Source of the DNA: a virus
Strand: one strand, 5' to 3'
Length of the DNA: 64,000 bases
IMG/VR virus record: IMGVR_UViG_3300020201_000015
Span: 1-64,000 of that record
Shown here: positions 1 through 64,000 of the stretch, one piece after another
Layout of the letters: each line of letters begins with the position of its first letter
Numbering within the stretch: the stretch's first letter is position 1
Notes under the pieces: generated by a model
Database searches by the model: none
What the model was told of the DNA's origin: nothing
Seen by the model: only the letters and a program-made list of their open reading frames with translations
Made by a program: the position numbers and the translations under genes

Positions 1-58
1 TTGCTAGACCATGACACGCGAGCGCGGGGCCCCGACCTCGCGTGTCATGGTCTAGCAA
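1..58. repeat. Perfect 22-bp inverted repeat at the window edge (14-nt loop)
   Basis: 1-22 TTGCTAGACCATGACACGCGAG is the exact reverse complement of 37-58. Confidence 0.9.
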
Positions 59-275
59 GACGCGAATCGCTCCGACGAAAGCTCGGTTCGGCATGATCGA
101 CGTCAGGCGAGGGGTCTCGCCAATCGGCGCAGCGCCAGCGAGTCGACCAGACGCGTCCAGCTGCGCGTACGGGTTCGGGTAGACGGTGAGTTTTCGCGTC
201 CGCATTGGATCGGTCTCCTGGCGAGCGCGCGAAAGGGCGCAACACGCGATGTCTTTGGCGGCTCGGCCGCGAACG

Positions 276-1382
276 TCAGAGTTTGGCGCGGGTAACGTTC
301 TCGCCGTCGATTGAGACGTCGAAGTCGAGTCCGGCCGGCGGCGTAGCCAATGGCCACGCGCGAGACAGTGGGTCGCGGCGGTACTGCTCCACCGCTTGGA
401 CGGTCGCGATCACGCCGAAGTACTTCGCGGTGCGCTCGGTATTGCCGCCAGCCGCAACGATATCGATGGACAGCGTGTGGGGTGACCATTCGGTGAGCCC
501 TACGCTCAGCAGGCCGGTGGCCTTCGAGAGCGATGACCCGCGGCCCGTCCTGGCCTGCACGCCAATGCGAATCGAGCCGGCCGTTGAGACCTGCGACGGG
601 ATGGCGATGCTGACGACGGATGCAGCCTCGAAGGCGCTCACGATCGTCTGGCCACCATTGACGCTGGTCAGCGCGATGGACTCAGCAACCTGGTTTCCGA
701 GCCAGTCGACGTAGGTGATGACGATGGCTGCGAGCGAGTAGGCGCCGGTTGCGGCGGACGTGGTGATGCTGATCCCGCGTCGTGGCGACATCGCGCCGAT
801 GCCGATTACGCCGTTGAGTGCGCCGCCGGTCAGCGTCACGGGCGCGGTAGCGGTGGCGCTGGCGGTAACGATCGCGTCGTCGTCGGCGACCAGCGTGGAC
901 GCCTTCGGGTCGGCGTCGCCAGGGTCGGACCAGGCGGGGTGCCGGTTGTCGCGGATGCGAGCACCGAGCGACTTCATCATCGCTTGCGCGAAAGGCTCGC
1001 GCTTGGCTTCCTTGCGCGGATCGTCTGGCGGCAGGACCCATAGCAGCGAGAAACTGGCCGTCTCGTGGCGGAAGTCGTCCGACGTCTGCTCTTGCCGTCC
1101 GCGCGTACGCCAGAGGAACAGGCTCGGGAGGTTGTCGCTGTCGAACTGGTACCGCTCAGGGTTGGCTACGTAGGCCTTCCGGACCACGTCGCTACCTTTG
1201 GTGTCACCAGAAGGACGGGGGCGCAGGGACGCCCATTCCGTGCCACAGTCGGCGCGCATGACGGCGGCGCAGAAGGAGAGCAGCTTGCTGGCCGTGGGGT
1301 CAGCTAGACCGAGTTCAGTCGTCTCAACCGAGGCCCCGGAGAGAGCGACGGGCAGGTCGACGCCGCCGAAGACGTCAGTCAT
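276..1382 (-). CDS. Virion neck/tail-completion-type protein with an inserted beta-rich domain
   Basis: Follows the gp10-like gene in the late operon; LPSLFLW segment and Thr/Ala-rich central insert; function inferred from synteny. Confidence 0.45.
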   Translation of the reverse strand: MTDVFGGVDLPVALSGASVETTELGLADPTASKLLSFCAAVMRADCGTEWASLRPRPSGDTKGSDVVRKAYVANPERYQFDSDNLPSLFLWRTRGRQEQTSDDFRHETASFSLLWVLPPDDPRKEAKREPFAQAMMKSLGARIRDNRHPAWSDPGDADPKASTLVADDDAIVTASATATAPVTLTGGALNGVIGIGAMSPRRGISITTSAATGAYSLAAIVITYVDWLGNQVAESIALTSVNGGQTIVSAFEAASVVSIAIPSQVSTAGSIRIGVQARTGRGSSLSKATGLLSVGLTEWSPHTLSIDIVAAGGNTERTAKYFGVIATVQAVEQYRRDPLSRAWPLATPPAGLDFDVSIDGENVTRAKL

Positions 1383-1837
1383 CGGGACATGCGGGCGGCC
1401 GATGCATTGGCAACGTTCTCGCCTGCGCGAACCAACGTGATCTCGGCTTCGAGCATGGCGCGCCGAAAGTAATCGTTGGGCTTGGTGCCGGGGTGCATCA
1501 CGCGCCGCGCGAAGCGCACGCCACTTGGTCCCACCCAGCGGAGCATCTTCTTGCGACGCGCCTCGATGGCGTGCGGCTTAGTGCCGTCCGCCATGAATGA
1601 GGCGTGATTCGCGATCGCTTCGAGTTCGCCCTCGGCGCCGGTGGAGCCAGCGGAAGTCACGCGGGCGTCGATGCTGTTGCGCAGATCGTACGACCGGTGC
1701 GGCGCCAGGACGCGGGCCGTTGTCTTGCCCTTGCGCCCAGCCTCGTCGACCGCGGCTTCGCAGCCACGAGCCAGATTGACAAGCTCCGCGTTTGCGGCAC
1801 GGCGAAACTCGGATGCGTCGATGCGGATGTCGATCAT
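1379..1837 (-). CDS. HK97 gp10-like neck/tail component
   Basis: AP..S.DLRNSI, GTKPH.I and HPGTKPN.YF motifs typical of this family. Confidence 0.75.
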   Translation of the reverse strand: MIDIRIDASEFRRAANAELVNLARGCEAAVDEAGRKGKTTARVLAPHRSYDLRNSIDARVTSAGSTGAEGELEAIANHASFMADGTKPHAIEARRKKMLRWVGPSGVRFARRVMHPGTKPNDYFRRAMLEAEITLVRAGENVANASAARMSR

Positions 1838-2295
1838 CAGAAGTCGCCCATGCCGCCGATGTAAAACTTGACCGGCGGGCACTGGATGCTTCCAGACCCT
1901 GAGGCGATCATGCCGCCGACGTTAGCGGCGTTCTCGGGCGGTCCGGATACGTCGAGCCGGACCTTGCCGGACCGAAGTCCAGCCAGTTCACCGTCGACGA
2001 CCTTGATGTATTCGGCCCAGTCGCATCGCGCGTGCGTAGGAGCAACACGCCAGACGCGGGCCTCTGCGTAGTCGAGCGACAGCCTGACAACTTGCGAGGG
2101 CTTCACGTCTCGCACAGAGTCGAGGTCGTAGATGCCGCGCAGGTAGCCCTCTACGTGCGCATCGCAGTCGACTTGCAGCCGCTCGATGGTGCCTGTGTCG
2201 GGCTCACCGTCGTTGTCGCGATCGAACGCGACGAGGATGGCGTCGATCCCCACCCGGGCTACGAGGTCGTCGTAGGTCCAGTAGGGAAGAGCCAT
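1837..2295 (-). CDS. Mu gp36-like (DUF1320) head-tail connector
   Basis: Y.T.DDL..R.G start, VEGYLRG.Y, L..LRSGK..L; located after the capsid gene. Confidence 0.75.
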   Translation of the reverse strand: MALPYWTYDDLVARVGIDAILVAFDRDNDGEPDTGTIERLQVDCDAHVEGYLRGIYDLDSVRDVKPSQVVRLSLDYAEARVWRVAPTHARCDWAEYIKVVDGELAGLRSGKVRLDVSGPPENAANVGGMIASGSGSIQCPPVKFYIGGMGDF

Positions 2296-2573
2296 CAGAC
2301 GCGCGTCACGGCGGGTCCGAGAAGAACGGCTTGCGCTTCCGTGATCGGGAGCGGCTCGCCCGTCAGGTACTCTTTACCGTCGTGGTTCACCGCGCCGTAA
2401 GACACGACGAACCGGGCAGCGCGCGGCGCTTCCTGGTTCGTCGCCATGGGCTTGGCAGGTTCGACTACGACCGCAGGATCTGCCTCTTCGGCGAGGTCTG
2501 CGGCGTCGTCGATTACTGCCGTGCTTGGACTGGTTGCGCCTCGATGGGCGTCATGTCGACCGCCGCGGCTCAT
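2295..2573 (-). CDS. Small virion-associated protein (Mu gp35-like position)
   Basis: V.HDGK.Y..GE.L motif; lies between capsid and gp36-like genes. Confidence 0.5.
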   Translation of the reverse strand: MSRGGRHDAHRGATSPSTAVIDDAADLAEEADPAVVVEPAKPMATNQEAPRAARFVVSYGAVNHDGKEYLTGEPLPITEAQAVLLGPAVTRV

Positions 2574-2575
2574 GC

Positions 2576-3619
2576 TCAGGAGATCGCAGCGGCGATGAGG
2601 TAGCCGGTGTCGTTCGCGACCACCTCGAGTCCCTCGTTGAATCCGACGCGCGCCTGGTAGCCGCCGCTCATGCCAAGCTCGGGCCGGAACCAGAGATCGG
2701 TCTTCGGATCGCCGGTCACGCGGAAGTCGTAGGCGAAAGAAGCAGCGCGAATGCCTGGCTTGCGAGCGACTCGAACGACGCCCATGTTCTTTCCCCAGAT
2801 GCGCGAGTAGGAGGGGGTCTGTCCTTCGTTCGCGGTCTGCCTGCGAGCCTTGCCAACGACAAGGCCCTTCCAGCCGAAGAACTTCGCGATCATGTCCTCG
2901 GTGGCGAGGCCCACTGACTGCCCGCCGTACTTGAAGAGATCGAGCACCGCGGGGTGCGATCGCAGGACGTTGTAGACCTCGATGCCGCACCATCCGTAGA
3001 TGTCGCTGGGCGCATTGCCCATCCAGAGCGACGTTCCAGCAGTGAGAATCGCGGCCACCGGGTCACCGCCAGTGGCAGAGTTCCACTGCGAGGATCCCGA
3101 CAACGTCACGACGTTTGCGGCGTCGTAGTTGCCACTCGTAGTGAGAAGCGTTGCCTTACGCATCTCCTTGTTGAGCATGAGGTTGTCAACGATGGACTCC
3201 GTCAGATCCATCATCTCATCGAGAGGAGCGTCCTGCTGACGCAGCGACTCACTGCCGATGAAGTTGGTGAGCGCGCGAGGCGTACACGAGTACGTGTCGG
3301 TGGTCCGGCTTTCACTCACTTCGTTGGGCGTTCCCTTCGATCCGATCCTGTCATCGTGAAAGGTCATCCGGTCGCCCTTGCCGTACTTGAAGTACGTGCC
3401 GGCGACCTTGGCCACGTCGACGATCGGAACGAGCACATCGCCGATGTACTCATCGTTTTTGTACTGCACCGAGACGTTCGACATGGTCGCGCTGGTGAAC
3501 AGCTGCCCGGGCGTCAGAAGGCGCGCCTCGACGAAGCGCTTCTGAACGCTCTCGACCTTGCGCCGATCCTCGGGGTTGGTCGACCGGATGAGAGCCTTGA
3601 GGTTCTGCGAGTAGCTCAT
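2576..3619 (-). CDS. Major capsid protein
   Basis: About 347 aa; downstream of protease and cement genes; W....DP and LRSHP motifs of lambda-E/Mu-like capsids. Confidence 0.85.
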   Translation of the reverse strand: MSYSQNLKALIRSTNPEDRRKVESVQKRFVEARLLTPGQLFTSATMSNVSVQYKNDEYIGDVLVPIVDVAKVAGTYFKYGKGDRMTFHDDRIGSKGTPNEVSESRTTDTYSCTPRALTNFIGSESLRQQDAPLDEMMDLTESIVDNLMLNKEMRKATLLTTSGNYDAANVVTLSGSSQWNSATGGDPVAAILTAGTSLWMGNAPSDIYGWCGIEVYNVLRSHPAVLDLFKYGGQSVGLATEDMIAKFFGWKGLVVGKARRQTANEGQTPSYSRIWGKNMGVVRVARKPGIRAASFAYDFRVTGDPKTDLWFRPELGMSGGYQARVGFNEGLEVVANDTGYLIAAAIS

Positions 3620-3725
3620 AGTGATCCTTCGGGACAAGCGTCCCCATCGCGCTCGGTTGACGAGCGACGTTGTCCAGAGTTGGAATGGGCGCGCGCCTGT
3701 CCGGCGCCGTCACCCGATGAGGTTG

Positions 3726-4136
3726 TTACGCGCTACCAGCCGCGAACGCGCCGACTGCGAGACCGACGAAATCGCCGACGACTCCGGACTGCGTGAAAAC
3801 GCCGCCGATGTATCGAACGGTCGAGCCTCCGCCGAGCGTCTGGTTGATGTAGCCGTCGGACGCGAGCACCGCGTACTCGCCGCGAGTTGCGCCGCCGGTG
3901 CCGACCCTGACGGGCACGATGGAGTGCGCCAGCATGAGCACCTGGACCGAGGCGCCAGCCACTGCGCTGTGGAGCGCAATGCCGATGCCCTTGTCGTTGG
4001 CGGATCCGGCGAGTTGCACCTGTTCGTCCGCGGCAGCGAACTTGACGGCGCGGCCCACGGTCGCCACCTGGCCAGCGGCCACGATGTACGTGTTGACGAT
4101 CGAGAACGGAGTGACTTGAAGCGCGGTGGTAGCCAT
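3726..4136 (-). CDS. Capsid decoration/cement protein (DUF2190-like)
   Basis: Small Gly/Ala/Val-rich beta protein (GIGIA, GGATRGE) between protease and capsid genes. Confidence 0.7.
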   Translation of the reverse strand: MATTALQVTPFSIVNTYIVAAGQVATVGRAVKFAAADEQVQLAGSANDKGIGIALHSAVAGASVQVLMLAHSIVPVRVGTGGATRGEYAVLASDGYINQTLGGGSTVRYIGGVFTQSGVVGDFVGLAVGAFAAGSA

Positions 4137-4139
4137 GGC

Positions 4140-5201
4140 TCAGACCCCCTTCATGGCGGCGGCCGCAAGCTCGTCGTCGGCAATGCCGACGGAGGCGCCG
4201 CGCGTCTCGGTGTTGGGCTCCGCGGGAATGGCAGGAACCATTTCCTGCATCACGGAGCGCTTGCTCATGAGCTTGTCGAAGAGACTTCGGTTGCTCTTCG
4301 CCAGCTCGATCTGTTCCTCGACCTCGGCCGGCGTGATCTTGACGCCGACGAGGGCGCGCACATCACGCTCGACGACGTCACCCTCGGCCTTGGAGGCTCG
4401 GGCGGTGATGGCGACGAGGTCCGCGCGGGCCTTGTCGAGCTCGCGCTCGATGGCAACCTTTGCGGCGCGCTCGGTATCGAGAAGCTTGCGCGACTCGATG
4501 AGGTCGGCCTCTTTGGCGCGGACCTCGGCTTCACGCGTCGCGACGTTGGTCTTGAGCGCGGCAATCTCGGTGATCTGGTCCGACATGGCGGTCCTTTCCT
4601 GCTCGCCGCGCTCGGCAGCGGGCTTTTCTTGCGGCGGAGAGTCCGTCGCAGTGGTCTTGTTCGGAAGCGGCAGCGCGCGCGCATCCATGGCCATCTGCCG
4701 CGTACGGGCGAGGCCTTCAGGGTTCGATGGCAGTGGCGTGATCGAGATCTCGCAGAGCACCTGACGGTCAAAGACCAGGTGCTCATCGCCACCTTCAGCG
4801 TCCTTTTCCCAGTGGTACTCGAGCGGCATGAAGCCGACGCTGACGCCACGAAGCGTCTTCTGGCGGATCGATTGCCAGACGTGCTCGGCCTTCGGGTTCG
4901 CCTCGATGGTGGCGATCCGAATCGTGGCGATGAGCTTGTCCTTCTCGACGCCGAAGGACACCGCGTGCCCGACTGGCAGCTCGTCGACTGAACGGTTGTG
5001 GCACCAAAGAACGACCGGGTTGCGCGTGAACCGCGACAGGTCCCAGCCGTCTTGCTTGATGACGGTACCGTGCGCGTCGAGCGCCTCGGTGGAGCAGATG
5101 AAGTCGACCTCGCGCGACTCCTCTCGGATGGCGCGGATCTCCATCGTGTGCGAGAGCATGCGGTCCTGGTTGGACGCGTCTCGCTGTTGCAGATCGCTCA
5201 C
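4140..5201 (-). CDS. HK97-family prohead protease with C-terminal coiled-coil scaffold
   Basis: NPVVLWCH, LRGVSVGF, EISITPLPSNP motifs followed by a helical tail. Confidence 0.9.
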   Translation of the reverse strand: MSDLQQRDASNQDRMLSHTMEIRAIREESREVDFICSTEALDAHGTVIKQDGWDLSRFTRNPVVLWCHNRSVDELPVGHAVSFGVEKDKLIATIRIATIEANPKAEHVWQSIRQKTLRGVSVGFMPLEYHWEKDAEGGDEHLVFDRQVLCEISITPLPSNPEGLARTRQMAMDARALPLPNKTTATDSPPQEKPAAERGEQERTAMSDQITEIAALKTNVATREAEVRAKEADLIESRKLLDTERAAKVAIERELDKARADLVAITARASKAEGDVVERDVRALVGVKITPAEVEEQIELAKSNRSLFDKLMSKRSVMQEMVPAIPAEPNTETRGASVGIADDELAAAAMKGV

Positions 5202-6586
5202 GCGGCCTCGTCTTCTGACTCGACCTCGTCGCTGTTAGCGTCGGTCGCGTCTTCGCCTTCAGGCGGGTCGTTCTTGGGGTGGGCTTCGATGTCGACTGTG
5301 TCGACCTCGTAGTTCCAGGAGCCGAGCAGTTCGTCGTCTTCGTCGGGCTCGGGGATGCCAAGCTCGTCGCGTGCCCACTCGGCAGGGATGCGCATGTGCA
5401 CGTCCTTGCTCGCAAGCTTCTCCATCGACTCCGCAAAGGCCTTCATGTCGGCTGAATCGCGAGTAACGAAGCGAAACTCGGGGACGGGCGCAGTAGGCCC
5501 AAAGTTCATCTCAATCAGCGGGCGGATGAGGTCGCGCGTGATGACGGACGCGACGCACTCGGCGTCGAAGTCCCGGATGTCCTTCTTGACGTTGTCGTGG
5601 ACGCTGCCAAGCGCCTGCGATCCGACCCTGCCCTGCTCGGTGGTGAGTGTCTGACCGACGACGGCCTTCGACATCTCGGCGCCCATTCGGTCGAACAGGT
5701 CGCTGTGACCGGGCTTCGAGCCGCCTGCTCCACCGCCGGGCCACATGAGCTTGAGCTCGACGTCCTTCGCATGCGTCCCGGAGCCAGACGCTACGAGGTT
5801 GCGACACAGGGCTTCAAGATGGTCGATGTCTTCCTTGTCGGCGTTCTTCTCGTAGACGCCGATGCGCCACGGCTTCCATGCCAACTCGGCGAGCTTCAGC
5901 CAGTCGGATATCGTCCAGTTGCGAAACAGCGCGGCCCACACGAGGATTCGGGCAAGACCCTCTCGGATCTGCACGTCGCCGGTGATGCGCGGCTGAGAAA
6001 CAAGAAACTTACGCGGGAAGTCCGCGCGAAAGTCGACGTCCTTGGATCCACTGGATTGGTCGCGCCAGATGAGGCGACCGTCCGACATACGAAACCCAAA
6101 GCGCCGCGCGGAGTGCCGGACGAACGAGCGCGGGACGATCTGCCCGCGGGCGTTCAGTTTCCAGTCGGTCTCGGCGACGGCGTAGCCGTAGTATGCGCCG
6201 CCAGCGAGATGCCCGAAAAGGTCGGCGAGACCAGGATGGCCGCGCAGGCACGACTCCACGAATCGGGTCTGACGCTGACCCTTGGGCTTCTTCTTCGTCG
6301 ACCCTTCGACGTGAAGCTCCCAAGGCAAGCTTGATAGGGCGCTCTCACGGGTGAAGAGCACCGACTGAAGGTGGCAGTCTTTCTGCCTGGACTCGTTGGC
6401 GAGGTCGACGAAGCGAGCGGTGTAGCCCGAGTCGGCCTCGCGGATGATCTCCGAAACCTGCTGCGGCGTGACGCTGCCGCCGATGCGCTGGAACTGCGCC
6501 CATACCGATTGGTCTGGGAGAACCGAGCCGCCTAGCTGTACTCCTTCGCCCGCCCGTTGGAAGAGCGAGCGGACCCAGGCGAACAT
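5198..6586 (-). CDS. Portal protein, Mu gp29-like (DUF935)
   Basis: D.HLQS....R, EMSKAVVGQTLTT, GSQALGSVH, LIRPLIEMNFG motifs. Confidence 0.9.
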   Translation of the reverse strand: MFAWVRSLFQRAGEGVQLGGSVLPDQSVWAQFQRIGGSVTPQQVSEIIREADSGYTARFVDLANESRQKDCHLQSVLFTRESALSSLPWELHVEGSTKKKPKGQRQTRFVESCLRGHPGLADLFGHLAGGAYYGYAVAETDWKLNARGQIVPRSFVRHSARRFGFRMSDGRLIWRDQSSGSKDVDFRADFPRKFLVSQPRITGDVQIREGLARILVWAALFRNWTISDWLKLAELAWKPWRIGVYEKNADKEDIDHLEALCRNLVASGSGTHAKDVELKLMWPGGGAGGSKPGHSDLFDRMGAEMSKAVVGQTLTTEQGRVGSQALGSVHDNVKKDIRDFDAECVASVITRDLIRPLIEMNFGPTAPVPEFRFVTRDSADMKAFAESMEKLASKDVHMRIPAEWARDELGIPEPDEDDELLGSWNYEVDTVDIEAHPKNDPPEGEDATDANSDEVESEDEAA

Positions 6587-7017
6587 CAGAACTGGAGGCC
6601 AGTCACGTAGATGATCTCGATGGTGCAACTGCCGGCGCTGCAGTCGACGAGGTTGCCGCTGGCCGAGATGAACGTTGCGTTCAGCGTGGTTTCGGCAGCG
6701 AACACCTTGTTGGGCGAGATCCCGAGCGGTCGCGTGCTGGACATGCCGTCGACGGCTGTCGACACGACAGCGTCGGCGACGAGAGCGTCATCGTCGCCCG
6801 TGGACCCGATGCTGACGCTGATGGGCCCGGTGATGCCAGCGAAGGCAGTGGACACCGCGATGTTGACCGCGAGGACTTGCGAGCCGGCCGGGATGGCGCC
6901 GATGGCTACGATCTCGGTCAGCGCAGCAGCCGTGAGAGCGGCTTCGCCGATCGTGACAGTCATCCGGCGGGGGCCGAACTTGCGGGCGGCGGTCTCGCCA
7001 TACGTGGGTACCGGCAT
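6586..7017 (-). CDS. Putative virion structural protein
   Basis: Beta-rich (IPAGSQV, SVSIG); at the head of the late operon. Confidence 0.5.
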   Translation of the reverse strand: MPVPTYGETAARKFGPRRMTVTIGEAALTAAALTEIVAIGAIPAGSQVLAVNIAVSTAFAGITGPISVSIGSTGDDDALVADAVVSTAVDGMSSTRPLGISPNKVFAAETTLNATFISASGNLVDCSAGSCTIEIIYVTGLQF

Positions 7018-7029
7018 GATTGAAGTCCT

Positions 7030-7287
7030 TCAGTAGAGGGCGAGGATCGCCGCAGTGGTGCCGGTGAGCCGGACGTGGGTGCAGGCGAACGGGAGCTCGA
7101 CGTGCGCAGCTACGCTCAGCAGCGACACCGTGGTGTCGCCGAGCGTGATGAAGCTGACGTTGCCGGCGGTCGTGGTCCAAAGCGCACGGCACGGCCCATC
7201 CACGAGCGGGGTCACGTCAGCCGGCGTGACCAGCGTCGCGTCGATGTACGACGCCGTCGGCGGGTGCGGTCCGAAGCCTTTGGACAT
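7030..7287 (-). CDS. Small virion protein (capsid spike-base-like)
   Basis: VTPAD...PCRALW...AG.V...LP....V..TGTTA pattern. Confidence 0.55.
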   Translation of the reverse strand: MSKGFGPHPPTASYIDATLVTPADVTPLVDGPCRALWTTTAGNVSFITLGDTTVSLLSVAAHVELPFACTHVRLTGTTAAILALY

Positions 7288-7380
7288 GGCGGGGCTCCTA
7301 AGTTGGTGGAGCCCGTCATCGCACGCATGGCGATGGTCACAGACCTAGCTTGGGCCCGCGCGCTCACACACGTATAGGTG

Positions 7381-7426
7381 TGGCGCCGTGGCGCCAACTG
7401 GCGCTATCTGGCGCCCAGTTGTCGCG
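7381..7426. promoter_or_regulatory. TGGCGCC-like tandem boxes upstream of the head operon
   Basis: Copies at 7381, 7389, 7399, 7409 and (degenerate) 7420 in the intergenic gap. Confidence 0.45.
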
Positions 7427-7430
7427 TTAC

Positions 7431-7691
7431 TTACGCAGCCTTGAACGAGCACATGACGCAGGCGCGCTCGGTCATCTCGCCGCAGTCGGGGCAGAGCGGG
7501 GCGGGTTGCTCATAGGCGATGGCGAGCGACGCGTAGAACCGCGGCCAGTTCTCCTTGATGTCGATCATCATGACCCGGCGGCCCTCGCACGTGATGGCCC
7601 TGTCGTGCAGGTATCGCTGGATCGTTCTGCGAGACATGTTGCCGAGCCGAGCCATCTCCTTGAGCCCCATCGTCGCCGGCAACGTTCTCAT
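7431..7691 (-). CDS. HTH DNA-binding protein with C-terminal Zn ribbon
   Basis: LKEMARLGNMSRRTIQRY helix-turn-helix; CPDC...CVMC. Confidence 0.65.
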   Translation of the reverse strand: MRTLPATMGLKEMARLGNMSRRTIQRYLHDRAITCEGRRVMMIDIKENWPRFYASLAIAYEQPAPLCPDCGEMTERACVMCSFKAA

Positions 7692-8269
7692 GCCTGCCCC
7701 CCTACGATTCGATCCATCATCCACCCGACATCGTGGCCGTGGCGCACCTCGAGGACGAACGCAGCCAACCTCTCGGACGTGCGATACCACCCGCCCCGGA
7801 CGTACTCGAGTGCGAAGTGTCGACGCATGCCGGCCTCCAGGTTCGGGATGACAGGCACCCCAGCGACAACGGTGATGGCGCGCGCCGAACAAGCTTGCGC
7901 TGCTGCCGGCGAGCCGATGACCACGAACTCCCCGCCGTCCTCCACCGACACCATCAGGTGCGGCGTTTCGGGCAATCGCCCAACCGGACCCAGCGCCGCA
8001 AGCTCGGCGCGCTGCGGCCCCGAGGCGGACCTGGCGAGCGCCATAGCTGCCACGTGCTCATCGATTACACGAAGCCTCACCACCGCCTCCGTGTGCCGCT
8101 TGCGGAGCACCATCATCCTCTCGCTTGCGTGGCCCATGCGCTTGGCGGCGCACTCCCCGTCGTGGAGTGCTCGGTGCAGCTGGGCCTCGCACCTGGCGAC
8201 GATGAGCGACTGCTCCGCGGTCTCAATGCGGAACCGCTCGACGACTTCCTCGGATGACGCCGCGCTCAC
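7688..8269 (-). CDS. Hypothetical coiled-coil protein
   Basis: Overlap-coupled with both neighbours. Confidence 0.5.
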   Translation of the reverse strand: MSAASSEEVVERFRIETAEQSLIVARCEAQLHRALHDGECAAKRMGHASERMMVLRKRHTEAVVRLRVIDEHVAAMALARSASGPQRAELAALGPVGRLPETPHLMVSVEDGGEFVVIGSPAAAQACSARAITVVAGVPVIPNLEAGMRRHFALEYVRGGWYRTSERLAAFVLEVRHGHDVGWMMDRIVGGQA

Positions 8270-9171
8270 GCTGCCCGTCCTCGGCGCTCGTCTGCGCGGC
8301 GGGATGGGTCGTGGTGCCCGCAACGGTCGCACCTGCGAGCGCTCAGCGGGTTGTGGGTGTTCGCCTGCCTACGCTCCCAACAGACGTGTTGGGTGAACGC
8401 TGCTAGCGCCCCGGACGTCATCGACGCAACCTCGTCGAACACCGCGGCCCTGGCGGTCTGGCTCAGTTGCTTGAGGTGGTCAGCAAGCAGCCCCTCGTCG
8501 TGGGCCCACCGCTCCGCGACGTCGACGACCTCGCGGCCCACTGCGGCGCTCGTGCGTCGGTGCGACAACGCGGCGTCGTGCGCCTTCGACGCGCGCGCCC
8601 TCTGCTTGTCGGTCTTCGATGGGTCTGCGAGGTCTACCTGGTGTCTCTTGTCGGCCTCGGCTTGGCCCGTAGCCGCGCCGTTGACGTAGCGCCTGGCCAT
8701 CTTCTGCACCTCGACGGTCCACGACGCAACAGCCGCCGGGGCGAGCAGCGCGAGTGCGGGGAAGCCGCCAGGTAGCGACACGCCTCGACCCTTGTTGTCG
8801 GTGCCGGAGTACGACAGCCGCAGGACTCGCCGAATGCGGTCAGCCTTGGCGGAATCCCCGAGTGCCGCGAGCCTGGCGATGATGCACTCCTCTCGACGCG
8901 CCGCCATGATCTGACTCTCCACCCGGTCTGTCGACGCGCTCACGTCCACGCCACGTGTCGAGGCAATGCCCAGCCGAGCGGCGTCGAGCTGGCTGCCCAT
9001 CGACGAACGCAGTCCGCCCACGTCGCCGCGGGCGCTGCTTCCGTCTGCGGACCCTCCGTAGAGCCACCGCAGATCGACCTCGGCCAAGCCCATGCGCCGA
9101 GCGGCGTGACGCGACTCGTGGTCTTCGCGGTCGCGCTCGCGGTCGTCGTCGGCCTTCTTGTTACTCGCCAT
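8266..9171 (-). CDS. Hypothetical protein, possible late-gene regulator
   Basis: Long ORF just upstream of the late operon; C-terminal HVC...CDRC. Confidence 0.45.
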   Translation of the reverse strand: MASNKKADDDRERDREDHESRHAARRMGLAEVDLRWLYGGSADGSSARGDVGGLRSSMGSQLDAARLGIASTRGVDVSASTDRVESQIMAARREECIIARLAALGDSAKADRIRRVLRLSYSGTDNKGRGVSLPGGFPALALLAPAAVASWTVEVQKMARRYVNGAATGQAEADKRHQVDLADPSKTDKQRARASKAHDAALSHRRTSAAVGREVVDVAERWAHDEGLLADHLKQLSQTARAAVFDEVASMTSGALAAFTQHVCWERRQANTHNPLSARRCDRCGHHDPSRRADERRGRAA

Positions 9172-9408
9172 CGGTCTCGTCTCCACTCACCGGCGGTGGT
9201 CTTCGCATGCTGTCCGCAGCAACCTGGACCGCACCGCCAGCCCATGTCGCGCGCGGCCGGTCCTGCACGCCTTCGACTGGCTCGACGCCCAACACTTCGC
9301 GCTCTGTCCTGGTGATGACGCGCGGCGCCCTGCCCGCCTCGTAGATGTCCACCTCGCCCACTACCACCTCCAGAGCAGGACCAGCCCGCTCAGCGCTACA
9401 TAGCAGAG

Positions 9409-10902
9409 TCAGCCGAAGCCGCGGCCGTCGTTGCCCCATCGCTGCGACCTGTCGGCATCAAGAGCCTGTGGTCTGCGGTCGTGATCGCTACCACTTGGCA
9501 ACATCGTTCGAAACGGCTCGAATGCCCCAGCGAGCGCGTCGACCTGGTCATCGTGCGCATCCTTTACACCGGTGAAGCTCCGTACCTCGTCGAGGAACGC
9601 CGGCAGCCACGGCGCCATGCCTTCGTCCGTGGCCCGCAGATGCGCGCCGCATTCACCGAGCGCCAACAGACTGCGCGGGATCTGAACATCGCCAGAGTTC
9701 CACGCAGCGGCCACCGCCTGCGCGCGCTGGAACTTGTCGCCAACTGCGTTGAGTGGCTCGACACAGACGCGTTCCTTGGGGTCACCTTCGCCAAAGAACT
9801 GAAGCCCGCCCTTCTCGGTGCCTGACACGAAGCCGAGGATCTGCGCGCCTGGGTGACGATCCGCCATCTCGCGAAGCTTCTTGCGGAACGCGGGCAACTC
9901 GCACCGCTCGCGGACGACCTCTACCACGTACGACACGCCAGTGACGTATCGACGCAACGCTACGCCAACCGAGAAGTCCGACCATGTCCGGACGGTGTAA
10001 GCGAAGTCGTTTCCGATGGCGCAGCGGTAGCCGACCCCTACGGGGAGCGAATCAAAGTATGTCGGCTCTCCGAAAACCTCTGCGCCCTTGGCGATAGGTC
10101 GCCCCTGGTACAGTGAAGCGAAAGCGTACGGGCCCAGCTGCGCCTCTGCCTTTCGTAGCCGGTCAATATCGAATCCCTCTGGCCACAGCGCGTCCCCATC
10201 ATCAGAGATCGCTGGCAAGTTCACGCTGCGCCAACCCTGCTTGGTGAGCCGGCCGATGAGATCGTCCGTGTGCCATCGAGTATGGTTGACGATGAACGAC
10301 GTGGCCATCTTGCCAGGCTCTTGGCGCGTGTAGATGACGTCGTTGAACCACTCCCACACCTTCTCGCGAATAAGCGGGCTTTCTGCTTCTTCGCGGTTCT
10401 TGAAAGGGTCGTCAATAATGACGACGTGAAAACCTTCGCCAGTCCATGCGCCGCCGACGCCGCCCCAGATAATCTTGCTACCGTTCGCGAGTTGCCATTC
10501 GCGCATGGTGTCGCGTCTGAACTCAACGCCTGCCGCATTGGCTATGATTCGCGCCTTGCCGCTCTCTGAGTCCGCGCGGTCCTGGTTGTAAGTGCCATAG
10601 CCTATGTACGTGTGCGGCCTAACGCAGACCTTCTTGACGATCCAGTGAACGATGGAAGACGTCTTCGTGTGTCGAGGTGGCGTTGACGAACACGCTTCCA
10701 CTCCGCCGGTAGTCAGCGCCTCGTCCAGTAGGCTCAGGATCGGACGCAGGTGGTACGGGGCTTGGAACCTGCGCGACACGCGAGGGACGAACTGGTAAAG
10801 CGTCTCGTTGACGTCGGCACGTTGGCGCTGGGTCGCGCCGAGCTTGGCCAGCAGCCCAGCTTGGACGAGCGCGGTCGCCGCGGGCGAGACTCGGGCCGTC
10901 AC
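9409..10902 (-). CDS. terL: Terminase large subunit
   Basis: PPRHTKT Walker A variant, IIDDPFKN Walker B, TRWHTDDL, SLYQGRP, HDDQVDA nuclease motif. Confidence 0.95.
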   Translation of the reverse strand: MTARVSPAATALVQAGLLAKLGATQRQRADVNETLYQFVPRVSRRFQAPYHLRPILSLLDEALTTGGVEACSSTPPRHTKTSSIVHWIVKKVCVRPHTYIGYGTYNQDRADSESGKARIIANAAGVEFRRDTMREWQLANGSKIIWGGVGGAWTGEGFHVVIIDDPFKNREEAESPLIREKVWEWFNDVIYTRQEPGKMATSFIVNHTRWHTDDLIGRLTKQGWRSVNLPAISDDGDALWPEGFDIDRLRKAEAQLGPYAFASLYQGRPIAKGAEVFGEPTYFDSLPVGVGYRCAIGNDFAYTVRTWSDFSVGVALRRYVTGVSYVVEVVRERCELPAFRKKLREMADRHPGAQILGFVSGTEKGGLQFFGEGDPKERVCVEPLNAVGDKFQRAQAVAAAWNSGDVQIPRSLLALGECGAHLRATDEGMAPWLPAFLDEVRSFTGVKDAHDDQVDALAGAFEPFRTMLPSGSDHDRRPQALDADRSQRWGNDGRGFG

Positions 10903-11292
10903 GGCCGCACGCTGACGCGCTGTTCGCGCGCGCCACATTCGCGGCGTTCGTGGTGTGGCAGCTGGACGATCTGTGTACCCAGTACGAGCGTGGCGACCGA
11001 ACTCGCGATGCTCTTCCAACCCCTGATCCGACCCTGTTCGCTCATGTCTTCTCCACGGCACGCGCGATGCGACACGCGACGGCATGATGCCCCCTCTGCC
11101 GCCGGCCTCCAGTCGTCCGCTCGTTCGCCAGATGACCTTCGGGGAACTCCTCCGCCTGAGGCGTCAGATCGAACGGGAACGATTCGACCGGCTCGTTGGT
11201 CGCGAGCGCGAGACCGCCGAGTCGGACGCAAGGATGATGGGCGCGCCGCGGTGATGGCGTGCGACCCATCGGCGCGAGGGCCACCATGCGGA

Positions 11293-11634
11293 TCACCATG
11301 CAGCGAGCGCGCGCTCGAGTTCTGCCACGCGCGCGGCCGCGAGGATGGCGCCCTGCATCGCGCATGCCTCCTTGTAGAGCTCGCGTCGGTCAAGATCGGA
11401 CGCGGCCTCGAACTTCGAGCCGTAGCTTTCCATTGCCGCGTCCACCGCAGCATCGCTGACGAGCGACGCGACAGACACTTGCGCTAGCCGACGCTCGAGG
11501 TCGTCGATCTCAAGGACGCTCCCGACCACTCCGCCAACGGGCTGGCCGCCGATGAGAAGGCGGGCGAAGACCCTGCCGTCTCGGCTCTGCTGTCGGTCGA
11601 TGGTCCACTCTTGCGTCGGGTCAGTCCTGCTCAT
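11293..11634 (-). CDS. Hypothetical protein
   Basis: Codon and operon context; preceded by AGGAG. Confidence 0.5.
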   Translation of the reverse strand: MSRTDPTQEWTIDRQQSRDGRVFARLLIGGQPVGGVVGSVLEIDDLERRLAQVSVASLVSDAAVDAAMESYGSKFEAASDLDRRELYKEACAMQGAILAAARVAELERALAAW

Positions 11635-11667
11635 GGCGTGGTCTCCTGTTGGCGTTGGAATTGGTCG

Positions 11668-11976
11668 TCACGTCGTCACCTTGAACGCAGGCAGCCCCAA
11701 GACGAGCCTGTCGATCCGGCCCATCGCCCGCCGGTGGATCTGCATGTGGTGTCGCGCCAGGGCCCCTTGGATGATGCTCCACGCCACAGCTCGCTCAGCG
11801 TGCAGGTGGTAGGCGTATCGAAGGGCGCGCTGCCGCATCGCGGAGAGCTTCCGCGCGCCCTCGGCCTCGGCGTCAGCCCGGCCGTCTTCGTAGTCGCTTT
11901 CCTGATCAGTTGCGTCCGATCTCGCCACCTCGACCATCCAATCCACGTCGCGCCTCAGGCGCTCGGCGGGCGTCAC
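11668..11976 (-). CDS. GEPAF-family paralog 1
   Basis: GRADAEAE...LRYAYHLHAERA.AW...HRRAM.RI motif. Confidence 0.6.
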   Translation of the reverse strand: MTPAERLRRDVDWMVEVARSDATDQESDYEDGRADAEAEGARKLSAMRQRALRYAYHLHAERAVAWSIIQGALARHHMQIHRRAMGRIDRLVLGLPAFKVTT

Positions 11977-12308
11977 GGCGCCGCCTTCCCGAAGGCCGGT
12001 TCGCCTCGGATGAGGCACGCGATCCGGGTCATCGCCCGAAGGTGGAGAGCCTTGTACCGCCTGGCCTTCGGACCCCACACGAGGCCCCATGCCGCCGCCC
12101 GCTCAGATTGCAGGTGGTAGGCGTACACCAACGTGCGACGCGTTGCGCTCCGGCGCGCGGCTAGGCCCTCGTCCTCGGCGTCAGCCCGGCCCGCTGCGTA
12201 GCCGTAACGGCACAGCAGATTGTCCGAGGCCTCGTCCGTAACGCCCATAAACTCCCGCACGTCCCGCTGCATCTGCTCCCACGCTGGCCCTCGCGCGCGC
12301 GCCGTCAC
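11973..12308 (-). CDS. GEPAF-family paralog 2
   Basis: Same motif, ending LIRGEPAFGK. Confidence 0.6.
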   Translation of the reverse strand: MTARARGPAWEQMQRDVREFMGVTDEASDNLLCRYGYAAGRADAEDEGLAARRSATRRTLVYAYHLQSERAAAWGLVWGPKARRYKALHLRAMTRIACLIRGEPAFGKAAP

Positions 12309-13009
12309 GACGCCACCTTGCCGAAGGCTGGCTCACCTCGGATGAGGCGCGCGATCCGGTCCATCGCTCGCCGGTGGAGCATCATGCGTCGCCGCGCCTT
12401 CATCCTGTAGGTAGCGTCCCCGTCGGAGTCGCCCGCTGCCTCCGTCGACCAGGCCAGGCTCCGCTCAGCGTGCAGGTCGTACGCGTATCGCAGGGTGCGG
12501 AGCATCGCGCTCCGCCGCGTGATCAGGCCGATCTGGTCCATCGCTCGCCGATGGGCCCGCATCCGGCGCCGCGCCTCAGCTCTCTCTTCGTCGGACTCGG
12601 CGCCAGTGTCCCAGCTCGCCTCCGTCGACCAAGCCGCAGCCCTCTCAGCGTGCAGCTCGCGGGCGTAGCGGAGGGTACGAAGCCTCGCGCCCCGCCACGC
12701 AGCCAGTGCCTCGGCCTCGGCGTCAGCGCGCCCGGCCACGTGGCCGGCCTTCCACGCGGTCGCCCATGCGAGCGCCTCGGTCTTGAGCGCATCGAGCCGC
12801 GTCACTTCGCCCCCTGCAACTGACGTCGCCTTCGGCGTGTACGGATACGACCGGCGGGACGTCGCCGGCGCGTACGGGACGATGTGCGACTCGACCCCGG
12901 GCCATGAGCCGCGGCAGTGCTCGCGAGCCGCAGCCAGGGCCGAGAAAGCGACGTCCAGGGCGAGGCCGTCGGCGGGATCGAGCACGACCCACAAGGTCCG
13001 AGGCTTCAC
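12305..13009 (-). CDS. GEPAF-family paralog 3 (motif present twice)
   Basis: Two tandem LRTLRYA..LHAER..AWSTEA...HRRAMD units. Confidence 0.6.
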   Translation of the reverse strand: MKPRTLWVVLDPADGLALDVAFSALAAAREHCRGSWPGVESHIVPYAPATSRRSYPYTPKATSVAGGEVTRLDALKTEALAWATAWKAGHVAGRADAEAEALAAWRGARLRTLRYARELHAERAAAWSTEASWDTGAESDEERAEARRRMRAHRRAMDQIGLITRRSAMLRTLRYAYDLHAERSLAWSTEAAGDSDGDATYRMKARRRMMLHRRAMDRIARLIRGEPAFGKVAS

Positions 13010-13383
13010 GACGGCACCTTGACTTCTTCGTCGTCGTCCGGGATGCGGACGACGCGCACCCCCTCTTGGCGCACCGAACCTTGGAGTTCGTCGAGGCTAT
13101 CAAGGAACGGCTCTCGCCACCTAACGTCAAACCTCGTCACACGGTCGCGCCCCACTTCTCCGGGGTCGGCCGAGGTCGGCTCATCCCACCAGGCCGCCGG
13201 GATGCCCGTGTGGCGCTCCAGCTCGGCGCGCAGCCGAGGCTCGGGCCGGTTCATGCCCGCGGTCCACCTACGCACCGCCTCCCGCGTGACCCGCAGCTCG
13301 CGCGCCACGCTCGCCTGTGTGTGGGGCTTCGGCGCGGTGAGCAGTTCCAGGGCCATCTGGCCTCTCGTTGACATTGTTCCCAT
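13006..13383 (-). CDS. XRE/Cro-like HTH regulator
   Basis: TQASVARELRVTREAVRRW.AG..RP. Confidence 0.8.
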   Translation of the reverse strand: MGTMSTRGQMALELLTAPKPHTQASVARELRVTREAVRRWTAGMNRPEPRLRAELERHTGIPAAWWDEPTSADPGEVGRDRVTRFDVRWREPFLDSLDELQGSVRQEGVRVVRIPDDDEEVKVPS

Positions 13384-13389
13384 GAGGCC

Positions 13390-13418
13390 ACTGTAGCATG
13401 GCATGCTGTCGTGGCCAA
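13390..13418 (-). promoter_or_regulatory. Sigma70-like promoter for a leaderless HTH transcript
   Basis: TTGGCC-N17-TACAGT, ATG 6 nt downstream. Confidence 0.5.
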
Positions 13419-14510
13419 GCACCTAGCGCTCCTCGTCCAGCAGCTCGACCCGATCCGCGACCCACACCGCGCCGTGTCGCTCGACCAAGCGGGCCACGAC
13501 CTCGGCTAGCCGAACGCCGGCCGCCAGCAGTCGCTTGCTGGCCGCGCAGTCGCGCTCGAACGCGGCCGCCTCAGCCCGTAGCGTCTCCGCGTAGGATCTG
13601 CCAGTGGTGTCGATCACGCGTGCCCTCTCATCTGGAACCTGTCGCCTGGCAGCCAGTCAGGCGCGTGTGCCTCGCAGGTCAGACCTTCGGCCTCGGGCCA
13701 GAACGACCGGACCGTGGCAATGCCCTCGGCTTCAGTCGGCGCGTCGACCATCGCGCAGACGATGAACTCCGGCTCGCCCTCGCGAGAGCCGACGCACCAC
13801 CACTCGAACGTCGGCCCGCTCGGGTGAACGGCGGCGAAGTACGTGGGGCGGTAGTCGCCGTCGACACCGCCATAGAAACGGATCCAGAGTCTCATCGCTT
13901 CTGCTCCTTCGCCCGCCGCCACCAAGCCCTCGCAGCCTACGTCTTCGTAGCGCTCGCCATCGCCTCAATGGTCGCGCTCGTAGCTCGCAGCTTCGCGGCC
14001 TGCGCATCCAGTGCGGCCGTGATCTCTCGAGACAACTCCAGCATGTCGCCGATCAGCACGGCGTACGCCTCGGCGATCGACCTGCCTATGCCGAGTGGCA
14101 ACGGGTGACGAAAACCTACGGCGTAGGTGTCGCCTTCGCGATGAATATTCGCCTCAACGAGAAACTGTCGCCCCCACCTTCCGGCAGCAGTGTCCAAGTG
14201 ATGGACAACATCAGTGGCGAGTTCCGTCGCGGCGTCGTGAAGGACGCTCACGCCTACGTTCCTCAACGTCGCCGCGGTGGCGGCAACGCGGGCGGATCTA
14301 CTTTTCTCGATCGGATCGTCCATATCGACAATGACGTTGGCTTGCTTGTCGTACTGGAAACGTAACATCACGTCCTCCTCTTTCGGGACAACTTCGTTCA
14401 TCGCAGCAACCTCCTCGCTCATGACAACTTCGCTCATCACAGCAGCCTCATCGTTCCGACCATCGTGGCCCACCATCATAACCTCCTCCACTGCGTTATC
14501 GCCCCGCGCG

Positions 14511-15182
14511 TTACCCACCACTCGTAGTCGACAACGTCCGAGCTTGCCGCTCGAAGGCCTCGTCGAACGCCTCCTCCAGCCCCGGGAACGACTCCGCCAA
14601 CTCCGCCACCGCGGCGCGCTGCGCGGCAAGGAACTGGTCCTGTGACGCGTCTACCAGCTGCCGCACCTCGGGGCGAAGCTGTGGCGACCCATCCTTGCCG
14701 ACGATGACGATGCCCACCTGCGTCGTGTTGCTGATGGCGCCCGTCGCCTTGCCGTACAGGTCAAGCGACTGGTTGCTCGCCGCGTACAGGCCCGCAGCTT
14801 CACGATCCATCGCCTTCGTAGCCCGCTGGTAGACCTCGTCGCTCCGACGCAGCGCCCGCGTGGTGACCTCGGCCCGGGCTCGGTCGACGTTGCCCGGGTC
14901 CTCCAACATCTGCGCCGCCGTTGCCGCGCTGCGCTCCACGGTATTCGGATGCAGACCCCACACCTCCGCCAACAGGGGAGAGGACTCGCCGCGCACGAAG
15001 AGGTCGTCCTCGAAAGCCTCAAGGCAAAACCACACACGTTCCTTCGCGCTGGGAGCGCGCTCTAGCCGCCGCTGAAGCTCTTGCGCAGCCTCAAGAAGTG
15101 CCTCACGCGCGCGCGCGGGACTTATTTCGATTGTTGACGCCGCTGATTCCTCAACAATCTCGGACACTTCCAAGTCACTCAT
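14511..15182 (-). CDS. Helical protein, candidate terminase small subunit
   Basis: N-terminal HTH-like LLAEVWGLHPNTV, helical middle, LDLYGKATG; upstream of terL in the same operon. Confidence 0.35.
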   Translation of the reverse strand: MSDLEVSEIVEESAASTIEISPARAREALLEAAQELQRRLERAPSAKERVWFCLEAFEDDLFVRGESSPLLAEVWGLHPNTVERSAATAAQMLEDPGNVDRARAEVTTRALRRSDEVYQRATKAMDREAAGLYAASNQSLDLYGKATGAISNTTQVGIVIVGKDGSPQLRPEVRQLVDASQDQFLAAQRAAVAELAESFPGLEEAFDEAFERQARTLSTTSGG

Positions 15183-15516
15183 GACCCACCGCTTGAGGTT
15201 TCAGGCACACCCACTGGTGCGCCCCTGTTGACAAATCTGGATCCACCCCAGAGAATGCGGACGAAGTCTGCGGGCGAGAGCCTGCTCTTCTTCTCTGCAT
15301 CCTAGATCTCTCGCCGTCTTCGCCGGCGACGCTAGGTGCCGCTGCCGCGGGGGCCGGCAGCAATAGTTTCGCGGAGCATCTTGATCGCTGCGACCATGAG
15401 CTGCTGGCGCAGGTCGTCCGGCAGCACCGCCGCGTCGACGATGAGCAGGGCCCCGGCAGCTAGCTCGATAGCGCGCCATCGCGGCGCTTCGCACTCGCCA
15501 GGGCAATCTTGGGGCC

Positions 15517-16539
15517 TCACGGCTTCCGCCCAGCGGCGCAGATGTCGCCGTTAGCAAGCCATGTATCGATCGCGGCGGGGAACGAGAAGACGTCCTCGAC
15601 GACTACTGCGGGATAGCTCATGGCGCCCGCGAAGGTCGGTTCGCCGCACATCGCGATCGTGGCGACGAAGCCGTCAGAGATCGTCAGCGTACCTTCGGGT
15701 TGGACGCTCCCGCCGCCAACGTAGGCCGCCGCGCGGACCACGCGGTAGCCCTGCCGTTGGAGCTCGCCAGCTATGTCGGGCGGCGTCCAGCCGGGTGGCT
15801 TCTGGACCTTGCCCGCCGCGTTGCGGGTGATGCCGCCTGCCACCTTCGCCATGTTGCTGCGCAGCACCTCCGCCCAGATGGGCCGCGGGTCGATACCGAA
15901 GGCCATCAGCATGCCGAGCCCGACTACGCAGGTGTCGATGACGCCGTCCGCCACCTCGACCATGTCGCGCGTGTCGATCGCGTCGAGCGTCTCCCTTGCC
16001 TCCTCGGCGAACAGCGAGCGGCGCAGCTCTATCGTCTCCTCGTCGGGCCACGCCGGTTGCCGCGGGCGGGCCTGCTCGAACGCGGAGAACATCGTCTGAA
16101 GTTGCGCAGTCCAGTCGACCGCCCGGCGCTCCTCGACAAGCCTGGTGTTCGCCTGCTGTAGCTCGTCCCGCTGCGCACGCAGGTGGGCGTTGTCCCGTTC
16201 CATTGCCGCCAGGTCGGACGCGAGCACCGTGAGGGTGCGGGGCGTGGTCTGCTGAGGGCCGAAGCATAGGCAGTCCTTGCCGGCCTCGCAGCACGGCATG
16301 CAGCCCCTGCCCGGCGGGAAGCCCTGAGCTACCGGCGCGGCGGCAAGCATTCGCATGCTCGCCGGGTGAATGCGGTCTTGGAGCGCGCCGACGAGGTCAC
16401 CGGGTGACGGGGCGTCGGCAGGCTTGGTTGCGCGAAGATGGCATGTCGCCGAGCAGAACCACGGCCAGTGCTGCTGGAACGGCGAACCCGGCGACGGGGT
16501 GAACATGGCCTCGCATTCGGAGCATTCCAGGGCCTTCAT
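15517..16539 (-). CDS. MazG-like nucleoside triphosphate pyrophosphohydrolase with Cys-rich N-terminus
   Basis: LFAEEARE...EVADGVID...EVLRSNMAK....GKVQKPPGW.PPD. Confidence 0.85.
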   Translation of the reverse strand: MKALECSECEAMFTPSPGSPFQQHWPWFCSATCHLRATKPADAPSPGDLVGALQDRIHPASMRMLAAAPVAQGFPPGRGCMPCCEAGKDCLCFGPQQTTPRTLTVLASDLAAMERDNAHLRAQRDELQQANTRLVEERRAVDWTAQLQTMFSAFEQARPRQPAWPDEETIELRRSLFAEEARETLDAIDTRDMVEVADGVIDTCVVGLGMLMAFGIDPRPIWAEVLRSNMAKVAGGITRNAAGKVQKPPGWTPPDIAGELQRQGYRVVRAAAYVGGGSVQPEGTLTISDGFVATIAMCGEPTFAGAMSYPAVVVEDVFSFPAAIDTWLANGDICAAGRKP

Positions 16540-18260
16540 CGAATCACCTCGCCTTTCGCAATCCACTGCATCATGCACATCGCGCCCTTGTTCCAGCCGT
16601 CCCACGCATCGTCGCCGCCATGCCCTGGCTTGCCGATCCACGACGAGACGAGGTCCTCCACGCGCCTCACTTCTGCGGTGAGGACAGCGCGGATCGCGTC
16701 GTCGGTCATGGCGGCGTCGAGTTCGGATGCGGCGCGTTCGGCGCACTCGGTGGCAAGAATCGCGGCGTCACGCGGAGGCGCGTAGGCGGCCCGTAGTAGC
16801 GCTTCCAGCCGTATCAGTTCGTCGTCGGTCATCGCGTCCGTCTCCCTCTCCGGTATACCTTCGCCGGCCATTGCTTGCCGTGCGCCGTCACGTGCGCCGC
16901 TGCCGTCACCCGAGCCACCCTAGCATCTTGCAGCGTGTACTCCTGCGCGTGCTCGCGGCCGTATGTCCACGACGCGCCGTCCCACCACTGCGAGAATATC
17001 GACCGGATGCTGTGGCTGTTATTGTGGCAACCGCAACCGCAGACGATGACCCACGCTCGAGCGATGATAGTCATGATCTACTTTTGGTGGGCTCAGACCA
17101 CCGGCGGTCGTCGCGTTGCTGCTGGTGAAACTCCCATGCCCACCACGTCGCGCGACTGAGAACCAGAAGCAAGGCTCCGATTATCGGACCGATGGGCAGC
17201 GGCGGCAGTTCTTCGTGGTCGTGGCTCATGACCCGAACCGATCCCTCATCCATGCTGCGCTGGTGCGGGCGGCCTCCGCGTCCGTGAGGCGCTCGGCAAT
17301 CTCGTGCGCGCAGTCGGTGCAGAACCGGGTCGGCTCCGAGCAGAAGGGCACGCTGAGGATCTCCAGGCACTCCTCGCACCGGAGTTCGGACTCCTCCTCC
17401 TCCTCGTCGGCGTGGGTCATCAGTCCTCCACCAGGTCGACCTCGACGAACTCGCCGGTCGCCAGGTCCATCCATGTCCCGCAGACGATGCCACCTGGCTC
17501 GAAGTCGAAGGTCATGGCCATCTCCCCGAGGACGTCGGAGGACTCGCACCAGATGCCGCCCTCCCTGGTCGCGTAGACGCTCCACCCGTAGCCGTCTGGA
17601 TCGATGCGCGCCAGGAAGCGCTCGGCTGCATCGGTAGCGGCGGGATGCGCCAGACGCGGGCCCGAGTCATCCCAGTCGTACGGCGTGGAGCGCAACTCTG
17701 CTATGCGCGCTGTGTAGCCGTGGCTCCTGGCGTCGAGGTGATGCTCCTCCTCGTCGAGGTAGATCACGAAGACCTCACGTACGCCCAGCGCAGCTCGGAC
17801 TCGGAGGCGCGGTCGACCTCGGCCCCCACCCTCGCTGTGCGGTCCATGGATCGGTCGGTGATCCTCACGGCCAGATGCCCCACGCCCAGATCCTCGCGCG
17901 GGAGGGGCCCTCGGTCGCCATCCGCCGCCTCTGCGTAGAGCACGACGGCTATTTCACCGGCTGAGATCCTCACGCGCCCGCTGCGCGCGACCCACGTGAG
18001 CCCCAGCCGTCCAGCCATGTCGACCAGCAGATCGTAGGTCTCGCGCGCGCGACCTAGGGCGGCATGACTATTGGAGACGTGGATGACGGCGTCTCGCCCG
18101 CTCATGCACGCGCGGAGAGCCTCGACGCATGCCCAGGTCGTGCGCCCCGTCCCTCGCTCGTACTGCGTGCCGTAGGCGTCTCGAGCGAGCACCGCTGCCC
18201 GATGTTCCTCCCACGGCAGCAGCCCCAGCCGGCCCATGATCTCCTCGTGCGTCACGTCGC

Positions 18261-18485
18261 TCATGTCTTCATCCTGCCTCTCGCGCGCCGTAGCGCGCCC
18301 CGTATCTGGTACTCGACCCCTTGCTTCGTGATCCCCGACATCGCCGCGATCCTCTCCAGCGACAGCCCGTCCGGCGTGACGCCTGGCCGTCGAGTCGCGT
18401 CGACCGGCTCGACCTCGGCACTGAACAGGACGATGCCTCGCACACCGCCAGCCTCTGCCACCGCGACGATCTCCCAGCAGCTCAT
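18261..18485 (-). CDS. Small sigma70 region 4-like HTH protein
   Basis: LSLERIAAMSGITKQGVEYQIRGALRR. Confidence 0.5.
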   Translation of the reverse strand: MSCWEIVAVAEAGGVRGIVLFSAEVEPVDATRRPGVTPDGLSLERIAAMSGITKQGVEYQIRGALRRARGRMKT

Positions 18486-18856
18486 CTCCAGCGCTCCAGC
18501 TTGGTGCAGATGAGCATCGCCGCATATCGCGCGGCCTCGTCCAGTCCAGCGAACGAGGCTGCCTTACGTCTCGTGACATGGACCTGGTATCCGCTCGATC
18601 GCAGCTGCGCGTCGACCTCGACGGCGTGAAGCTCGCGGTCGAGGTCGAGCAGGTCGGCGAACCTTGATGCCTCGTCGAGGCTGGCGAACGAGGACACCTT
18701 GCGACCCGTGACCAGGACCTGGTAGCCGGACGCGACCGGCGCGGCACAGACCTCGACCCAGAGCAGCTCTACCTCACCGACGACCCGGTGCAGGTAGACG
18801 CCTCTCACGTCGCCCATCGCGCCCGACTCGCTCACGTCGAGGATCTCCCAGGTCAT
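18482..18856 (-). CDS. Hypothetical protein with internal repeat
   Basis: SGYQV.VT.RK..SFA.LDEA.R.A occurs twice. Confidence 0.55.
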   Translation of the reverse strand: MTWEILDVSESGAMGDVRGVYLHRVVGEVELLWVEVCAAPVASGYQVLVTGRKVSSFASLDEASRFADLLDLDRELHAVEVDAQLRSSGYQVHVTRRKAASFAGLDEAARYAAMLICTKLERWR

Positions 18857-19151
18857 AAGTCCGCCTCGACTACGTCGTCTGCGTCGTACAAAAAACAGGT
18901 CCGCCGACCGGCGTAGAATACGAACACCATCCCGCCGCATCTGACCAGGTCGTCCACCTCCGCCTGCAAGCCGCTCACGACGCCCGGGATGGGGTGCAGC
19001 GAGAACGGCAAGCAAGCATCGCCGACCCGCGCCAGGAACGCCGCGCACTCCGCGATTGCCCCGGCGTCGACAGGCCCGCTCTGGTCGTCGTACCAGCCGG
19101 CAGGCAGGCTGGCGATGTAGTCCAGCAGCTCGCGATACTCGACCACGCGGC

Positions 19152-19511
19152 TCATCGGACGCTGGCCCTGAGCCTGGCAGCAATCTGACGCAACACCGTG
19201 TCGATGACAACGACCTCGTCGTTGGTCAGCTGGTCGGGATGGCGCGCCGCGGTCGAGAGATCGTCGCGCACTCGCCATCGACACACCTCCAGCGCCGCGC
19301 GCGCGACGTCGCCAGGCTCCTCGTCACGGATGCGGCCCGGCGTCGCCTTGGGCACGCGCCGCCCGGTCTTTCGGTCCCACACCATGCCGTCGTCGGTGGT
19401 TAGCCGGGCTACGGTGGCCTTCGTCACGGTCCGGAAGCGCATGCGGTGGCTCGAACTCCATCCATAACGCTCCTCCTCGACGACCCTGTCTCCGACCTTT
19501 GCGGAGATCAT
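19152..19511 (-). CDS. Small beta-barrel-type protein, paralog A
   Basis: KVGDRVVEE...RFRTV.K.T..RLTTD.G.VWDR..GRRVP. Confidence 0.6.
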   Translation of the reverse strand: MISAKVGDRVVEEERYGWSSSHRMRFRTVTKATVARLTTDDGMVWDRKTGRRVPKATPGRIRDEEPGDVARAALEVCRWRVRDDLSTAARHPDQLTNDEVVVIDTVLRQIAARLRASVR

Positions 19512-19867
19512 CGGACGCCGATCCTGAGCCGGGCCGCGATCTGGCTCATCACCGTATCGAGCGCCTCGACCTCGAGGTCGGTCAGCTGGTCGCTGTAGCG
19601 CTCGACGGCCGAGAGGTCCGATCGCACTCGCGCGCGTCGCGCCTCCCGCACCGCGCGCGCATCGTCGCCAGGCACGAGGTCGCGGACCTCGGAGCGCGGC
19701 TCCCTGGGTACGCGCCGGCCGCTCTCTCGGTCCCACACCTCGCCGGTGTCGGTGGTCAGCCGCGTCGCCGTGACCTTCACCACGGTCCGGAAGCGCAGCC
19801 AGCGCATCGGGCTCCAGCCCCGGCGCGACTCCTCGACGACCCGGTCCCCGACCTGAGCCTTGATCAT
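19508..19867 (-). CDS. Small beta-barrel-type protein, paralog B
   Basis: Tandem duplicate of the adjacent gene. Confidence 0.6.
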   Translation of the reverse strand: MIKAQVGDRVVEESRRGWSPMRWLRFRTVVKVTATRLTTDTGEVWDRESGRRVPREPRSEVRDLVPGDDARAVREARRARVRSDLSAVERYSDQLTDLEVEALDTVMSQIAARLRIGVR

Positions 19868-20409
19868 GATGCCCTCCTCCAGACCTGTCGCTTGACCTTG
19901 TGCCATCGATGTTCGACCTGACTCGGCGGACGATGCGGAGTCGCCCGCGAGGCGCGCAGATCCATCGTTGACGCAGGCCAGCCGCGCGAGGGCCAGATAT
20001 CTGGCTCCGGGCAGGACCAATCGGCCTCGCATGGCGTCGGCGACCAGTAGTCGCCATCTTGGATGGATGCCCGCCCCAGGTAGTCTTGGTAGTCCATCAC
20101 GAGTCCGCCGCGAACAGGTAGCCGGTACCCATCTTTGCCGCCCACGCCGCGAAGGTGAGCGTGACGATGTGCCCGAGCGGGTGGCCAGGCTCCGAGATCG
20201 TCAACTCGCGCGGATCCATCCACGCACTCATCTCGGCCGCAAGGTCTTCGGTCCGGTAGCGATCGCGATCCACGTCGAGCGGAAACTCGACCTGCTTGTG
20301 GGCGGCGACGATGGCGGCCTCAAGGTCGGGCCCGATGAGCCATTCGGTGTTGTCGGTGTAGACGTGGAGCGGGCGGGAGTCGGTCATGGTGCCTCGTTGA
20401 AGTTGTGGA

Positions 20410-21900
20410 TCACAGGTCGACGCTCTCGTCGTATTGGCGCCCATCGAACGATCGAAACGAGGTGAAAGCTGGCTCGAACAGCGCGCGGACCGTGCCTGTG
20501 CGCCCGCCTCGCTGCTTGTCTACGATTAGCTCTACTACCTCTGCTTCTGGCGCCTTGTCTGCATGCCCACCGTCTCGTCGGGCGAGTGCTCGGGCGCGAG
20601 CGAACGGATTGTGAATCAGGATGCAGTTGTCGGCGTTCATCGGGATGGCCTTCGACTCTCTGAAGTCCGACGAGCGAGGTCGCTTGTCGTTGCCACGCTT
20701 TGAAGCGTCGTCGTTCAGTTGCGCCACGGCGATCACGTGTACCTGTTCGGACCTTGCTAGCAACTTGGTGGATCGCGCTAGGTACGCCACCTCCTCCTCG
20801 CGTGACCCCTTGCCGATGAAGCTCTTGCCGCTCACCAGCTGCAAGTAGTCGATCACGACCAGGCGAATCTCGACGCCCATTCGTCTGGCTTCAGCCTTGG
20901 CACGACGAAGGCGCGATCGAATCGTGGTGGGCGTGTGCTCGGATCGGTCATCCGTCCAGAACGGAGCGCGTGACAGTCGCTGGGCCTCTTCTGTAGCCGC
21001 GCTCCACTCGTCTCGGGACCAGGTGCTCTTGTCCTTGGCGAGGTCAACTCGAGCGCCTTGGGCGATGGCGCGCTCCATTAGCTCGTCCTTCGGCATCTCG
21101 AGCGAAAAAACCATCACGCCCGTGAGCGTCCCCGGCTGCTCAGTCCCGTCGTCGCGCTTGCTCGGCGGTCCCCGGTGGCCGGACATTGACACCCGACCAG
21201 CGATCTCGAGAGCGAGTGACGTCTTGCCGACGCCCCAGTAGGCGCCCATCGTCGTCACGCCACCGATGGCAAGCCCGCCGCCCTTCAGCAGTTTGTCCAG
21301 GTCGACAAGGCCAGTTGGCACGCGCACTTGCTGAGGCACGCGCCCCGCGGCTTCGTCGCCGAACGACTTGAAGATCCTCTCGATGATGGCCCTGGGAAGC
21401 TCCGGCTCGTCCTCATCAACGCGCCGTGAGTTGGCAACAGCGCAGACGCGGCCCTCGGCCTCGTCGAGCCAGGCCGAAACCTCCCCGACGTCGCCGTAGC
21501 CCTCTGCGGCGAGCGCTTGGCATTCTGCGATCAGTCGTCGCTGGCGAGCCTTGTCGCGCACGATTGCGGCGTGCGCCCGAAGGTTCCAGATGGCAGGCGT
21601 CGCATCTACGATCTGAGCTAGGTAGGCGGACCCGCCGACTCTTGCTAGCTCATCGCGGCCCCGCAGGAGAGTCGCAATCGTGACGATGTCGATGGGTTTG
21701 CCTGAGTCGTCGAGCTCCATGGCGGTGGCGTAGATGGCGCCGTTCGACTCGCTGTAGAAGTCCGACGGATCGAGCATGTCGGCAACGTCGGCGATGGATC
21801 CGGCTTTGAGCATGCAAGCCGAGAGTACCGACGCCTCTGCGTCCAGGTCGTGCGGCGGGACTCGGCCGGCCACGATCGGCGGCTGGTGACGGGCGCTCAT
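20410..21900 (-). CDS. dnaB: Replicative DNA helicase, DnaB family
   Basis: PPHDLDAE N-terminus, G..GVGKT, FSLEM, VIDYLQL, AQLN, FRES.AI...AD, KQRGG.TG. Confidence 0.95.
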   Translation of the reverse strand: MSARHQPPIVAGRVPPHDLDAEASVLSACMLKAGSIADVADMLDPSDFYSESNGAIYATAMELDDSGKPIDIVTIATLLRGRDELARVGGSAYLAQIVDATPAIWNLRAHAAIVRDKARQRRLIAECQALAAEGYGDVGEVSAWLDEAEGRVCAVANSRRVDEDEPELPRAIIERIFKSFGDEAAGRVPQQVRVPTGLVDLDKLLKGGGLAIGGVTTMGAYWGVGKTSLALEIAGRVSMSGHRGPPSKRDDGTEQPGTLTGVMVFSLEMPKDELMERAIAQGARVDLAKDKSTWSRDEWSAATEEAQRLSRAPFWTDDRSEHTPTTIRSRLRRAKAEARRMGVEIRLVVIDYLQLVSGKSFIGKGSREEEVAYLARSTKLLARSEQVHVIAVAQLNDDASKRGNDKRPRSSDFRESKAIPMNADNCILIHNPFARARALARRDGGHADKAPEAEVVELIVDKQRGGRTGTVRALFEPAFTSFRSFDGRQYDESVDL

Positions 21901-22919
21901 GATAGGCACCTGGCTTCGTAGTCCGCTCTGGAACCCCAGAGCCCCCTGGCGACGTCGCCGAGATCGTCCCACGCCTTTGGCGCAGCTCTGACCTCCGGAG
22001 CCCGCGGCGGCGCTTTGCCGAGCCGCTGCCGCTCGGTCTCGTCTGGGTCCACCGCTTGGTGGTGGGCGTCGAGCCCGCGGCTGGCCGCCTTGCCGGCGCG
22101 AGTCGCCTGCTTGACGAATCCGGCGACCATCGAGGCAAGCGTGCCTCGATCGCGGTGCGGCTCGCCGACCGACAGCCGTGTGGATTCCTTGGCGTCGGCC
22201 TCGGCGATGGCGCCGAGCACGTCGGCGACCGCTAGCCGTCCGCCGATCGGGTCGCAGTGCGCGGCAAGGCGCTGGGCGAACTCGAGCGACGCCACGCCCA
22301 TCAGCGAATCGGAAGCCTTGAGGGCGGCGAGGATCGCCTGGCCGTCCGGCGTCTGGGTCGTCGACCGACGTGGCGGGCCGTGGTCTCTGTGGTCCGGTCC
22401 GGGGGCTTGCTCGGGATTGGCAGCCGCCGCCGCAGCCGGGTCTGCTGCTGCTTCTGCTTCTTCAGATGGAGAAGGAGAAGGAGAAGGAGAAGGACTACTC
22501 CAACGGAGTGCCAGCGGAGCAGCAGTGGTCAAGCACGGTGCTACTCGCCTGCTGCTCGCCTGGCGCGCCGCGCTCGTGGCGGCGCCGCCCCTGCTCGCAG
22601 CCTGACGCTTGACCATGCGGCGGTCTTCGACCGCTTTCTTGCTGTCATTCCAGTGAAGAAAATCATGCACTTCAAAGGATCCGTCGGCGATCGGATCGAT
22701 CGCGCCGGCCTTCACGAGGGCGTCTACGACATCCTGAGGTCGCTTGTGAAGCGTGAGCGCTCGGAGCTTGGGGCCGGATATCCTGCCGTCGGTGAGGCTG
22801 CGGTTGCAGAACGTGACAGCGCGCGCCCACAGCGCGTACGCCGAGTCGCCCACCGCCTCCGAAGCGGCGGCCAGCTTCTCGGAGTCGTCCCACCGATCGT
22901 CGAGCCTTGTCCATGTCAC
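21897..22919 (-). CDS. Phage replication initiator (winged-helix N-terminus)
   Basis: W.RLDD....K, TDG.I, VHDFLHWN; SPSPSP linker; directly upstream of dnaB. Confidence 0.75.
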   Translation of the reverse strand: MTWTRLDDRWDDSEKLAAASEAVGDSAYALWARAVTFCNRSLTDGRISGPKLRALTLHKRPQDVVDALVKAGAIDPIADGSFEVHDFLHWNDSKKAVEDRRMVKRQAASRGGAATSAARQASSRRVAPCLTTAAPLALRWSSPSPSPSPSPSEEAEAAADPAAAAAANPEQAPGPDHRDHGPPRRSTTQTPDGQAILAALKASDSLMGVASLEFAQRLAAHCDPIGGRLAVADVLGAIAEADAKESTRLSVGEPHRDRGTLASMVAGFVKQATRAGKAASRGLDAHHQAVDPDETERQRLGKAPPRAPEVRAAPKAWDDLGDVARGLWGSRADYEARCLS

Positions 22920-23447
22920 GAGTTGACCGACGCCTCGCGCTGAACGCCGGCACCCGTGGCCACGAGTTCCCCGTCGACACCTAGTGCGGCTTCGGGTAGA
23001 GAAATCTCACTCACTGAGTCGCTCCCTTCGATTCGGTGGCAGTCGGCGGCCGCTCTTGCAAAGCGGCCGTCGGCGTTTTCAGCGCCCGCGCGAACACGCG
23101 CGCAGCCTGAACTGACGTTGTCCACTGCTTTCCCGTCCACGTCAACGGAAGGCGCCACGGTGGTCGTCACGGGCGCACGTTCGCCAGCTGCGGGAACTGG
23201 CGCAGCCTCGCGAGGCACATCGTGCACGTGGCCTTGTGGCCTGGTCCGATGGTGACGCGCTCCTCTGCGCGTGCCGCGACCGCGCGCGCCGTGGCGAGCT
23301 TCCATCTCCGCATGCAGGAGTCGACGCTCTCGGTGCTCTGCTTTGCCTTTGCCATCTCGAGCTGGGTGAGCGCATCGAACACGCTGGTCTCGCGGACAGG
23401 CCCGCAAAGCGGCAGGCCATCGAAGGACAGGTGAATGGCGGCCTGCT

Positions 23448-23834
23448 TCACGATCGCACCTTGAACGGCTCATGCACCACGAGCACCTTGCCAGAAGCCT
23501 TGGCCTTGCGGATCGTGTCCCACGTACCGCGCGACCAGGACGATGGCCACGCGTGTATCTCCGTCGCGTCGTCGACGATCTGCTGGTTGCGGGTCGGGCC
23601 AGCCGCCTTGCCGTGCTTGTTCCAGTCGGCCGGATGCACCACGAACTCGCGCCCGCTAGCCGAGTGCTCGGCCATCTTGTCCACTCCGCTTGCGCCACCC
23701 GAGACGAGGACCACGTCGAACGGTAGCGCCTGGACGAAGCGGAAGACGTCCTCGCGGATGCACCCCCACTCTTCGCGCTGGTCAGCCGTGGTGGCTGGCC
23801 TCGTGCCCACGATGGCAACGCGCCGCTGCGTCAC
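23448..23834 (-). CDS. SLOG-family (YspA/DUF2493-like) protein
   Basis: VSGGASGVD, ADW.KHGKAAGP.RN..IV, SRGT..TI..A. Confidence 0.85.
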   Translation of the reverse strand: MTQRRVAIVGTRPATTADQREEWGCIREDVFRFVQALPFDVVLVSGGASGVDKMAEHSASGREFVVHPADWNKHGKAAGPTRNQQIVDDATEIHAWPSSWSRGTWDTIRKAKASGKVLVVHEPFKVRS

Positions 23835-24253
23835 TTCGACACCCGTCGCCGCGTGACCTTGACGACGACGAACCGCATCTTGGCGCCGGTGTGATCGGAG
23901 CAAGCGCGCTCGTGCCGCATCCACACGACAGCGTCGTTGCGACAGTACTTCTCGCCGCGGATACGGTCCCACGAGTTGCCACGGTTCCGGTAGACAACCT
24001 CGCCTGTCTTGATGTTGGTGCGGCGCACTTCGTACCAGACTCGAGTCTTCACAGCAGCCGCCGCCGAGCTGTCTCCGACCCAGCTGGCGAATGCGGGCTC
24101 GCCGCGGAGGATGCGGCACACCCTGTCGGCGGCACGCAGCCGCCGATAGGCATTCCTGCGGTTCGTCGCGTAGGCGACGCCGAACGCCGCCAGGTGGTAG
24201 GCCTTGGCGTACTTCAAGGCACGCCGGTACATCTTGTCGCTGCTACTGGTCAT
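23831..24253 (-). CDS. Hypothetical protein carrying a GEPAF-family segment
   Basis: RRALKYA..YHL...RILRGEPAF. Confidence 0.5.
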   Translation of the reverse strand: MTSSSDKMYRRALKYAKAYHLAAFGVAYATNRRNAYRRLRAADRVCRILRGEPAFASWVGDSSAAAAVKTRVWYEVRRTNIKTGEVVYRNRGNSWDRIRGEKYCRNDAVVWMRHERACSDHTGAKMRFVVVKVTRRRVSK

Positions 24254-24278
24254 AATGCTATCCGCCTTTCGTATGCCA

Positions 24279-24884
24279 TCACGCTGCCACCTCCGACTCG
24301 ATCCGTAGGTGCTCGAACATGAACACGCGTCGCGCCTTGGCCGCGCTCCACGGAGTGACGACGCACGTCGCCGGCGTGACCAGTGGCACCCAGTCCGCCG
24401 GTACGCGACCCAGGTCGATCTGTTCGCGCGCTCCGACGGCCTTGTCGTGATGTTCGACGGCGGCCGGTTGCTCGGTTCCGACTAAGCCTAGCGCTTCCGC
24501 GATCGCAGCCATGATGCGCCTCTCGATCTCGTCGTAGGCGCTCCACTCTCCGCCACGTCGCATGAGGCGCTTCAGCGGCCGGGTAACGTCGCCGCAGTAG
24601 GCCTCGGCGTCGTCGTGGTGGAGGCCCCATTGCTGGACACGCGGGCGCTCGCCGGCATCGCGGAGGGACCGCGCGACGAGCACCGCGTGCTGAGCGACCG
24701 AGTAGGCTTGCCGGGTTTGCCCCGAGTAGCGATTCGTCAGGGAAAGCCCCTGCGCAATGTCCTCGAGGCGAACGTCCTTGGCGAGAGGGCGAGCGAGCGA
24801 GAAGTTGACCCCCGAGACGGTGAGGATCGAGCTTGCTGCGAGTAGCTCCGACTCGACGAGCGTGGCCTTCAGGCAGGTAGTCAT
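24279..24884 (-). CDS. HD-domain 5'-deoxynucleotidase/phosphohydrolase (YfbR-like)
   Basis: DIA.GLS...RYSG, YSVAQH, LHHDDAEAY.GD..RPLK. Confidence 0.85.
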   Translation of the reverse strand: MTTCLKATLVESELLAASSILTVSGVNFSLARPLAKDVRLEDIAQGLSLTNRYSGQTRQAYSVAQHAVLVARSLRDAGERPRVQQWGLHHDDAEAYCGDVTRPLKRLMRRGGEWSAYDEIERRIMAAIAEALGLVGTEQPAAVEHHDKAVGAREQIDLGRVPADWVPLVTPATCVVTPWSAAKARRVFMFEHLRIESEVAA

Positions 24885-25375
24885 GTGGATGTGCCTCGTG
24901 TCTTGGCTTGTGAGTAGTCGTCCGGCTGAGTCACCTCTACGCGGATCGCCACGCCGTACGTCTTCGCGGCGCGCTGCACCTGCTCGCACGACCACCGCAC
25001 GCGCGGGTCGCGGTCGTTCTTCAGGCCTAGCCATTGAGCTATGGCATCTACGCTTGCCTTACAAGCGGACGGCAAATTGTCATGCTCGTCGAGCAGCCGC
25101 GGGGCGATCCGGGTCACGGTGACGATGAGTTCGCCGGCGAAGAAAGCGCCGTCTACTTGCCCGAGCCACCGCGCGACCGCATCCCGCTGCGCCTTCACGC
25201 GCCCGGCCTTCACGCGCCAGTGGACGTGCTGGTTGGACTCGGACACGAGCCGGATCGGGATCTCCGCTACCAGGTTCGGCGGGTCGTACTTCAGCATCGC
25301 GGCTACGAACAGGCACGCGGGCTTCGCCTTCGCAGCCTGCTTCGGCTTGAGGCGCGGCATGGACGGCGGGGTCAC
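24881..25375 (-). CDS. RusA-like Holliday junction resolvase
   Basis: SESN..HW, VTVTRIAPRLLD.HDNL...K...DAIA..LG..D. Confidence 0.65.
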   Translation of the reverse strand: MTPPSMPRLKPKQAAKAKPACLFVAAMLKYDPPNLVAEIPIRLVSESNQHVHWRVKAGRVKAQRDAVARWLGQVDGAFFAGELIVTVTRIAPRLLDEHDNLPSACKASVDAIAQWLGLKNDRDPRVRWSCEQVQRAAKTYGVAIRVEVTQPDDYSQAKTRGTST

Positions 25376-25739
25376 GACCCGTCGCTCCACAGCAGCGGCT
25401 CGTCTGCCCTGACGTCATCGTCCTGGCGTCTCAGCAACACGATGCGCCCGGTGTAGCGGCTCAGCAGAGTGACCGAAGTCCAGTCCTTCGGTACGCCTCG
25501 CACGGTGATGCACGTAGACGTGCCGCGCAGCCCTTCGTCGAGGTGGAGAGCCTCATCGGAAGCGTCGACGTAGAAGTCCCGCTCGTCGCTGAAGGACTTC
25601 GATCCCTCGGCGGTGAAGTCCGCATGCTTGGTGTGGAAGTCCATCTCGATGTGGACGTGGTCTTCGGTGGCGCGCACGAGCCAGATCGAAGCCACACGGA
25701 CCTCGCCGGGGATGACGGTGACAGCGACGACGGGGACGG

Positions 25740-26285
25740 TCACGACGCCACCCGCCTCTCCACCAGAGCCGTCGCAGCGCCGTCGATGATCGCGCCCGTC
25801 CGCAGGTACGTCGGCTTCCCGTCTCGCATCAGCCCCAGCCTTTCCATCGCCACCCGTGACGCCGCCAGCAGTGTCCCGCGTTCGCGCATCGACATGTCGA
25901 GCCACTCCTGTTGGCCGGCGACTCCATACCCGGCCATGTGACTGGTCCAGTCGAGTCGCAGTCGCCGGCAGGCTTCCCGCTCAAGTGCCAGCATGTCGTC
26001 CTCGGCGTGACTCTGCGGCTGGTAGCCAGTCTCCCGCCAGACGACCACGTGCATCATCTCGTGGATCAGGTGCGAAGCCTCGAGCGTCGACTGCGCCTCG
26101 TCGGCCCAGAGGATGCTCCCGTTGTCGCGGCGGATGCCGGCCATGTCCTGCGGAGCCACGTGGTAGGTCTCCTTGGGCATGTACCCGCGGCGCAAGATGC
26201 CGCTGAACGGCACGTCGAGGTCGACGGCGACGCCCCATCGCTCGCACTCACGGAGCGCGCGGAGGAAAGAAGGGTGAACGGTCAT
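25740..26285 (-). CDS. HExxH protein (putative metallopeptidase)
   Basis: LIHEMMHV...E; ATGA-coupled to the upstream ORF. Confidence 0.55.
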   Translation of the reverse strand: MTVHPSFLRALRECERWGVAVDLDVPFSGILRRGYMPKETYHVAPQDMAGIRRDNGSILWADEAQSTLEASHLIHEMMHVVVWRETGYQPQSHAEDDMLALEREACRRLRLDWTSHMAGYGVAGQQEWLDMSMRERGTLLAASRVAMERLGLMRDGKPTYLRTGAIIDGAATALVERRVAS

Positions 26286-26873
26286 GCTGACTCCATCGTG
26301 GTGCGGGCCCATTGCAGGAGCTCGGTCATCGCGAGCGCCCCGCACGCCGGGACGACGGCGTTTCCGAGGCCCTTGAGCCTGGATCTGTCGCCTCTGACTC
26401 CGTCGGAGATGCGGAGCCCCGACGTCGGCGGCGCTGATAGCGAGGGCGCGGGTTCGGTAGCCAAGAGCATGCAGGTCTGACCGCACCTCGCACAGCCATC
26501 GCTTGGCGCCGCTGGCGACGTTTTCGACGATGGCGGCTGCGGGCCGCAGCTCGTCGACGATCCGGCGGTACTCGTACCAGAGTCCGGACCGGGTTCCGAC
26601 GGCGATGCCGGCGCCTCGTCCAGCCGCGCTGACGTCCTGGCAGGGAAAGCCTCCGACGATGAGATCCACGGAAGCAAGAGTTGCTGAGCCAGCATGACGC
26701 ACGTCCTCCACGGAGCGGTCTACCTCGGGCCAATGCCGAGCTAGGACCTGGCGACAGAAGCCGTCGACCTCGACCTGCCAGAGCGCCTGAGATGCGACGC
26801 CGGCGCGCGCGCACGCCACCTCGACGCCGAGGTCGAGCCCACCGATACCACTGAAAAGCGAACCGATCCTCAC
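26282..26873 (-). CDS. C5-cytosine DNA methyltransferase, split across two overlapping frames and lacking a TRD
   Basis: Motifs I (LFSGIGG), IV (GGFPCQ), VI (ENV), VIII (APHLRR) in the frame starting at 26873; motif X (LKGLGNAVVP) in the 26282-26695 frame. Confidence 0.75.
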
Positions 26874-27739
26874 GTCGCCACCTCCATAGCCGCGTCGCGC
26901 GCAACGGGCTGGCGCTTGGCTGACCGGAGCGTCATGCCGCCGGCGATCTCGTTCAGTCGCTTCAAGAGGTCGAGTCGCTTCACCTCGAGATGAAGATTCC
27001 CGTTCTTGTACGCCTTGAACCGGAACCAAGTCGTCTCGCCGCGGTAGCCCGTCGCCTTCGACGCTTCGATCGCGCCGTGCAGTTCCGACCAGTGGGACTT
27101 GGCGATCGAGCCCTGGCCGTCGAGCGCCTGGAAGACACGCTCCACCGAGATGGCGTGCTGCTCGTAGTAGGACGACAGACGCAGTCCGTAGCAGCCCATC
27201 TCTACCCAGTGGACGATGACCTTGGGCGGGATCTCCTCCTGGCTGTTCGTCTTGTACTCGGCCATGCGACCTCGCGGCCGGAGGTGCTCGAACGCTTCCT
27301 TGACGCTCTCCTCAAGGATCTCTGGCATTCGGTCGAGAAAGCCTTGAGCGAAGTCGCCGACGCTCTCCTCGGTGATGGCGGGGAGGTTGCCCTTGTCGAG
27401 CATCGCGCCGATCTCCTTCCAGCGCTCGCCGCTCACGATGCGCCGCAACTCCAGGCGGTGAACGATCGCGCGCCAGGCTTGGCGCTTCAGCAGGTTGACC
27501 GCCTCCTCTGGCTGGTCGAAGCATGAGCTGTACCTGCCGCGCGATGCGTCGATCCGGAAGTTCGCGTGGTCGTGCTTGCCGATTTGGTAGACCTCGTTGA
27601 GCTTCGCTTCGGCTGACACGAGCGCCGAGAAGGCTCCGCGGATCGTGGCTTCGGCTTCGCAGTACGCGGCGATCATCGCCGGCAGCGTCGCGAAGCGCGC
27701 GAGCCCAGCCTGGTTGTTGGCGTTGCGGTAGTCGCTCAC
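26870..27739 (-). CDS. DUF4942-like methyltransferase-associated protein
   Basis: FE.LRP....YKTN, F.ALDG, WFRFKAYKNGNLHL...R.DL...LN.IAG. Confidence 0.75.
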   Translation of the reverse strand: MSDYRNANNQAGLARFATLPAMIAAYCEAEATIRGAFSALVSAEAKLNEVYQIGKHDHANFRIDASRGRYSSCFDQPEEAVNLLKRQAWRAIVHRLELRRIVSGERWKEIGAMLDKGNLPAITEESVGDFAQGFLDRMPEILEESVKEAFEHLRPRGRMAEYKTNSQEEIPPKVIVHWVEMGCYGLRLSSYYEQHAISVERVFQALDGQGSIAKSHWSELHGAIEASKATGYRGETTWFRFKAYKNGNLHLEVKRLDLLKRLNEIAGGMTLRSAKRQPVARDAAMEVAT

Positions 27740-28380
27740 AGGCAGTCCCCCAGGTGGCCGAACGCCCGAACAAACGCGGCCCGCGACACGCCGAGTCCCA
27801 CGACGGCGTTGGCGTGCGCCGGCGAGTCGCCTTCGACGATGTCTTCCGGGCGCGCCAGCAGCAGGCCGTCCAGCTTCGTCTGTAGCTGTGCTCGGCGCTT
27901 CACGTCCTTCGTGGTGTTGCCGGTGATCTTGGCGAGCAGCTTCTGCGTCGAGACAATCGCGTCCGCTGCCGTGCGCAGGAACGGGATGCGGCGCTTCGGC
28001 ACGCAGACGCGGTAGTGCAGCATCGAATGGCAGCTGTGCGCCTTGGCCCACAGTTGCGACTGCTGGATCTGCTCGAGCGAGTAGGCGATGTAGACGGCGG
28101 CCGTCACGTCGCCGGCTGCAAACGCCTTCGACAAGCGTACCCACCACGCCTCGGGCGGGCTTGGCGGATTGACGAAGAGCCTGCCAGACCACGGCGACAT
28201 GAGGCCGTCAGGGAACGAGTAGAACGAGGTCGCTTGCACGATGCCGTTCGCGGACGCGTCGCTCGCCGGGTCGAGGTCGATGCCGCCCATGAGGTCGCGG
28301 GCCGGCTCGACGTAGCTGGCGGGGGTGTACCAGGCCGACGAGTCGACGGAGTGCAGCGCGGGGGCCACGGCGGCCATCAC
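27736..28380 (-). CDS. Phage N6-adenine DNA methyltransferase
   Basis: WYTP, IDLDPAS, W.GRLFVNPP. Confidence 0.85.
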   Translation of the reverse strand: MMAAVAPALHSVDSSAWYTPASYVEPARDLMGGIDLDPASDASANGIVQATSFYSFPDGLMSPWSGRLFVNPPSPPEAWWVRLSKAFAAGDVTAAVYIAYSLEQIQQSQLWAKAHSCHSMLHYRVCVPKRRIPFLRTAADAIVSTQKLLAKITGNTTKDVKRRAQLQTKLDGLLLARPEDIVEGDSPAHANAVVGLGVSRAAFVRAFGHLGDCL

Positions 28381-28624
28381 GCCACCTCCAGCTTCGCAGC
28401 CGCTTCCAGCAATGCTGCCGCGCGCGACCGCAGCGCCGGTATCACCAGCCGCTCGGCCTCGCTCCGCGCAGCATCGGCGTCGGTCGCCGCCAAGATAAGC
28501 TCGTCAATGCCAACCGCCTCCGACTCCAAGACCCACTGCCCCGGCTCCTCCCACACGTCCACGATGACCAAGCCCGCGCTCGCGCGAAAGCCGTCGCCTC
28601 GATACGGCTGCCAATTGAAAGCCA

Positions 28625-28984
28625 TCACGCCACCGCCTTGCGCGCCACGCGCAGCAGCACCAGGTAGCCGATCAGGTCGAGCGCCACATCCTCGCCGGCG
28701 ACCGAGCCGCGAGCCAGCCGAGAAAGCTTGTCGTCGATGCGGACGAGGATCTGCTCTTCGGGTGACGACCGGCTGAAGACGCGGATGGGGTCGAGCGCGC
28801 TGTTGCCATAGGACGCGTTCTTCTCCAGGAGCATCGTCGCGATCGTCATGCACTCGCTCACGATGGCGTGACGCGTCGGGTCCTTGTCGGACAGCGCCTC
28901 GACGATGCTGTGGGCCAGGTCGAGCGTGCCGTCGTTGTCGAGGCCCCGCACGGCTTCCACGGTTGACTTGTAGCTGTCGGTCAC
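28625..28984 (-). CDS. Nucleotide-modification-associated domain protein (DUF1599-like)
   Basis: LLEKN.SYGNS, VRIDDKLSRL, ED...DLIGY. Confidence 0.8.
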   Translation of the reverse strand: MTDSYKSTVEAVRGLDNDGTLDLAHSIVEALSDKDPTRHAIVSECMTIATMLLEKNASYGNSALDPIRVFSRSSPEEQILVRIDDKLSRLARGSVAGEDVALDLIGYLVLLRVARKAVA

Positions 28985-29268
28985 GTCTCCCCCATCCCTT
29001 CTGAGAACTTGCGCATCGCGCGGTTCGTGATCTTCTTGACGACGGAGTCGGTCACGCCGAGCCGCCTACCCATCTCGACGAAGGTCATCTCGCCGAGTGC
29101 CAGACCACGGCGCGCCTCCGCCAGTTCGATCATGCAGCAGCCGTCTGCGTTCTCGTTCGCCTCCAACCGTTGCGGGCATTCCGTCCGGCAGTGGGTCGGG
29201 TAGGAGCACGGCAACATCGCAGCGAAGCGGTCGGCCAGCTCGATCCACGCGGCAGACGTGGCCTTCAT
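28981..29268 (-). CDS. Cys-rich protein with sigma70 region 4-like HTH
   Basis: MTFVEMGRRLGVT...VKKI..RAMRK. Confidence 0.55.
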   Translation of the reverse strand: MKATSAAWIELADRFAAMLPCSYPTHCRTECPQRLEANENADGCCMIELAEARRGLALGEMTFVEMGRRLGVTDSVVKKITNRAMRKFSEGMGET

Positions 29269-29735
29269 TCCCCGAGCCTCGCGAGCTTGGCGCGCGGGAC
29301 CATCTTGGCGATTGCCGCGGCGAGGATCTGCCGCACGCGCTCCTTGGAGAGGCCGAGGATGTCGGCGATCTGCTGGTTTTCGAGGCCGTCGGGGTAGGCG
29401 AACGTGATCGCCCATAGGCATGCCGGCGCGTTGTTTCTGTCGCGCATCTTGCACTGGTCGTCGCACTCGTGGCCTGGTCGAGCTGACCACCGCGGGTCGG
29501 ACAGCACGAGGGCCGTGCGGTTAGCCAGTCGCTCTTGCTCGCGGCACGAATTGCAGCGGAGCCGCATGCCTACCTTGACCGCCCGTTGCATCACGCGCGC
29601 GGCCTTGGTGACCTCGGCGCCGCATTCGCATCGGCAGAGCCACAGGCGACCATCGGCACCGTTGGAGCCGACCTTGCGGATTGCGGTCAGGTGCCCGAAG
29701 CGCGCGCCGGCGACGATGTTGATGGCCGTGCTCAT
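29265..29735 (-). CDS. Zn-ribbon plus sigma70 region 4-like HTH protein
   Basis: G.RFG.LT..., WLCRCECG; NQQIADILGLSKERVRQI. Confidence 0.7.
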   Translation of the reverse strand: MSTAINIVAGARFGHLTAIRKVGSNGADGRLWLCRCECGAEVTKAARVMQRAVKVGMRLRCNSCREQERLANRTALVLSDPRWSARPGHECDDQCKMRDRNNAPACLWAITFAYPDGLENQQIADILGLSKERVRQILAAAIAKMVPRAKLARLGE

Positions 29736-30272
29736 GGCGCCGCCTTCGATGGCTTGCCACGGCGATAGACCGCGAGCGATCCGGGGTGTGCATACCTGGC
29801 CGCTTCAGCCTCCGCGAACGTGGCGAACTCGTGCGCGTCCCGGCGCGTGGCGTAAGCCCCGCCGCGCCTGTCGAGGTAGTAGTCGCCGCCGTCTTTGCTG
29901 TCGCAGACCTTGCACGAGCATCGGACTACCCAGCACCGAGGACTGGTGACCCTGTGCTTCTTCACGACGCCCTGCTGACGCCGCGTCTTCGCGCCGCGCT
30001 GATCTGATTGCCGCGACGGTACGCCTCGACCAGCGAGCCGGGTCGCAGCGGGGGCCGGGTCACACCAGCGGCCGCGTCGTTGATTGAATCGGCCGCGCAG
30101 ACCTCGGCGCGCGCCTGCGTGTTGGTCGCCAGCGTGCGGCCGTGACGGGCGATGACGCTGCCCGGACCGAGCGCCCGAGACGCGGCAAGCGCCTTGAGGA
30201 AGCACTCGCAGACGGCACTCGCCGCCGTCACGCACTCGTCGCACGAGTAGGTCTTGCTGCTGCCCTTGTTCG

Positions 30273-30626
30273 TCAGGATGTACATCGGGAACCCTCCCCC
30301 ATCGCGTCCAACCGCCGCGCCTGGAACGACTCCAGGTGCGGCCGCATCGCCTCGGTCACCGCGTCGCACTCGACGATGGTCTCGGCCAGATCGCCGACGG
30401 TCCAGCAGGCCCGCCCGCGCTCGGCCACGACGAAGACCCGAGCCATCTCGGCGCACGCCGCGCAGGAGTCCCACGACGACCACGCCCCGTCGTAGAGCGA
30501 CGTGGCGTGCTCGTACCGCTCGCCGACCGCGATGCCCGCGCGACACTCGACGCAATGGTGCGGCACGCGCGCGCGGCGCATCGTCGACGACGAGACCGCC
30601 GGCACGTCGAAGTCGGCATTGCACAT
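30273..30626 (-). CDS. Small Zn-binding phage protein
   Basis: RAR.PHHC.EC...I..GERY...C..C. Confidence 0.65.
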   Translation of the reverse strand: MCNADFDVPAVSSSTMRRARVPHHCVECRAGIAVGERYEHATSLYDGAWSSWDSCAACAEMARVFVVAERGRACWTVGDLAETIVECDAVTEAMRPHLESFQARRLDAMGEGSRCTS

Positions 30627-31049
30627 CAGTCCACCTTCTCACGGTGCAGCTCGACGCCGTTGCGGACGACGGTGGATCCGGCGCCGTAGACGTCCCGGGA
30701 AAACCGGCAGGCGTCGGCGAGGCACAGGCAGGCAGGCTCCGCGACAGCTTTCGACGCGCAGCCATCGCAGCCGAACGCCGCTGTGAGCTGGCGGCGACCG
30801 GTGCCCAGGGTGACCTGGTAGGCCGACGAGTTGGCGAGGTAGTGCGAGCGGTGGCTCACGGGACCTCGTTCAAGTCGGCGGCGACCATCCATGCGCCGGG
30901 TATCAGCTCGAGCGAGTAGGGCAGCCGGTACGGCGCCGGCAGGTCGGTCACCATGTGCGGGATGGCTGCGTCGGCGTCGCGGATCGCGGGGCCGGGGGCG
31001 CCGGTCATGGCGTAGGAGGCGCTGGGGATGCGGCGGCGGGATGTTCTGG

Positions 31050-32063
31050 TCATGAGACGTCTTTCGTTTTGCGGGTGAGATAGCCCTCGCCAACGTGCTT
31101 GAGCACGACGCGCGAGTCGGGCAGCCGCGCGTGGAAGCGCTCGCGCTCCGGGCGCACCACGAAGCCTTCGCGCACGTGTGATCCGCCGAGAACGGCATGA
31201 CCCTCTGCGAGCGCGAGGCAGTCGAGCGACCAGGGGCCCCGATAGAGGGTGGGCGGCGTTGAGAGACCCAGCCGATCCGCTAGCCCGAACACGTCGACCG
31301 CGTCGAGCCATCGTCTGGCCAGGGCGTCGTACGCGTCGAAGATAACGAGCGCGGGGGTAGCCGCGCCATATGCCAGGTCCTGGATCTTGGCCCCGTAGAT
31401 CTCGCCGTAGATGACGATGCCAGGCTCGGCAGCTAGGCGCTCGGCGAGTCCGAGAGATCGCGCCAACTTCGACCACGTCGACTCGCCATCCCGTTCCTTG
31501 ACGACCGTGCGGGACCCGACCCATAGGCCCGCGTCCACGCCATCTGGCCAGAAACAGAACCGCGCGTTACTGCCGTGGATCTTCTCGGTGATGATGACCG
31601 GCTCGCCCACATCAAGCGCGCGAGGGTGACGCCGATAGCCCTCGACGTCGGTGAACTTGGGGAAGCGAAACGTCGTCGGCCCCGGCACCGTCGGTTCGCG
31701 CGGCGCGTTGGGCCCATGGCCAGGTTCCGGCGGCTCGTACTTGGTCAGACCGTAGCTGTCGACGACGCTCTCGCCCTCCACAAGAGAAGCCGGCGCATCG
31801 ACGAGCAGCCCCATCGAGAACACTCCGCGCAGTCGCTTGGCCTTGAGGCGTCTGCGGTCGGCCGGCTGAAGGAATCCGAAGCACTGCAGATCGGGGAGCG
31901 TCGAGTCGACGGGGATGTAGGCGACCAGATCGCCGGCCTTGTACTGGCCCTTGCGGATGATGACAGGTGTCGTGCCGTAGACGATCGCGATCTCCAACGA
32001 GTCGGCGTTGTCGTGAGTGCGCACCTCGGTGATGCGCACGACCTCGGGATGCCAGTCGCTCAT
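31050..32063 (-). CDS. ATP-dependent RNA ligase (DRB0094/Rnl5-like, N-terminal OB fold)
   Basis: H.NAD.LE, TEKIHGSN, YGEIYG..IQ, IFD, REGFVV, LK nucleotidyltransferase motifs. Confidence 0.9.
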   Translation of the reverse strand: MSDWHPEVVRITEVRTHDNADSLEIAIVYGTTPVIIRKGQYKAGDLVAYIPVDSTLPDLQCFGFLQPADRRRLKAKRLRGVFSMGLLVDAPASLVEGESVVDSYGLTKYEPPEPGHGPNAPREPTVPGPTTFRFPKFTDVEGYRRHPRALDVGEPVIITEKIHGSNARFCFWPDGVDAGLWVGSRTVVKERDGESTWSKLARSLGLAERLAAEPGIVIYGEIYGAKIQDLAYGAATPALVIFDAYDALARRWLDAVDVFGLADRLGLSTPPTLYRGPWSLDCLALAEGHAVLGGSHVREGFVVRPERERFHARLPDSRVVLKHVGEGYLTRKTKDVS

Positions 32064-32198
32064 GAGGAGGCGCTCGCGCTGAACGGTTGCTGGGGGATGC
32101 GGCGGCGGGATGATCTGGTCATGGGTTTTCCTTCGCAGATGCCGTGGTGGCCCAGAGCACTGCGCGCCGGCAGATGCCGGCGCGCAGTGCTCATGAGG

Positions 32199-32987
32199 TC
32201 AGGCCGCGATCGGCTCCTCCGTGAACTTCCCCGGAGGAGGGAGAAGGTTGCGCTTCCGGCGCTCGTTGTAGATCTCGCGAATAGCAAGGCAGGACGCCAG
32301 CCTTGTCTTGCAGTCGAGCTGGGCCATCGCGCACCGGATGCGCGCCATGACTCGGCTAGGCGCGTACGACCTCAGCTTGGACGCAAGCTCGGTGCGTGAG
32401 ACGTCCGGATACTCGGACAGGAAGAACGACACGGCGCGGATGATCTGCTTCTCGAAGCTCGCCGGCTCACCGTCGGCCCAATCCTTGATGACCTCCAGCG
32501 TCTCGCGCAGGTTGCCGCGGTGGTACACGCAGTCGAGCGCCTGCACAGCACAGATGGCATTCTTTGCCGATGTCTTCTGGAACTTGAGAGCCAAGCTGGT
32601 CAGGACGACCACGATGGCCACGGCAACAGGCTCTCCAGAGACCAGCCGAGCGCGGAACTTGTCGTAGGCGCGCACCGCACTGCGGCCGCTGTTGAGGCGG
32701 AGAAACATCTCCGCTTCCTCTTGAATGCTCAGGCCGTCGTAGACCTCGCACATGAAGGCGGTGTTGCCGAGCCCGGCGATGATTGCAGCGCCGAACCTGT
32801 GCTGACCGTCCAGCCGCACCATGCGGCCGTCTTCGCGACGAGAGATGACCGGTACGCCGATCAGTGAAAGGTCAAACGCCTCGGCCATGGCCGCGCTTCT
32901 GGGCTCGTCAAACTCTCGCTGATACCGCTCGTCGACCGACGTATCGCAGGGCTTGACCTTGATGAACTGGGACTTGTTCTTCTTCAT
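32199..32987 (-). CDS. ParB-like (DUF6551-like) protein
   Basis: VDERYQR, DGQHR, EEAEMF..LN. Confidence 0.8.
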   Translation of the reverse strand: MKKNKSQFIKVKPCDTSVDERYQREFDEPRSAAMAEAFDLSLIGVPVISRREDGRMVRLDGQHRFGAAIIAGLGNTAFMCEVYDGLSIQEEAEMFLRLNSGRSAVRAYDKFRARLVSGEPVAVAIVVVLTSLALKFQKTSAKNAICAVQALDCVYHRGNLRETLEVIKDWADGEPASFEKQIIRAVSFFLSEYPDVSRTELASKLRSYAPSRVMARIRCAMAQLDCKTRLASCLAIREIYNERRKRNLLPPPGKFTEEPIAA

Positions 32988-32993
32988 GTTCCG

Positions 32994-33995
32994 TTACTCC
33001 TGATTGGCTTCTTTATTCAGCCGTTGGGAGAATGTGCGCACAGCGCGCACAAGTTCTTGTAGCCGCGTCGTGAGGTCGAGCCTCTGCTCGTCGCTGGCTG
33101 TCGACCATTGCGTTTTGAACGCGCTGGTCATCATCTGGAATGACTCGGTGGACTCTGTCGCAAAGTCGAGCGGACCTTGAAGCGGCGAGACTTGCAGAAG
33201 GCCAAGCCGCCTCTTGGCGTAGTGAACCTGATTCGACGGCACGCCGAGCTGACGAGCGATGTCGCTGGCCGGATGTCCCTCCTTCGTCAGCTTCACGACC
33301 TTGGCGTCGAACTCTATGTCTTCGGGCGACTGCTTCGTCGGCCGCGTTACCTGCGGCGAGGAAGGCGGCGGCGCAACCGGCGACTTGGTCGGCTTGACCT
33401 TGTCGCGTGGCTCCTCGACTCCAGCCGCGCGCTTGGCTTCGGCGACCGTCTTGAACTCGCCAGCGAGCGCGCGAGCGTAGACCTCGGGCGAGGCCGCGAG
33501 GACCTTGCCCATCGAGTAGGTGGCATCGCGGCCCGCTCCAACGGCATCGGCCGCCTGCGCGACTGCGCGGGAGATGCGCGGGTTCGAGGTGGTGGCAGAG
33601 CGGGTTGTACTGGACACGTACAACCCGCTCTTGTCGCCGCCACCCGCGGCCATCCTCGCCTTCGCCTCCGCTCGAAACCCGTCCAGGATGGCGGGCGACT
33701 GCGCAAGAGCGGCAAGCTGCACCGGCGTCATGTGCCGTCGGTGCTGGTTCGCTGAGAGCACGAAGGCTGTCGGCGAGTCGCAATCGGATAGCGTGCGCAG
33801 CTTGGGCGACACGCCCGCGATGCCGCATGCGGCGAAGCGATTGCGACCGTCCAGCAGAAGGCCGTCGAAGATGACGATCGGCTCATTCTGCCCGTGAGCC
33901 TTGATGTCGGCAGCGAGGGCAGCAAGCTTCGCGTCGTCCATCATCGGGAACGCGAGCGCAGCCGGATGCGCCTCCAATGGAGCCGAAACCGTCAC
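32994..33995 (-). CDS. ParB N-terminal domain protein with C-terminal HTH
   Basis: HP.A..FP, DIK.HGQ.EPI, LLDGRNR..AC, SAN.HRRHMT. Confidence 0.8.
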   Translation of the reverse strand: MTVSAPLEAHPAALAFPMMDDAKLAALAADIKAHGQNEPIVIFDGLLLDGRNRFAACGIAGVSPKLRTLSDCDSPTAFVLSANQHRRHMTPVQLAALAQSPAILDGFRAEAKARMAAGGGDKSGLYVSSTTRSATTSNPRISRAVAQAADAVGAGRDATYSMGKVLAASPEVYARALAGEFKTVAEAKRAAGVEEPRDKVKPTKSPVAPPPSSPQVTRPTKQSPEDIEFDAKVVKLTKEGHPASDIARQLGVPSNQVHYAKRRLGLLQVSPLQGPLDFATESTESFQMMTSAFKTQWSTASDEQRLDLTTRLQELVRAVRTFSQRLNKEANQE

Positions 33996-34613
33996 TTGCC
34001 CACCTGCTCGGCCTGAACAGGCGCCCGACGACAATCGTCTTCGGCCTGCGCGCCCGGGGAGTGTTTTTCAATAATGGTCATTGCTAGCCTCGTTGGAATG
34101 TCACCGCAGCTGTCGCGCAGCTCAGCAGCCTCGCGCGAGACCTGGAAGTTGCGCAGGCGCAGGTGCTGGTTGTCGGCGCGCAAGGCGACCACCTCGTCGC
34201 GCAGGTCGGCGAGCTCGCGGCGCGCATCGTCGCGGGCGGCGCACGCGGCGATGAGGGCCCGGCCTGTCTGGTGGCGGGCGACATCCAACACGGCGACGCG
34301 CTCGCGAGCCGACCAGACGAGCATGCCGAGGGCTACGACCGCGACAGCTAGGAGGACGATTGCGACGATCATGGCTGACCTGCTTCGAGCTTGGCCAAGG
34401 ATCGGAGCATCTCGTCGGCGTACAGTCGGATGAGAAACGGGACGCTGCGCTCAGCCGCAGCCTTCGCCATCTCCGGGTCCTGCGTGTCGAGTCGATCTGT
34501 GATGCCGGCCGCGTTGCAGCTCATCGTGTAGCCGATCGGGTTCTTCGTCAGATTCACGCGGATGGGCCCAGCGGACGCGAGAAAGCCATCTTGGGCAGGA
34601 CGCCAGTCGAACA

Positions 34614-35339
34614 TCACGCCACCCTTCCGCCCTTGAAGAGCTTCAGTTGACCATTGCGCTCGGCGCGCTTCGCGGCGGCGAGAAGGCGCTCCTCACGGGG
34701 CGACAGGAGACTGTGATGGTTGTTCTCGATCGCCTCGAGCGACTCGATCGTCTTGGCCAGCAGGTGCATCGACACGGCCCACGGCGTGGACGCAGTGCGA
34801 ATCTTGCGGACGTAGCCGATGACCTTCGCCTTCGAGTAGCCGCGGGCGTCGCAGACTCGGCGGATCGCCTGGCGAAGCTCGGCCATTGCGGCAGGGTCGT
34901 CGCCTATGCGCGCGGACGAGACGATGGTCTCGTCGAGTTGGGGTCGCTGGGCGCGGACGGCTTCGAGTTCGCCGCGGCGAAGCGACAGGAACAGCTTGAT
35001 GAGCGAGACGCGCAAGGCGCTCGCTTGCGCGGTGCGCATCAGTGCCACGAGGTTGTAGGCCTGACCCTCGTTGAGCATGGGCTCCACGATGATGTCCTCG
35101 CGGAACTTGGTGGACCCCGGGATTTCGGTGCGCGATACCGTCTCGCGCACGCTAATCGCGCCGTGCGACTCCAGTTCCGCGCGGTTGCGGTCGATGAGCG
35201 GCTTGACGTCGCGCGCGCGAAGCATGCCGCCGCGAGTCGCCACCTGGAAGGCGCCAATGCGGCGCTCGCTGTCGATGGTCTCAACGGTCCAGCCGTCGAC
35301 CCGAACGATCTCCGCCCCGCCATTGCCGGCGGCGGTCAT
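34614..35339 (-). CDS. Antirepressor-like DNA-binding protein
   Basis: R.RD...LI.RN..EL, LNE.QA......RT..A...R..LI. Confidence 0.6.
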   Translation of the reverse strand: MTAAGNGGAEIVRVDGWTVETIDSERRIGAFQVATRGGMLRARDVKPLIDRNRAELESHGAISVRETVSRTEIPGSTKFREDIIVEPMLNEGQAYNLVALMRTAQASALRVSLIKLFLSLRRGELEAVRAQRPQLDETIVSSARIGDDPAAMAELRQAIRRVCDARGYSKAKVIGYVRKIRTASTPWAVSMHLLAKTIESLEAIENNHHSLLSPREERLLAAAKRAERNGQLKLFKGGRVA

Positions 35340-35647
35340 GCGACCTCGCTGGGATTGGTCCCGGACTTGGCGACGGCCCATCGTTCCTTTGCCTGCGTGA
35401 TCGTAGGCTCAGCGAGCGAAGCGACCGCGTCGACGGCCAGGTCCCCGGCGATGTATGAGTCGAGCAGCGCCGTCGGGATGCCGATGCCCTTCGCGAACCG
35501 CAACCGAGCATCGTGCCCGCTCAGGCGGCGCCGCCCCCTTTCAAGGTGCACCACGTCCACCCGCGTGGACTGGATCAGCAGTCCCAGCTCCTCCTGTGTG
35601 AGCTTCAGCTGCTTGCGCAGCGCCCGGATTCGATCGGCGAGTTCCAT
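35336..35647 (-). CDS. XRE/Cro-like HTH regulator
   Basis: IRALRKQLKLTQEELG......V..LERG. Confidence 0.85.
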   Translation of the reverse strand: MELADRIRALRKQLKLTQEELGLLIQSTRVDVVHLERGRRRLSGHDARLRFAKGIGIPTALLDSYIAGDLAVDAVASLAEPTITQAKERWAVAKSGTNPSEVA

Positions 35648-35655
35648 CGACGATC

Positions 35656-35693
35656 ACGATGCGCCTTCGCGCCACACGTGTCAAGCGCGCACG
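35656..35693 (-). promoter_or_regulatory. Leftward sigma70-like promoter
   Basis: TTGACA-N17-CATCGT just before the XRE ATG; shares CGTGCGCNCTTGACACGTGTG with 36411-36431. Confidence 0.6.
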
Positions 35694-36335
35694 TCATCGA
35701 TCGCAACAAAACCCGTTCGGGACGGCGGTGTCGCGGCAGTTCGCCGGCGTGACTTCGTAGTCGTAGCACTGCATCGGCGTCTCAATGGAGCAGTCGCACG
35801 ACGGGTAGGTGTTGCCGCTGAGCGGGGCGCAGTCTGACTCGCAGCACCACGTAGGCCAGCCGTTCCCGTTGACCTGGACGCCCTCGAAGCAGTCGACGTA
35901 CGGCGCGTCGAGGCAGGAATACGCGTACCGATCGGGGTCGCCGCACAGCGATGCACCGGCCTTGGCGGAGTCGGAAAACAGGACGCACACCTGAGCGGCC
36001 GCGCACTCGGCGACGATGCCGCCCGACGTCGACGATGCCGCGCTTGACGCAGTAGCCGCCGCGCTGGGGGCTGAGGCCGAACTGGACACCGAAGCCGTGG
36101 CGTCGTTCCCGCCAGACCCGACGACGTGCCCGGATGCAGACGATGAGACGGAGTCGGCGGTCGTGCCGCCTCCGCCCTCGCCCAGTCCGCCATCGCCTCC
36201 GGCAGACGCAGCCGCATCGTCTCCAGATCCGGATCCACCATGGCCGAACGCAAACGGCGCCGCCGGGTCATTGTTGATGCAAGCGACGAGGAGAAAGGCG
36301 ACGATGGGGAGGGCGGGCGAATGGATGTGGCGCAT
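35694..36335 (-). CDS. Cys-rich lipoprotein, myxobacterial style
   Basis: Hydrophobic signal with LVAC lipobox, Gly/Ser linker, Cys-rich C-terminal domain. Confidence 0.7.
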   Translation of the reverse strand: MRHIHSPALPIVAFLLVACINNDPAAPFAFGHGGSGSGDDAAASAGGDGGLGEGGGGTTADSVSSSASGHVVGSGGNDATASVSSSASAPSAAATASSAASSTSGGIVAECAAAQVCVLFSDSAKAGASLCGDPDRYAYSCLDAPYVDCFEGVQVNGNGWPTWCCESDCAPLSGNTYPSCDCSIETPMQCYDYEVTPANCRDTAVPNGFCCDR

Positions 36336-36410
36336 GGAAACAGGGTACGGCCGGCTCGTGGCTTTCTAGCTCCGCGAACACGAAAGGAGCGCGCCTCGGT
36401 CGATATTACG

Positions 36411-36448
36411 CGTGCGCCCTTGACACGTGTGCCGGTCGCACGCACTGT
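36411..36448 (+). promoter_or_regulatory. Rightward sigma70-like promoter
   Basis: TTGACA-N17-CACTGT; inverted copy of the 35.67 kb element. Confidence 0.5.
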
Positions 36449-36520
36449 CCCCTCGTGCTCAACAACACCACCCCCGCAGCCGCCGCCCCGCCTAGCCGCC
36501 TTATTTGGGGCACCTGCAAA

Positions 36521-36600
36521 TAGTTCTTGCACTGGGCACGTACCGGGTGCATACTCCTCTTGCCACCGAGAGACACGGACCCCCAAAGGACACCGACCCC
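36521..36600 (+). promoter_or_regulatory. Repeated promoter and leader, copy 1
   Basis: TTGCAC(36527)-N17-CATACT-CCTCTTGCCACC..GACACGGACC..AAGGAC..ATG. Confidence 0.8.
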
Positions 36601-36888
36601 ATGACCACCTCGAAGATCGTCACCTTCACCCAGGCCGCCGCTATCCGCGCCATTCGCCTCCGTCGGGCTCGTCTGCTTGCGAGGGTCGACGCCGCTCACG
36701 TCGATCGCAACATTGAGATCGTAGTCTTCGGCGTACGCGCCGTCGTCGACATCGGCGTCGACACGATCCGGGTCTGGGACGCCGTCGCCGAGGACTACGT
36801 CCTCGACATCTCCGGGGCGGTCAGCGCCTGGGCGCGACCGCGCATCCTCGAAGCGGCGCGCCGAGAAGCGGCGCGCCGAGCCTCCTGA
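36601..36888 (+). CDS. Small early protein
   Basis: ATG directly after the repeated leader and RBS. Confidence 0.65.
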   Translation: MTTSKIVTFTQAAAIRAIRLRRARLLARVDAAHVDRNIEIVVFGVRAVVDIGVDTIRVWDAVAEDYVLDISGAVSAWARPRILEAARREAARRAS

Positions 36889-37037
36889 GCCTCGTGAGCG
36901 CCCGTCGCGACGCCGTGGCCACCGTGCGCGGGGTCACGTGGACGCCACCTCCCGCGCCGGTGGCGCTGCCGCGGTATCCCGCAGCCCCGCCATCTGACGA
37001 CCGACCCACCTGCCGCCCACCCATCAGGAGCATCGCA

Positions 37038-37565
37038 ATGACCACCGACGCCGACCTCGCCATCGCTTGGAGCACACTGTCGACGACGCTCCGCGCCTGG
37101 CGCCGCGAGCAGATCCTTGAGGCGGCTGTCGCCTTCGTCAACGCCGACCCGGCGACTGCGCTGCATGCCGTCGACATGGGCGACATGATGATGGCGGACG
37201 AACTCGCCGGCGAGCTACTCGGCGGCTACCCCGACCGCGCCACGCGGCACGCCATCGGGGCCGCCGTGCGCTACGAGGCCCGGCGACAGGCCGAGGTGGC
37301 ACTCGCCGACGACGAGCACCCGCTTGCGTGGGGCATGGCTCACCGGGCGCTCGAGCGGGCGATCGCAACCGACGACGAGGCGATCGCGACATGCGACGAG
37401 TGCCATGGCGCCGCGAAGGGGTGCGGCTGCTACGGCGGCCTGATGACGGACGAGGTGACGGCGCTGGCGCTACGCCTCCGCGACGCCGCCATTGCGGCTG
37501 CGTGGTCGGCGCAGACCGACGAGACCGGAGCCGCGAAGACGGCAGAGAGCGAGGCTGCAGCGTGA
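37038..37565 (+). CDS. Hypothetical early protein
   Basis: AGGAG RBS; CxxC...CGC. Confidence 0.55.
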   Translation: MTTDADLAIAWSTLSTTLRAWRREQILEAAVAFVNADPATALHAVDMGDMMMADELAGELLGGYPDRATRHAIGAAVRYEARRQAEVALADDEHPLAWGMAHRALERAIATDDEAIATCDECHGAAKGCGCYGGLMTDEVTALALRLRDAAIAAAWSAQTDETGAAKTAESEAAA

Positions 37566-37885
37566 GTGACTACGATTACCGCTACCGCGGAGGCGCCACG
37601 TTGGGCGTCATCGATCGGCTGACTGCCGATCTCAACGACGCGAGGCGCGAGGTCGCTCGCCTGCGCCGCATCATCGAAGACCCCGACATCATGGATCGCG
37701 CGGACCGGTCCTACTCGCGCTTCTATGGCGAGGCTGTCGATCTGCGCAAGGCGGCGAGCGACGTCCGTCGCTCGGACACGCTCGAAGCCTATCGACTCCT
37801 GCGCCTCTCCCGCCGATACCAGCGCGCAGCGGATCGGTGCGAGCGTATCGCAACCGGAGAGCCCGCGTTCCAGGTGTCGACGTGA
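37562..37885 (+). CDS. GEPAF-family member on the opposite arm
   Basis: RRYQRAADRCERIATGEPAFQV. Confidence 0.5.
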   Translation: MSDYDYRYRGGATLGVIDRLTADLNDARREVARLRRIIEDPDIMDRADRSYSRFYGEAVDLRKAASDVRRSDTLEAYRLLRLSRRYQRAADRCERIATGEPAFQVST

Positions 37886-39247
37886 CTGCGCCGATCGGGC
37901 GGAGCATCGAGGAAACGCGCGACGCGTTCGTCGCCGAGACCAAGGTCAAGATCGATAACGTCACGATCTGCGCGGGCGCAGATGGCGTAGACGTCCAATT
38001 CCGCATCTGCGATGCGGACAAGGTCGCGCGCATTCTCGAGGGACTCGAGGCCGTCATCGAGCAGGCTGGCGGGCTGGACGACGCGACGACCGCCAGGGCT
38101 TGGCTCGCGAATGCCAGAAGCGGACGCGGACGCGTGGTGTCGCTTGAGGAGCGACTGCTGCGCAGCGTGGCGATCTTCGATGCGGCAGCGAGCGACAAGG
38201 AGGGAACATGAATCACCACCACATACAAGACCAGCGGCAGCGTGCCAGGGGCCTTCAGTACGCGGTCCGCCAGCTGACCTATTGCGTCGGCCTGCTGAAG
38301 CGCCGGCGCGACCTGGCGCAAGTCGACCTCGACGAAATGGCCGCGAGGCTCAACGAGGCCAACGACGACCTTAGGGCGATCGAGGAGGGACGATCATGAG
38401 TGGAGTTCACGTAGGCGTACTGCGCCTGGATCAGGCCGACAGCGTCGAGCAGTGGGAGGCGCAGTTGGTCGCGGCGAAGGGCGGCGCGCTTGTGACCGCC
38501 GAGCAACGTGGCCGGCTGCAATCGCTCATCAGCGCCGCGTGTGCCGCGTCTCGGGCGCAGGGCGCGGCGTGGGTCGCCGAGGCATCTGGCATCGAGGTAC
38601 GCAGGGCCGATGCGGCTGCGCTCGATGCCTACGCAGCGGTGCTGCTCGCGATCGAGGCTCTGCCGTGACGGCCGCGCAGCGATGGGGCCCCACGCTGGCC
38701 GGCGACTTGATGGTCGGCAGCAGAATGATCGGAGCAAACTGTCGCATCGTCCGGGTGACCGGCATCACGTGGCATGGTTGCCACGTCCGGCTAGTCATGG
38801 ACTACCGAGGTGTCGCCTCGGAGACGATGCACGAGTCCGATGAGGTTTGGGCAACCTTGTCCGAGGAGACGGGAACATGAGCAACGCGATCACAGCGGCA
38901 CGAGAGCCGCTCACGGACGGAGGCGAGGTACTGCGTCGTGCGCTCGAAGACTCTGCGGCGCTGCGAAGGCTCATGGCCAAGTGGCAGGTGACCATCACGC
39001 TCGGCGGCAAGCTACGCGGCAAGCGCGGGCCGGCTTGGACGCCCGAGGCGTTCTGCGACCTGGCGATTGCGGCAATCGATCGGCAGATCGCAGCAGGGTC
39101 GAGGCTCGTTCACATGACGTGGGGCCGCGCAGGCGAGGCGACCGTGTGGGAGCCGGTCGAGGACAGCGACGGCGACGAGTGACGGGCGCTGATCGCCTAC
39201 GACGCGCGTCGTGGGCGATAGGGACCCAATCACTGGAGACTGACATC

Positions 39248-40222
39248 ATGGCATTCACGTTCAAGCGGGCCACGAAGGCCCAGGCAAAGCTGCGCCTCGC
39301 CGTCATCGGACCGAGCGGTGCGGGCAAGACATACTCCGCGTTGGCGATTGCGACGCACCTCGGGGAGCGCGTCGCCGTCATCGACACGGAGCGCGGCTCG
39401 GCGTCCAAGTACGCAGACAAGTTCGGCTTCGACGTGCTCGAGCTCGAGACGTTCGAGCCTGCGTCGTACGTGGATGCCATCCACGCCGCCGAAGAGGCCG
39501 GGTTCGACGTCATCGTCATCGACTCGCTTTCCCACGCGTGGATGGGCAAGGGCGGCGCACTCGAGATGGTCGACAACGCGCAGCGCCGGCAGCGCACCCC
39601 GAACAGCTTCACCGCGTGGCGCGACGTCACGCCCGAGCACAACAAGCTCGTGGAGGCGATCGTTACCTGCCGCGCGCACATCGTCGTGACGATGCGCGCA
39701 AAGACCGAGTACGTCCAAGAGAAGGACGAGCGCGGCAAGACGACCATTCGCAAGATCGGGCTGGCTCCCGTCCAGCGAGACGGCCTCGAGTACGAGTTCG
39801 ACGTGGTCTGTGACATCGACCTCGACAACGTCCTGGTGGTAAGCAAGACGCGCTGCACGGAGATGGCCGAGCGCACCTTCAAGAAGCCTGGCAAGGACGT
39901 GGCCGACGTGCTGCGTGCGTGGCTGTCAGACGGCACGGCGCCCGTCGAGCGAGCCAGGCCGCCGGCTGAGCGCCCCGCGCCGGTGGCAGAGATCGAGCGC
40001 CGCCATGACCCGGCCACCATGCCAGAGACTGGGCCGACGCCGATGTTCATCGCGATCGGCACGCAGATCGAGCAGGCCGAGCACGAGGAGGAGGTCGACG
40101 CGCTGATGAACGAGGCGCGCGAAGCCTTCCGGGGCCACCTGATGACCAAGGACCAGGGCAAGACGCTCGGGGACGTCGCGACCCGCCGCAAGGCCGCACT
40201 GCGCGGCGAGGCTGCGGCGTGA
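39248..40222 (+). CDS. AAA_24/Sak4-like P-loop ATPase (recombination)
   Basis: GPSGAGKT, IDTERGS, IVIDSLSHAW, QRDGLEYEFD. Confidence 0.85.
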   Translation: MAFTFKRATKAQAKLRLAVIGPSGAGKTYSALAIATHLGERVAVIDTERGSASKYADKFGFDVLELETFEPASYVDAIHAAEEAGFDVIVIDSLSHAWMGKGGALEMVDNAQRRQRTPNSFTAWRDVTPEHNKLVEAIVTCRAHIVVTMRAKTEYVQEKDERGKTTIRKIGLAPVQRDGLEYEFDVVCDIDLDNVLVVSKTRCTEMAERTFKKPGKDVADVLRAWLSDGTAPVERARPPAERPAPVAEIERRHDPATMPETGPTPMFIAIGTQIEQAEHEEEVDALMNEAREAFRGHLMTKDQGKTLGDVATRRKAALRGEAAA

Positions 40223-40617
40223 CGCCCGAGCAGTTTCGTGACTTGGCGATTGCGGCAATCGAGCGGCAGATCGCCGCGGGGATTGGTCTCATCCGGCGAG
40301 ACTGGGGCACCATCTTGAACGACGACGCATCGCTACCAGTGCTGTCATGTGGCTGCGCGGTCACCCTGACCGTGCAGGACACCGACCCAGCGGCAGCGCG
40401 ATCGCTCGTGCTAACCGAAGGCGATAGCTCCGTCGTCGCAGCCGGCGCGCTCGGCCTGACACCAGGTCAGGTGGATCTTTTCATCATCGGCTTCGAGGCA
40501 TTTGGCCAAGAAGCATTTGGTTCAGCCGACGACGACCCGTGCCTTCACGCCAACGCGTGGCGCAAAGCCGGCGCGGTCGTCGCCAAGCGGTTCGCTGCTC
40601 AGTTGAGCGAGCCATGA
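40219..40617 (+). CDS. MTPE-family paralog 1
   Basis: MTPEQFRDLAIAAIERQIAAG...CGCA. Confidence 0.7.
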   Translation: MTPEQFRDLAIAAIERQIAAGIGLIRRDWGTILNDDASLPVLSCGCAVTLTVQDTDPAAARSLVLTEGDSSVVAAGALGLTPGQVDLFIIGFEAFGQEAFGSADDDPCLHANAWRKAGAVVAKRFAAQLSEP

Positions 40618-40970
40618 CGCCCGAGGCGTTTCGGGACGTCGCCATCGCCGCAATCGAGCGGCAGATCGCGGCAGGGTCGAGGCTCATTCACATGGCGTGG
40701 GGCCGCGCAGGTGACCCAGGTTGCCCGGTGGAGTGCGGGTGCGCGCTGACGCTGGTCGCGCAGGACATGGATCCGGATCGGGCGCGCGCGATGGTCGCCG
40801 GCACGTTGTCGGACTGCGCGGTCATCCAGCTATCAGCGGATGCCATTGGCCTGTCGTGGGACCAGGCGAATTGTTTTATGGATGGGTTTGATAACGACGC
40901 GTACCCAAACATGGGCGTATGGTACGCGGCAGGCGTCGCCATTGCCTGGCGGTTCAAGGGTGCGTCATGA
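40614..40970 (+). CDS. MTPE-family paralog 2
   Basis: Same N-terminus, CGCA, F..GFD. Confidence 0.7.
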   Translation: MTPEAFRDVAIAAIERQIAAGSRLIHMAWGRAGDPGCPVECGCALTLVAQDMDPDRARAMVAGTLSDCAVIQLSADAIGLSWDQANCFMDGFDNDAYPNMGVWYAAGVAIAWRFKGAS

Positions 40971-41374
40971 CGCCCGAGCAGTTTCGTGACTTGGCGATTG
41001 CGGCAATCGAGCGGCAGATCGCAGCAGGCGTGCAGCTCGTCTGGCATCACTGGGGCGTCACCGACGTCGACGGCGCCTCGCTGACGTGCGGGTGCGCGAT
41101 CACCTTGGCCGTTCAGGAAGCAGACCCAGCTGCGGCGCTGGTGGTGGCACTGAGCAGCAGCTCGCCAGAACAGCGGTTCGCCGCCGCGGCTACGGCGCTC
41201 GGGCTGACGCCAGAGCAGGTCGAGCTTTTCGTCGGCGGTTTCGACGACCCGACCGCCTTCGGCGAGCCGTCTGATGACCCGTGGTTCCTCGCCGGCGCCG
41301 CCGTGGCGGCGCGCTTCGCTCCTGTGGCGACCATCGAGTCTCTCGTGCTCGGGACCATGCAGGCATTGCCATGA
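40967..41374 (+). CDS. MTPE-family paralog 3
   Basis: Same N-terminus, CGCA, F..GFD. Confidence 0.7.
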   Translation: MTPEQFRDLAIAAIERQIAAGVQLVWHHWGVTDVDGASLTCGCAITLAVQEADPAAALVVALSSSSPEQRFAAAATALGLTPEQVELFVGGFDDPTAFGEPSDDPWFLAGAAVAARFAPVATIESLVLGTMQALP

Positions 41375-42639
41375 CATCGTCCATCATGAACATCCGCCTC
41401 CCCAGCGCGAGTAAGGTCAGCCTCGCGATGCGGTGCGCGTACAGCTTCTCACGACACGCGCCACGCATGCCGTGGGAACCTTCGTCGCCCGCCGCAGAGC
41501 ACGGCGTGGCGGTGCATTCGCTCGGCGAGGCAATCGTCGAGGCGGTCGTCGAGGGCATCGTCGAGGGCATCGTCCAGGCGATGACGGAAGCGATCGTCGA
41601 TGGCGTCATCGAGTGCTCGCCCGAGGTAGAGCCCTACCGCGACCCGCTTACCGAGGCCATCGCGATGCTGCGCGCCGAAGGCTGGGTCCTGGCGGCAGAA
41701 GTGCCGATGGCGTACTGGCCAGCTACCGGCTCCGCTCGCGCGCTCAAGAAGGGCGGCGGTCATCGGGCGTACGCCGACGTGAAGTCCCACGAGATGTCGG
41801 GGACGGCGGACATCGTCGGGGTGAAGCCGGGGCGGGTCATCGTCGTCGACATCAAGACCGGTCGCAGCGCACGGTCGCACTCGGCGCTTGAGACCGATCA
41901 ACTGCGCATGCTGGCCGTTGGGTTCGCGGCCATCTACGGCGCCACATCTGTCGAGGTCGCATTGCTCCACGTCGAGCCGGGCGACTACTACCTCGACCGC
42001 GGCGAGCTCTACGCGTGGGACCTGGAGGAGACGGCTGACTCGCTGCGCGCGCTGGCCGAGATGGCTGACCCTGTGCCGACGCCAGGCATGCACTGCACCA
42101 CGATGTGGTGCCCCATCCGCGCGGTGTGCCCGGCGACTCTCGTAGCAGTCCAGCGAATCGACGCGGAGGTAGCGCGCGCGTTCCCGGGCGCGATGACCAC
42201 GGTCGACAGCGACGACAAGGCCCGTGCGGCTCGCGTCGCGTTGCTGCTCTACGACGAGCGGGCGGACGCGCTCAAGGCATCGCTTGACGAGTACATCCGG
42301 CACCGCGGCGCGGTCGACATGGGCGACGGCACATCGTACGGGCTGACCGTCCAAGAGCGAGAGCGAGTCACGCTCGACGCCAGCGCCGTGCAGACGTTGG
42401 TCGACCACGGCGCACTCGAGGCGGTCGAGTACCGCACAAGCAAAGAGGCCATCAAGCGCTCGCTCGCGGCCCGGTATCCAGGCCGTGGTAAGTCGATCAA
42501 GCGGTTCCGCGACCTGCTCGATGCGCTTCGGGCGGCTGGTCACGTGAGGACCAGCGCGTTCGAGCGCTTCGACAGCATCAAGAACAACAGCAAGCAGAGC
42601 GACAGCTACGACAGCAACGAAGAGGAGAACGCGGCATGA
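41371..42639 (+). CDS. PD-(D/E)XK exonuclease (RecB/Cas4-like)
   Basis: GTADIV, VVDIKTG, QL..LA, C-terminal HC..WCP....CP. Confidence 0.8.
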   Translation: MTSSIMNIRLPSASKVSLAMRCAYSFSRHAPRMPWEPSSPAAEHGVAVHSLGEAIVEAVVEGIVEGIVQAMTEAIVDGVIECSPEVEPYRDPLTEAIAMLRAEGWVLAAEVPMAYWPATGSARALKKGGGHRAYADVKSHEMSGTADIVGVKPGRVIVVDIKTGRSARSHSALETDQLRMLAVGFAAIYGATSVEVALLHVEPGDYYLDRGELYAWDLEETADSLRALAEMADPVPTPGMHCTTMWCPIRAVCPATLVAVQRIDAEVARAFPGAMTTVDSDDKARAARVALLLYDERADALKASLDEYIRHRGAVDMGDGTSYGLTVQERERVTLDASAVQTLVDHGALEAVEYRTSKEAIKRSLAARYPGRGKSIKRFRDLLDALRAAGHVRTSAFERFDSIKNNSKQSDSYDSNEEENAA

Positions 42640-43079
42640 TCAGCGCAACGGTAGCGGGACGGATTGCAAGGGACGCAGAGCTGAAGATGGCGGGCCAGAC
42701 GCAGATCTGCGAGTTCAGCGTGCCGCACCAAGACAAGCGGGACGGCCCCACGACCTGGGTACGATGCACGATCTTCGGCGAGCGCGGCGCAAAGCTAGTG
42801 CAGTACCTGACCAAGGGCACCAGCGTCGCGGTGAGTGGCAGGCTCACGGTGCGGGAGTACGAGGGCGCCAAGGGTAAGGGCGTTAGCGTCGAGTTGAAGG
42901 CCGACGACGTGGCTCTACTCGGCGGCGGCACTCGCGCAGATGGCGCGGCGACCGGCGGTGGCGACAACGGCGCATCCCGCTACGGGACGAGCGGCCACGG
43001 TGCCAGCGCGAAGCATACCGGCTCGCAAGGAAAGTCGGACGACTTCGGCTACGGCGGCAACGACGACATCCCCTTCTGA
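42636..43079 (+). CDS. ssb: Single-stranded DNA-binding protein
   Basis: GRIARDAE, YLTKG..VAVSGRL, C-terminal DDIPF. Confidence 0.95.
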   Translation: MISATVAGRIARDAELKMAGQTQICEFSVPHQDKRDGPTTWVRCTIFGERGAKLVQYLTKGTSVAVSGRLTVREYEGAKGKGVSVELKADDVALLGGGTRADGAATGGGDNGASRYGTSGHGASAKHTGSQGKSDDFGYGGNDDIPF

Positions 43080-43145
43080 CTCTCCGCCACCTGTTCCAGC
43101 CCGCCCGGCAGCCGCAAGGCCCCGGGCTTGGGCCGTTGAGGCATC

Positions 43146-43475
43146 ATGACCCAGGCCAAGATCGAGTTTCAGTGCCCCAAGTGCGGCGCGTCTACGGAGG
43201 TTTGCAGCAAAGACTGCGAGCGCCGCCGCGGCACCTGCCCAGGGTTCGTCTGCGAATGCGACGACTACGACAGCGGCCCCCATCGCGGCCCCGATCACGG
43301 CGAGTCGTTTGCCAACGCATGCTCGTGCGCCTGCTGCGGCTGCTGCGGCTGGTCGGGGACGTTCCCGCAGAAGCCGAAGGGGTTACAGGCATGGGAGAAG
43401 AAGGCGCTGGAGGCCGGGTGGTGCCCGCCGGACCTGCGGGCCAAGGAACTGGGGATGAAAGGTGGCGACTCGTGA
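43146..43475 (+). CDS. Small Cys-rich protein
   Basis: Many cysteines; operon context. Confidence 0.55.
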   Translation: MTQAKIEFQCPKCGASTEVCSKDCERRRGTCPGFVCECDDYDSGPHRGPDHGESFANACSCACCGCCGWSGTFPQKPKGLQAWEKKALEAGWCPPDLRAKELGMKGGDS

Positions 43476-43857
43476 CTGCAACCGAAGACATTCGCGCCCT
43501 ACCGTTGTCCGTCGACGTGGAACTCGTGTTCGAGATTGAGCCGGCGACACACGCCAACGAGCCGAACGAACTGCGGCAGCAGTTGGCTAAGGCGCGAGCG
43601 CAGCGCGATGCCGTGGTGCATGCGGTAGGCGCAGGGTCGGTAGATCCTGACGTAGTAGCAGAGGCCATAGGCGTGTTGCGGTCGATGCGCGCAGCGAAAG
43701 AGAAGGCCGACGCTGATCGTGACGAGGCGCGTAGGCAACTCGCGATCGTCGAGGTCGAGCGCGACGAGGCGCTGGCGAAGCTCGATGCGGCGCGAGCGAT
43801 GGTGCGACTGACCCTCGCGGACGCAGTCGACTACGTGGCCGAGTGCGACCTCGTGCC

Positions 43858-44910
43858 ATGACTGACGAACTAACCGTCGACGAGCGCGCCATCGCGCTCC
43901 TGCGCAGAGAGAACGTGGCGCTTGGCGCGATGCTGAGCATGCGCGAGGACGAGCGCGACCATGCCATCCGCCAGCGCGAGTCGACGATCGAGAGCGGAAT
44001 CGTGCGGCACCTCAAGCTGCGCATCGAACGTGACGAGGCCCGCGCATCACGCGGCGAGGCCGAGGCCACCATCGCCGAGCTGCGCCGCGAGCGCGACGGT
44101 TGGGAGCTGGGCGCCGCCGAGCGCGCCCGCGACGACGCGGCTATCCTCGAGGGGCGGCAACACCAGCTGAAGGCCATGTGCCGCGAGCGCGACGAGGCCC
44201 GTAGCGAGCGCGACTCGGCGCAGTCGAGCGAGTGCGAGGTCAGAGATCTGCGCGGCAAGCTGGCCGCCGTCGTCGCCGAACTCGGGGACATCGCGACCCG
44301 CCGCAAGGCAGCACTGCGCGGCGAGGATGCGGCGCGCGCCGACATGGCAGTCGCGTTAGCTGGCGTCGTCGCCGAGCGAGACGCGGCGCTACTCAAGCTC
44401 GTGCTCGCCGAGTCCACCATCGAGGGTGGTCGCGCCGCCGCCGCAGAAGAGCGCCGGCGCCTGTCCGATGTGGCAGACGTCTGTACCGAGCAGGTGCTGC
44501 TCGCCGATGCCACCATCGACGAGTTGCGCCGCGAGCGCGACGAGGCGCAGGCGAAGCTCGAAGCGGTGCGGGCGCGTGTGCAGAGCGCCGGAGCGCTCTG
44601 GGTCACGTACGAGGTCGCCGACAGGGAGACCGCCGCCGAAGTGGCGGCCGCCTACGCGCTAGCCGAGGCCTTCGGCGCGATGAGCGGCGAACTGCTCGGC
44701 GCTCATGCGGAGCCGCGAGCACATGTCGACGCGATAGCGGCAGGACCGCCTCCGATCTCGGCGAGCTGGGAAGGCCGCATCCGGAAGCTGGAGGCGGCAG
44801 AGCGACAGCGCGCCTGCGCCGACGACGGCCACGCCAGCCACCGCTGGGAGCAGGACCCGAGCACCGGCTGGCTCCTGTGCCTCCGATGCGGAGAAGAGAA
44901 AAGTCCATGA
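43858..44910 (+). CDS. Coiled-coil protein with ERDEA repeats
   Basis: Repeated (L)RRERDEA heptads; C-terminal CLRC. Confidence 0.65.
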   Translation: MTDELTVDERAIALLRRENVALGAMLSMREDERDHAIRQRESTIESGIVRHLKLRIERDEARASRGEAEATIAELRRERDGWELGAAERARDDAAILEGRQHQLKAMCRERDEARSERDSAQSSECEVRDLRGKLAAVVAELGDIATRRKAALRGEDAARADMAVALAGVVAERDAALLKLVLAESTIEGGRAAAAEERRRLSDVADVCTEQVLLADATIDELRRERDEAQAKLEAVRARVQSAGALWVTYEVADRETAAEVAAAYALAEAFGAMSGELLGAHAEPRAHVDAIAAGPPPISASWEGRIRKLEAAERQRACADDGHASHRWEQDPSTGWLLCLRCGEEKSP

Positions 44911-45500
44911 AAACCAGGCCGATCTTGTTCAGCGGACCGATGGTTCGAGCTTTGTTGGCAGGGTCGAAGACCCAGACGCGCCGGCTCGTGAAGGCGCGCG
45001 CAGCCCCATACGGCGCAGCTGGCGACCGCCTCTACGTGCGCGAGACCTGGTGCGAATGGGCCAGTCGCGAAGCGCGGTACCGCGCCGACTTTAAGCCTCG
45101 CTATGGCGCGCACGAACGCGACATGCCCGGCATGATCGAGCGGGTCGAGCAATGGAAGCCGTCGATCTTCATGCCGCGGTGGGCATCGCGCATCCTCCTC
45201 GATGTCACGTCGGTGCGAGTCGAGAAGCTGCAAGCAATCACCGAGGAGGACGCGCGCGCAGAGGGCCTCACGAGGCTCAGCAAGGACGGCGGAAGGACCT
45301 GGAAGTGGGGCCTCGCAGACCGAGACGGCTTGCCCGGTACCGACGACGACGGCATGGAGTGGCAGGACTGGGACGTCGATGCGCGACGCCCTTATGCCAA
45401 GCTCTGGGATCGGATCAACGGCGACCGCGCGCCGTGGGAGTCCGACCCGATGGTCTGGGTCATCGGCTTTCGGCGGGCCGAAGCGAAGGAGGCGAAGTGA
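44907..45500 (+). CDS. ASCH/PUA-like phage protein
   Basis: PILFSGPMVRALL.GSKTQTRR, GDRLYVRETW, PSIFMPRWASRI.L, W..DP.VWVI.F. Confidence 0.85.
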   Translation: MKTRPILFSGPMVRALLAGSKTQTRRLVKARAAPYGAAGDRLYVRETWCEWASREARYRADFKPRYGAHERDMPGMIERVEQWKPSIFMPRWASRILLDVTSVRVEKLQAITEEDARAEGLTRLSKDGGRTWKWGLADRDGLPGTDDDGMEWQDWDVDARRPYAKLWDRINGDRAPWESDPMVWVIGFRRAEAKEAK

Positions 45501-46537
45501 TGGACTACGACGATCACGAGCAGTACTCGCCGAGGTACGCCTCGGACCAGGCCTACTGGCGAGGCGTGAAGGCCACTCAGTTCCTTCATCTGGCAGCTGG
45601 CTCACCGCTCCCGCATGACGCCGAGGGCGGCGACATCCCGCCCAAGGCGCAGCCCGGTAGCAGCTGCGCATCGTGCGGCGCGGTCGCCATGTATCGCCTC
45701 GACCAGTCGATATCTGACAACTTCACCACGATGAAGAACAACTCCAGGGCATGGCCAGTGGGCGGCGACTCGATCTGCGCAGCGTGCCTTTGGTGCTGCC
45801 GCTCGCTCGCGCTTCGATGCGGGCTGTTCTTCGCTCGCCTACCCGACGATCGTGGGCGCGGTGGGATCTGGTTCACGCCCGTCCGTCCGCTACCAGGATG
45901 GGAGAATCCGAAACCCGGCGCCACGGAAACGTGGCCCGTCATGGGTCGCCCGGACCCGCTCGCGGCGCTGCTCGCCCCGCCTCCGGCCCCGTTCGTTGCA
46001 GGGTTCCCTCTCTATGGCATCGACCACGGCGGAGAGGCGAACAGCCAGCGCGTGGTGTGGCAGTGGACCAACGAGGACGGGACGCAGCGGAGGCACGTGC
46101 CGGGCATGTCCGAGAAGATGAAGCTCCAAAAGGACGGCACGAAGAAGCTCGAGACCGTCGGGCCGCTCATCAAGATCCAGAGCAAGCACACCGCGCTCTA
46201 CTGCCGCATCTCCGGGTCCTCGGAGCGCTACCACCTTCAGGTCGACGACGCCCTCGATGTGATGGTCGACGTCCCGCTGTGGCGCTCGCTCCTGTCGTTT
46301 GCCGAGCCTCTGCTGGATGACCTTCGCGGCGCCGGCGTCGGCGCGCAGGACGCCCGCGCATCTCTCGTGTCGCTCAAGCCTCCGGCGGGCGCGCCGATAT
46401 CTCTCTTGTCGACTTGGAGCGCGCGCGTAGCGCCATTCGTTAGGCACGCGTCCGCTTCGTGGTGGAGTCGCGTGTTCGTCGCACTGATGCCGATGCCTGA
46501 TCTCGTGATCCAACCCAAGAAAGACCGTGCAACATGA
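45500..46537 (+). CDS. csf1: Type IV CRISPR-Cas large subunit Csf1 (Cas8-like)
   Basis: CASCG...SDNFT...ICAAC Zn finger, LLAPPPAPF, SKH; first gene of the RAMP operon. Confidence 0.75.
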   Translation: MDYDDHEQYSPRYASDQAYWRGVKATQFLHLAAGSPLPHDAEGGDIPPKAQPGSSCASCGAVAMYRLDQSISDNFTTMKNNSRAWPVGGDSICAACLWCCRSLALRCGLFFARLPDDRGRGGIWFTPVRPLPGWENPKPGATETWPVMGRPDPLAALLAPPPAPFVAGFPLYGIDHGGEANSQRVVWQWTNEDGTQRRHVPGMSEKMKLQKDGTKKLETVGPLIKIQSKHTALYCRISGSSERYHLQVDDALDVMVDVPLWRSLLSFAEPLLDDLRGAGVGAQDARASLVSLKPPAGAPISLLSTWSARVAPFVRHASASWWSRVFVALMPMPDLVIQPKKDRAT

Positions 46538-48042
46538 CCACCGTTCGGGATATCGAGATCGCCCGCGCCCGCGCTAGCTACCTGTTCCGCGCGTTCTGGA
46601 AGCGCATCGAGTGGGAGTCTCTCGGGAAGGACCGTCGACGAGGTATCACCAAGGAGGCGCAGGAGGCGCTGTGGCCGATCGCGCTCTCGTCGCGGTCGAC
46701 GCTCGAGGTGTGCCGCGCCTTCGCGACGCGCTTCGAGGTCCAGCTGTCAGGTACCGAGTACGACGCGCCTCCGTACGCTTGGATTCACAAGAGTTTCATC
46801 GCCGATGGCACGCCAAGTGAAGCGCGGGCGAACATGCCGCCGGACCACGTCGCTGTGCGATGGGACTTCCTCGCGCGCACGATTGACTTCGCCGCGCTGC
46901 GGCTCGTCGTGCATGAGAACCCGGCGCTGATCATCACGTTCGCCGCGATGGATCCGATCGACGGCGAGGCAGATCTGTTTCCACTGCCCGATGACGAGGG
47001 TGCGGACGGCGCGCACTGGGCCGCGCCGCTCCCCGAGCGGATGATCTCGCCGCGCGTGTTCCGCGCCTGCTGGACCACGCTCTCGCCGATGTTTCATGGC
47101 GCCGACGAGAAGAGCGGCAACGTGCTCACGTTCCGCCGCGAGAAGCGCGTGGACCCGCACACTGGGGCGATCGATCTCGTGCCGTTCATCTCTGGCAACG
47201 CGTTCCGCGGGCAGCTTCGCGACCGGCTCTTCGGTCGGATGCTGATGTTGCTCGGGATGAAGCCGACCGACCTGCCGCCGGCGCGAGCGCATGCGCTCTT
47301 CTCCGGCGGCGCGATCGACGCAGGCGCAGATGGCGGCAAGGCAGACGTGACGGCTCGTCGCGCAGCCAGGTCGCTCGCCCCGGCGTGGGATCTCATCGCT
47401 GGATGCATCGACCAGCAGATCATGGAGGGCGTGCTGCGCGTCCACGACGCACACCTTGTCTGCCGCGAGAACGCATGGCTACTCCACGCGATGCTGTCTC
47501 CGACGCTGCCAGACGGCTCTTCGATGCCGCTCGACACCTTCCGCGCCGCGCTCAAGCCGGCTGACGACCTGACGCAATTGCGGCTCGGGACTCGTCACGC
47601 CCACCGCGACTTCGACGCCGCCGACGGCATCCAGATGTTGTGGAACACGGAGGGCATCCTGCCGGGGTCGCAGATGGTCCACTCGCTTCAGGTACACGGC
47701 ATGGCTGGTGTTTCCGAGCTGACTCTGTCGTGCCTCGCTGACGTGCTCGCGGACTTTCGCGATGACGCCTTCGTCGGCGCGCAGACGGCCAGAGGGTACG
47801 GGCGGATCGCGTTCGACCCGTATCGATCGCTCGATGTCGAACTGCCTTCGCCAGACGTCTACAGGCAATTCCTGCTGGAGAAGGCAGACGAGATCAAGGC
47901 TTGGCTCATGGGCGGCAATGGCGGGACACAGGTCGTCGCGGCGGGCGCGTCGACCGGGAGGCGCAGCAAGAAGAGCGCGGTCGAGGTCGTCACGGATTCG
48001 ATCGTCACAGAGTCCGCCTCGCTGCAAGGCGGGCTGTTCTGA
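46534..48042 (+). CDS. csf2: Csf2 (Cas7) backbone with an N-terminal Cas11-like helical domain
   Basis: LSPMFHG, VPFISGNAFRGQLR, LFSGG, QM....E....G, G...ARGYG; extra ~170 aa at the N-terminus. Confidence 0.9.
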   Translation: MTTVRDIEIARARASYLFRAFWKRIEWESLGKDRRRGITKEAQEALWPIALSSRSTLEVCRAFATRFEVQLSGTEYDAPPYAWIHKSFIADGTPSEARANMPPDHVAVRWDFLARTIDFAALRLVVHENPALIITFAAMDPIDGEADLFPLPDDEGADGAHWAAPLPERMISPRVFRACWTTLSPMFHGADEKSGNVLTFRREKRVDPHTGAIDLVPFISGNAFRGQLRDRLFGRMLMLLGMKPTDLPPARAHALFSGGAIDAGADGGKADVTARRAARSLAPAWDLIAGCIDQQIMEGVLRVHDAHLVCRENAWLLHAMLSPTLPDGSSMPLDTFRAALKPADDLTQLRLGTRHAHRDFDAADGIQMLWNTEGILPGSQMVHSLQVHGMAGVSELTLSCLADVLADFRDDAFVGAQTARGYGRIAFDPYRSLDVELPSPDVYRQFLLEKADEIKAWLMGGNGGTQVVAAGASTGRRSKKSAVEVVTDSIVTESASLQGGLF

Positions 48043-48806
48043 TGTCCTGGCTCCGGCACAACCTGGGGTGGCTCCAACGCGCCGGCGAGCGATGGGGCTG
48101 CGCCCACGCGGAGCCGCTGCGCTTGCGGGCGTGGATGGCTTCTCCGGTCATCTGGGACGCGTACGATGGGCTGCGACTTGAGGGCGCTCTTCAGTACGCG
48201 GTAGTCGCGCTCGAGTCTGGCAGCGTGCCTAGCGACGTCTTCGCCGATGCGCCGCGGGACATCGCCGTCGACATCCCGATCCCGATCGTCGACGTGGAGA
48301 TAGGCGGGAGGCGGATCGCGTGCGCCTCGGTCGCCTTGGCTCCGCCATGCGCCATCGAGACGGTGCGATTCATCCGCCGGCGAGCGCGAGTCGAGGCGCT
48401 TGCTGTCGGCAAGGTGCTGATCTCGGGCGGTCCGTACAAGTCGACGAACATCCCCAAGGCGACGGTGACGACGCCGTGGGTCGACTTCTTCGTGCGCGGA
48501 GATCGGGCTCGCCTGGCGACGCTGCTCAAGGACGTCTCCTCGCTGTCCGCCTCTCGCGCAGGTGGGCTCGGCGTCGTGCTCGGGTGGCAGATCGACGATG
48601 ACCCGGACGACCGGTCTTTGGTCTACCGCGACGCGCCGCAGCGCACGCTTCCGCTGGTCTCGGACGGCGGCGAGTGGGACCTGCAACGGTTCGACCCGAC
48701 GACATACGAGATCCGCGAGGCGACGACGCGGGCGCCGTACTGGCATCAGCGGAGCAGGGCGGAGTGCCTGACGCCTGTGCCCCGCAGAGAGGCGGCGGCA
48801 GCGTGA
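48042..48806 (+). CDS. csf3: Csf3 (Cas5-like RAMP)
   Basis: PLRL.A....P, L.LEGAL, GPYK, GD...L..LL, R..G.G.V..W, RAPYW. Confidence 0.85.
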   Translation: MSWLRHNLGWLQRAGERWGCAHAEPLRLRAWMASPVIWDAYDGLRLEGALQYAVVALESGSVPSDVFADAPRDIAVDIPIPIVDVEIGGRRIACASVALAPPCAIETVRFIRRRARVEALAVGKVLISGGPYKSTNIPKATVTTPWVDFFVRGDRARLATLLKDVSSLSASRAGGLGVVLGWQIDDDPDDRSLVYRDAPQRTLPLVSDGGEWDLQRFDPTTYEIREATTRAPYWHQRSRAECLTPVPRREAAAA

Positions 48807-49558
48807 CGGGTGCCTTCGACCTCCGTGAGCTGCCGTCCTTCGCGTCGGATCCGTGGTTCGCTCCGCCTCCCGCGTTCGACTCGTGGATGCCTGGCGGGGC
48901 ATGTGAGCTGCGCATGTCGCAGTCGGCAACGCTGACCCAGGTGCATGGCGCAGTGTCCGCTGTGCTCGGGGACAGCGGAGTCGACCACGGCCGGCGGTTC
49001 TCTCCGTTTGCGCTCGACGTCGACGGTCTCCGGAGGGTGAGGCTGATTCTACACACCGAAGAGGCCGCGGCGGTCATCGCGCACGGACGGTTTCAGACCA
49101 TGGTAGGCGACCGGCGGGCGACTCTGAGCGTAGGGCCACTGCAACGCATCCGGGCGCCAGTGGTCCATGGACTCGGGCCGCGCAGGGTCAGAGTCGAAGC
49201 GCTCACGCCGGTGCTGATCCGGCATCGCGTGACCGACGAAACGAGGCCGAGCGGCAAGGTCACGCTGACCTATCGGAGCGGCCACACCGACCAGATCGCG
49301 AATGCGGTTGGTGTGCAATTTTGCGAGCGCCTCGGGCTCCCATACGTCGAGTTGCTCCGAATGGAACACGTCGACTCGAGCACGTCACCTGCGGTGGTGA
49401 ACCTCGGGCGCAAGATCAAAGGAATAGCCGGATGGGTCGGAACGGTCGACCTGCGTACGAACGGGGTCGGCGAGTGGCTGCTGCGCGCGGCCGAGATCAT
49501 GGGGCTCGGCGGACGGACCGCCTACGGCCTTGGCAGGGTGAGGGTCACGCGATGCTAG
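48803..49558 (+). CDS. cas6: Cas6-family endoribonuclease
   Basis: TPV..R, GWVG, C-terminal Gly-rich loop GLGGRTAYGLGRV. Confidence 0.8.
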   Translation: MTGAFDLRELPSFASDPWFAPPPAFDSWMPGGACELRMSQSATLTQVHGAVSAVLGDSGVDHGRRFSPFALDVDGLRRVRLILHTEEAAAVIAHGRFQTMVGDRRATLSVGPLQRIRAPVVHGLGPRRVRVEALTPVLIRHRVTDETRPSGKVTLTYRSGHTDQIANAVGVQFCERLGLPYVELLRMEHVDSSTSPAVVNLGRKIKGIAGWVGTVDLRTNGVGEWLLRAAEIMGLGGRTAYGLGRVRVTRC

Positions 49559-49848
49559 CTGACGCCGTCGTGAACGTGATGTGCCACTGCGGGTCAGCTG
49601 TCGCCCGTGGCCGACAGCTCTACTGCTCCGCTCGCTGCGCCGAGGTCGCATGGGTCGAGAAAACCACCGATCGAGTCGTCGCCGCCAACCGCGCCCGCAT
49701 CGCTGCCCGTCAGGGCCCGTGTCGCGTGTGCCAGAGTCCGATCGCAGGCTACCGCTGGCGCGAGACGTGCTCGCGCAAGTGCTACAGGCGGCTCTTCGTT
49801 TACCGGCAATGGAAGGAGTGGCCGACGTCTCAAGATCGCTTGCGCTAG
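49552..49848 (+). CDS. Small Zn-finger protein
   Basis: CHCG...YCSARC; CRVC...TCSRKC. Confidence 0.6.
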   Translation: MLADAVVNVMCHCGSAVARGRQLYCSARCAEVAWVEKTTDRVVAANRARIAARQGPCRVCQSPIAGYRWRETCSRKCYRRLFVYRQWKEWPTSQDRLR

Positions 49849-49915
49849 CGGTATCCTAGCGCGTACAGTCCTGATCGACTGAAGCGGCGGCGCGGTGCTG
49901 ATACACCCGCCGCCA
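49840..49915 (+). promoter_or_regulatory. Putative promoter with palindromic operator and leader hairpin
   Basis: TTGCGC-N18-TACAGT; GCGCTAG-N7-CTAGCGC; GGCGGCG..GGTG-CTGATA-CACC-CGCCGCC hairpin. Confidence 0.5.
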
Positions 49916-49945
49916 TGGCCAGACCCTCTTCCAAGGATCCGACTC

Positions 49946-50548
49946 GTGAGTCATAGCACCAGTTACCGAGTGCAAGTCGGCGACATACAGAACGGCTCCC
50001 CGATCGACTTGCTCATGCGCGGCGAGAAGGCCGACATCGTCTACTCGGACCCGCCATGGGGACAGGGGAACCTGACCTACTGGCGGACCCACAACGGAGA
50101 GCGCGAGCGAGTCTCATGGGTCGACTTCATTGGCACGTTTTGCGCTGCCGTTGTCGCTCACGCGAAGCCCGGCGCCCACGTGTTCGTGGAGATGGGCGAG
50201 CGATGGGTCGACGAGATGGCAGCGATATTTGAGGCGCTAGGCCTGCCAGAGTCTCAGCGCTGGCGATGCTTCTACAGCAATCCGAAGTTGCCCAACGTCC
50301 TGTGGTACTCGGGACCAGGCACCACTGCCAATCCGTCTGGCATGAGCGGGGTGGCGATGACGGCTCACGTGCTGCGCTCGGTCGCAACAGTCGGCGCTCT
50401 CGTGCTCGATCCGTGTTGCGGCAAGGGCATGACCGGCCGCACCGCGATGCGCCTCGGGATGCGCTTCGCTGGCAACGAGCTAAACCCGAAGCGACTCGCC
50501 GTGACCCAGTCGTGGTGCGAGCGCTACGTGGCGGGCAAGACGCGATGA
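49946..50548 (+). CDS. Small amino-methyltransferase (beta-class order, N4C/N6A type)
   Basis: DIVYSDPPW before VLDPCCGKG; little room for a TRD. Confidence 0.8.
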   Translation: MSHSTSYRVQVGDIQNGSPIDLLMRGEKADIVYSDPPWGQGNLTYWRTHNGERERVSWVDFIGTFCAAVVAHAKPGAHVFVEMGERWVDEMAAIFEALGLPESQRWRCFYSNPKLPNVLWYSGPGTTANPSGMSGVAMTAHVLRSVATVGALVLDPCCGKGMTGRTAMRLGMRFAGNELNPKRLAVTQSWCERYVAGKTR

Positions 50549-51417
50549 TCCGCGTCGGCTGCGACGCACCTTCCAAGCTTACAACGGTTGCGTCGACCAT
50601 CGCCAGCACGGGCGCACGCAAGGTGGTAGCGATCTCGCCAGCCAGGTTCCGCCTTGAGCTACCCGACTGCGGGGCCCTGGTCGAGCACATCGAATGGGCC
50701 GAGGTCATACAGTACAAGCACTTCTACCGCCTCGTGCAAGAGACCGACTCGTCGACCCTAGTCGTCGTCAACGAGTGCCTGCGAACGCAGAGCAGGCACG
50801 ACCTGACGTACAACTGCATCCGTCACTTCCTCAACCAGACGCCGCACCAGGTCATCTTCCAGCGGTTCCCGATCATCGACTCTCTCGACGATCTCATGAC
50901 GCTGGTCGACTTCGACACGCGCAGTAGGTGGAAGCGCGAGCCATTCGACCGCGCGATGCTCGCGGACATCGACATCGCGGTGGAGCGGCGCGACGTCACG
51001 CTAAGTGCCGTGGACGTCGAGACCGACGAGGCTACGCGCGTCGCCTACGGGCGCGAGAAGCGCCGACTGCTTGACGGCATCGGCCTCAAGGACCCGCACA
51101 CGATCCCTCGCAACCTGCACCTGATGGCTGGCAAGTCGAAGATGGCAGTGGCCGCCGCCGACCAGCTCTACGTCGGCCGCAACGCCCGCCTTGGCATTCG
51201 CGGGCTCGAGACATATCGCGACGTCGCCACGACAGAGCCGCGGGACGTCTTCGAGTTCTGTCACAACGTGATCGACTTCTCTGACTTTCTCGCCGTCACC
51301 GGGCAGAGCGTCGTTCGCGCGCTCGTCTCCGATCTTCGAGTTGATCGCTGGTACTTCGACCGCTTCACCGCTTGGGCACGGAGGGTCAGCGATGCCTACT
51401 CAGCGATACTCGGGTGA
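50545..51417 (+). CDS. Conserved-looking protein, possibly a degenerate SF2 helicase domain
   Basis: LVVVNEC resembles Walker B but no Walker A is seen; coupled within the operon. Confidence 0.45.
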   Translation: MIRVGCDAPSKLTTVASTIASTGARKVVAISPARFRLELPDCGALVEHIEWAEVIQYKHFYRLVQETDSSTLVVVNECLRTQSRHDLTYNCIRHFLNQTPHQVIFQRFPIIDSLDDLMTLVDFDTRSRWKREPFDRAMLADIDIAVERRDVTLSAVDVETDEATRVAYGREKRRLLDGIGLKDPHTIPRNLHLMAGKSKMAVAAADQLYVGRNARLGIRGLETYRDVATTEPRDVFEFCHNVIDFSDFLAVTGQSVVRALVSDLRVDRWYFDRFTAWARRVSDAYSAILG

Positions 51418-52519
51418 GACCGTTCTTGAGGCCGCGCGTAGACGCATGGCGTTCGTGTTCGACTCCTTCCAGGAGATCATCGTTTCGATCAGCGGCGGGA
51501 AGGACTCCACCGTCCTCGCTCACCTCGCTCTCGTAGAGGCGCATCGCCGAGGGCGGCGCGTCGGGATGTTCTTCCTGGACGAGGAGGTCATGTACCAGGA
51601 GAGCGTCGAGCAAGTCGACTACCTGATGTCGCTCTACCCGGAGAACACCAAGCGCATGTGGCTCCAGGTGCCTTTCCGCCTGACCAACGCGACGTCCGTG
51701 GAGGCCGGTCAGCTCGACTGCTGGGCGCCGGGCGAACACAAGGTGTGGATGCGCCCGAAGCGGGCCGACGCGGTCAAGGCGAAGCCTTGGGACATCGCCA
51801 CCGAGACCGTAGCGTGCGCGGCTAAGGGATTCGGCTTCTACGACGCCATCGCCAACTTCGAGCGGACCCACCACGGAGCCGCGTTTCTCGTTGGGCTGCG
51901 CGCGGCTGGCGAGTCGCCCAACCGGTGGCGCGCCGTCGTGAAGAACCCGATCGACGTCGCCGGCAAGTCGGTCTTCTGGGGCACCAAGAAGCGCGACAAT
52001 TCCGTTCTCTACCCGGTCTTTGACTGGAACCACCACGACGTGTGGCGGTACATCCACGACGAGAAGATCCGCTACTCCAAGGTGTACGACTGGCAGTTTC
52101 GCAAGGGCTACGCGCTCAACCAGATGCGCGTGTCGTCGCTTATTCACGAGCGCGCCTTCAAGTCGATCTGCGACTTGCCAGAGTTCGAGCCCAAGACGTT
52201 CGAGCGGCTCAGTCGACGGATCAAGGGCATCTCCATGGCCCAAGAGACCGGCAAGAGCGCCAAGATGTTCGCCTGTCGGAAGCTGCCGAAGAACTTCCGA
52301 TCGTGGCGAACCTACCGCGACTTTCTGTTTGCTACGCACTCGGACCAGGCGCGGCGGCCCATCTTCGAGCGGCGCTTCGCGAAGCAGCTCGACAACGAAC
52401 ACGTGGCCCGGCAGCAATGCCGGCAGCTCATCCTGAACGACTACGAGAACAACCTTCCCGTCGACAACAAGCCAGACCCGCGAGACGAGACGATCCGCTA
52501 CTACGAGGAGGTCCTGTGA
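51392..52519 (+). CDS. ibrA: PAPS-reductase-family PP-loop protein (IbrA-like)
   Basis: SISGGKDST, FLDEE, LVGLRA.ES.NRW, YPVFDW...DVW, MRVS. Confidence 0.8.
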   Translation: MPTQRYSGETVLEAARRRMAFVFDSFQEIIVSISGGKDSTVLAHLALVEAHRRGRRVGMFFLDEEVMYQESVEQVDYLMSLYPENTKRMWLQVPFRLTNATSVEAGQLDCWAPGEHKVWMRPKRADAVKAKPWDIATETVACAAKGFGFYDAIANFERTHHGAAFLVGLRAAGESPNRWRAVVKNPIDVAGKSVFWGTKKRDNSVLYPVFDWNHHDVWRYIHDEKIRYSKVYDWQFRKGYALNQMRVSSLIHERAFKSICDLPEFEPKTFERLSRRIKGISMAQETGKSAKMFACRKLPKNFRSWRTYRDFLFATHSDQARRPIFERRFAKQLDNEHVARQQCRQLILNDYENNLPVDNKPDPRDETIRYYEEVL

Positions 52520-53142
52520 CGAAACGACGAGAAGCGTCCGTGCTGAGAATCGACACCGCAGAACAGGGACTCGCCGCAGTGGCATCGCGGTCCGTGGAGT
52601 ACGTCACGGCCGCATCCGGGAAGCGCGTCCCTGTGCCATGCATGTCGACGTGGCTGGTGAGCCCGGCGATGGTGGTGGCCAATGGGTACAACCCGAACCA
52701 CGTACCAGAGGAGAAGATGAAGCTGCTTCGGCAGAGCATCCTCGATAACGGGTTTTGCTTCCCCATCGTCACGATATGGGACGCCGAGCAGGAAAAGTTC
52801 ATCATCGTCGACGGCTTCCACCGAAGTCTCGTCGCGAGCGGCGAGTGGCTCGGGCTCGACTACGTGCCGATCGTGGTGCTCGACCACGGGCCGCGGCAGC
52901 GCATGGCGGCCACGGTGCAATTCAACAAGGCGCGGGGCGTCCACCAGGTGGACCTCGACGCCGAGGTGATTCGCGCGCTCATCGAGCAGGGCATGTCCGA
53001 AGACGAGATCTCGACCCATCTTGGAATCGATCTGGAGACCATCCATCGGTACAAGCAGGTGACTGGCGTGGCCGCGCTGTTCGCCAAGGCCGACTACTCG
53101 CGAGCATGGGAGATGGTCGACGATGACGTCGTCAGCCCGTGA
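52516..53142 (+). CDS. ibrB: ParB/Srx-fold protein with HTH (IbrB-like)
   Basis: AN.YNPN.V, SI..NGF..PIV, IVDGFHR, ATVQFNKARG.H. Confidence 0.85.
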   Translation: MTKRREASVLRIDTAEQGLAAVASRSVEYVTAASGKRVPVPCMSTWLVSPAMVVANGYNPNHVPEEKMKLLRQSILDNGFCFPIVTIWDAEQEKFIIVDGFHRSLVASGEWLGLDYVPIVVLDHGPRQRMAATVQFNKARGVHQVDLDAEVIRALIEQGMSEDEISTHLGIDLETIHRYKQVTGVAALFAKADYSRAWEMVDDDVVSP

Positions 53143-53947
53143 GCCGCGACTATCCGCGGACGACGTCCGGGCGTGGGACATCTGGCGCAGGGCTGCGCTG
53201 GTCCACGCTCGGTCGCAGCGACACCTGCGCGCTGTTGACAAGGCTCGGCGCATCGTCGCCGACGGGCTCGAGAAGGCTCCGCGTGCGGCGCTGATGTGGA
53301 GCGGAGGCAAGGACTCCACCGCGATGACGCACTTGGTTTGCGTCGACATGGGCGCCGGCGTCGACGTGATCAGCGAGAAGGACGACCTCGACTACCCAGG
53401 CGAGGTCGAGTACGTGACGGCGCTTGCGGAAGCCTGGGGCTGCAAGCTTCGTATCGTCACGCCAGGGCAGTCGCCGGTGGCTTGGATGGATGCGCACGCG
53501 CACGAGCTTGACGCTGGCGACGACATCCACTCGCGCGCGGCCGGGCTTAGCAAGGCGTGCTTCTATGCGCTAGTCGAGGCCGCTACGACGTCGTACGACG
53601 GCATCTTGCTAGGGCTCCGGCAGGAGGAGAGCCACGGCCGACGGATGAACGCCGCGACGCACGGGGCGTGCTACCGGCGCAAGTCTGGGCAGTGGACGAT
53701 CGCGCCGCTCACCTACTGGAGCGGACTCGACGTGTTCGCGTACCTTCTCTCGCGCGACATCGATCCACTGCACGTCTACCGATGCATCGCGTTCATGCAC
53801 GCGCGCGAGCCATGGCGACTGCGCAAGTCGTGGTGGATACCAGGCGCGAGCTCGCGGCACGGAGGGACAGCCTGGCTCCGCCACTACTACCCGACCCTGT
53901 TTCGCCGCCTGCTCCAGTGGATCCCATCTGAGCGGTCGTTTACCTAG
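53123..53947 (+). CDS. CysH-like PAPS-reductase-family protein (type IV-B-associated type)
   Basis: WSGGKDST, LGLRQEES.GR, PL..WS..DVFAY, WLRHYYP. Confidence 0.85.
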   Translation: MTSSAREPRLSADDVRAWDIWRRAALVHARSQRHLRAVDKARRIVADGLEKAPRAALMWSGGKDSTAMTHLVCVDMGAGVDVISEKDDLDYPGEVEYVTALAEAWGCKLRIVTPGQSPVAWMDAHAHELDAGDDIHSRAAGLSKACFYALVEAATTSYDGILLGLRQEESHGRRMNAATHGACYRRKSGQWTIAPLTYWSGLDVFAYLLSRDIDPLHVYRCIAFMHAREPWRLRKSWWIPGASSRHGGTAWLRHYYPTLFRRLLQWIPSERSFT

Positions 53948-53990
53948 CCTTTCCGAGGCCTTGCGGGCGAGTCGAGGAAAGATCGTCGAA

Positions 53991-54067
53991 ACACCTTGCA
54001 CGGGGTACGTGCCGGGTGCATACTCCTCTTGCCACCGAGACACGGACCCCCCGAAAGGACCCCGACC
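53991..54067 (+). promoter_or_regulatory. Repeated promoter and leader, copy 2
   Basis: TTGCAC(53996)-N17-CATACT plus the same leader. Confidence 0.8.
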
Positions 54068-54510
54068 ATGAAGACCAAGGTAACCATCTCACAACGCGCC
54101 GACATCGAGGCCGCTCGCGTCTCGTCGACAGACGCCACGTTTGTGGCCGTGTGCGAGGCCGCGCTAGGCGGCCCGATGGCGCCCAACCCGATGGGGGCAG
54201 GCAAGGTCGGAGCAAAGGGCGCGATCGCGTACCTGCGATCCATTAGGGTGATCGAGGTGGCGTCGTGAGCGAGTACACTTTTGGTCTACGTGGCGCGACT
54301 GAGACGCGCGATCTTTGCCGCCCCAAAAACCGGGCAAAGATCCGCAGGATTGAAACGCTGCACGGCGTCACCTGGACGTCGTACGAAGGACCGGAGAAGC
54401 GCCTCAGGTCCTGGTTCTCCGGGCCGAACAAGGGGGAGCCGTTCGACCGCTCGCTCGCGGCTGACGTGCTAGCCAGCATGGTGGCCGCAGGTCTCGACTC
54501 CACGACCTGA

Positions 54511-54602
54511 GCCTCGACCCTCCGTGTCTGCCTGCCTCCACGAGGCTGGCGGACGCGGGCGCTGAGCCCGACCTGACACGGACCTAACAAGGACCCCGAC
54601 CC
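54511..54602 (+). repeat. Structured intergenic repeat, copy A
   Basis: CCGTGTCTGCC-T-GCCTC-CAC-GAGGC-T-GGCGGACGCGG then GCGCTGAGCCCGAC and the leader. Confidence 0.85.
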
Positions 54603-55139
54603 ATGACCACATCGAAGACCGCCGCCGCCGCCAACACCCTCGCACTCGTGGCGCATGCGCGCCGCGTCGCCAGTATCGGATCGATGATCCGGATGACGGC
54701 TAAGCGCTGCGCCCAGGAGGCTCAGTGGGCGCTCGGCAGGGGCGACATCTACGCCTATCACACGCTGCTCGATGCGGAGACCGCGATTCGCACTCCCCTG
54801 CGCATGGTGTTCTTGCAGCCGAGGCCCGCGCCGATCGCGGCGCCGGTCAAGAAGGCCGCGATGAGCGATGCCGCTGCACTCGCGGCTGCCGTGGCGGCCG
54901 CCGAGGCGATGCCGGAGGAGCGGGAGCGCGTCGCTGTCGACGCGGCCGCCGAGCCGATGGTCCGCCGGATCATCGAGGCGGCGGCGCTGACGAGCGCGGT
55001 GTGGTGGCCCGAGAGCGAAGAAGAGGACGGCGCCCGCACGGTGGAGCTCGACCTCATTCAGGCGCGCCGCCTGACCCACGCACTCGGTGCCGCAGGCGTC
55101 TCCTACTCCTACAGCGAGGGCATGTAGAAAGATCTGCGA

Positions 55140-55214
55140 TAGTTCTTGCACTGGGTACGCGCCCGGTGCATACTCCTCTTGCCACCTGACACGGACCACG
55201 AAGGACCCCGACCC
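55140..55214 (+). promoter_or_regulatory. Repeated promoter and leader, copy 3
   Basis: TTGCAC(55146)-N17-CATACT plus the same leader. Confidence 0.8.
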
Positions 55215-55681
55215 ATGAACGCAATGATCGCACTCGCAAAAATCTCCGACATGCACATCCGGGCGCTGCACGCCGACGCGGTGCACGGCAGGGCTGCGAC
55301 CCTCGCACTGGTGGGGCCCGACTCAGGGCCCGAAGCGGACGTCTGGTACGAAGCCGCTTGCGCCGTAGTGAAGGTCTACAGCGCGGAAATCTTCCGGCGC
55401 CATATCGTCCGCGCGGAAGCCGCGGTGGCGACGTGACCGCCGTCGCCACGCACACCGCAGAAGACTGGGTATCGTCGATCGTCCCGATCTGTTGGGTCAA
55501 TGGTGAGGCGCACTCGACTCGGCAAGTCGACGCTGGTCGCGAGGTCTACGTGGCGGTCCTTCGTGGTGCCAGCACGCGACCGTCTTACGCCTTCTCGCGG
55601 CGCGACCTGGCCCAAACCATGCTTGGAACTTGGGCCGGCGATGTGCTGAGCGTCACCCTGCGCTCGGATGTGGCGGCCTGA

Positions 55682-55776
55682 GGCCTCGCCTTCCGTGTCT
55701 GCCTGCCTCCTCGGAGTCTGGTAGACGCGGGCGCCGAGCCCGACAGACACGGACCCAACCAAGGACCACCGACCCC
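55682..55776 (+). repeat. Structured intergenic repeat, copy B
   Basis: Same stem, with GGTAGACGCGG as the 3' arm. Confidence 0.85.
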
Positions 55777-57426
55777 ATGACCATCTCGACTGCCGCAGCC
55801 CTCATCGCCCGATCCATCTCGCACACGGAGATCGCGTCCGCTACCTGGTCGACGGAACTCGCAGCCGCACTCGACATCGAGTGCGACGACGGCGTCGACG
55901 CCAGCGACACCGTCACGGAGTACTGGGGCGTGACGCTCGACGGCGACGAGTGGCGCGTCCACCTGACCGGCGCGCGCTCGGTCGAGGTGGCGTCGTGAGC
56001 GCGGCGCTCGTCGCCTCGGTCGACGCGATCGCGGACAGGCGCGTCGAGGCCCTCACGGCAGCCCTCCAGCGCCTCGGCTGGAAGTGCCAGCAGGCAGACC
56101 TCGACCTCGCCGCGAGGACGGCGAGGATTGCCTTCAAGCACCACACGGGCAGGGTCGTCACCCTGGATGCTGACGGGCTGGGGCGCGTCTCGCTGACGCG
56201 GGAGCAGCACTCGTCGTGCCCCGTGCTGGTGGGTCGCCGTGGCGACCGGCAGAGGGCAGAGCGTCACGTCGTCGAGTTCATCGGACGCACGCGGCACAGC
56301 GGCATCCGCTCCGCCATGCGGAGCCTGGCCGACTACCTGGCCGACAACTCCGGCTGCGACCGTGCCCTGGCGCGCGCGCCGCTGGCGGGGTTGCTCTCGT
56401 CCGAGGTGTCGTCGTGACCGCCGGCGACCGCATCGAGGTCGACGTCTACTTGCACCTGTGCCCCAGGCACGAGGGCGCCGGGTGGTGCCCCGAGTACGAT
56501 GACTGTCAGAACGCTCCGGGCATCTGGGGCACAGACTACCCCGAGCGGAGCTGCGAGGGCGGCGCTCCCCACCTCGGGGTGCTTCTCGAGGTCGGAGCGG
56601 GCCCGACTGCCGGCCGCGTCCGCATCCAGCTTGACGGCGACGCGCAGCCAGAATGGCGCGACATCGAGCGCGTCTACCCGGCCCAGGCGGCGTCGTGAGC
56701 GCCGCGGACGACGCGTCGGAGCGCGTGCGCGCCATGATGGCCCAGGGGACGCCGTACGTGTGGACGGTCGAGGAGGCGCTGGCGCGACACGCCGAGAACT
56801 ACGGCTACGAGTCGGATTGGCCCCACTGCGAAGTGTACGAGGACCGCGGGCACCTACTCGCGGAGGTGTACCGCATCGGCGCCGTGAGCGCCCAGCTGGA
56901 GGCGCTGGTCCGAGCTGCGCTGCTCGCGTCGAGGAACCAGGGGGAGACATGGGGGAGCCGCGGCGGCAGCAGCTACTACAGCACCGAGGAGGACGTCGCG
57001 GTGGTGGATGCAGAGGCGAAGGCCGCCGCTGAGAAGGTCATGCGCGCGATCGCGAGCATCTCGTGAGCGCCAAGAAGTGCGGCGCGTTCTACGCCGACGC
57101 CGACGACGTGAGCGGGCCGTGCGCCCGAGCGTCTGGACACGACGGCAATCACGAGGACCTCCGCGGCGACGCCTGGGCGCAGGAGCGGACCGCGACGGCT
57201 CCGCCTGCCGTCAGCCCTGCCGAGGCGAAGGGCCGGTGCAAGTCATGAGCGGCGAGCGCGAGCAGCACTCGGCGGACTGGCAGCGCTTCATCTCTCGCCG
57301 CGAGAGCATGGTCGCAGCCGAGCAGTGGGAGGTGTGGAGCGACGGCATGCTTCAGGACAGCTGGCGCACGCGGTATCTCGCCCGCCTGCACATGCACTGG
57401 ATCAAGCTAGCAGCGGGGGTGGCGTC

Positions 57427-57616
57427 GTGAGCGGCAAGGTCGCAGACGACACGTCGCAGCGCTCGCGTTCGCGCGGGTCGTACCGCTACACGCTCACCAC
57501 CGACGTGGTCGAGTGGGTACGCGCAGAGGCGGCGCGCCGCCAGGTGTCGGCAAGCGAGGTGGTACAGGATGCGCTTGCGGAGGCGCGAGATCGGCTTATT
57601 CGAGGGGGGGGGGTAA
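57427..57616 (+). CDS. Ribbon-helix-helix-like regulator; end depends on a poly-G tract
   Basis: YTLT.DVVEWVRAEAARRQVSASEVVQDAL; as given it reads through to 58023. Confidence 0.55.
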
Positions 57617-57620
57617 CAAA

Positions 57621-57705
57621 CAGTTCTTGCATGGGGCACGTACCGGGTGCATACTCCTCTTGCCACCGAGAGACACGGACCCGGACCCCAAAGGACCCCG
57701 ACCTC
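57621..57705 (+). promoter_or_regulatory. Repeated promoter and leader, copy 4
   Basis: TTGCAT(57627)-N17-CATACT plus the same leader. Confidence 0.8.
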
Positions 57706-58023
57706 ATGAAGACGACGACGACCCACACGATCACCGAGCTTGGCGACTACGGCGCCCGCGTGCACCGCGGTACGTTCGAGGTCTTCTGCGCCGCCGGCAC
57801 CAGGCGCGCGGGTGGGGAGTGGGCGATCGTGTCCCGAGACGGGGAGACCAATACGGAGCCGACGGCGTCCGTCACGGACGGGCCGAAGGGGCCCATCCCC
57901 GGGCCCGTGCTCGCTTCTATCCGCGCGGCTCTCGTAGACCTTCCGCGCTCTGAGCATGAGGAGCGAGAGCGGATGCGACCACTGGTCATCGAAGCCATGT
58001 GGAAGCGCCGCGCGGCAGCCTGA

Positions 58024-58108
58024 GGCCTCGCCTTCCGTGTCCGCCCGCCTCATCGGAGGCTGGTAGACGCGGGCGCTGAGCCCGACCCCCGAAGAAGGAC
58101 TGACCCCC
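58024..58108 (+). repeat. Structured intergenic repeat, copy C
   Basis: Same stem; loop ATCG; shortened leader lacking GACACGGA. Confidence 0.85.
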
Positions 58109-59446
58109 ATGAAGACCGCGACTGCCGCCATCTCGAGCCCAGACCCCGCCACGGAGACCGTGGACCTGCGAGCTGAGGCGGTGCCGATTGCCACCCTCGT
58201 GCACGGCGACGAGCACGCACAGGTCCAGCGCGGCTACGTCTACCGGTGCAGCGCGGAGAGCGCTGATGCGAGCGAAGGCGTCGGGTATTTCGGGGACGAT
58301 TCCCCCCCGTGCGCGGCAGAGTACCTGTGCTGCGCAGACGCGAGCGAGGGCACCTACCTGGTGATCTCGACCGAGGCATCTGCCGATGACATCCACGTCG
58401 TGGACGGTTGGAATCTCGAACCGGCCGAAGATCTCGAGGTCGGCGAGGTCTTCGACGACGGGGTCTGGGTCGTCGTCGTCGTCAAGGCCCGGGGCCACCT
58501 CTGCACCGTCGCGGGGTCGCTGTGACCGCCCCCGTCGCCGAGCGCCACGACTGGGCGACCGACATGGGCCTGAGCGCCGAGGACATCGAGCCTCTCACGA
58601 CCGCGCACCTGTCGGCCGCGGAGATATGGCTCGCGTCTGCGTCGGAGCGGCTCCCTCCCTTCTCGGCGGTCCGCTACCGCGGTCCGACCGTTGGCTGGTC
58701 GCCTCACTCTGGACTGGTCGGGCGCGTCGACACCGGGCCCGTGCTCCTGCCGTGCGGGAACCCGGGCGAGCACAAACGCGAGCGCCCCATGGCCCTCGTC
58801 CGGTTCGCCGACGACCTCGGGGGTATCTACTGCGAGACGGACCGACTCGACGCCCTGGTGTCGGGCGCGCGCGTCTCGCGCGACATTGCCGACGGAGACG
58901 TCCAGCGTGGGCAACTCGTCACGGGGAACGTCGTGGCTCGCAAGCTCTACGGCTGCGGAGATCTCGAGCTTCACGCGCTCGTTTCGTGGGATGACGTCGA
59001 GACCTTGGGCGACGCACTCGACGGGGCGAGAGCATGGGAGCCGCTGCGGTTGCTGGCGTTCGAGGGGCGCTCATGAGCCTCGAATGCATCGACGGGCCCG
59101 ATGGATGCCGGGGCGCCGTGCAGGCCAGATGGCCGGGGTACGGGTCGGGCGCTTTCGTCCGATGCGAGCGCCACGGGGATGCACGCGTCGAGCGGGAGCA
59201 AGAGAACAGGCGCAAGTACTTCGGCCCCCAACCTTCTGACTTTTCGCCCGACGACGCGGGCGAGACTTGGAGCGAGTAGATGGATCCCACTGAAAACTGG
59301 AAACGGCAGGCTCTCGCCGCGGCGCAGATCGTCGCTCTCATCGATGCCGAAGGCGACCAGGGCGAGATCGCAGATCTCGCCAGCAGCCGTCAGCCGGCGC
59401 ACCTGGCGACATCGACCGCGAGCCGCCCGCTGGCCGAGGTGTCGCA

Positions 59447-59818
59447 GTGACGCCCGTGGCGTTCCGCGATCTGGCGATCGTCGCAATCGAGCGGCAGATC
59501 GCCGCAGGGTCGAGGCTCGTGTGGGATCGCTGGGGACTGCTCGGCGACGACGGCGCCCCGCTGTCGTGCGGATGCGCCGTCGCCCTGGTCATCCAGGACG
59601 CCGACCCCGCAGCGGCGCGAGAGGTCGTGCGAGATAGCTCATCCTTGGATGCCGACGATGTCCGAGTCGCCGCGGCCCACGCACTTGGGCTGACGCCGAA
59701 ACAGGTCGACCAGTTCATCGCCGGGTTCGACGGGCGCGGCGAATGCACCAGCTCATGGCACCTCGCCGGCATGGCCGTCGCGCATCGGTTCGCCTCTGTC
59801 CTGCTGGTGTCGCAGTGA
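59447..59818 (+). CDS. MTPE-family paralog 4
   Basis: MTPVAFRDLAIVAIERQIAAG...CGCA...F.AGFD. Confidence 0.7.
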   Translation: MTPVAFRDLAIVAIERQIAAGSRLVWDRWGLLGDDGAPLSCGCAVALVIQDADPAAAREVVRDSSSLDADDVRVAAAHALGLTPKQVDQFIAGFDGRGECTSSWHLAGMAVAHRFASVLLVSQ

Positions 59819-60012
59819 ACCGCGCCACCACTACGGAGCACGCGCGGACCAAGCCACGGGTGACCATCGTCCTGGCGCCCGACGTCCACGCGACCGGCAA
59901 GCGCCTTGCCGCGACCGATGGCAGGTCGCTCTCGTCGCTCATCGAGCGGCTCATCCTCGCGGCCGCGGACGCATCCAAGCCGGTCAAGGTGCCCCGTCCG
60001 CGCGGCAAATGA
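59815..60012 (+). CDS. Ribbon-helix-helix-like regulator
   Basis: RVTIVL..DV....KRLAA.DGRSLSSLIERLI. Confidence 0.65.
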   Translation: MNRATTTEHARTKPRVTIVLAPDVHATGKRLAATDGRSLSSLIERLILAAADASKPVKVPRPRGK

Positions 60013-60979
60013 TGGCCCGTTGGAAGTGCCCCCACTGTGGTACCGAAGGATGGGATAACGGACCCCGCCCCGCCCATATGCAAGACCCTAGGAGAGACCA
60101 CGATCGCCCTTCAGGGGGAAAGTGCAAAAAGAGCGAAGTCCAAAAACCTGCTGTCGATCCACAAATGTATGTGTCCGAGTATGTCCCTTTTTGGTGCAAC
60201 CCCCTTCCCAAGCCCCTTGCCTAGACCTCCGCCCGAATGCTCTACTAACTAGGCCCCATGCTCTAGGAGGTGGCCCTTGCAATCTTACGGATGGGGCGGC
60301 AGTCGGAGCCGCCCCGAAGGGTTTGCAGACGGTGACAACCCGTCCGCCGCTACGGTGGAGCGGCGCAGGAAAGCCGACATCGGCTTTCTAGCTTGGGTCC
60401 GCGAGGCGACGCCGGCTGACCTGGAGGCATCTCTACCTGCGATGAGGGGCTGGAAGAGGGTAGCCGTGGAGCGCCGGCTCAAGGCTATGGCAGCGCGGCC
60501 GCCAGCGTAGGGAGCCACCCGCTCACGTCGGGCTCGTCGCACTCGGCCGACTCCGCGCGCGCGTCGCACGCAGCGCCGAGCACGATGCGCGCCTCGGTGG
60601 GTCGCAGGTCAGCCAGCGGGCCCGATCACCAGTCGCAGCGGTCTCGCCCGCAGTCCCAGCAGCGCCGCCGGTAGGCGTCGTGGTAGCTCCGCGCCACGCC
60701 TACGCCACGCCCCGGGCCATCTCCGCTTCGCGCCGCTCGACGCCGCGCCGCAACCGGTGCCGATACTCGCCGTCGGTCTCGACGTCGCGGCGAGCGGCGT
60801 CGACGCCGAGTGCCGCCGCCAGCCTGGCCAGCGCGCCGAGCTCGACGACCTGCAAGTCACCGCCTCGCAGACGGATCGTTAGCGCCGACTGGTCGCCGAG
60901 CGGGCGGGTCGGCTTGCTGCGGCGGATGCGGTTGGATGCGCTGGGCATGACGTAAGCTGTGGACGATGCGCAGCCGCCG

Positions 60980-62473
60980 TCAAGACGCCAGTACAGCAGC
61001 CCCGTTGGCTGCCGTATGCGACCCGGAGATAGCGATCTCCGCCGATGTTCTCACGTCAGGCCCGATCAGGAAGGCCCCTGTGGCCGGGGTGCCGACGGCT
61101 GGGGGTAGCGCGACTGAGTAGACGAATCGAGCGCCGGCGTCGAGCCGCACCCCGATATTCGCAGGGTCCCCCCAAACACGCCCGAGGACGACGTCGACGG
61201 TGCCGAGTTGCTGGACGTCGATCGCTACGCTCGATCCCTTGATAGGCAACCCCAGCGTACACGTTGGATTGAATACCAAGTCCGCGCGATTCCCCCCGTA
61301 GCCGGTAGTCCCAACCAGAATCCCCGTCCCTGAAACGAACGTGTCCGACAATCCCAACTGTCCCCATAGTACTTGAGGGATATCGGTTAGAAGACAGCCG
61401 TAAAGGTCAACCTTGCCCTCCGTGACACGTAGCCGGCTAAGATGGCAAGCGAACAGCACAGGCGACGATCCAACGACGATGTCAAGCCCGTGTATAATGC
61501 AACCAGAGAACCCGCCGTAGGTCATGAGTGTGCGCACCCCGTGCGACCCCCCCGGGTTGCCAAACCTGACATCTGCCCACGTTTGCCCGTTTCCTTCGAG
61601 AGACTGGTAGCCGCTGGCGCCGATGCGCGGCACGTCATAGATCGTGAACGTGTCGCCGTTCGCAGGGTTCCCCCACTCTGCTACGTAGACGTCGATCGTA
61701 GATGCAGCCGGAGAGAACACGATGCGGCCGGCCCCAAGGTGCTCAACGATCAAGAAGATGTGGCCTGCGAAGGTGCCGCTCGTGAGAATGCACAGCTTGC
61801 CGACGTGTGAGGCGTCTACTCCCGCCACTGTCATTTCTCCGAACGTGCCCACTGCCCACGGCTGAATAGCCGTCACTACCCGATCTGCGAGAATTGTCGT
61901 CTTGCGACCCCGGAATAGAAGCGAGGCGGAAAGGGTCGTCGCGCTAGTTTTCCAAGTCATCGCATCTGGCACGTCGCCTATTATGTTGATCGTGACAGCC
62001 ACGCGGGCGACCCCGCCAGTGCGAGCGAGCATGCTGGTCGGCGTGGTTACGCGAGCCTCGGTCGTGCCGTCCGCCAATGGGTCGCCGGCACCAGATACGT
62101 ACCACACCGCCTGATTCTGCGCAGCGAGGCTCGGCGCGTCGATGTCCGCGACGGTCGCCGAGTCCACGATCCGCACGGCGGCCTGCACGATGAACACGCG
62201 AGACGTCGACGCAAGGTCAACGAGCGCGCCCGCGTTGCTGCTCGAGTAGACCTCGGCACGCGAGAGGGTGGATGGCGCGGTGAAGAGACCTCGGCCGACC
62301 TCCCACGCGTTGTTGGCAGCCTTGATGCGGTAGGCCACCTCGTCGCCGCTGGCCAGGTCGCCGTCTGTCACGGCCGCAGCGAACGACCTCGACCCAACGA
62401 CGGCGCCGGAGAGGGAGAGCGAGCCCGTGCCTAGCGTGGCGCACGATTCCTGGACGTTGTCGGCGTACTTCAT
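60980..62473 (-). CDS. Tail fibre/spike-like protein
   Basis: N-terminal DNVQE.....GTG, WEVG.G, SSNAG..V structural-protein motifs; C-terminal beta-helix-like region. Confidence 0.7.
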   Translation of the reverse strand: MKYADNVQESCATLGTGSLSLSGAVVGSRSFAAAVTDGDLASGDEVAYRIKAANNAWEVGRGLFTAPSTLSRAEVYSSSNAGALVDLASTSRVFIVQAAVRIVDSATVADIDAPSLAAQNQAVWYVSGAGDPLADGTTEARVTTPTSMLARTGGVARVAVTINIIGDVPDAMTWKTSATTLSASLLFRGRKTTILADRVVTAIQPWAVGTFGEMTVAGVDASHVGKLCILTSGTFAGHIFLIVEHLGAGRIVFSPAASTIDVYVAEWGNPANGDTFTIYDVPRIGASGYQSLEGNGQTWADVRFGNPGGSHGVRTLMTYGGFSGCIIHGLDIVVGSSPVLFACHLSRLRVTEGKVDLYGCLLTDIPQVLWGQLGLSDTFVSGTGILVGTTGYGGNRADLVFNPTCTLGLPIKGSSVAIDVQQLGTVDVVLGRVWGDPANIGVRLDAGARFVYSVALPPAVGTPATGAFLIGPDVRTSAEIAISGSHTAANGAAVLAS

Positions 62474-62760
62474 GGCGTTGCAAATCCTGACCCGCTGACG
62501 TTGGCGCTTGCTTCGACCGCTGCCACGACTGCACCTGTGCCAACCCAGCGAAAGCGCCAGTTGCCGGCCGCGACGTACGCCACGTCGACGTAGTAGTCGC
62601 CCGCGCTAGTGCGCACGATCTCTGCGTCGACGCCGTAAAGATACGATGTCTCCGTGCCGTTGGGCTGCCTGAACCTGAAGGCGATCGTGGTCGGGTCCGT
62701 TGCTACTCCGACAACGCGAAACTCCACGCTCGCCCGTACCGAACTGCCAAGGATGCTCAT
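62470..62760 (-). CDS. Small Ig-like/BppU-like virion protein
   Basis: DPT......P.G, G.YYVD, G.W.FRW.GTG. Confidence 0.6.
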   Translation of the reverse strand: MSILGSSVRASVEFRVVGVATDPTTIAFRFRQPNGTETSYLYGVDAEIVRTSAGDYYVDVAYVAAGNWRFRWVGTGAVVAAVEASANVSGSGFATP

Positions 62761-62984
62761 CCGCAAATCTCCAGAGTCATGGTGGCAACGTGTCGGCTAG
62801 AAAGGGCAATGTAGCATGAGTCGACCTCTTGAAGATCGAGGCTGGCCACCTGGCGGCCAAGCAGAGACATGGCGGCGACGTAGTGCTTCACGAACGCCGC
62901 GTGCGCGCAGCCAACGACGTAGCCAGGTTCTTCGTCCAGCGACGCGATGGGCGACCCGGCGATAGGACTGCCGCCGATGGTCAT
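62757..62984 (-). CDS. Small tail-associated protein
   Basis: IGGSPIAGSPIA start; coupled within the tail operon. Confidence 0.5.
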   Translation of the reverse strand: MTIGGSPIAGSPIASLDEEPGYVVGCAHAAFVKHYVAAMSLLGRQVASLDLQEVDSCYIALSSRHVATMTLEICG

Positions 62985-63150
62985 CCGCAGGCCCTCATGC
63001 TCATCGTCGCCGTGTGCCGCTCGACGATCATCGAGTGCGCGCAGCCTACGACGAACGCAGGTGCTGGCGTGGCTACCGTGCCGATGCCGAGCATGGCGAG
63101 CAGCCGCCGGCCGAAGCCTATCCCTTGGACAGCTAGCGCGCGCGGGTCGA

Positions 63151-64000
63151 TCACGGGATCCTCGTCACGGTGATGGTGCCCGCCGCGTCGACGACGGTCT
63201 GATCGATCTCCGACCCGTCGGCCGGTACGCGCCGCGTTGTGTTGGTGACCACCAGCGGCAGCGTCGGATCAAGGCCGAGGATGCGATACATCTCGAGCAG
63301 CATCGTCGACTGCGTCGGGGACAGGCCGCCCGAGCCTGCCGTGTTGAGCGCCCCGCCCATCGTGCCGGCGGCGGCGAACGACGCGGCGAGCGCGTTCCAG
63401 ACCGACGCGGCGACGTTGCTCGTCGTCAGCAACTCGCCCTCTCCGGTGATTGCCGCGGAGAGCGACCCGATGGCCCTGGCCGAGCCCGTCAGCGTCGTGC
63501 TGCCCGTGAGGATGGCAACCGCCGACGCGAGCGCGCCAAGGGCCCCAGCAAGGTCGCCGGAGCCCGATAGCGAGGCCGACAGGACGAGAGCTCCCACGAC
63601 GCTGGCGGACAGGTCCCCAGACCCAGCGAGGGCGGCTTGCGCCTGCACGACGAGCCCCATCGCGCCGGTGAGGTCGCCCGCTCCCGAGAGAGCCGCCACA
63701 GCGAACACCACGAGCCCCATCGCGCCAGTGATGTTGCCCGCCCCGACCATGGCCGAGGCTACGACCCCGATCCCGACGATGGGCGCCGCGATGTCGGTGG
63801 AGCCTGACAGCGCCGCAGCCGCCGACGCGATGGCGGTGGCCGCTGCCGTGAGGTCGCCAGCGCCGAGCAGGGCCGCCGCAAGCGCAGCCTTCGCTGTCAC
63901 GCTCGCCACAAGGTCGCCCGCTCCCGTGATCCCAGCCGCGCCGTAGAGACCGCCTGCGAGATTGGCCGCGACGATGTTGCCGTTGCCGTCGACCTCGCCA
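63151..64000 (-). CDS. Ala/Gly-rich repetitive tail protein (5' end outside window)
   Basis: Repeated L.G.GDL.. units of about 19 aa; frame stays open to the window edge. Confidence 0.7.
   Translation of the reverse strand, partial: GEVDGNGNIVAANLAGGLYGAAGITGAGDLVASVTAKAALAAALLGAGDLTAAATAIASAAAALSGSTDIAAPIVGIGVVASAMVGAGNITGAMGLVVFAVAALSGAGDLTGAMGLVVQAQAALAGSGDLSASVVGALVLSASLSGSGDLAGALGALASAVAILTGSTTLTGSARAIGSLSAAITGEGELLTTSNVAASVWNALAASFAAAGTMGGALNTAGSGGLSPTQSTMLLEMYRILGLDPTLPLVVTNTTRRVPADGSEIDQTVVDAAGTITVTRIP

What the first reader, a model, noticed from the sequence alone, without database searches (positions are those of the whole stretch)
45500..53947. Phage-encoded, array-less type IV-B-like Cas module with Cas6, linked to a methyltransferase/IbrAB/CysH operon
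Seen: overlap-coupled csf1, Cas11-like-csf2, csf3 and cas6. These are followed by a Zn-finger gene, a small amino-methyltransferase, a helicase-like gene, two different SGGKDS PP-loop (PAPS-reductase-family) proteins and a ParB/Srx protein. There is no cas1/cas2, Cas3, DinG or CRISPR array in the window. Established: type IV-B loci are carried by mobile elements, associate with cysH-like genes, usually lack both an array and cas6, and have no known function. PAPS-reductase-fold (DndC/SspD) and ParB-fold (DndB) proteins act in DNA phosphorothioation. Inference: this may be an RNA-guided nucleic-acid modification or anti-defence machine rather than an immunity nuclease. Cas6 would supply guides from non-canonical RNAs or from host crRNAs.
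Basis: partly seen in the sequence, partly recalled or inferred. Interest (0 to 1): 0.92.

Follow-up and report, generated by a model that had tools for sequence, protein, structure and literature searches.

The report
Phage type IV-B Cas with IbrAB
A phage from a microbial mat carries a CRISPR-array-less type IV-B-like Cas protein complex with its own Cas6, joined in one gene string to a methyltransferase, two ATP-using PP-loop enzymes and a ParB-like protein, and this pairing recurs in related phages, which gives a testable lead to what the unexplained type IV-B systems do.

Summary

No CRISPR array, Cas1, Cas2, Cas3-HD, DinG-type or Cas12-like gene was found in the whole genome. Csf2 carries a fused 172-aa N-domain in the place of cas11. 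Cas11 homology is shown only for the sister clade (E 0.0048) and is inconclusive here.

IbrAB lies within 10 kb in 9 of 12 close relatives with enough flank. An IbrA relative occurs in 217 of 50,697 cultured phage records. In some relatives IbrAB sits inside the csf/cysH string.

This is a new variant of subtype IV-B (Cas6-bearing, fused small-subunit position, IbrAB cassette). The mechanism is inferred, not shown: an RNA-scaffolded complex that brings adenylating and DNA-handling enzymes to nucleic acid. This scan noted the IV-B/IbrAB pairing before on other DNA (22 notes). My paper searches found no paper that links them.

The parts
45500..46537 (+). csf1-like large subunit (345 aa) with a conserved CxxC..CxxC zinc-finger motif (C56, C59, C93, C96)
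46534..48042 (+). csf2 (Cas7) with a fused N-terminal domain. Residues 1-172 form a helical domain in the position of cas11. Residues 172-460 form the Csf2 RAMP domain. The tail is disordered.
48042..48806 (+). csf3 (Cas5), 254 aa
   Evidence: TIGR03116 E 1.3e-6. Family profile against PDB chains named Csf3: 8rc3_F E 3e-12 and 7xfz_B E 3.5e-12.
48803..49558 (+). cas6-like RAMP protein, 251 aa, with invariant H48 and H62 and a C-terminal glycine-rich loop (GLGGRTAxGLGRVRV)
   Evidence: PF10040 E 2.4e-5, 25.4 bits against a cut-off of 25. 6 of 7 family members match PF10040. Alignment. The PDB profile match is only weak (Cas6 6fjw, E 0.53).
49552..49848 (+). 98-aa Cys-rich (two CxC/CxxC...CxxxC pairs) ORF with a low coding score
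   Evidence: Sequence. Weak YdaE match, E 0.016. No relative in the 47 related loci by tblastn. Coding score 12.3.
49886..49914 (+). GC-rich hairpin in the only intergenic gap of the string (49849-49945), with no U-tract
   Evidence: The 66-nt fold gives -30.4 kcal/mol, z -3.3, and 0 of 200 shuffles fold as well. It is not conserved upstream of the MTase in 12 relatives.
49946..50548 (+). small N6/N4 amino-methyltransferase (DPPW motif). The likely start is GTG 49946; the ORF is open from 49895.
   Evidence: PF01555 E 8.3e-9. phrog_498 E 1.9e-12. The start was chosen by comparison with L001 and by the AAGGA upstream.
50545..51417 (+). 290-aa protein resembling an SNF2 N-terminal lobe, with no recognisable Walker A or DExH motif
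   Evidence: ESM Atlas structure search gives TM 0.64-0.67 to SNF2-rel_dom clusters, on the Atlas's own model of pLDDT 0.52. No Pfam, PHROG or PDB hit. No Helicase_C domain anywhere in the genome. Relatives at 41-57% identity lie next to ibrA in L001, L015, L017, L032, L033 and L044.
51392..52519 (+). IbrA-like PP-loop protein (PAPS_reduct + DUF3440), 375 aa, SGGKDS
   Evidence: PF01507 E 4.5e-12 and PF11922 E 7.1e-7. phrog_2302 E 2e-76. The PP-loop is invariant in 11 of 11 sequences and no Cys column exceeds 7 of 11.
52516..53142 (+). IbrB-like ParB/Srx-fold protein with a C-terminal HTH, 208 aa (motif VDGFHR)
   Evidence: PF02195 E 4.1e-4, below its cut-off. phrog_2159 E 3.6e-43. It also matches the ParB half of phrog_498, whose MTase half matches g87.
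53123..53947 (+). CasCysH-like PP-loop protein, 274 aa, SGGKDS, with no conserved cysteine
   Evidence: PF01507 E 5.2e-11. In a 17-sequence alignment S60, G62, K63 and S65 are invariant and no Cys is invariant. It is present beside csf genes in both clades.
53985..54070 (+). Copy 2 of a roughly 90-nt promoter-and-leader-like element. It marks the start of the next transcription unit and so the 3' boundary of the string.
   Evidence: Four + strand copies near 36520, 53990, 55140 and 57620. Each ends in AAAGGA followed by ATG about 10 nt downstream.

Best explanation
SHOWN. A tailed phage (89 kb, 66% G+C, from microbial-mat metagenomes) encodes an array-less type IV-B-like effector. It consists of Csf1, a Csf2 with a fused N-domain in the place of cas11, and Csf3, plus a Cas6-like protein. 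These genes are translationally coupled to a small amino-methyltransferase, a degenerate SNF2-N-like protein, IbrA-like and IbrB-like proteins, and a cysteine-less CysH-like PP-loop protein. The Cas and enzyme blocks recur together in relatives and are interleaved in several gene orders.

INFERRED.
1. Csf2 polymerises on an RNA. This may be an RNA trimmed by Cas6, or any RNA, as reported for the 7JHY complex. Csf3 and Csf1 cap the filament. The built-in N-domain plays the small-subunit role at 1:1 stoichiometry.
2. The ribonucleoprotein binds a complementary or structured nucleic acid.
3. There it positions the PP-loop ATP pyrophosphatases (CysH-like, IbrA-like), which adenylate a base, backbone or RNA end. 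The ParB-like IbrB and the methyltransferase act on DNA. The result is a covalent mark, not a cut.
4. For the phage the pay-off is counter-defence or control of its own or host nucleic acid during early to middle infection.

My odds: Cas identity about 0.9; functional coupling of the Cas and IbrAB/CysH blocks about 0.6; the adenylation-and-modification mechanism about 0.3.
For: Identity of the Cas proteins.

One gene string: overlapping stops and starts. No copy of the repeated promoter-like element lies between 36.5 kb and 53.99 kb, and one lies directly after cysH.

Linkage of the two blocks:
- ibrA plus ibrB lie within 10 kb in 9 of 12 clade-A loci that have at least 7 kb after csf2. This becomes 7 of 10 if the near-identical L002, L003 and L040 count once. 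In clade B the figure is 4 of 11.
- For comparison, an IbrA relative occurs in 217 of 50,697 cultured phage records.
- Interleaving in the window: the IbrAB cassette lies between cas6 and cysH.
- L026 reads csf2-ORF-ibrB-ibrA-cysH-csf3.
- L017 reads csf2-..-snf-ibrA-ibrB-MT-cysH.
- L028 reads SNF2-MTase-..-csf2-ORF-cysH-ibrA-ibrB.
- L032 has the window's full gene set in another order.
- One IbrA type (66-72% identical to the window's) sits with clade-A csf2 (L001, L032, L044) and with clade-B csf2 (L015, L017, 28% identical). A second type (39-44%) also sits with both clades. The pairing was therefore assembled more than once.

Chemistry: both PP-loops are intact and no cysteine is conserved. 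This matches the published proposal of ATP alpha-hydrolase/AMPylation activity for CasCysH (PMC8175902, passages read). g87 and g90 match the two halves of one PHROG of ParB-MTase fusion proteins.
Against: - No biochemical or expression data exist for this locus. No RNA run was listed.
- IbrA-like genes in cultured phages occur without any relative of this Csf2: 0 of 50,697 records at E 1e-5. The cassette therefore works on its own, and the pairing could be co-location in an accessory-gene region.
- 3 of 12 close relatives with enough flank lack IbrAB (L007, L008, L035), and 7 of 11 clade-B loci lack it.
- The base-rate comparison mixes metagenomic and cultured collections and different E-value limits.
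- The Cas6 assignment rests on a borderline Pfam score, and its active site is not modelled.
- The N-domain is not shown to be Cas11-like in this clade.
- g88 rests on a low-confidence Atlas model.
- No candidate guide RNA was found: Rfam gave 0 matches, there is no array, and the one hairpin is not conserved.
Confidence: 0.45

Rival explanations
1. Guide capture or hijack. The phage Cas6 cuts host (or co-resident phage) pre-crRNA, and the Csf filament takes up those or other small RNAs. This either disarms host CRISPR immunity (a sponge) or re-uses the guides against competitors. The IbrAB/CysH enzymes are then a separate or only loosely coupled function.
For: This has been proposed in print for IV-B (PMC7038947 and PMC8175902, passages read). 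Having its own Cas6 without an array fits a need to process foreign repeats. One clade-A relative, L035, carries cas6-csf1-csf2-csf3 about 4 kb from an 8-repeat CRISPR array. That array lies beside a gene with a Cas12f1-like TNB domain. Its repeat folds into a hairpin (-13.3 kcal/mol, z -2.1).
Against: The window's genome has no array, no Cas12-like gene and no copy of that repeat. The host and its repeats are unknown. The published authors themselves judged a sponge of this complexity unlikely and noted that it does not explain CysH (PMC7038947, PMC8175902). The interleaving of enzymes with csf genes is not explained by this reading.
Confidence: 0.2
2. Two independent modules sit side by side. 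An autonomous phage IbrAB/MTase/SNF2 cassette (DNA modification or regulation) and a IV-B Csf/CysH module both sit in the early accessory region and are linked only by genome architecture.
For: An IbrA relative is present in 217 cultured phage records, and none of the 50,697 records has a Csf2 relative. Several csf loci lack IbrAB. The only non-overlapping junction of the string, which holds a hairpin, lies exactly between the two halves.
Against: The signature IV-B partner gene cysH lies beyond IbrAB in the window and in L017. IbrAB lies between csf genes in L026. Two IbrA types each pair with both csf clades. The co-occurrence is far above the 0.43% base rate.
Confidence: 0.17
3. Transcriptional control. 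Like type IV-A, which represses genes without cutting, the Csf complex binds DNA or RNA and silences host or phage genes. IbrA/IbrB, first named as co-activators of prophage gene expression, act as regulators.
For: Type IV-A works by CRISPRi-like repression (PMC13676074, passage read). IbrB has an HTH. [quoted passage not shown]
Against: There is no DinG or other helicase partner and no guide source. Two intact PP-loop enzymes and a methyltransferase point to chemistry, not just binding.
Confidence: 0.1
4. Decaying remnant of a once array-bearing system, with no present function.
For: No array or adaptation genes are present. g88 looks degenerate.
Against: All ORFs are intact and overlap-coupled. 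There are 94 and 84 family members for g83 and g82, with conserved motifs. The gene set is kept across loci at 40-55% identity.
Confidence: 0.03

Closest known systems
Subtype IV-B CRISPR-Cas (csf1-cas11-csf2-csf3 plus cysH-like); reference complex Mycobacterium sp. JS623, PDB 7JHY (PMC7937560, listing and abstract seen; PMC8175902 and PMC7038947, passages read)
   Different: A Cas6-like gene is present; published IV-B has one in 'only 12 instances'. There is no separate cas11 gene; instead a 172-aa domain is fused to Csf2. An MTase/SNF2-N-like/IbrA/IbrB cassette is inserted between the cas genes and cysH. The element is a phage, apparently virulent-type and metagenomic, not a plasmid.
Sister phage clade of IV-B loci (L012-L028 here): cas11::csf2 - csf1 - cysH - csf3
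   Same: Csf2 carries a fused N-terminal domain. A CysH-like gene is present. IbrAB, MTase and SNF2 genes are frequent neighbours.
   Different: Its N-domain is 127 aa and matches Cas11c of type IV-C (11fs_N, E 0.0048). The window's 172-aa N-domain shows no significant similarity to it (hhalign probability below 1%). The gene order differs, and tblastn with g85 detected no cas6.
Phage IbrA/IbrB cassettes (PAPS_reduct+DUF3440 with a ParB-like protein, often with SNF2 and a methyltransferase), e.g. Flavobacterium phage 1H 'putative IbrA protein'
   Same: IbrA-like domain architecture and a ParB-like partner. The best cultured relative is 35.7% identical over 92% of the protein.
   Different: The cultured phages carry no relative of this Csf2. 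The function of the cassette is not established in any paper that I read.
Type IV-A and IV-C effector complexes (PDB 7XG0/7XFZ, 8RC3, 11FS; PMC13676074, passages read)
   Same: Same folds for Csf1 (IV-A), Csf2 and Csf3. Cas6 is used for crRNA maturation in IV-A and is sometimes encoded in IV-C.
   Different: Those systems have CRISPR arrays or borrow crRNAs, and they have DinG (IV-A) or an HD Cas10-like nuclease (IV-C). None of these is present here.
DndC/SspD phosphorothioation enzymes and PAPS reductase CysH
   Same: PP-loop (SGGKDS) ATP pyrophosphatase fold family.
   Different: No conserved cysteine in either PP-loop family here. DndC models score only E 0.029-0.068, far below their cut-off.

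Membership tests
Subtype IV-B CRISPR-Cas | Csf2 (Cas7) of the type IV lineage, nearest to IV-B | tested here: met
Subtype IV-B CRISPR-Cas | Csf1 large subunit | tested here: met
Subtype IV-B CRISPR-Cas | Csf3 (Cas5) | tested here: met
   TIGR03116 E 1.3e-6. Profile E 3e-12 to chains named Csf3.
Subtype IV-B CRISPR-Cas | separate cas11-like small-subunit gene | tested here: not met
   No separate gene lies between csf1 and csf2, because the stop and start overlap at 46534/46537. A fused N-domain occupies that position.
Subtype IV-B CRISPR-Cas | cysH-like accessory gene lacking the catalytic cysteine | tested here: met
   g91 matches PF01507 at E 5.2e-11. No invariant Cys in 17 sequences.
Subtype IV-B CRISPR-Cas | no CRISPR array, adaptation genes, nuclease or DinG | tested here: met
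   over the whole 89-kb genome (94% complete).
Subtype IV-B CRISPR-Cas | no cas6 | tested here: not met
   A Cas6-like gene is present. It occurs in 13 of 29 clade-A loci.
Cas11 (small subunit) | helical-bundle domain homologous to Cas11 | tested here: inconclusive
   The window clade's N-domain shows no PDB hit, hhalign probability below 1% to the sister clade's domain, nothing usable in the Atlas, and only its own fused family among 1.84 billion proteins. The sister clade's domain matches Cas11c at E 0.0048. The domain was not folded and searched alone.
Cas6 endoribonuclease | RAMP fold with a glycine-rich loop | tested here: met
   PF10040 at 25.4 bits against a cut-off of 25. 6 of 7 members match. 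G-loop GLGGRTAxGFGRVRV (family consensus).
Cas6 endoribonuclease | catalytic residues and a cognate repeat RNA | not testable with these tools
   Invariant H48 and H62 are candidates only. No repeat was found in this genome.
IbrA/IbrB pair | PAPS_reduct + DUF3440 protein next to a ParB-fold protein | tested here: met
   PF01507 plus PF11922, both over their cut-offs. phrog_2302 E 2e-76 and phrog_2159 E 3.6e-43. The genes are adjacent and overlapping. The architecture of E. coli IbrA is recalled, not checked here.
DndC/SspD-type phosphorothioation enzymes | match to the DndC model and conserved cysteines | tested here: not met
   TIGR03183 E 0.029 and 0.068, against a 290-bit cut-off. No conserved Cys.
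SNF2 helicase | Walker A and DExH motifs plus a Helicase_C lobe | tested here: not met
   No Pfam hit for g88. No Helicase_C in the genome. The only support is a fold-level resemblance of the N-lobe.

The most novel reading that the evidence does not exclude
The locus is a CRISPR-derived 'writer'. A Cas6-matured RNA, taken from phage or host transcripts, programmes a Csf filament whose built-in small-subunit domain and Csf1 recruit two adenylating PP-loop enzymes, a ParB-like clamp and a methyltransferase. These would place a covalent mark at sequence-defined sites on DNA or RNA. That would make type IV-B an RNA-guided nucleic-acid modification system used by phages for counter-defence or takeover.
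Probability: 0.2. Interest if true: 0.9.

Novelty: new variant of a known kind. Interest (0 to 1): 0.65.

Why it matters
Type IV-B is the one widespread CRISPR-Cas subtype whose function is still unknown. A 2026 paper still calls its biological function unclear (PMC13676074, passage read). This locus and its relatives tie the Csf complex to a defined set of enzymes: two cysteine-less PP-loop ATP pyrophosphatases, a ParB-fold protein and an amino-methyltransferase. They also add a Cas6. That turns 'function unknown' into concrete experiments: which RNA is bound, which proteins co-purify, and which nucleic-acid mark appears. The fused N-domain on Csf2 fixes a 1:1 backbone to small-subunit ratio and would simplify reconstitution. 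If the enzymes are guided by RNA, this would be a natural programmable modification system.

Tried and rejected
- CRISPR array or guide source. TRF on the window, a k-mer array scan of the whole genome, the repeat finder on 43-56 kb and Rfam at gathering threshold (0 matches) found nothing. The hairpin at 49886-49914 is stable but is not conserved upstream of the MTase in 12 relatives, so I dropped it as a candidate Cas6 site.
- Spacers of the L035 array against all loci and the genome gave only 14-15-nt chance matches.
- Promoter and terminator consensus scan: 0 promoters; 7 terminator-like sites against 6.8 expected.
- Close relatives among cultured phages: megablast found none and tblastn with g83 found none. 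The best TerL match is 31.5% identical, so the host was not identified.
- Species-representative genomes gave 2 loci (L029 from a Pseudomonadota MAG, L030 from Nocardia farcinica).
- Cas11 test of the window's N-domain: the PDB profile found nothing relevant; hhalign gave E 0.18 and 0.086 with probability below 1%; the ESM Atlas features search gave no usable hit and its structure rows had TM 0.41 or less. VIA-align on the whole model tested only residues 172-447.
- g82 by sequence: Pfam, NCBIfam, PHROGs and the PDB profile all found nothing. The precomputed Pfam tags PF27781 and PF27782 on two relatives are not in the Pfam copy held here.
- Csf1 with CysH-like co-fold (complex prediction): no verdict (score 0.14, mark 0.32). 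This counts neither for nor against binding.
- Sequencing runs: the DNA is held in microbial-mat metagenome runs of 2018. No RNA holder was listed.
- Literature. Searches: 'type IV-B'+CRISPR+cysH; 'type IV-B'+CRISPR+phage+IbrA (too loose to be useful); CasCysH (2 papers); DUF3440+ParB (3 papers, none relevant by title and abstract start); IbrA+IbrB as whole words (14 papers). By title and abstract start, none of the 14 links IbrAB to type IV. I read passages of two of them.
- The annotated region around IbrA of Flavobacterium phage 1H holds mostly hypothetical proteins and added nothing.

Full report
WHAT THE DNA IS. The window is the first 64 kb of a single 89,369-bp virus record (66% G+C, CheckV completeness 94%, classed linear). 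It is a tailed phage. It has portal, large terminase, head protease/major head, DnaB-like helicase, Sak4-like annealing protein, exonuclease and SSB genes. My own gene call gives 149 tightly packed genes. No cultured phage is close: megablast found none and the best TerL match is 31.5% identical. The same DNA is held in microbial-mat metagenome runs of 2018. The host is unknown.

THE OBSERVATION. Ten + strand genes fill 45500-53947. Every junction but one overlaps. The string is the distal end of a co-directional block that starts at about 36.6 kb. A roughly 90-nt element occurs four times on the + strand, near 36520, 53990, 55140 and 57620. It reads TTGCAC-17 nt-CATACT, then a conserved leader, AAAGGA and ATG. 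One copy opens the block. The next copy lies directly after the last gene of the finding, which sets the 3' boundary. That the element is a promoter is my inference.

THE CAS PROTEINS.
- g83 (502 aa) has 94 relatives in the 5.8-billion-protein collection. All are about 500 aa and unnamed.
- A profile of 45 of these relatives hits Csf2 of the type IV-B complex 7JHY at E 8e-18, Cas7c of type IV-C at 3.6e-9 and IV-A Csf2 at 0.03.
- g84 is Csf3: TIGR03116 E 1.3e-6, and profile E 3e-12 to chains named Csf3.
- g82 has no sequence-family hit. Its family of 84 proteins has a conserved CxxC..CxxC motif.
- g85 reaches the Pfam cut-off for CRISPR_Cas6 (25.4 against 25 bits). Six of 7 family members match that model. 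The family keeps two histidines (H48, H62) and a C-terminal glycine-rich loop. The PDB profile match is weak (E 0.53), so the Cas6 call is moderate, not strong.

THE 'CAS11-LIKE' PART. Residues 1-172 of g83 form a confident, mostly helical domain with a small beta insertion. It sits where IV-B loci have a separate cas11 gene.
- A profile of this domain finds only 47 proteins among 1.84 billion. Thirty-eight of them are 452-578 aa, so the domain is essentially always fused. The other nine are 116-328 aa and I did not examine them.
- In a sister clade of phage loci (L012-L028) Csf2 also has a fused N-domain, of 127 aa. That domain matches Cas11c of type IV-C at E 0.0048, as the top hit.
- The window's domain shows no significant similarity to the sister domain or to any solved chain.
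- A Cas11 fusion is therefore likely by position and by analogy, but it is not shown for this clade.

THE ENZYME HALF.
- g87 is a small N6/N4 methyltransferase with a DPPW motif. Its likely start is GTG 49946.
- g88 has no family hit. In the ESM Atlas it resembles the N-lobe of SNF2 proteins (TM 0.64-0.67), but that comes from a low-confidence model. I see no Walker A or DExH motif, and the genome has no Helicase_C domain.
- g89 is PAPS_reduct + DUF3440 (IbrA-like). g90 is a ParB-fold protein with an HTH (IbrB-like).
- g87 and g90 match the two halves of one PHROG of ParB-methyltransferase fusions.
- g91 is a second PAPS_reduct protein. In 17 CysH-like sequences from these loci the PP-loop is invariant and no cysteine is.
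- In 11 IbrA-like sequences the PP-loop is invariant and no cysteine column exceeds 7 of 11.
- This agrees with the published view that CasCysH lacks the catalytic cysteine and may act as an ATP alpha-hydrolase (PMC8175902, passages read). It argues against PAPS-reductase or DndC-type sulfur chemistry.

WHAT IS ABSENT. The whole genome has no CRISPR array. It has no Cas1, Cas2, Cas3-HD or DinG-type or other SF2 C-lobe, and no Cas12-like protein. The PAPS_reduct control found exactly the two expected genes.

RELATIVES AND LINKAGE. I fetched 47 loci with a csf2 match from viral, genome and metagenome collections. A 48th, L030, had no tblastn match in my table.
- Twenty-nine loci belong to the window's clade: L001-L011, L029 and L031-L047. 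My crude rule mislabelled L010, L045 and L046. L045 and L046 are cut by contig ends, and L010 has csf1 and cas6.
- Eighteen loci form the sister clade.
- csf1-csf2-csf3 is the constant core. cas6 is present in 13 of the 29 clade-A loci, either after csf3 or before csf1. This is a lower bound, because many contigs are short.
- Among the 12 clade-A loci with at least 7 kb after csf2, 9 carry ibrA and ibrB. This is 7 of 10 if L002, L003 and L040, which look like one phage, count once. L007, L008 and L035 do not carry them. In the sister clade the figure is 4 of 11.
- For scale, an IbrA relative (E 1e-10 or better) is found in 217 of 50,697 cultured phage records, and none of those records has a Csf2 relative. 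The two figures come from different collections and cut-offs, so they give only a rough enrichment.
- Gene order is stronger evidence. In the window and in L017, cysH lies beyond the IbrAB cassette.
- In L026, ibrB-ibrA-cysH lie between csf2 and csf3.
- In L028, SNF2 and MTase lie before the csf genes, and ibrA-ibrB lie after cysH.
- L032 has the window's whole gene set in another order.
- An IbrA type 66-72% identical to the window's accompanies csf2 genes of both clades (53-42% and 28% identical). A second IbrA type (39-44%) also accompanies both clades. The pairing has therefore been assembled repeatedly, which is what selection for a joint function would give.

A RELATIVE WITH AN ARRAY. 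L035 (csf2 42% identical) reads cas6-csf1-csf2-csf3, then a divergent PAPS_reduct gene and an unknown gene. Next come a 636-aa protein with a Cas12f1-like TNB domain and an 8-repeat CRISPR array (repeats of about 33-36 nt, spacing 70-75). The repeat can fold into a hairpin. Its spacers match nothing that I hold. This keeps open the idea that Cas6-bearing members load crRNAs from a neighbouring system. The window's phage has nothing of the kind.

MECHANISM. The parts list and its linkage are shown. The rest is inferred: a Csf2 filament on RNA, capped by Csf3 and Csf1, with the fused N-domain as a built-in small subunit. Cas6 would define RNA ends. The complex would bring two adenylating PP-loop enzymes, a ParB-fold protein and a methyltransferase to a nucleic acid, to mark it and not cut it. 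The rivals are guide capture or hijack, mere co-location of two modules, and CRISPRi-like regulation. A co-fold of Csf1 with the CysH-like protein gave no verdict.

COMPARISON AND NOVELTY.
- Published IV-B is defined by csf1, cas11, csf2, csf3 and cysH-like, with no array and no cas6 ('only 12 instances'). It occurs on plasmids and sometimes prophages (PMC7038947, PMC8175902).
- Virus-borne IV-B is known (PMC10848311, passages read). An N6-MTase appears among the abbreviations of a IV-B locus figure in the 2018 preprint (10.1101/270033, passages read).
- None of the papers that I searched links IbrA/IbrB to type IV. Supplements were closed.
- Two defining features fail here: there is no separate cas11 gene, and cas6 is present. 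I therefore file this as a new variant of IV-B, not a plain member.
- Earlier notes of this same scan describe the IV-B/IbrAB pairing on other DNA (22 notes in at least 16 genomes). I had seen the pairing before reading them. They are unchecked AI notes and not independent support.

VERDICT. This is a new variant of a known kind. Interest is 0.65, because it makes the open question of IV-B function directly testable.

Noticed in passing
window 36480-36620, 53950-54090, 55103-55243, 57581-57721 (+): Four copies of a roughly 90-nt element: TTGCAC, 17 nt, CATACT, a conserved leader, AAAGGA, then ATG. Each lies in front of a + strand gene. It is probably a phage promoter with a shared 5' leader that defines transcription units. 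The copy at 57.6 kb lies inside my gene call 57427-58023, which may therefore be wrong.
   Followed up: partly
window 49849-49945: The only non-overlapping junction of the string holds a very stable GC hairpin (49886-49914; z -3.3) without a U-tract, between the cas half and the enzyme half. It is not conserved in relatives.
   Followed up: partly
L035:8357-16575: A clade-A relative carries cas6-csf1-csf2-csf3, a divergent PAPS_reduct gene, a 636-aa protein with a Cas12f1-like TNB domain, and an 8-repeat CRISPR array.
   Followed up: partly
window 39062, 40245, 40650, 40993, 59483 (+): An 18-30-nt sequence (GGCGATTGCGGCAATCGAGCGGCAGATCGC, or its second half) recurs. Four copies lie 26-36 nt after the starts of small genes (40219, 40614, 40967, 59447), which suggests a family of small paralogous proteins with a shared N-terminus.
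   Followed up: no
window 19152-19854: A 356-bp tandem duplication (74% matches) covers two adjacent 119-aa genes on the - strand.
   Followed up: no
window 43708-44600: The 350-aa gene upstream (43858-44910) is built of imperfect 50-nt and 96-nt-spaced direct repeats rich in Arg, Glu and Asp codons. It is probably a repetitive coiled-coil protein and has no family hit.
   Followed up: no
window 44907-45500: The 197-aa gene whose stop overlaps the csf1 start matches phrog_874 (unknown function, E 9e-57). It has relatives upstream of the csf genes in L029 and L035.
   Followed up: no
window 25740-26873 (-): A second, larger DNA methyltransferase (phrog_363, E 6e-49) is encoded elsewhere in the phage.
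   Followed up: no
window 1-58 and G000:C1:89268-89289: Bases 1-22 and 37-58 form an inverted repeat, and the 37-58 arm recurs as a direct copy near the right end of the record. This may be a terminal feature or an assembly trace.
   Followed up: no
G000:C1:80299-80423 (outside the window): A 23-bp direct repeat (GGCAGAGAGAAGCCTGGGATGCC) occurs twice, 102 bp apart, in a region of GGGATCGAC-like short repeats. It is not an array.
   Followed up: no
L015:4650-5047: A 60-bp tandem repeat of 6.6 copies (96% matches) triggered my array scan. There are no spacers, so it is not a CRISPR array.
   Followed up: yes

Follow-up and report, generated by a model that had tools for sequence, protein, structure and literature searches.

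A repeated intercistronic hairpin in the early region of an uncultivated high-GC phage as a candidate mRNA 3′-end element and recombination joint

T4-type phages carry promoter-early stem-loop (PeSL) elements, in which a short conserved stem-loop and early promoter cassettes flank small variable genes (PMC4122927; PMC2839356), and the sections of the former report that deal with these cassettes describe them as homologous exchange points between otherwise unrelated genes (PMC4122927). SAS/ESAS elements occur in Cluster K mycobacteriophages (PMC3203893) and in Cluster EF Microbacterium phages (PMC7302621); in the parts of these reports that describe the elements they consist of an imperfect inverted repeat of 17 bp, split by a short spacer, that precedes an RBS motif conserved to an unusual degree; they are confined to non-structural genes and present in a single orientation. 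The Cluster K authors favoured DNA-binding proteins as the partners of ESAS (PMC3203893). In Streptomyces, terminators are stated to work without poly-U (PMC2602773, citing Ingham 1995 on the phiC31 early region).

We compared these systems with three hairpin repeats found in a 64,000-nucleotide stretch of DNA (the window) that makes up positions 1 to 64,000 of the IMG/VR record IMGVR_UViG_3300020201_000015. As in PeSL, the repeated hairpin and the promoter cassettes flank small variable ORFs, and relatives show shuffled contexts with indels and replacements at the motif. In PeSL as described in the portions cited above, however, terminator and promoter form one composite, whereas here they are separate modules that have one common leader; the hairpins also differ from PeSL in their lack of a U-tract, their high-GC host, the absence of sequence similarity and a function that is only putative. 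The likeness to SAS/ESAS extends to 17-nt arms, a leader with AAGGACCCCGACC next to the repeat, and placement of all copies on the + strand in the early region, exclusively among non-structural genes. Spacers are 3-4 nt here and mostly 4-13 nt in the ESAS described, and, unlike in ESAS, an additional leader unit separates the hairpin from the RBS, which is 6-20 nt or more downstream. In two of the seven leaders, 10-11 of the 13 bases of the EF SAS GGGAAAGGACCCC recur in the RBS (..AAAGGACCCC..). The region upstream of SAS in AnnaSerena looks promoter-like rather than a 17-bp inverted repeat, and nothing like this hairpin is present there. Departures from symmetry fit RNA pairing in our repeats, whereas those in Cluster K were found by its authors not to do so (PMC3203893).

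Like the tail-less terminators described for the phiC31 early region (PMC2602773), the repeats are GC-rich stem-loops without poly-U that belong to the early region of their high-GC phage, but they have longer stems, of 17 bp or more, and are near-identically repeated, and termination is putative. They resemble CRISPR repeats or solitary Cas6-processed units in being direct repeats with a small GC hairpin that adjoin cas genes on the same strand. Unlike CRISPR repeats, they form no array; the units are 63 nt, the start-to-start spacings of 1,171 and 2,342 nt are filled with genes, and no conserved 8-nt handle stands 3′ of the small hairpin. A CRISPR array, which needs tandem repeats of about 23-55 nt with similarly short unique spacers, was rejected. 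The early RNase III sites of T7 are conserved irregular hairpins that lie between early cistrons, have no U-tails and end up as a 3′ hairpin of the upstream message. The repeats described here are likewise conserved irregular hairpins without U-tails between early cistrons, but their stems are far more GC-rich and near-invariant, and cleavage is only putative.

Hairpin repeats and operon layout

The initial annotation reported repeats that begin immediately after stop codons at three places, and these repeats of about 63 nt are real, with TGA as the stop codon in every case (Table 1). The proposed anatomy also held: the arms of the main hairpin are 17 nt long (11 bp, one mismatch and 5 bp), the loops have the sequences first given, and the small hairpin CGGGC-GCYGA-GCCCG shares 3 nt with the 3′ arm of the main stem. 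HP3 contains a C.A mismatch within its 11-bp stem and HP2 a C.U mismatch within its upper stem. A 21-nt core, GACGCGGGCGCYGAGCCCGAC, occurs exactly three times where 0.05 matches would be expected by chance; a fourth match at 12590 on the - strand has three mismatches and is unrelated. BLAST of the whole 89,369-bp record identified these three copies and no others, and our covariance model R1 gave 83.8-85 bits for the three copies, the next + strand match reaching 21.8 bits.

Table 1. Features of the hairpin region and associated modules
Feature	Coordinates	Strand	Details
csf1-csf3 + Cas6 module	45152-49558	same as hairpins	PADLOC, Pfam
Fourth promoter-like cassette	36527..36603	+	head of rightward early operon
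Promoter-like cassette (TTGCAC-N17-CATACT), leader and ATG	53996..54070	+	heads unit ending at HP1; repeat family D4
HP1, type A	54511..54573	+	R1 85 bits; z -3.90; directly 3′ of TGA at 54508-54510
HP1 main stem	54522-54538 / 54542-54558	+	loop CAC
HP1 small hairpin	54556-54570	+
Leader 3′ of HP1	54574..54605	+	GACACGGACC (54575-54584), RBS AAGGACCCCGACC, ATG 54603; repeat families D6, D13
Promoter-like cassette and leader	55146..55217	+	heads unit ending at HP2
HP2, type B (3′ arm GGTAGAC)	55682..55745	+	R1 84.5 bits; z -3.59; directly 3′ of TGA at 55679-55681
HP2 main stem	55693-55730	+	loop CTCG
HP2 small hairpin	55728-55742	+
Leader 3′ of HP2	55746..55779	+	GACACGGACC (55746-55755), RBS AAGGACCACCGACC, ATG 55777
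Promoter-like cassette and leader	57627..57708	+	heads unit ending at HP3
HP3, type B with C.A mismatch	58024..58087	+	R1 83.8 bits; z -3.03; directly 3′ of TGA at 58021-58023
HP3 main stem	58035-58072	+	loop ATCG
HP3 small hairpin	58070-58084	+
Short leader 3′ of HP3	58088..58111	+	RBS GAAGGACTGACC, ATG 58109; no GACACGG unit

All three copies in the window and all three full copies from metagenomes begin 0-3 nt past a TGA. From the stop codon to the start of the main stem there are 8-11 nt, and an RBS with its ATG comes within 20-45 nt downstream. Each of the three hairpins lies 380-520 nt downstream of a promoter-like cassette, with one or two small genes between, and no promoter in this phage has a hairpin preceding it. 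The promoter-like pattern was matched four times (0 expected). The first gene behind the fourth cassette ends at 36886 in CCTGAGCCTCG, which is the same as the left flank of the hairpin cassette, and no hairpin follows this gene. The leader behind HP1 is identical in kind to the leader behind the promoter cassettes, the half-site-like motif GACRCGG is repeated in leaders, and the sequence 3′ of hairpins 1 and 2 (CCGACC-TGACACGGACC...) matches the post -10 sequence GCCACC-TGACACGGACC at 55184. The genes at 54603, at 55777-57616 and from 58109 onward have no promoter of their own.

Strand-specific folding and near-invariance of the stem-loop

On the + strand, HP1, HP2 and HP3 folded with energies of -34.2, -35.6 and -35.0 kcal/mol, and equally good folds were obtained with 0/200, 0/200 and 1/200 shuffles, respectively. 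The corresponding values on the - strand were z = -1.84, -1.82 and -1.50, with 9/200, 11/200 and 17/200 shuffles folding equally well. Two of the three non-Watson-Crick positions in the 17-nt arms of type A are U.G pairs, and these are mismatches on the - strand; the probability that three of four asymmetric positions would pair as U.G by chance (flanking U.G included) is 0.016-0.11. The stem of HP3 had an equilibrium probability of just 3% in one of the four sequence contexts that we folded. From the strand-specific stability, the conserved U.G pairs and the position between stop codon and RBS, the repeats appear to be cis-acting elements that operate at the RNA level, on the + strand, between cistrons, which supports the initial interpretation in part.

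The further claim that the repeats conserve structure was not borne out, as we found no compensatory change among five distinct copies (three here and two on metagenome contigs). In a long-hairpin model of these copies, none of the 22 pairs had double-sided changes and the covariation term was -0.04; six cells in four pairs had changed on one side yet still paired, and four cells were broken. In a two-hairpin model of 18 pairs, 97.8% of the cells were paired with 0 double changes, and the covariation score of 0.050 was reached by all 500 shuffles. Hardly any variation affects the stems, and most of it falls in the loops. Type A copies (HP1 and those on contigs L039 and L030) differ within the stem-loop solely at the middle base of the triloop (CAC, CTC, CCC), the loop Y is the sole variable base of the small hairpin, and type B copies show further differences at four stem or mismatch columns. 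The type A stem-loop spans 37 nt, and homologous flanking genes have just 73-76% DNA identity. The 3′ tail of the hairpin, GCGCYGAGCCCGACC, is invariant and the 5′ flank variable. A near-invariant stem-loop without compensatory change suggests either a sequence-specific partner or homogenisation by recombination.

A candidate 3′-end hairpin and recombination joint

The hairpins most likely mark message ends or trimming points. Our preferred reading, to which we give close to an even chance, is that they belong to a reusable intercistronic cassette, a cis-acting mRNA 3′-end hairpin that attenuates or stabilises and is also a recombination joint, like PeSL and SAS/ESAS. The cassette, in the order stop codon, strong hairpin and standard leader/RBS, would act in cis on the + strand early transcript, with the 17-bp hairpin and the small 3′ hairpin creating or protecting mRNA 3′ ends by U-tract-independent pausing or termination (attenuation), by a block to 3′-to-5′ exonucleases, or by both. 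Expression of the small genes (one or two per unit) that lie between promoter cassette and hairpin would exceed that of the genes behind the hairpin in strength or duration, while distal genes would be reached by read-through and translated from the cassette's own leader. Homologous recombination at the cassette would swap small gene cassettes between related phages. What the sequences show is the anatomy, the strand bias, the position and the mosaic contexts; 3′-end formation, differential expression and recombination are inferences.

The absence of a U-tail had been taken to mean that the repeats are not terminators. There is indeed no T run 3′ of any of the three copies, and we rejected a canonical intrinsic terminator because no copy has a U-tract and a terminator scan lists none of the three. 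The broader conclusion fails for high-GC hosts, given the U-less Streptomyces terminators reported in the section cited (PMC2602773). A stable hairpin directly after the stop codon on the transcribed strand, as found here, is the arrangement of a tail-less ('I-shaped') actinobacterial terminator or mRNA 3′ stabiliser, although this precedent may not apply to the host of this phage. U-tailed terminators were not in excess in the phage (4 and 9 found, as compared with 6.9 and 6.1 in shuffles); the relative G005 does possess a U-tailed hairpin. Efficient termination would silence the three promoter-less stretches behind the hairpins, so only partial termination or a stabiliser fits.

The same hairpin joins different genes in metagenome relatives, which points to a reusable junction cassette. 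In L039 it is joined to segments found at 54.5, 36.7, 59.4, 57.1 and 59.9 kb in this phage, in L030 it precedes a homologue of gene 55777 but follows an unrelated gene, and L040, a contig that begins inside a hairpin copy, has the order hairpin-gene-hairpin-gene. In a natural variant, exactly one gene is missing between two copies of another junction module. A role as a recombination joint is suggested because the cassette is near-identical wherever it was found. None of 85 pattern-matching loci in metagenomes and genomes had more than one match, blastn found no sequence match to the hairpin among 50,697 phage records, and no Rfam family matches the hairpins.

A different sequence has the same grammar in G010, a related complete phage. 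Its promoter with a palindromic spacer is followed by a leader and the RBS GGAAGGACACGACC(CC)ATG, and it has two post-stop hairpin families whose sequences are other than those described here. One hairpin copy is directly followed by a promoter, in terminator-promoter order, and one family has two compensatory double changes in 14 pairs.

We counted in favour of the 3′-end reading the post-stop position, the operon grammar, the + strand-specific stability and the confinement of type A variation to the loop, together with the lack of a U-tailed excess, the tail-less Streptomyces precedent, the shared grammar of G010, the mosaic junctions and the variant that is one gene shorter. Counted against it was the expectation that a generic structural element would drift and covary, neither of which the near-invariant stem-loop does. 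A plain terminator or decay barrier would also leave the invariant 3′ tail beside a variable 5′ flank unexplained, and the hairpin-less unit of the fourth promoter and the improbable HP3 stem in one context were counted on the same side. If the 3′-end reading is correct, this uncultivated high-GC myovirus is a clean example of how phage early regions are assembled from interchangeable expression modules (promoter + leader, hairpin + leader, and a start/stop coupling junction) that are likely also recombination joints, and it would carry the PeSL and SAS/ESAS concepts over into a new lineage.

Alternative partners of the hairpin

It is unlikely that the repeats are host RNase III processing sites in the style of the T7 early region, at which an irregular helix of about 22 bp would be cut, so that the upstream message would keep a protective hairpin and the downstream one would begin with a 5′ end resembling that of primary transcripts. 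In the predicted long fold, 1x1 internal loops interrupt a helix of about 22 pairs, a length sufficient for RNase III, and the copies resemble one another, as T7 sites do. A cut near the hairpin base would mimic primary 5′ ends because the post-hairpin and post -10 sequences match. However, the outer stem of the 22-bp helix is built on the variable 5′ flank, is no more than about 11 nt from the stop codon, where a terminating ribosome would cover it, and competes with the small hairpin. Nor does any Rfam family match, and near-invariance would be left unexplained because RNase III needs no particular sequence.

More doubtful is the possibility that the phage's own Cas6 binds or cuts the hairpin and 3′ tail, and that Csf proteins might load on the adjacent leader. 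The Cas locus had been correctly placed upstream: a csf1-3 + Cas6 module lies 0.56 kb away, with the first hairpin 564 nt past its end. PADLOC E-values were 2e-7 for csf1, 3e-43 for csf2, 4e-26 for csf3 and 1e-7 for Cas6, and the Pfam Cas6 score was 24.9 bits against a cut-off of 25. A k-mer periodicity scan of this phage (G000) revealed no CRISPR array, and no Rfam CRISPR-DR model matched the hairpins. The presence of such an array-less type IV-B-like module on the same strand favours a Cas6 partner, as does a near-invariant sequence with an invariant 3′ tail, which suits a sequence-specific RNA-binding protein. An exploratory scan located dispersed direct repeats, intergenic and dense in hairpins, just downstream of the module in three of five Cas6-positive records (G000, G009, G010) and in none of six Cas6-negative ones (one-sided Fisher p ~0.06), although the scan was crude and filtered by eye afterwards, and its outcome is confounded by GC content, by relatedness and by the incompleteness of records. 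In G003, which is Cas6-negative, two strong hairpins inverted relative to one another fell outside the count.

The co-occurrence of the repeats with csf/cas6 phages, which had been proposed as a test, was not found. The R1 element was present in none of the 10 other csf-carrying viral records, all of which scored ≤20 bits, and hence in none of the four with Cas6; two of these four do have hairpin repeats after stop codons in the corresponding position, but repeats unrelated to those described here. Cas6-positive G002 had no short repeats in the 36.7 kb examined (21% complete), and the two unrelated hairpin families of G010 are awkward for a single Cas6. The suggestion that whole gene cassettes replace spacers in a dispersed array was likewise not supported, given 63-nt units, ORF-filled gaps of 1.1 and 2.3 kb and the lack of a conserved 8-nt handle 3′ of the small hairpin, where only AC(C/A) is common to the copies. 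The invariant 15-nt tail could act as a handle if the main hairpin were the Cas6 site.

There is a slim chance that an array-less type IV-B-like system that keeps a Cas6 has its missing RNA partner in these hairpins. Cas6 would recognise early messages of the phage by their invariant hairpin and 3′ tail, from where Csf3 and Csf2 would assemble over the ~45-nt leader and RBS of the next gene, and the related Cas6 phages G009 and G010 would do likewise with their own co-evolved hairpin families. If true, the phage would be using a CRISPR effector to switch translation or mRNA stability of its own gene cassettes in a programmable way. This bolder reading would matter more than the 3′-end reading, and the phage offers a defined candidate RNA beside a type IV-B-like module with its own Cas6.

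A DNA-level site is more improbable again. In this case, the imperfect 17-bp inverted repeat would be bound by a phage DNA-binding protein (as an ESAS-like operator or roadblock) or by a recombinase. The architecture equals the description of ESAS in the part of that report devoted to it (PMC3203893), the sequence is near-invariant, the GACRCGG motif recurs in leaders, and the phage encodes an HTH protein at 35336-35647. Several points argue against a DNA site: where the arms depart from symmetry they give U.G pairs on the + strand but mismatches on the - strand, fold z-scores depend on the strand, every copy lies in a transcribed gap and is oriented with transcription, and Pfam identified no integrase or recombinase among the 50 ORFs scanned.

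Very improbable is a nut/put-like antitermination RNA, with the small hairpin (5-bp stem, pentaloop G-C-Y-G-A) as boxB or the double hairpin as HK022 put, that would let RNA polymerase read processively through the promoter-less genes further downstream: the basis of the idea is resemblance to familiar elements, no N-like or Q-like protein was found (PHROGs gave 0 matches for 10 small proteins), no terminators are known downstream and the large hairpin would have no role, although the element does sit after the first small gene or genes of each promoter unit, much as nutR is located after cro, GCYGA could by analogy with boxB take a GNRA-like fold with its third base, the sole variable one, flipped out, and invariance would suit a protein or RNA polymerase partner.

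Anatomy and conservation of the hairpin repeats

The initial annotation described three dispersed RNA hairpin repeats, and all three were borne out as elements of 63–64 nt whose first base is the base after a TGA stop codon (HP1, type A; HP2 and HP3, type B). The 21-nt core of the repeats occurred exactly 3 times compared with 0.05 expected, and BLAST and a covariance model of the element (R1) agreed on exactly three copies in the whole viral genome (G000), which scored 83.8–85 bits versus 21.8 bits for the next plus-strand match. Each arm is 17 nt long and contributes 11 pairs, one U·U or C·U mismatch and 5 further pairs around a loop of 3–4 nt, while the small hairpin CGGGC-GCYGA-GCCCG shares 3 nt with the 3′ arm. 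A T run after the hairpin was absent in all three copies. Plus-strand RNA of HP1, HP2 and HP3 was predicted to fold with −34 to −36 kcal/mol (z = −3.9, −3.6 and −3.0), and 0, 0 and 1 per 200 shuffles folded equally well. In contrast, the minus strand gave z = −1.8, −1.8 and −1.5, with 9, 11 and 17 equally good shuffles per 200, because conserved U·G pairs turn into A·C mismatches on the opposite strand. The eight sequencing runs listed for G000 DNA are all DNA runs, and contigs of four DNA runs held no variants inside the hairpins. A search of Rfam returned nothing at the gathering score, and only miRNA-like chance matches at E values up to 10. The hairpin is a real and well-delimited feature.

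The further proposal that differences between copies conserve the structure did not gain statistical support. In an alignment of five sequences, two of them distinct metagenome copies, no pair was changed on both sides; one-sided changes kept pairing in six cells and broke it in four, and the covariation score fell below the mean of shuffles. The element is instead nearly invariant. Type A stem-loops differ solely at the middle loop base, and the single variable base of the small hairpin is located in its loop. The type B copies differ further at four stem or mismatch columns, and the 5′ flank of the element is variable.

Promoter-like cassettes and gene layout

G000, an IMG/VR record of which the window covers the first 64 kb, is 89,369 bp long (CheckV completeness 94%; G+C 66.7%). 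Its gene products include the major capsid protein, the prohead protease and a Mu-like tail sheath. Bases 17–133 are identical to 89248–89364, which marks the record as essentially complete and as either circular (circularly permuted) or terminally redundant; bases 1–58 form a near-perfect palindrome. No close relative was present among 50,697 records of isolated phages, and neither a megablast search with window positions 50000–60000 nor a search with Csf2 produced a match in the isolated-phage collection. Transcription is leftward for the genes as far as about 36.3 kb, and the promoter-like cassette P36527 begins a rightward string. This string carries recombination and replication genes (AAA_24, PD-(D/E)XK nuclease, SSB), the modules listed in the table, and a run of small genes with PHROG matches for 0 of 10. 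The PAPS-reductase was found as an identical protein on four contigs, with another relative at 74% identity. Within the 502-aa csf2 ORF the Csf2 profile match begins only at about residue 177, which concerns positions 46534–47049.

Features of the window and of two related records (the latter in their own coordinates)
Feature	Position	Strand	Description
HP1	54511 (start)	+	type A hairpin repeat
HP2	55682 (start)	+	type B hairpin repeat
HP3	58024 (start)	+	type B hairpin repeat
P36527	36527–36603		promoter-like cassette, TTGCAY-N17-CATACT
P53996	53996–54070		same
P55146	55146–55217		same
P57627	57627–57708		same
Unit 1			P53996, two genes, HP1, one gene
Unit 2			P55146, two genes, HP2, seven genes
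Unit 3			P57627, one gene, HP3, further genes
Junction module GAGGTGGCGTCGTGAGCGC	54255, 55985, 56405, 56686, 57418; also in contig L039		SD, then GTG start overlapping TGA stop
Type IV-like module	45152–49558		csf1, csf2, csf3, Cas6; rightward string
Further genes	up to 53947		DNA methyltransferase, two PAPS-reductase-family genes, ParB-like gene; rightward string
Sigma-70 region 4 protein	29265–29804	−	
RNA ligase	31050–32198	−	PHA02142 OB domain
Hairpin, one of the two strongest genome-wide	32155–32192		38-bp near-perfect palindrome at the RNA ligase/DUF6551 junction; −51 kcal/mol in a 64-nt scan window
Hairpin, the other of the two strongest	about 33585–33648		−45 kcal/mol
Coding repeat, about 100 nt	39038, 40221, 40616, 40969, 59449		five diverged copies (67–87% identity) at starts of neighbouring genes
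G010 early region (L128)	32150–35300	−	TTGACA-N17 (palindrome)-AGTATG promoter, leader hairpin, RBS GGAAGGACACGACC(CC)ATG, two post-stop hairpin families
G007 CRISPR array (L147)	88634–89292		at least 8 repeats of about 36 nt, spacers of about 37 nt

Decisive for our reading of the hairpins was a second repeat family, the promoter-like cassette with its conserved leader, of which there are four copies compared with 0 expected. Its spacer is partly palindromic (TGCAC...GTGCA), and the leader after each cassette combines two units that resemble each other, GACACGGACC and AAGGACCCCGACC, ahead of an ATG. When the units were mapped, each hairpin lay 380–520 nt downstream of a promoter-like cassette. 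The order hairpin-then-promoter had 0 cases in the G000 map, and the genes downstream of the hairpins are without a promoter of their own. HP1 and HP2 share the leader of the promoters, GACACGGACC leading to AAGGACCCCGACC and then ATG; all of the exactly six genomic occurrences of GACACGGACC are in such leaders. The first gene behind P36527 terminates in CCTGAGCCTCG, which is the left flank of the hairpin cassette, and the hairpin is absent there. Most other gene boundaries of the stretch carry the third module, GAGGTGGCGTCGTGAGCGC. A run of ten G residues at 57604–57613 removes the stop of gene 57427, whose frame thereby continues across the promoter and into gene 57706. In sequencing run X5 one contig has nine G residues, placing TAA at 57614 in frame; the G run reflects a homopolymer error or else varies in length.

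Relatives of the hairpin and cassette shuffling

Pattern searches of IMG/VR returned chance matches only: the core 21-mer hit one locus, which lies within coding sequence and lacks the 5′ arm, the promoter 19-mer hit none, and the 5′ arm pattern hit four, with the 3′ arm in 0 of 4. Blastn of the hairpin against the isolated-phage collection likewise gave only seven chance matches (E ≥ 0.3), and protein-level searches starting from gene 54603 and from Cas6 found no relatives. A 24-nt pattern was then scanned once each against metagenome contigs and against one genome per species, which identified 38 metagenome and 47 genome loci with one match per locus. According to the covariance model the full element was present in 3 of these loci out of 85. 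Each of the three is a metagenome contig of short length (L030, L039 and L040), and 0 of the 47 genome loci have the element. An additional truncated copy lies at the end of L040.

The contexts of these copies are mosaic. L040 has the order hairpin, 68-codon gene, hairpin, gene, and L039 joins segments corresponding to 54.5, 36.7, 59.4, 57.1 and 59.9 kb of G000. In L030 the hairpin is flanked downstream by a gene homologous to 55777 (52% identity) and upstream by an unrelated gene. The type A stem-loops of HP1, L039 and L030 are identical save for the loop base, whereas homologous flanking genes have just 73–76% DNA identity. These mosaic contexts, together with a near-identical stem-loop between diverged flanks, suggest that the hairpin is a conserved joint of shuffled cassettes. 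In a different sample (run X6) one contig is without exactly 56412–56694, a single gene between two GAGGTGGCGTCGTGAGCGC coupling junctions, which shows this process acting at another module. L030 also has a leader hairpin, CCCGGC-GAAGA-GCCGGG, at about 955–975 of its reverse strand; it separates a promoter-like region from the first gene and has a pentaloop of the lambda boxB kind.

The closest described things are two kinds of phage cassette. The PeSL cassettes of T4-type phages are presented as composites of a terminator and a promoter through which modules are shuffled (PMC4122927). The SAS/ESAS elements, from mycobacteriophages of Cluster K and Microbacterium phages of Cluster EF, are described as imperfect inverted repeats of 17 bp that precede an over-conserved RBS motif, with function given as unknown (PMC3203893, PMC7302621); our literature search found no published functional study of them. 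The RBS unit of G000 resembles the EF motif GGGAAAGGACCCC. The region upstream of the SAS sites of phage AnnaSerena appears promoter-like as read from its genome, unlike the G000 hairpin. We file the hairpin element as a new addition to these PeSL- and SAS/ESAS-like regulatory and recombination cassettes.

Candidate functions and the csf/Cas6 module

The function of the hairpin is most likely an ordinary one, judging from sequence. As an intercistronic mRNA hairpin it would form or protect 3′ ends, so that a multi-promoter operon would be split into promoter-proximal segments closed by a stable hairpin, and the distal genes behind the hairpins would be reached through read-through. The predicted anatomy is compatible with such a role. 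U-tailed terminators showed no excess in G000 (4 and 9 found compared with 6.9 and 6.1 in shuffles). Tail-less terminators are stated to be accepted for Streptomyces, which may not be the group of the G000 host, and the same source cites the phiC31 early region as having them (PMC2602773). Three observations argue against a purely structural role: the sequence hardly varies, the 3′ tail is invariant, and covariation is lacking. They call for a partner that recognises the sequence or else for homogenisation through recombination among co-infecting relatives.

The initial annotation proposed processing by RNase III or by the orphan Cas6. Cutting by RNase III is compatible with the modelled 22-pair fold, which would suit this enzyme, but the outer stem of that fold is doubtful because it is built from the variable 5′ flank beside the stop codon. 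The strand asymmetry of the hairpins speaks against a site acting at the DNA level, an idea put forward for ESAS. A nut/put-like role, suggested by resemblance, is improbable.

A link between the hairpin and an array-less type IV-B-like system with Cas6 is improbable, although it would be of high value if true. The csf/Cas6 module of G000 is genuine; G000 contains no CRISPR array, and Cas6 had no match among PDB sequences. For comparison we assembled 10 further viral records that carry a relative of csf2 (G002–G011, the match in G004 being only weak). A Cas6 homologue was present in G002, G008, G009 and G010 and thus, with G000, in 5 of 11 records. Against the link, the hairpin sequence was absent from all 10 other csf records, none of which gave an R1 match above 20 bits, and the co-occurrence with csf/cas6 that had been envisaged fails for this sequence. 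With array structure and unit size failing as well, the reading of the elements as CRISPR-type repeats was not upheld.

What keeps the Cas6 idea alive is that two Cas6-positive relatives, G009 and G010, have unrelated repeats of the same plan, TGA-hairpin-RBS-ATG, in the equivalent position downstream of the module. In G009 the two copies of its own repeat are 374 nt apart. The complete record G010 has two hairpin families of two copies each, interleaved with its own promoter and leader cassettes; one hairpin copy directly precedes a promoter, and one family shows two compensatory double changes among 14 pairs. A crude scan, with coding paralogues removed by eye, found hairpin-dense direct repeats in 3 of 5 Cas6-positive and 0 of 6 Cas6-negative records, a small, post hoc count that leaves out an inverted hairpin pair of the Cas6-negative G003 and is confounded by GC, relatedness and incompleteness (completeness 21% for G002, 13% for G009, 61% for G008 and 54% for G003). 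Hairpin density downstream of the module was non-discriminating, with 1.8–4.3 strong hairpins per kb everywhere in GC-rich DNA. We take the G009 and G010 analogues chiefly as evidence for a shared early-region grammar.

Three other ideas were rejected. An antisense switch was considered because the leader sequence GACACGGA and the 5′ arm sequence UCCGUGUC are complementary, with predicted duplexes of −14 to −18 kcal/mol; full-length folds gave arm–leader pairing P < 0.02 compared with 0.97–1.0 for pairing with the own 3′ arm (HP1 and HP2), and the leader motif is missing downstream of 3 of 6 hairpin copies, so this reading was dropped. Stop-codon read-through or a SECIS element does not fit, as the copies, past the loop, do not share the reading frame that follows the TGA, and this frame meets stops. 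An origin from the G007 CRISPR repeat, which has GAGGCCTCG and CGTGTCTG in common with the hairpin, is explained by chance, since 51–89 of 2,233 G000 windows align equally well.

G007, which is Cas6-negative and carries csf1-3, is the sole record with a true array. The array is located about 7.4 kb downstream of the record's own csf/PAPS module and comes directly after an ORF whose C-terminal zinc finger and RuvC motif are TnpB/Cas12-like. Two further csf-bearing, Cas6-negative records, G005 (46258–46356) and G006 (24089), have a 25-nt repeat in two copies 74 nt apart, which could be a mini-array or duplicated sites.
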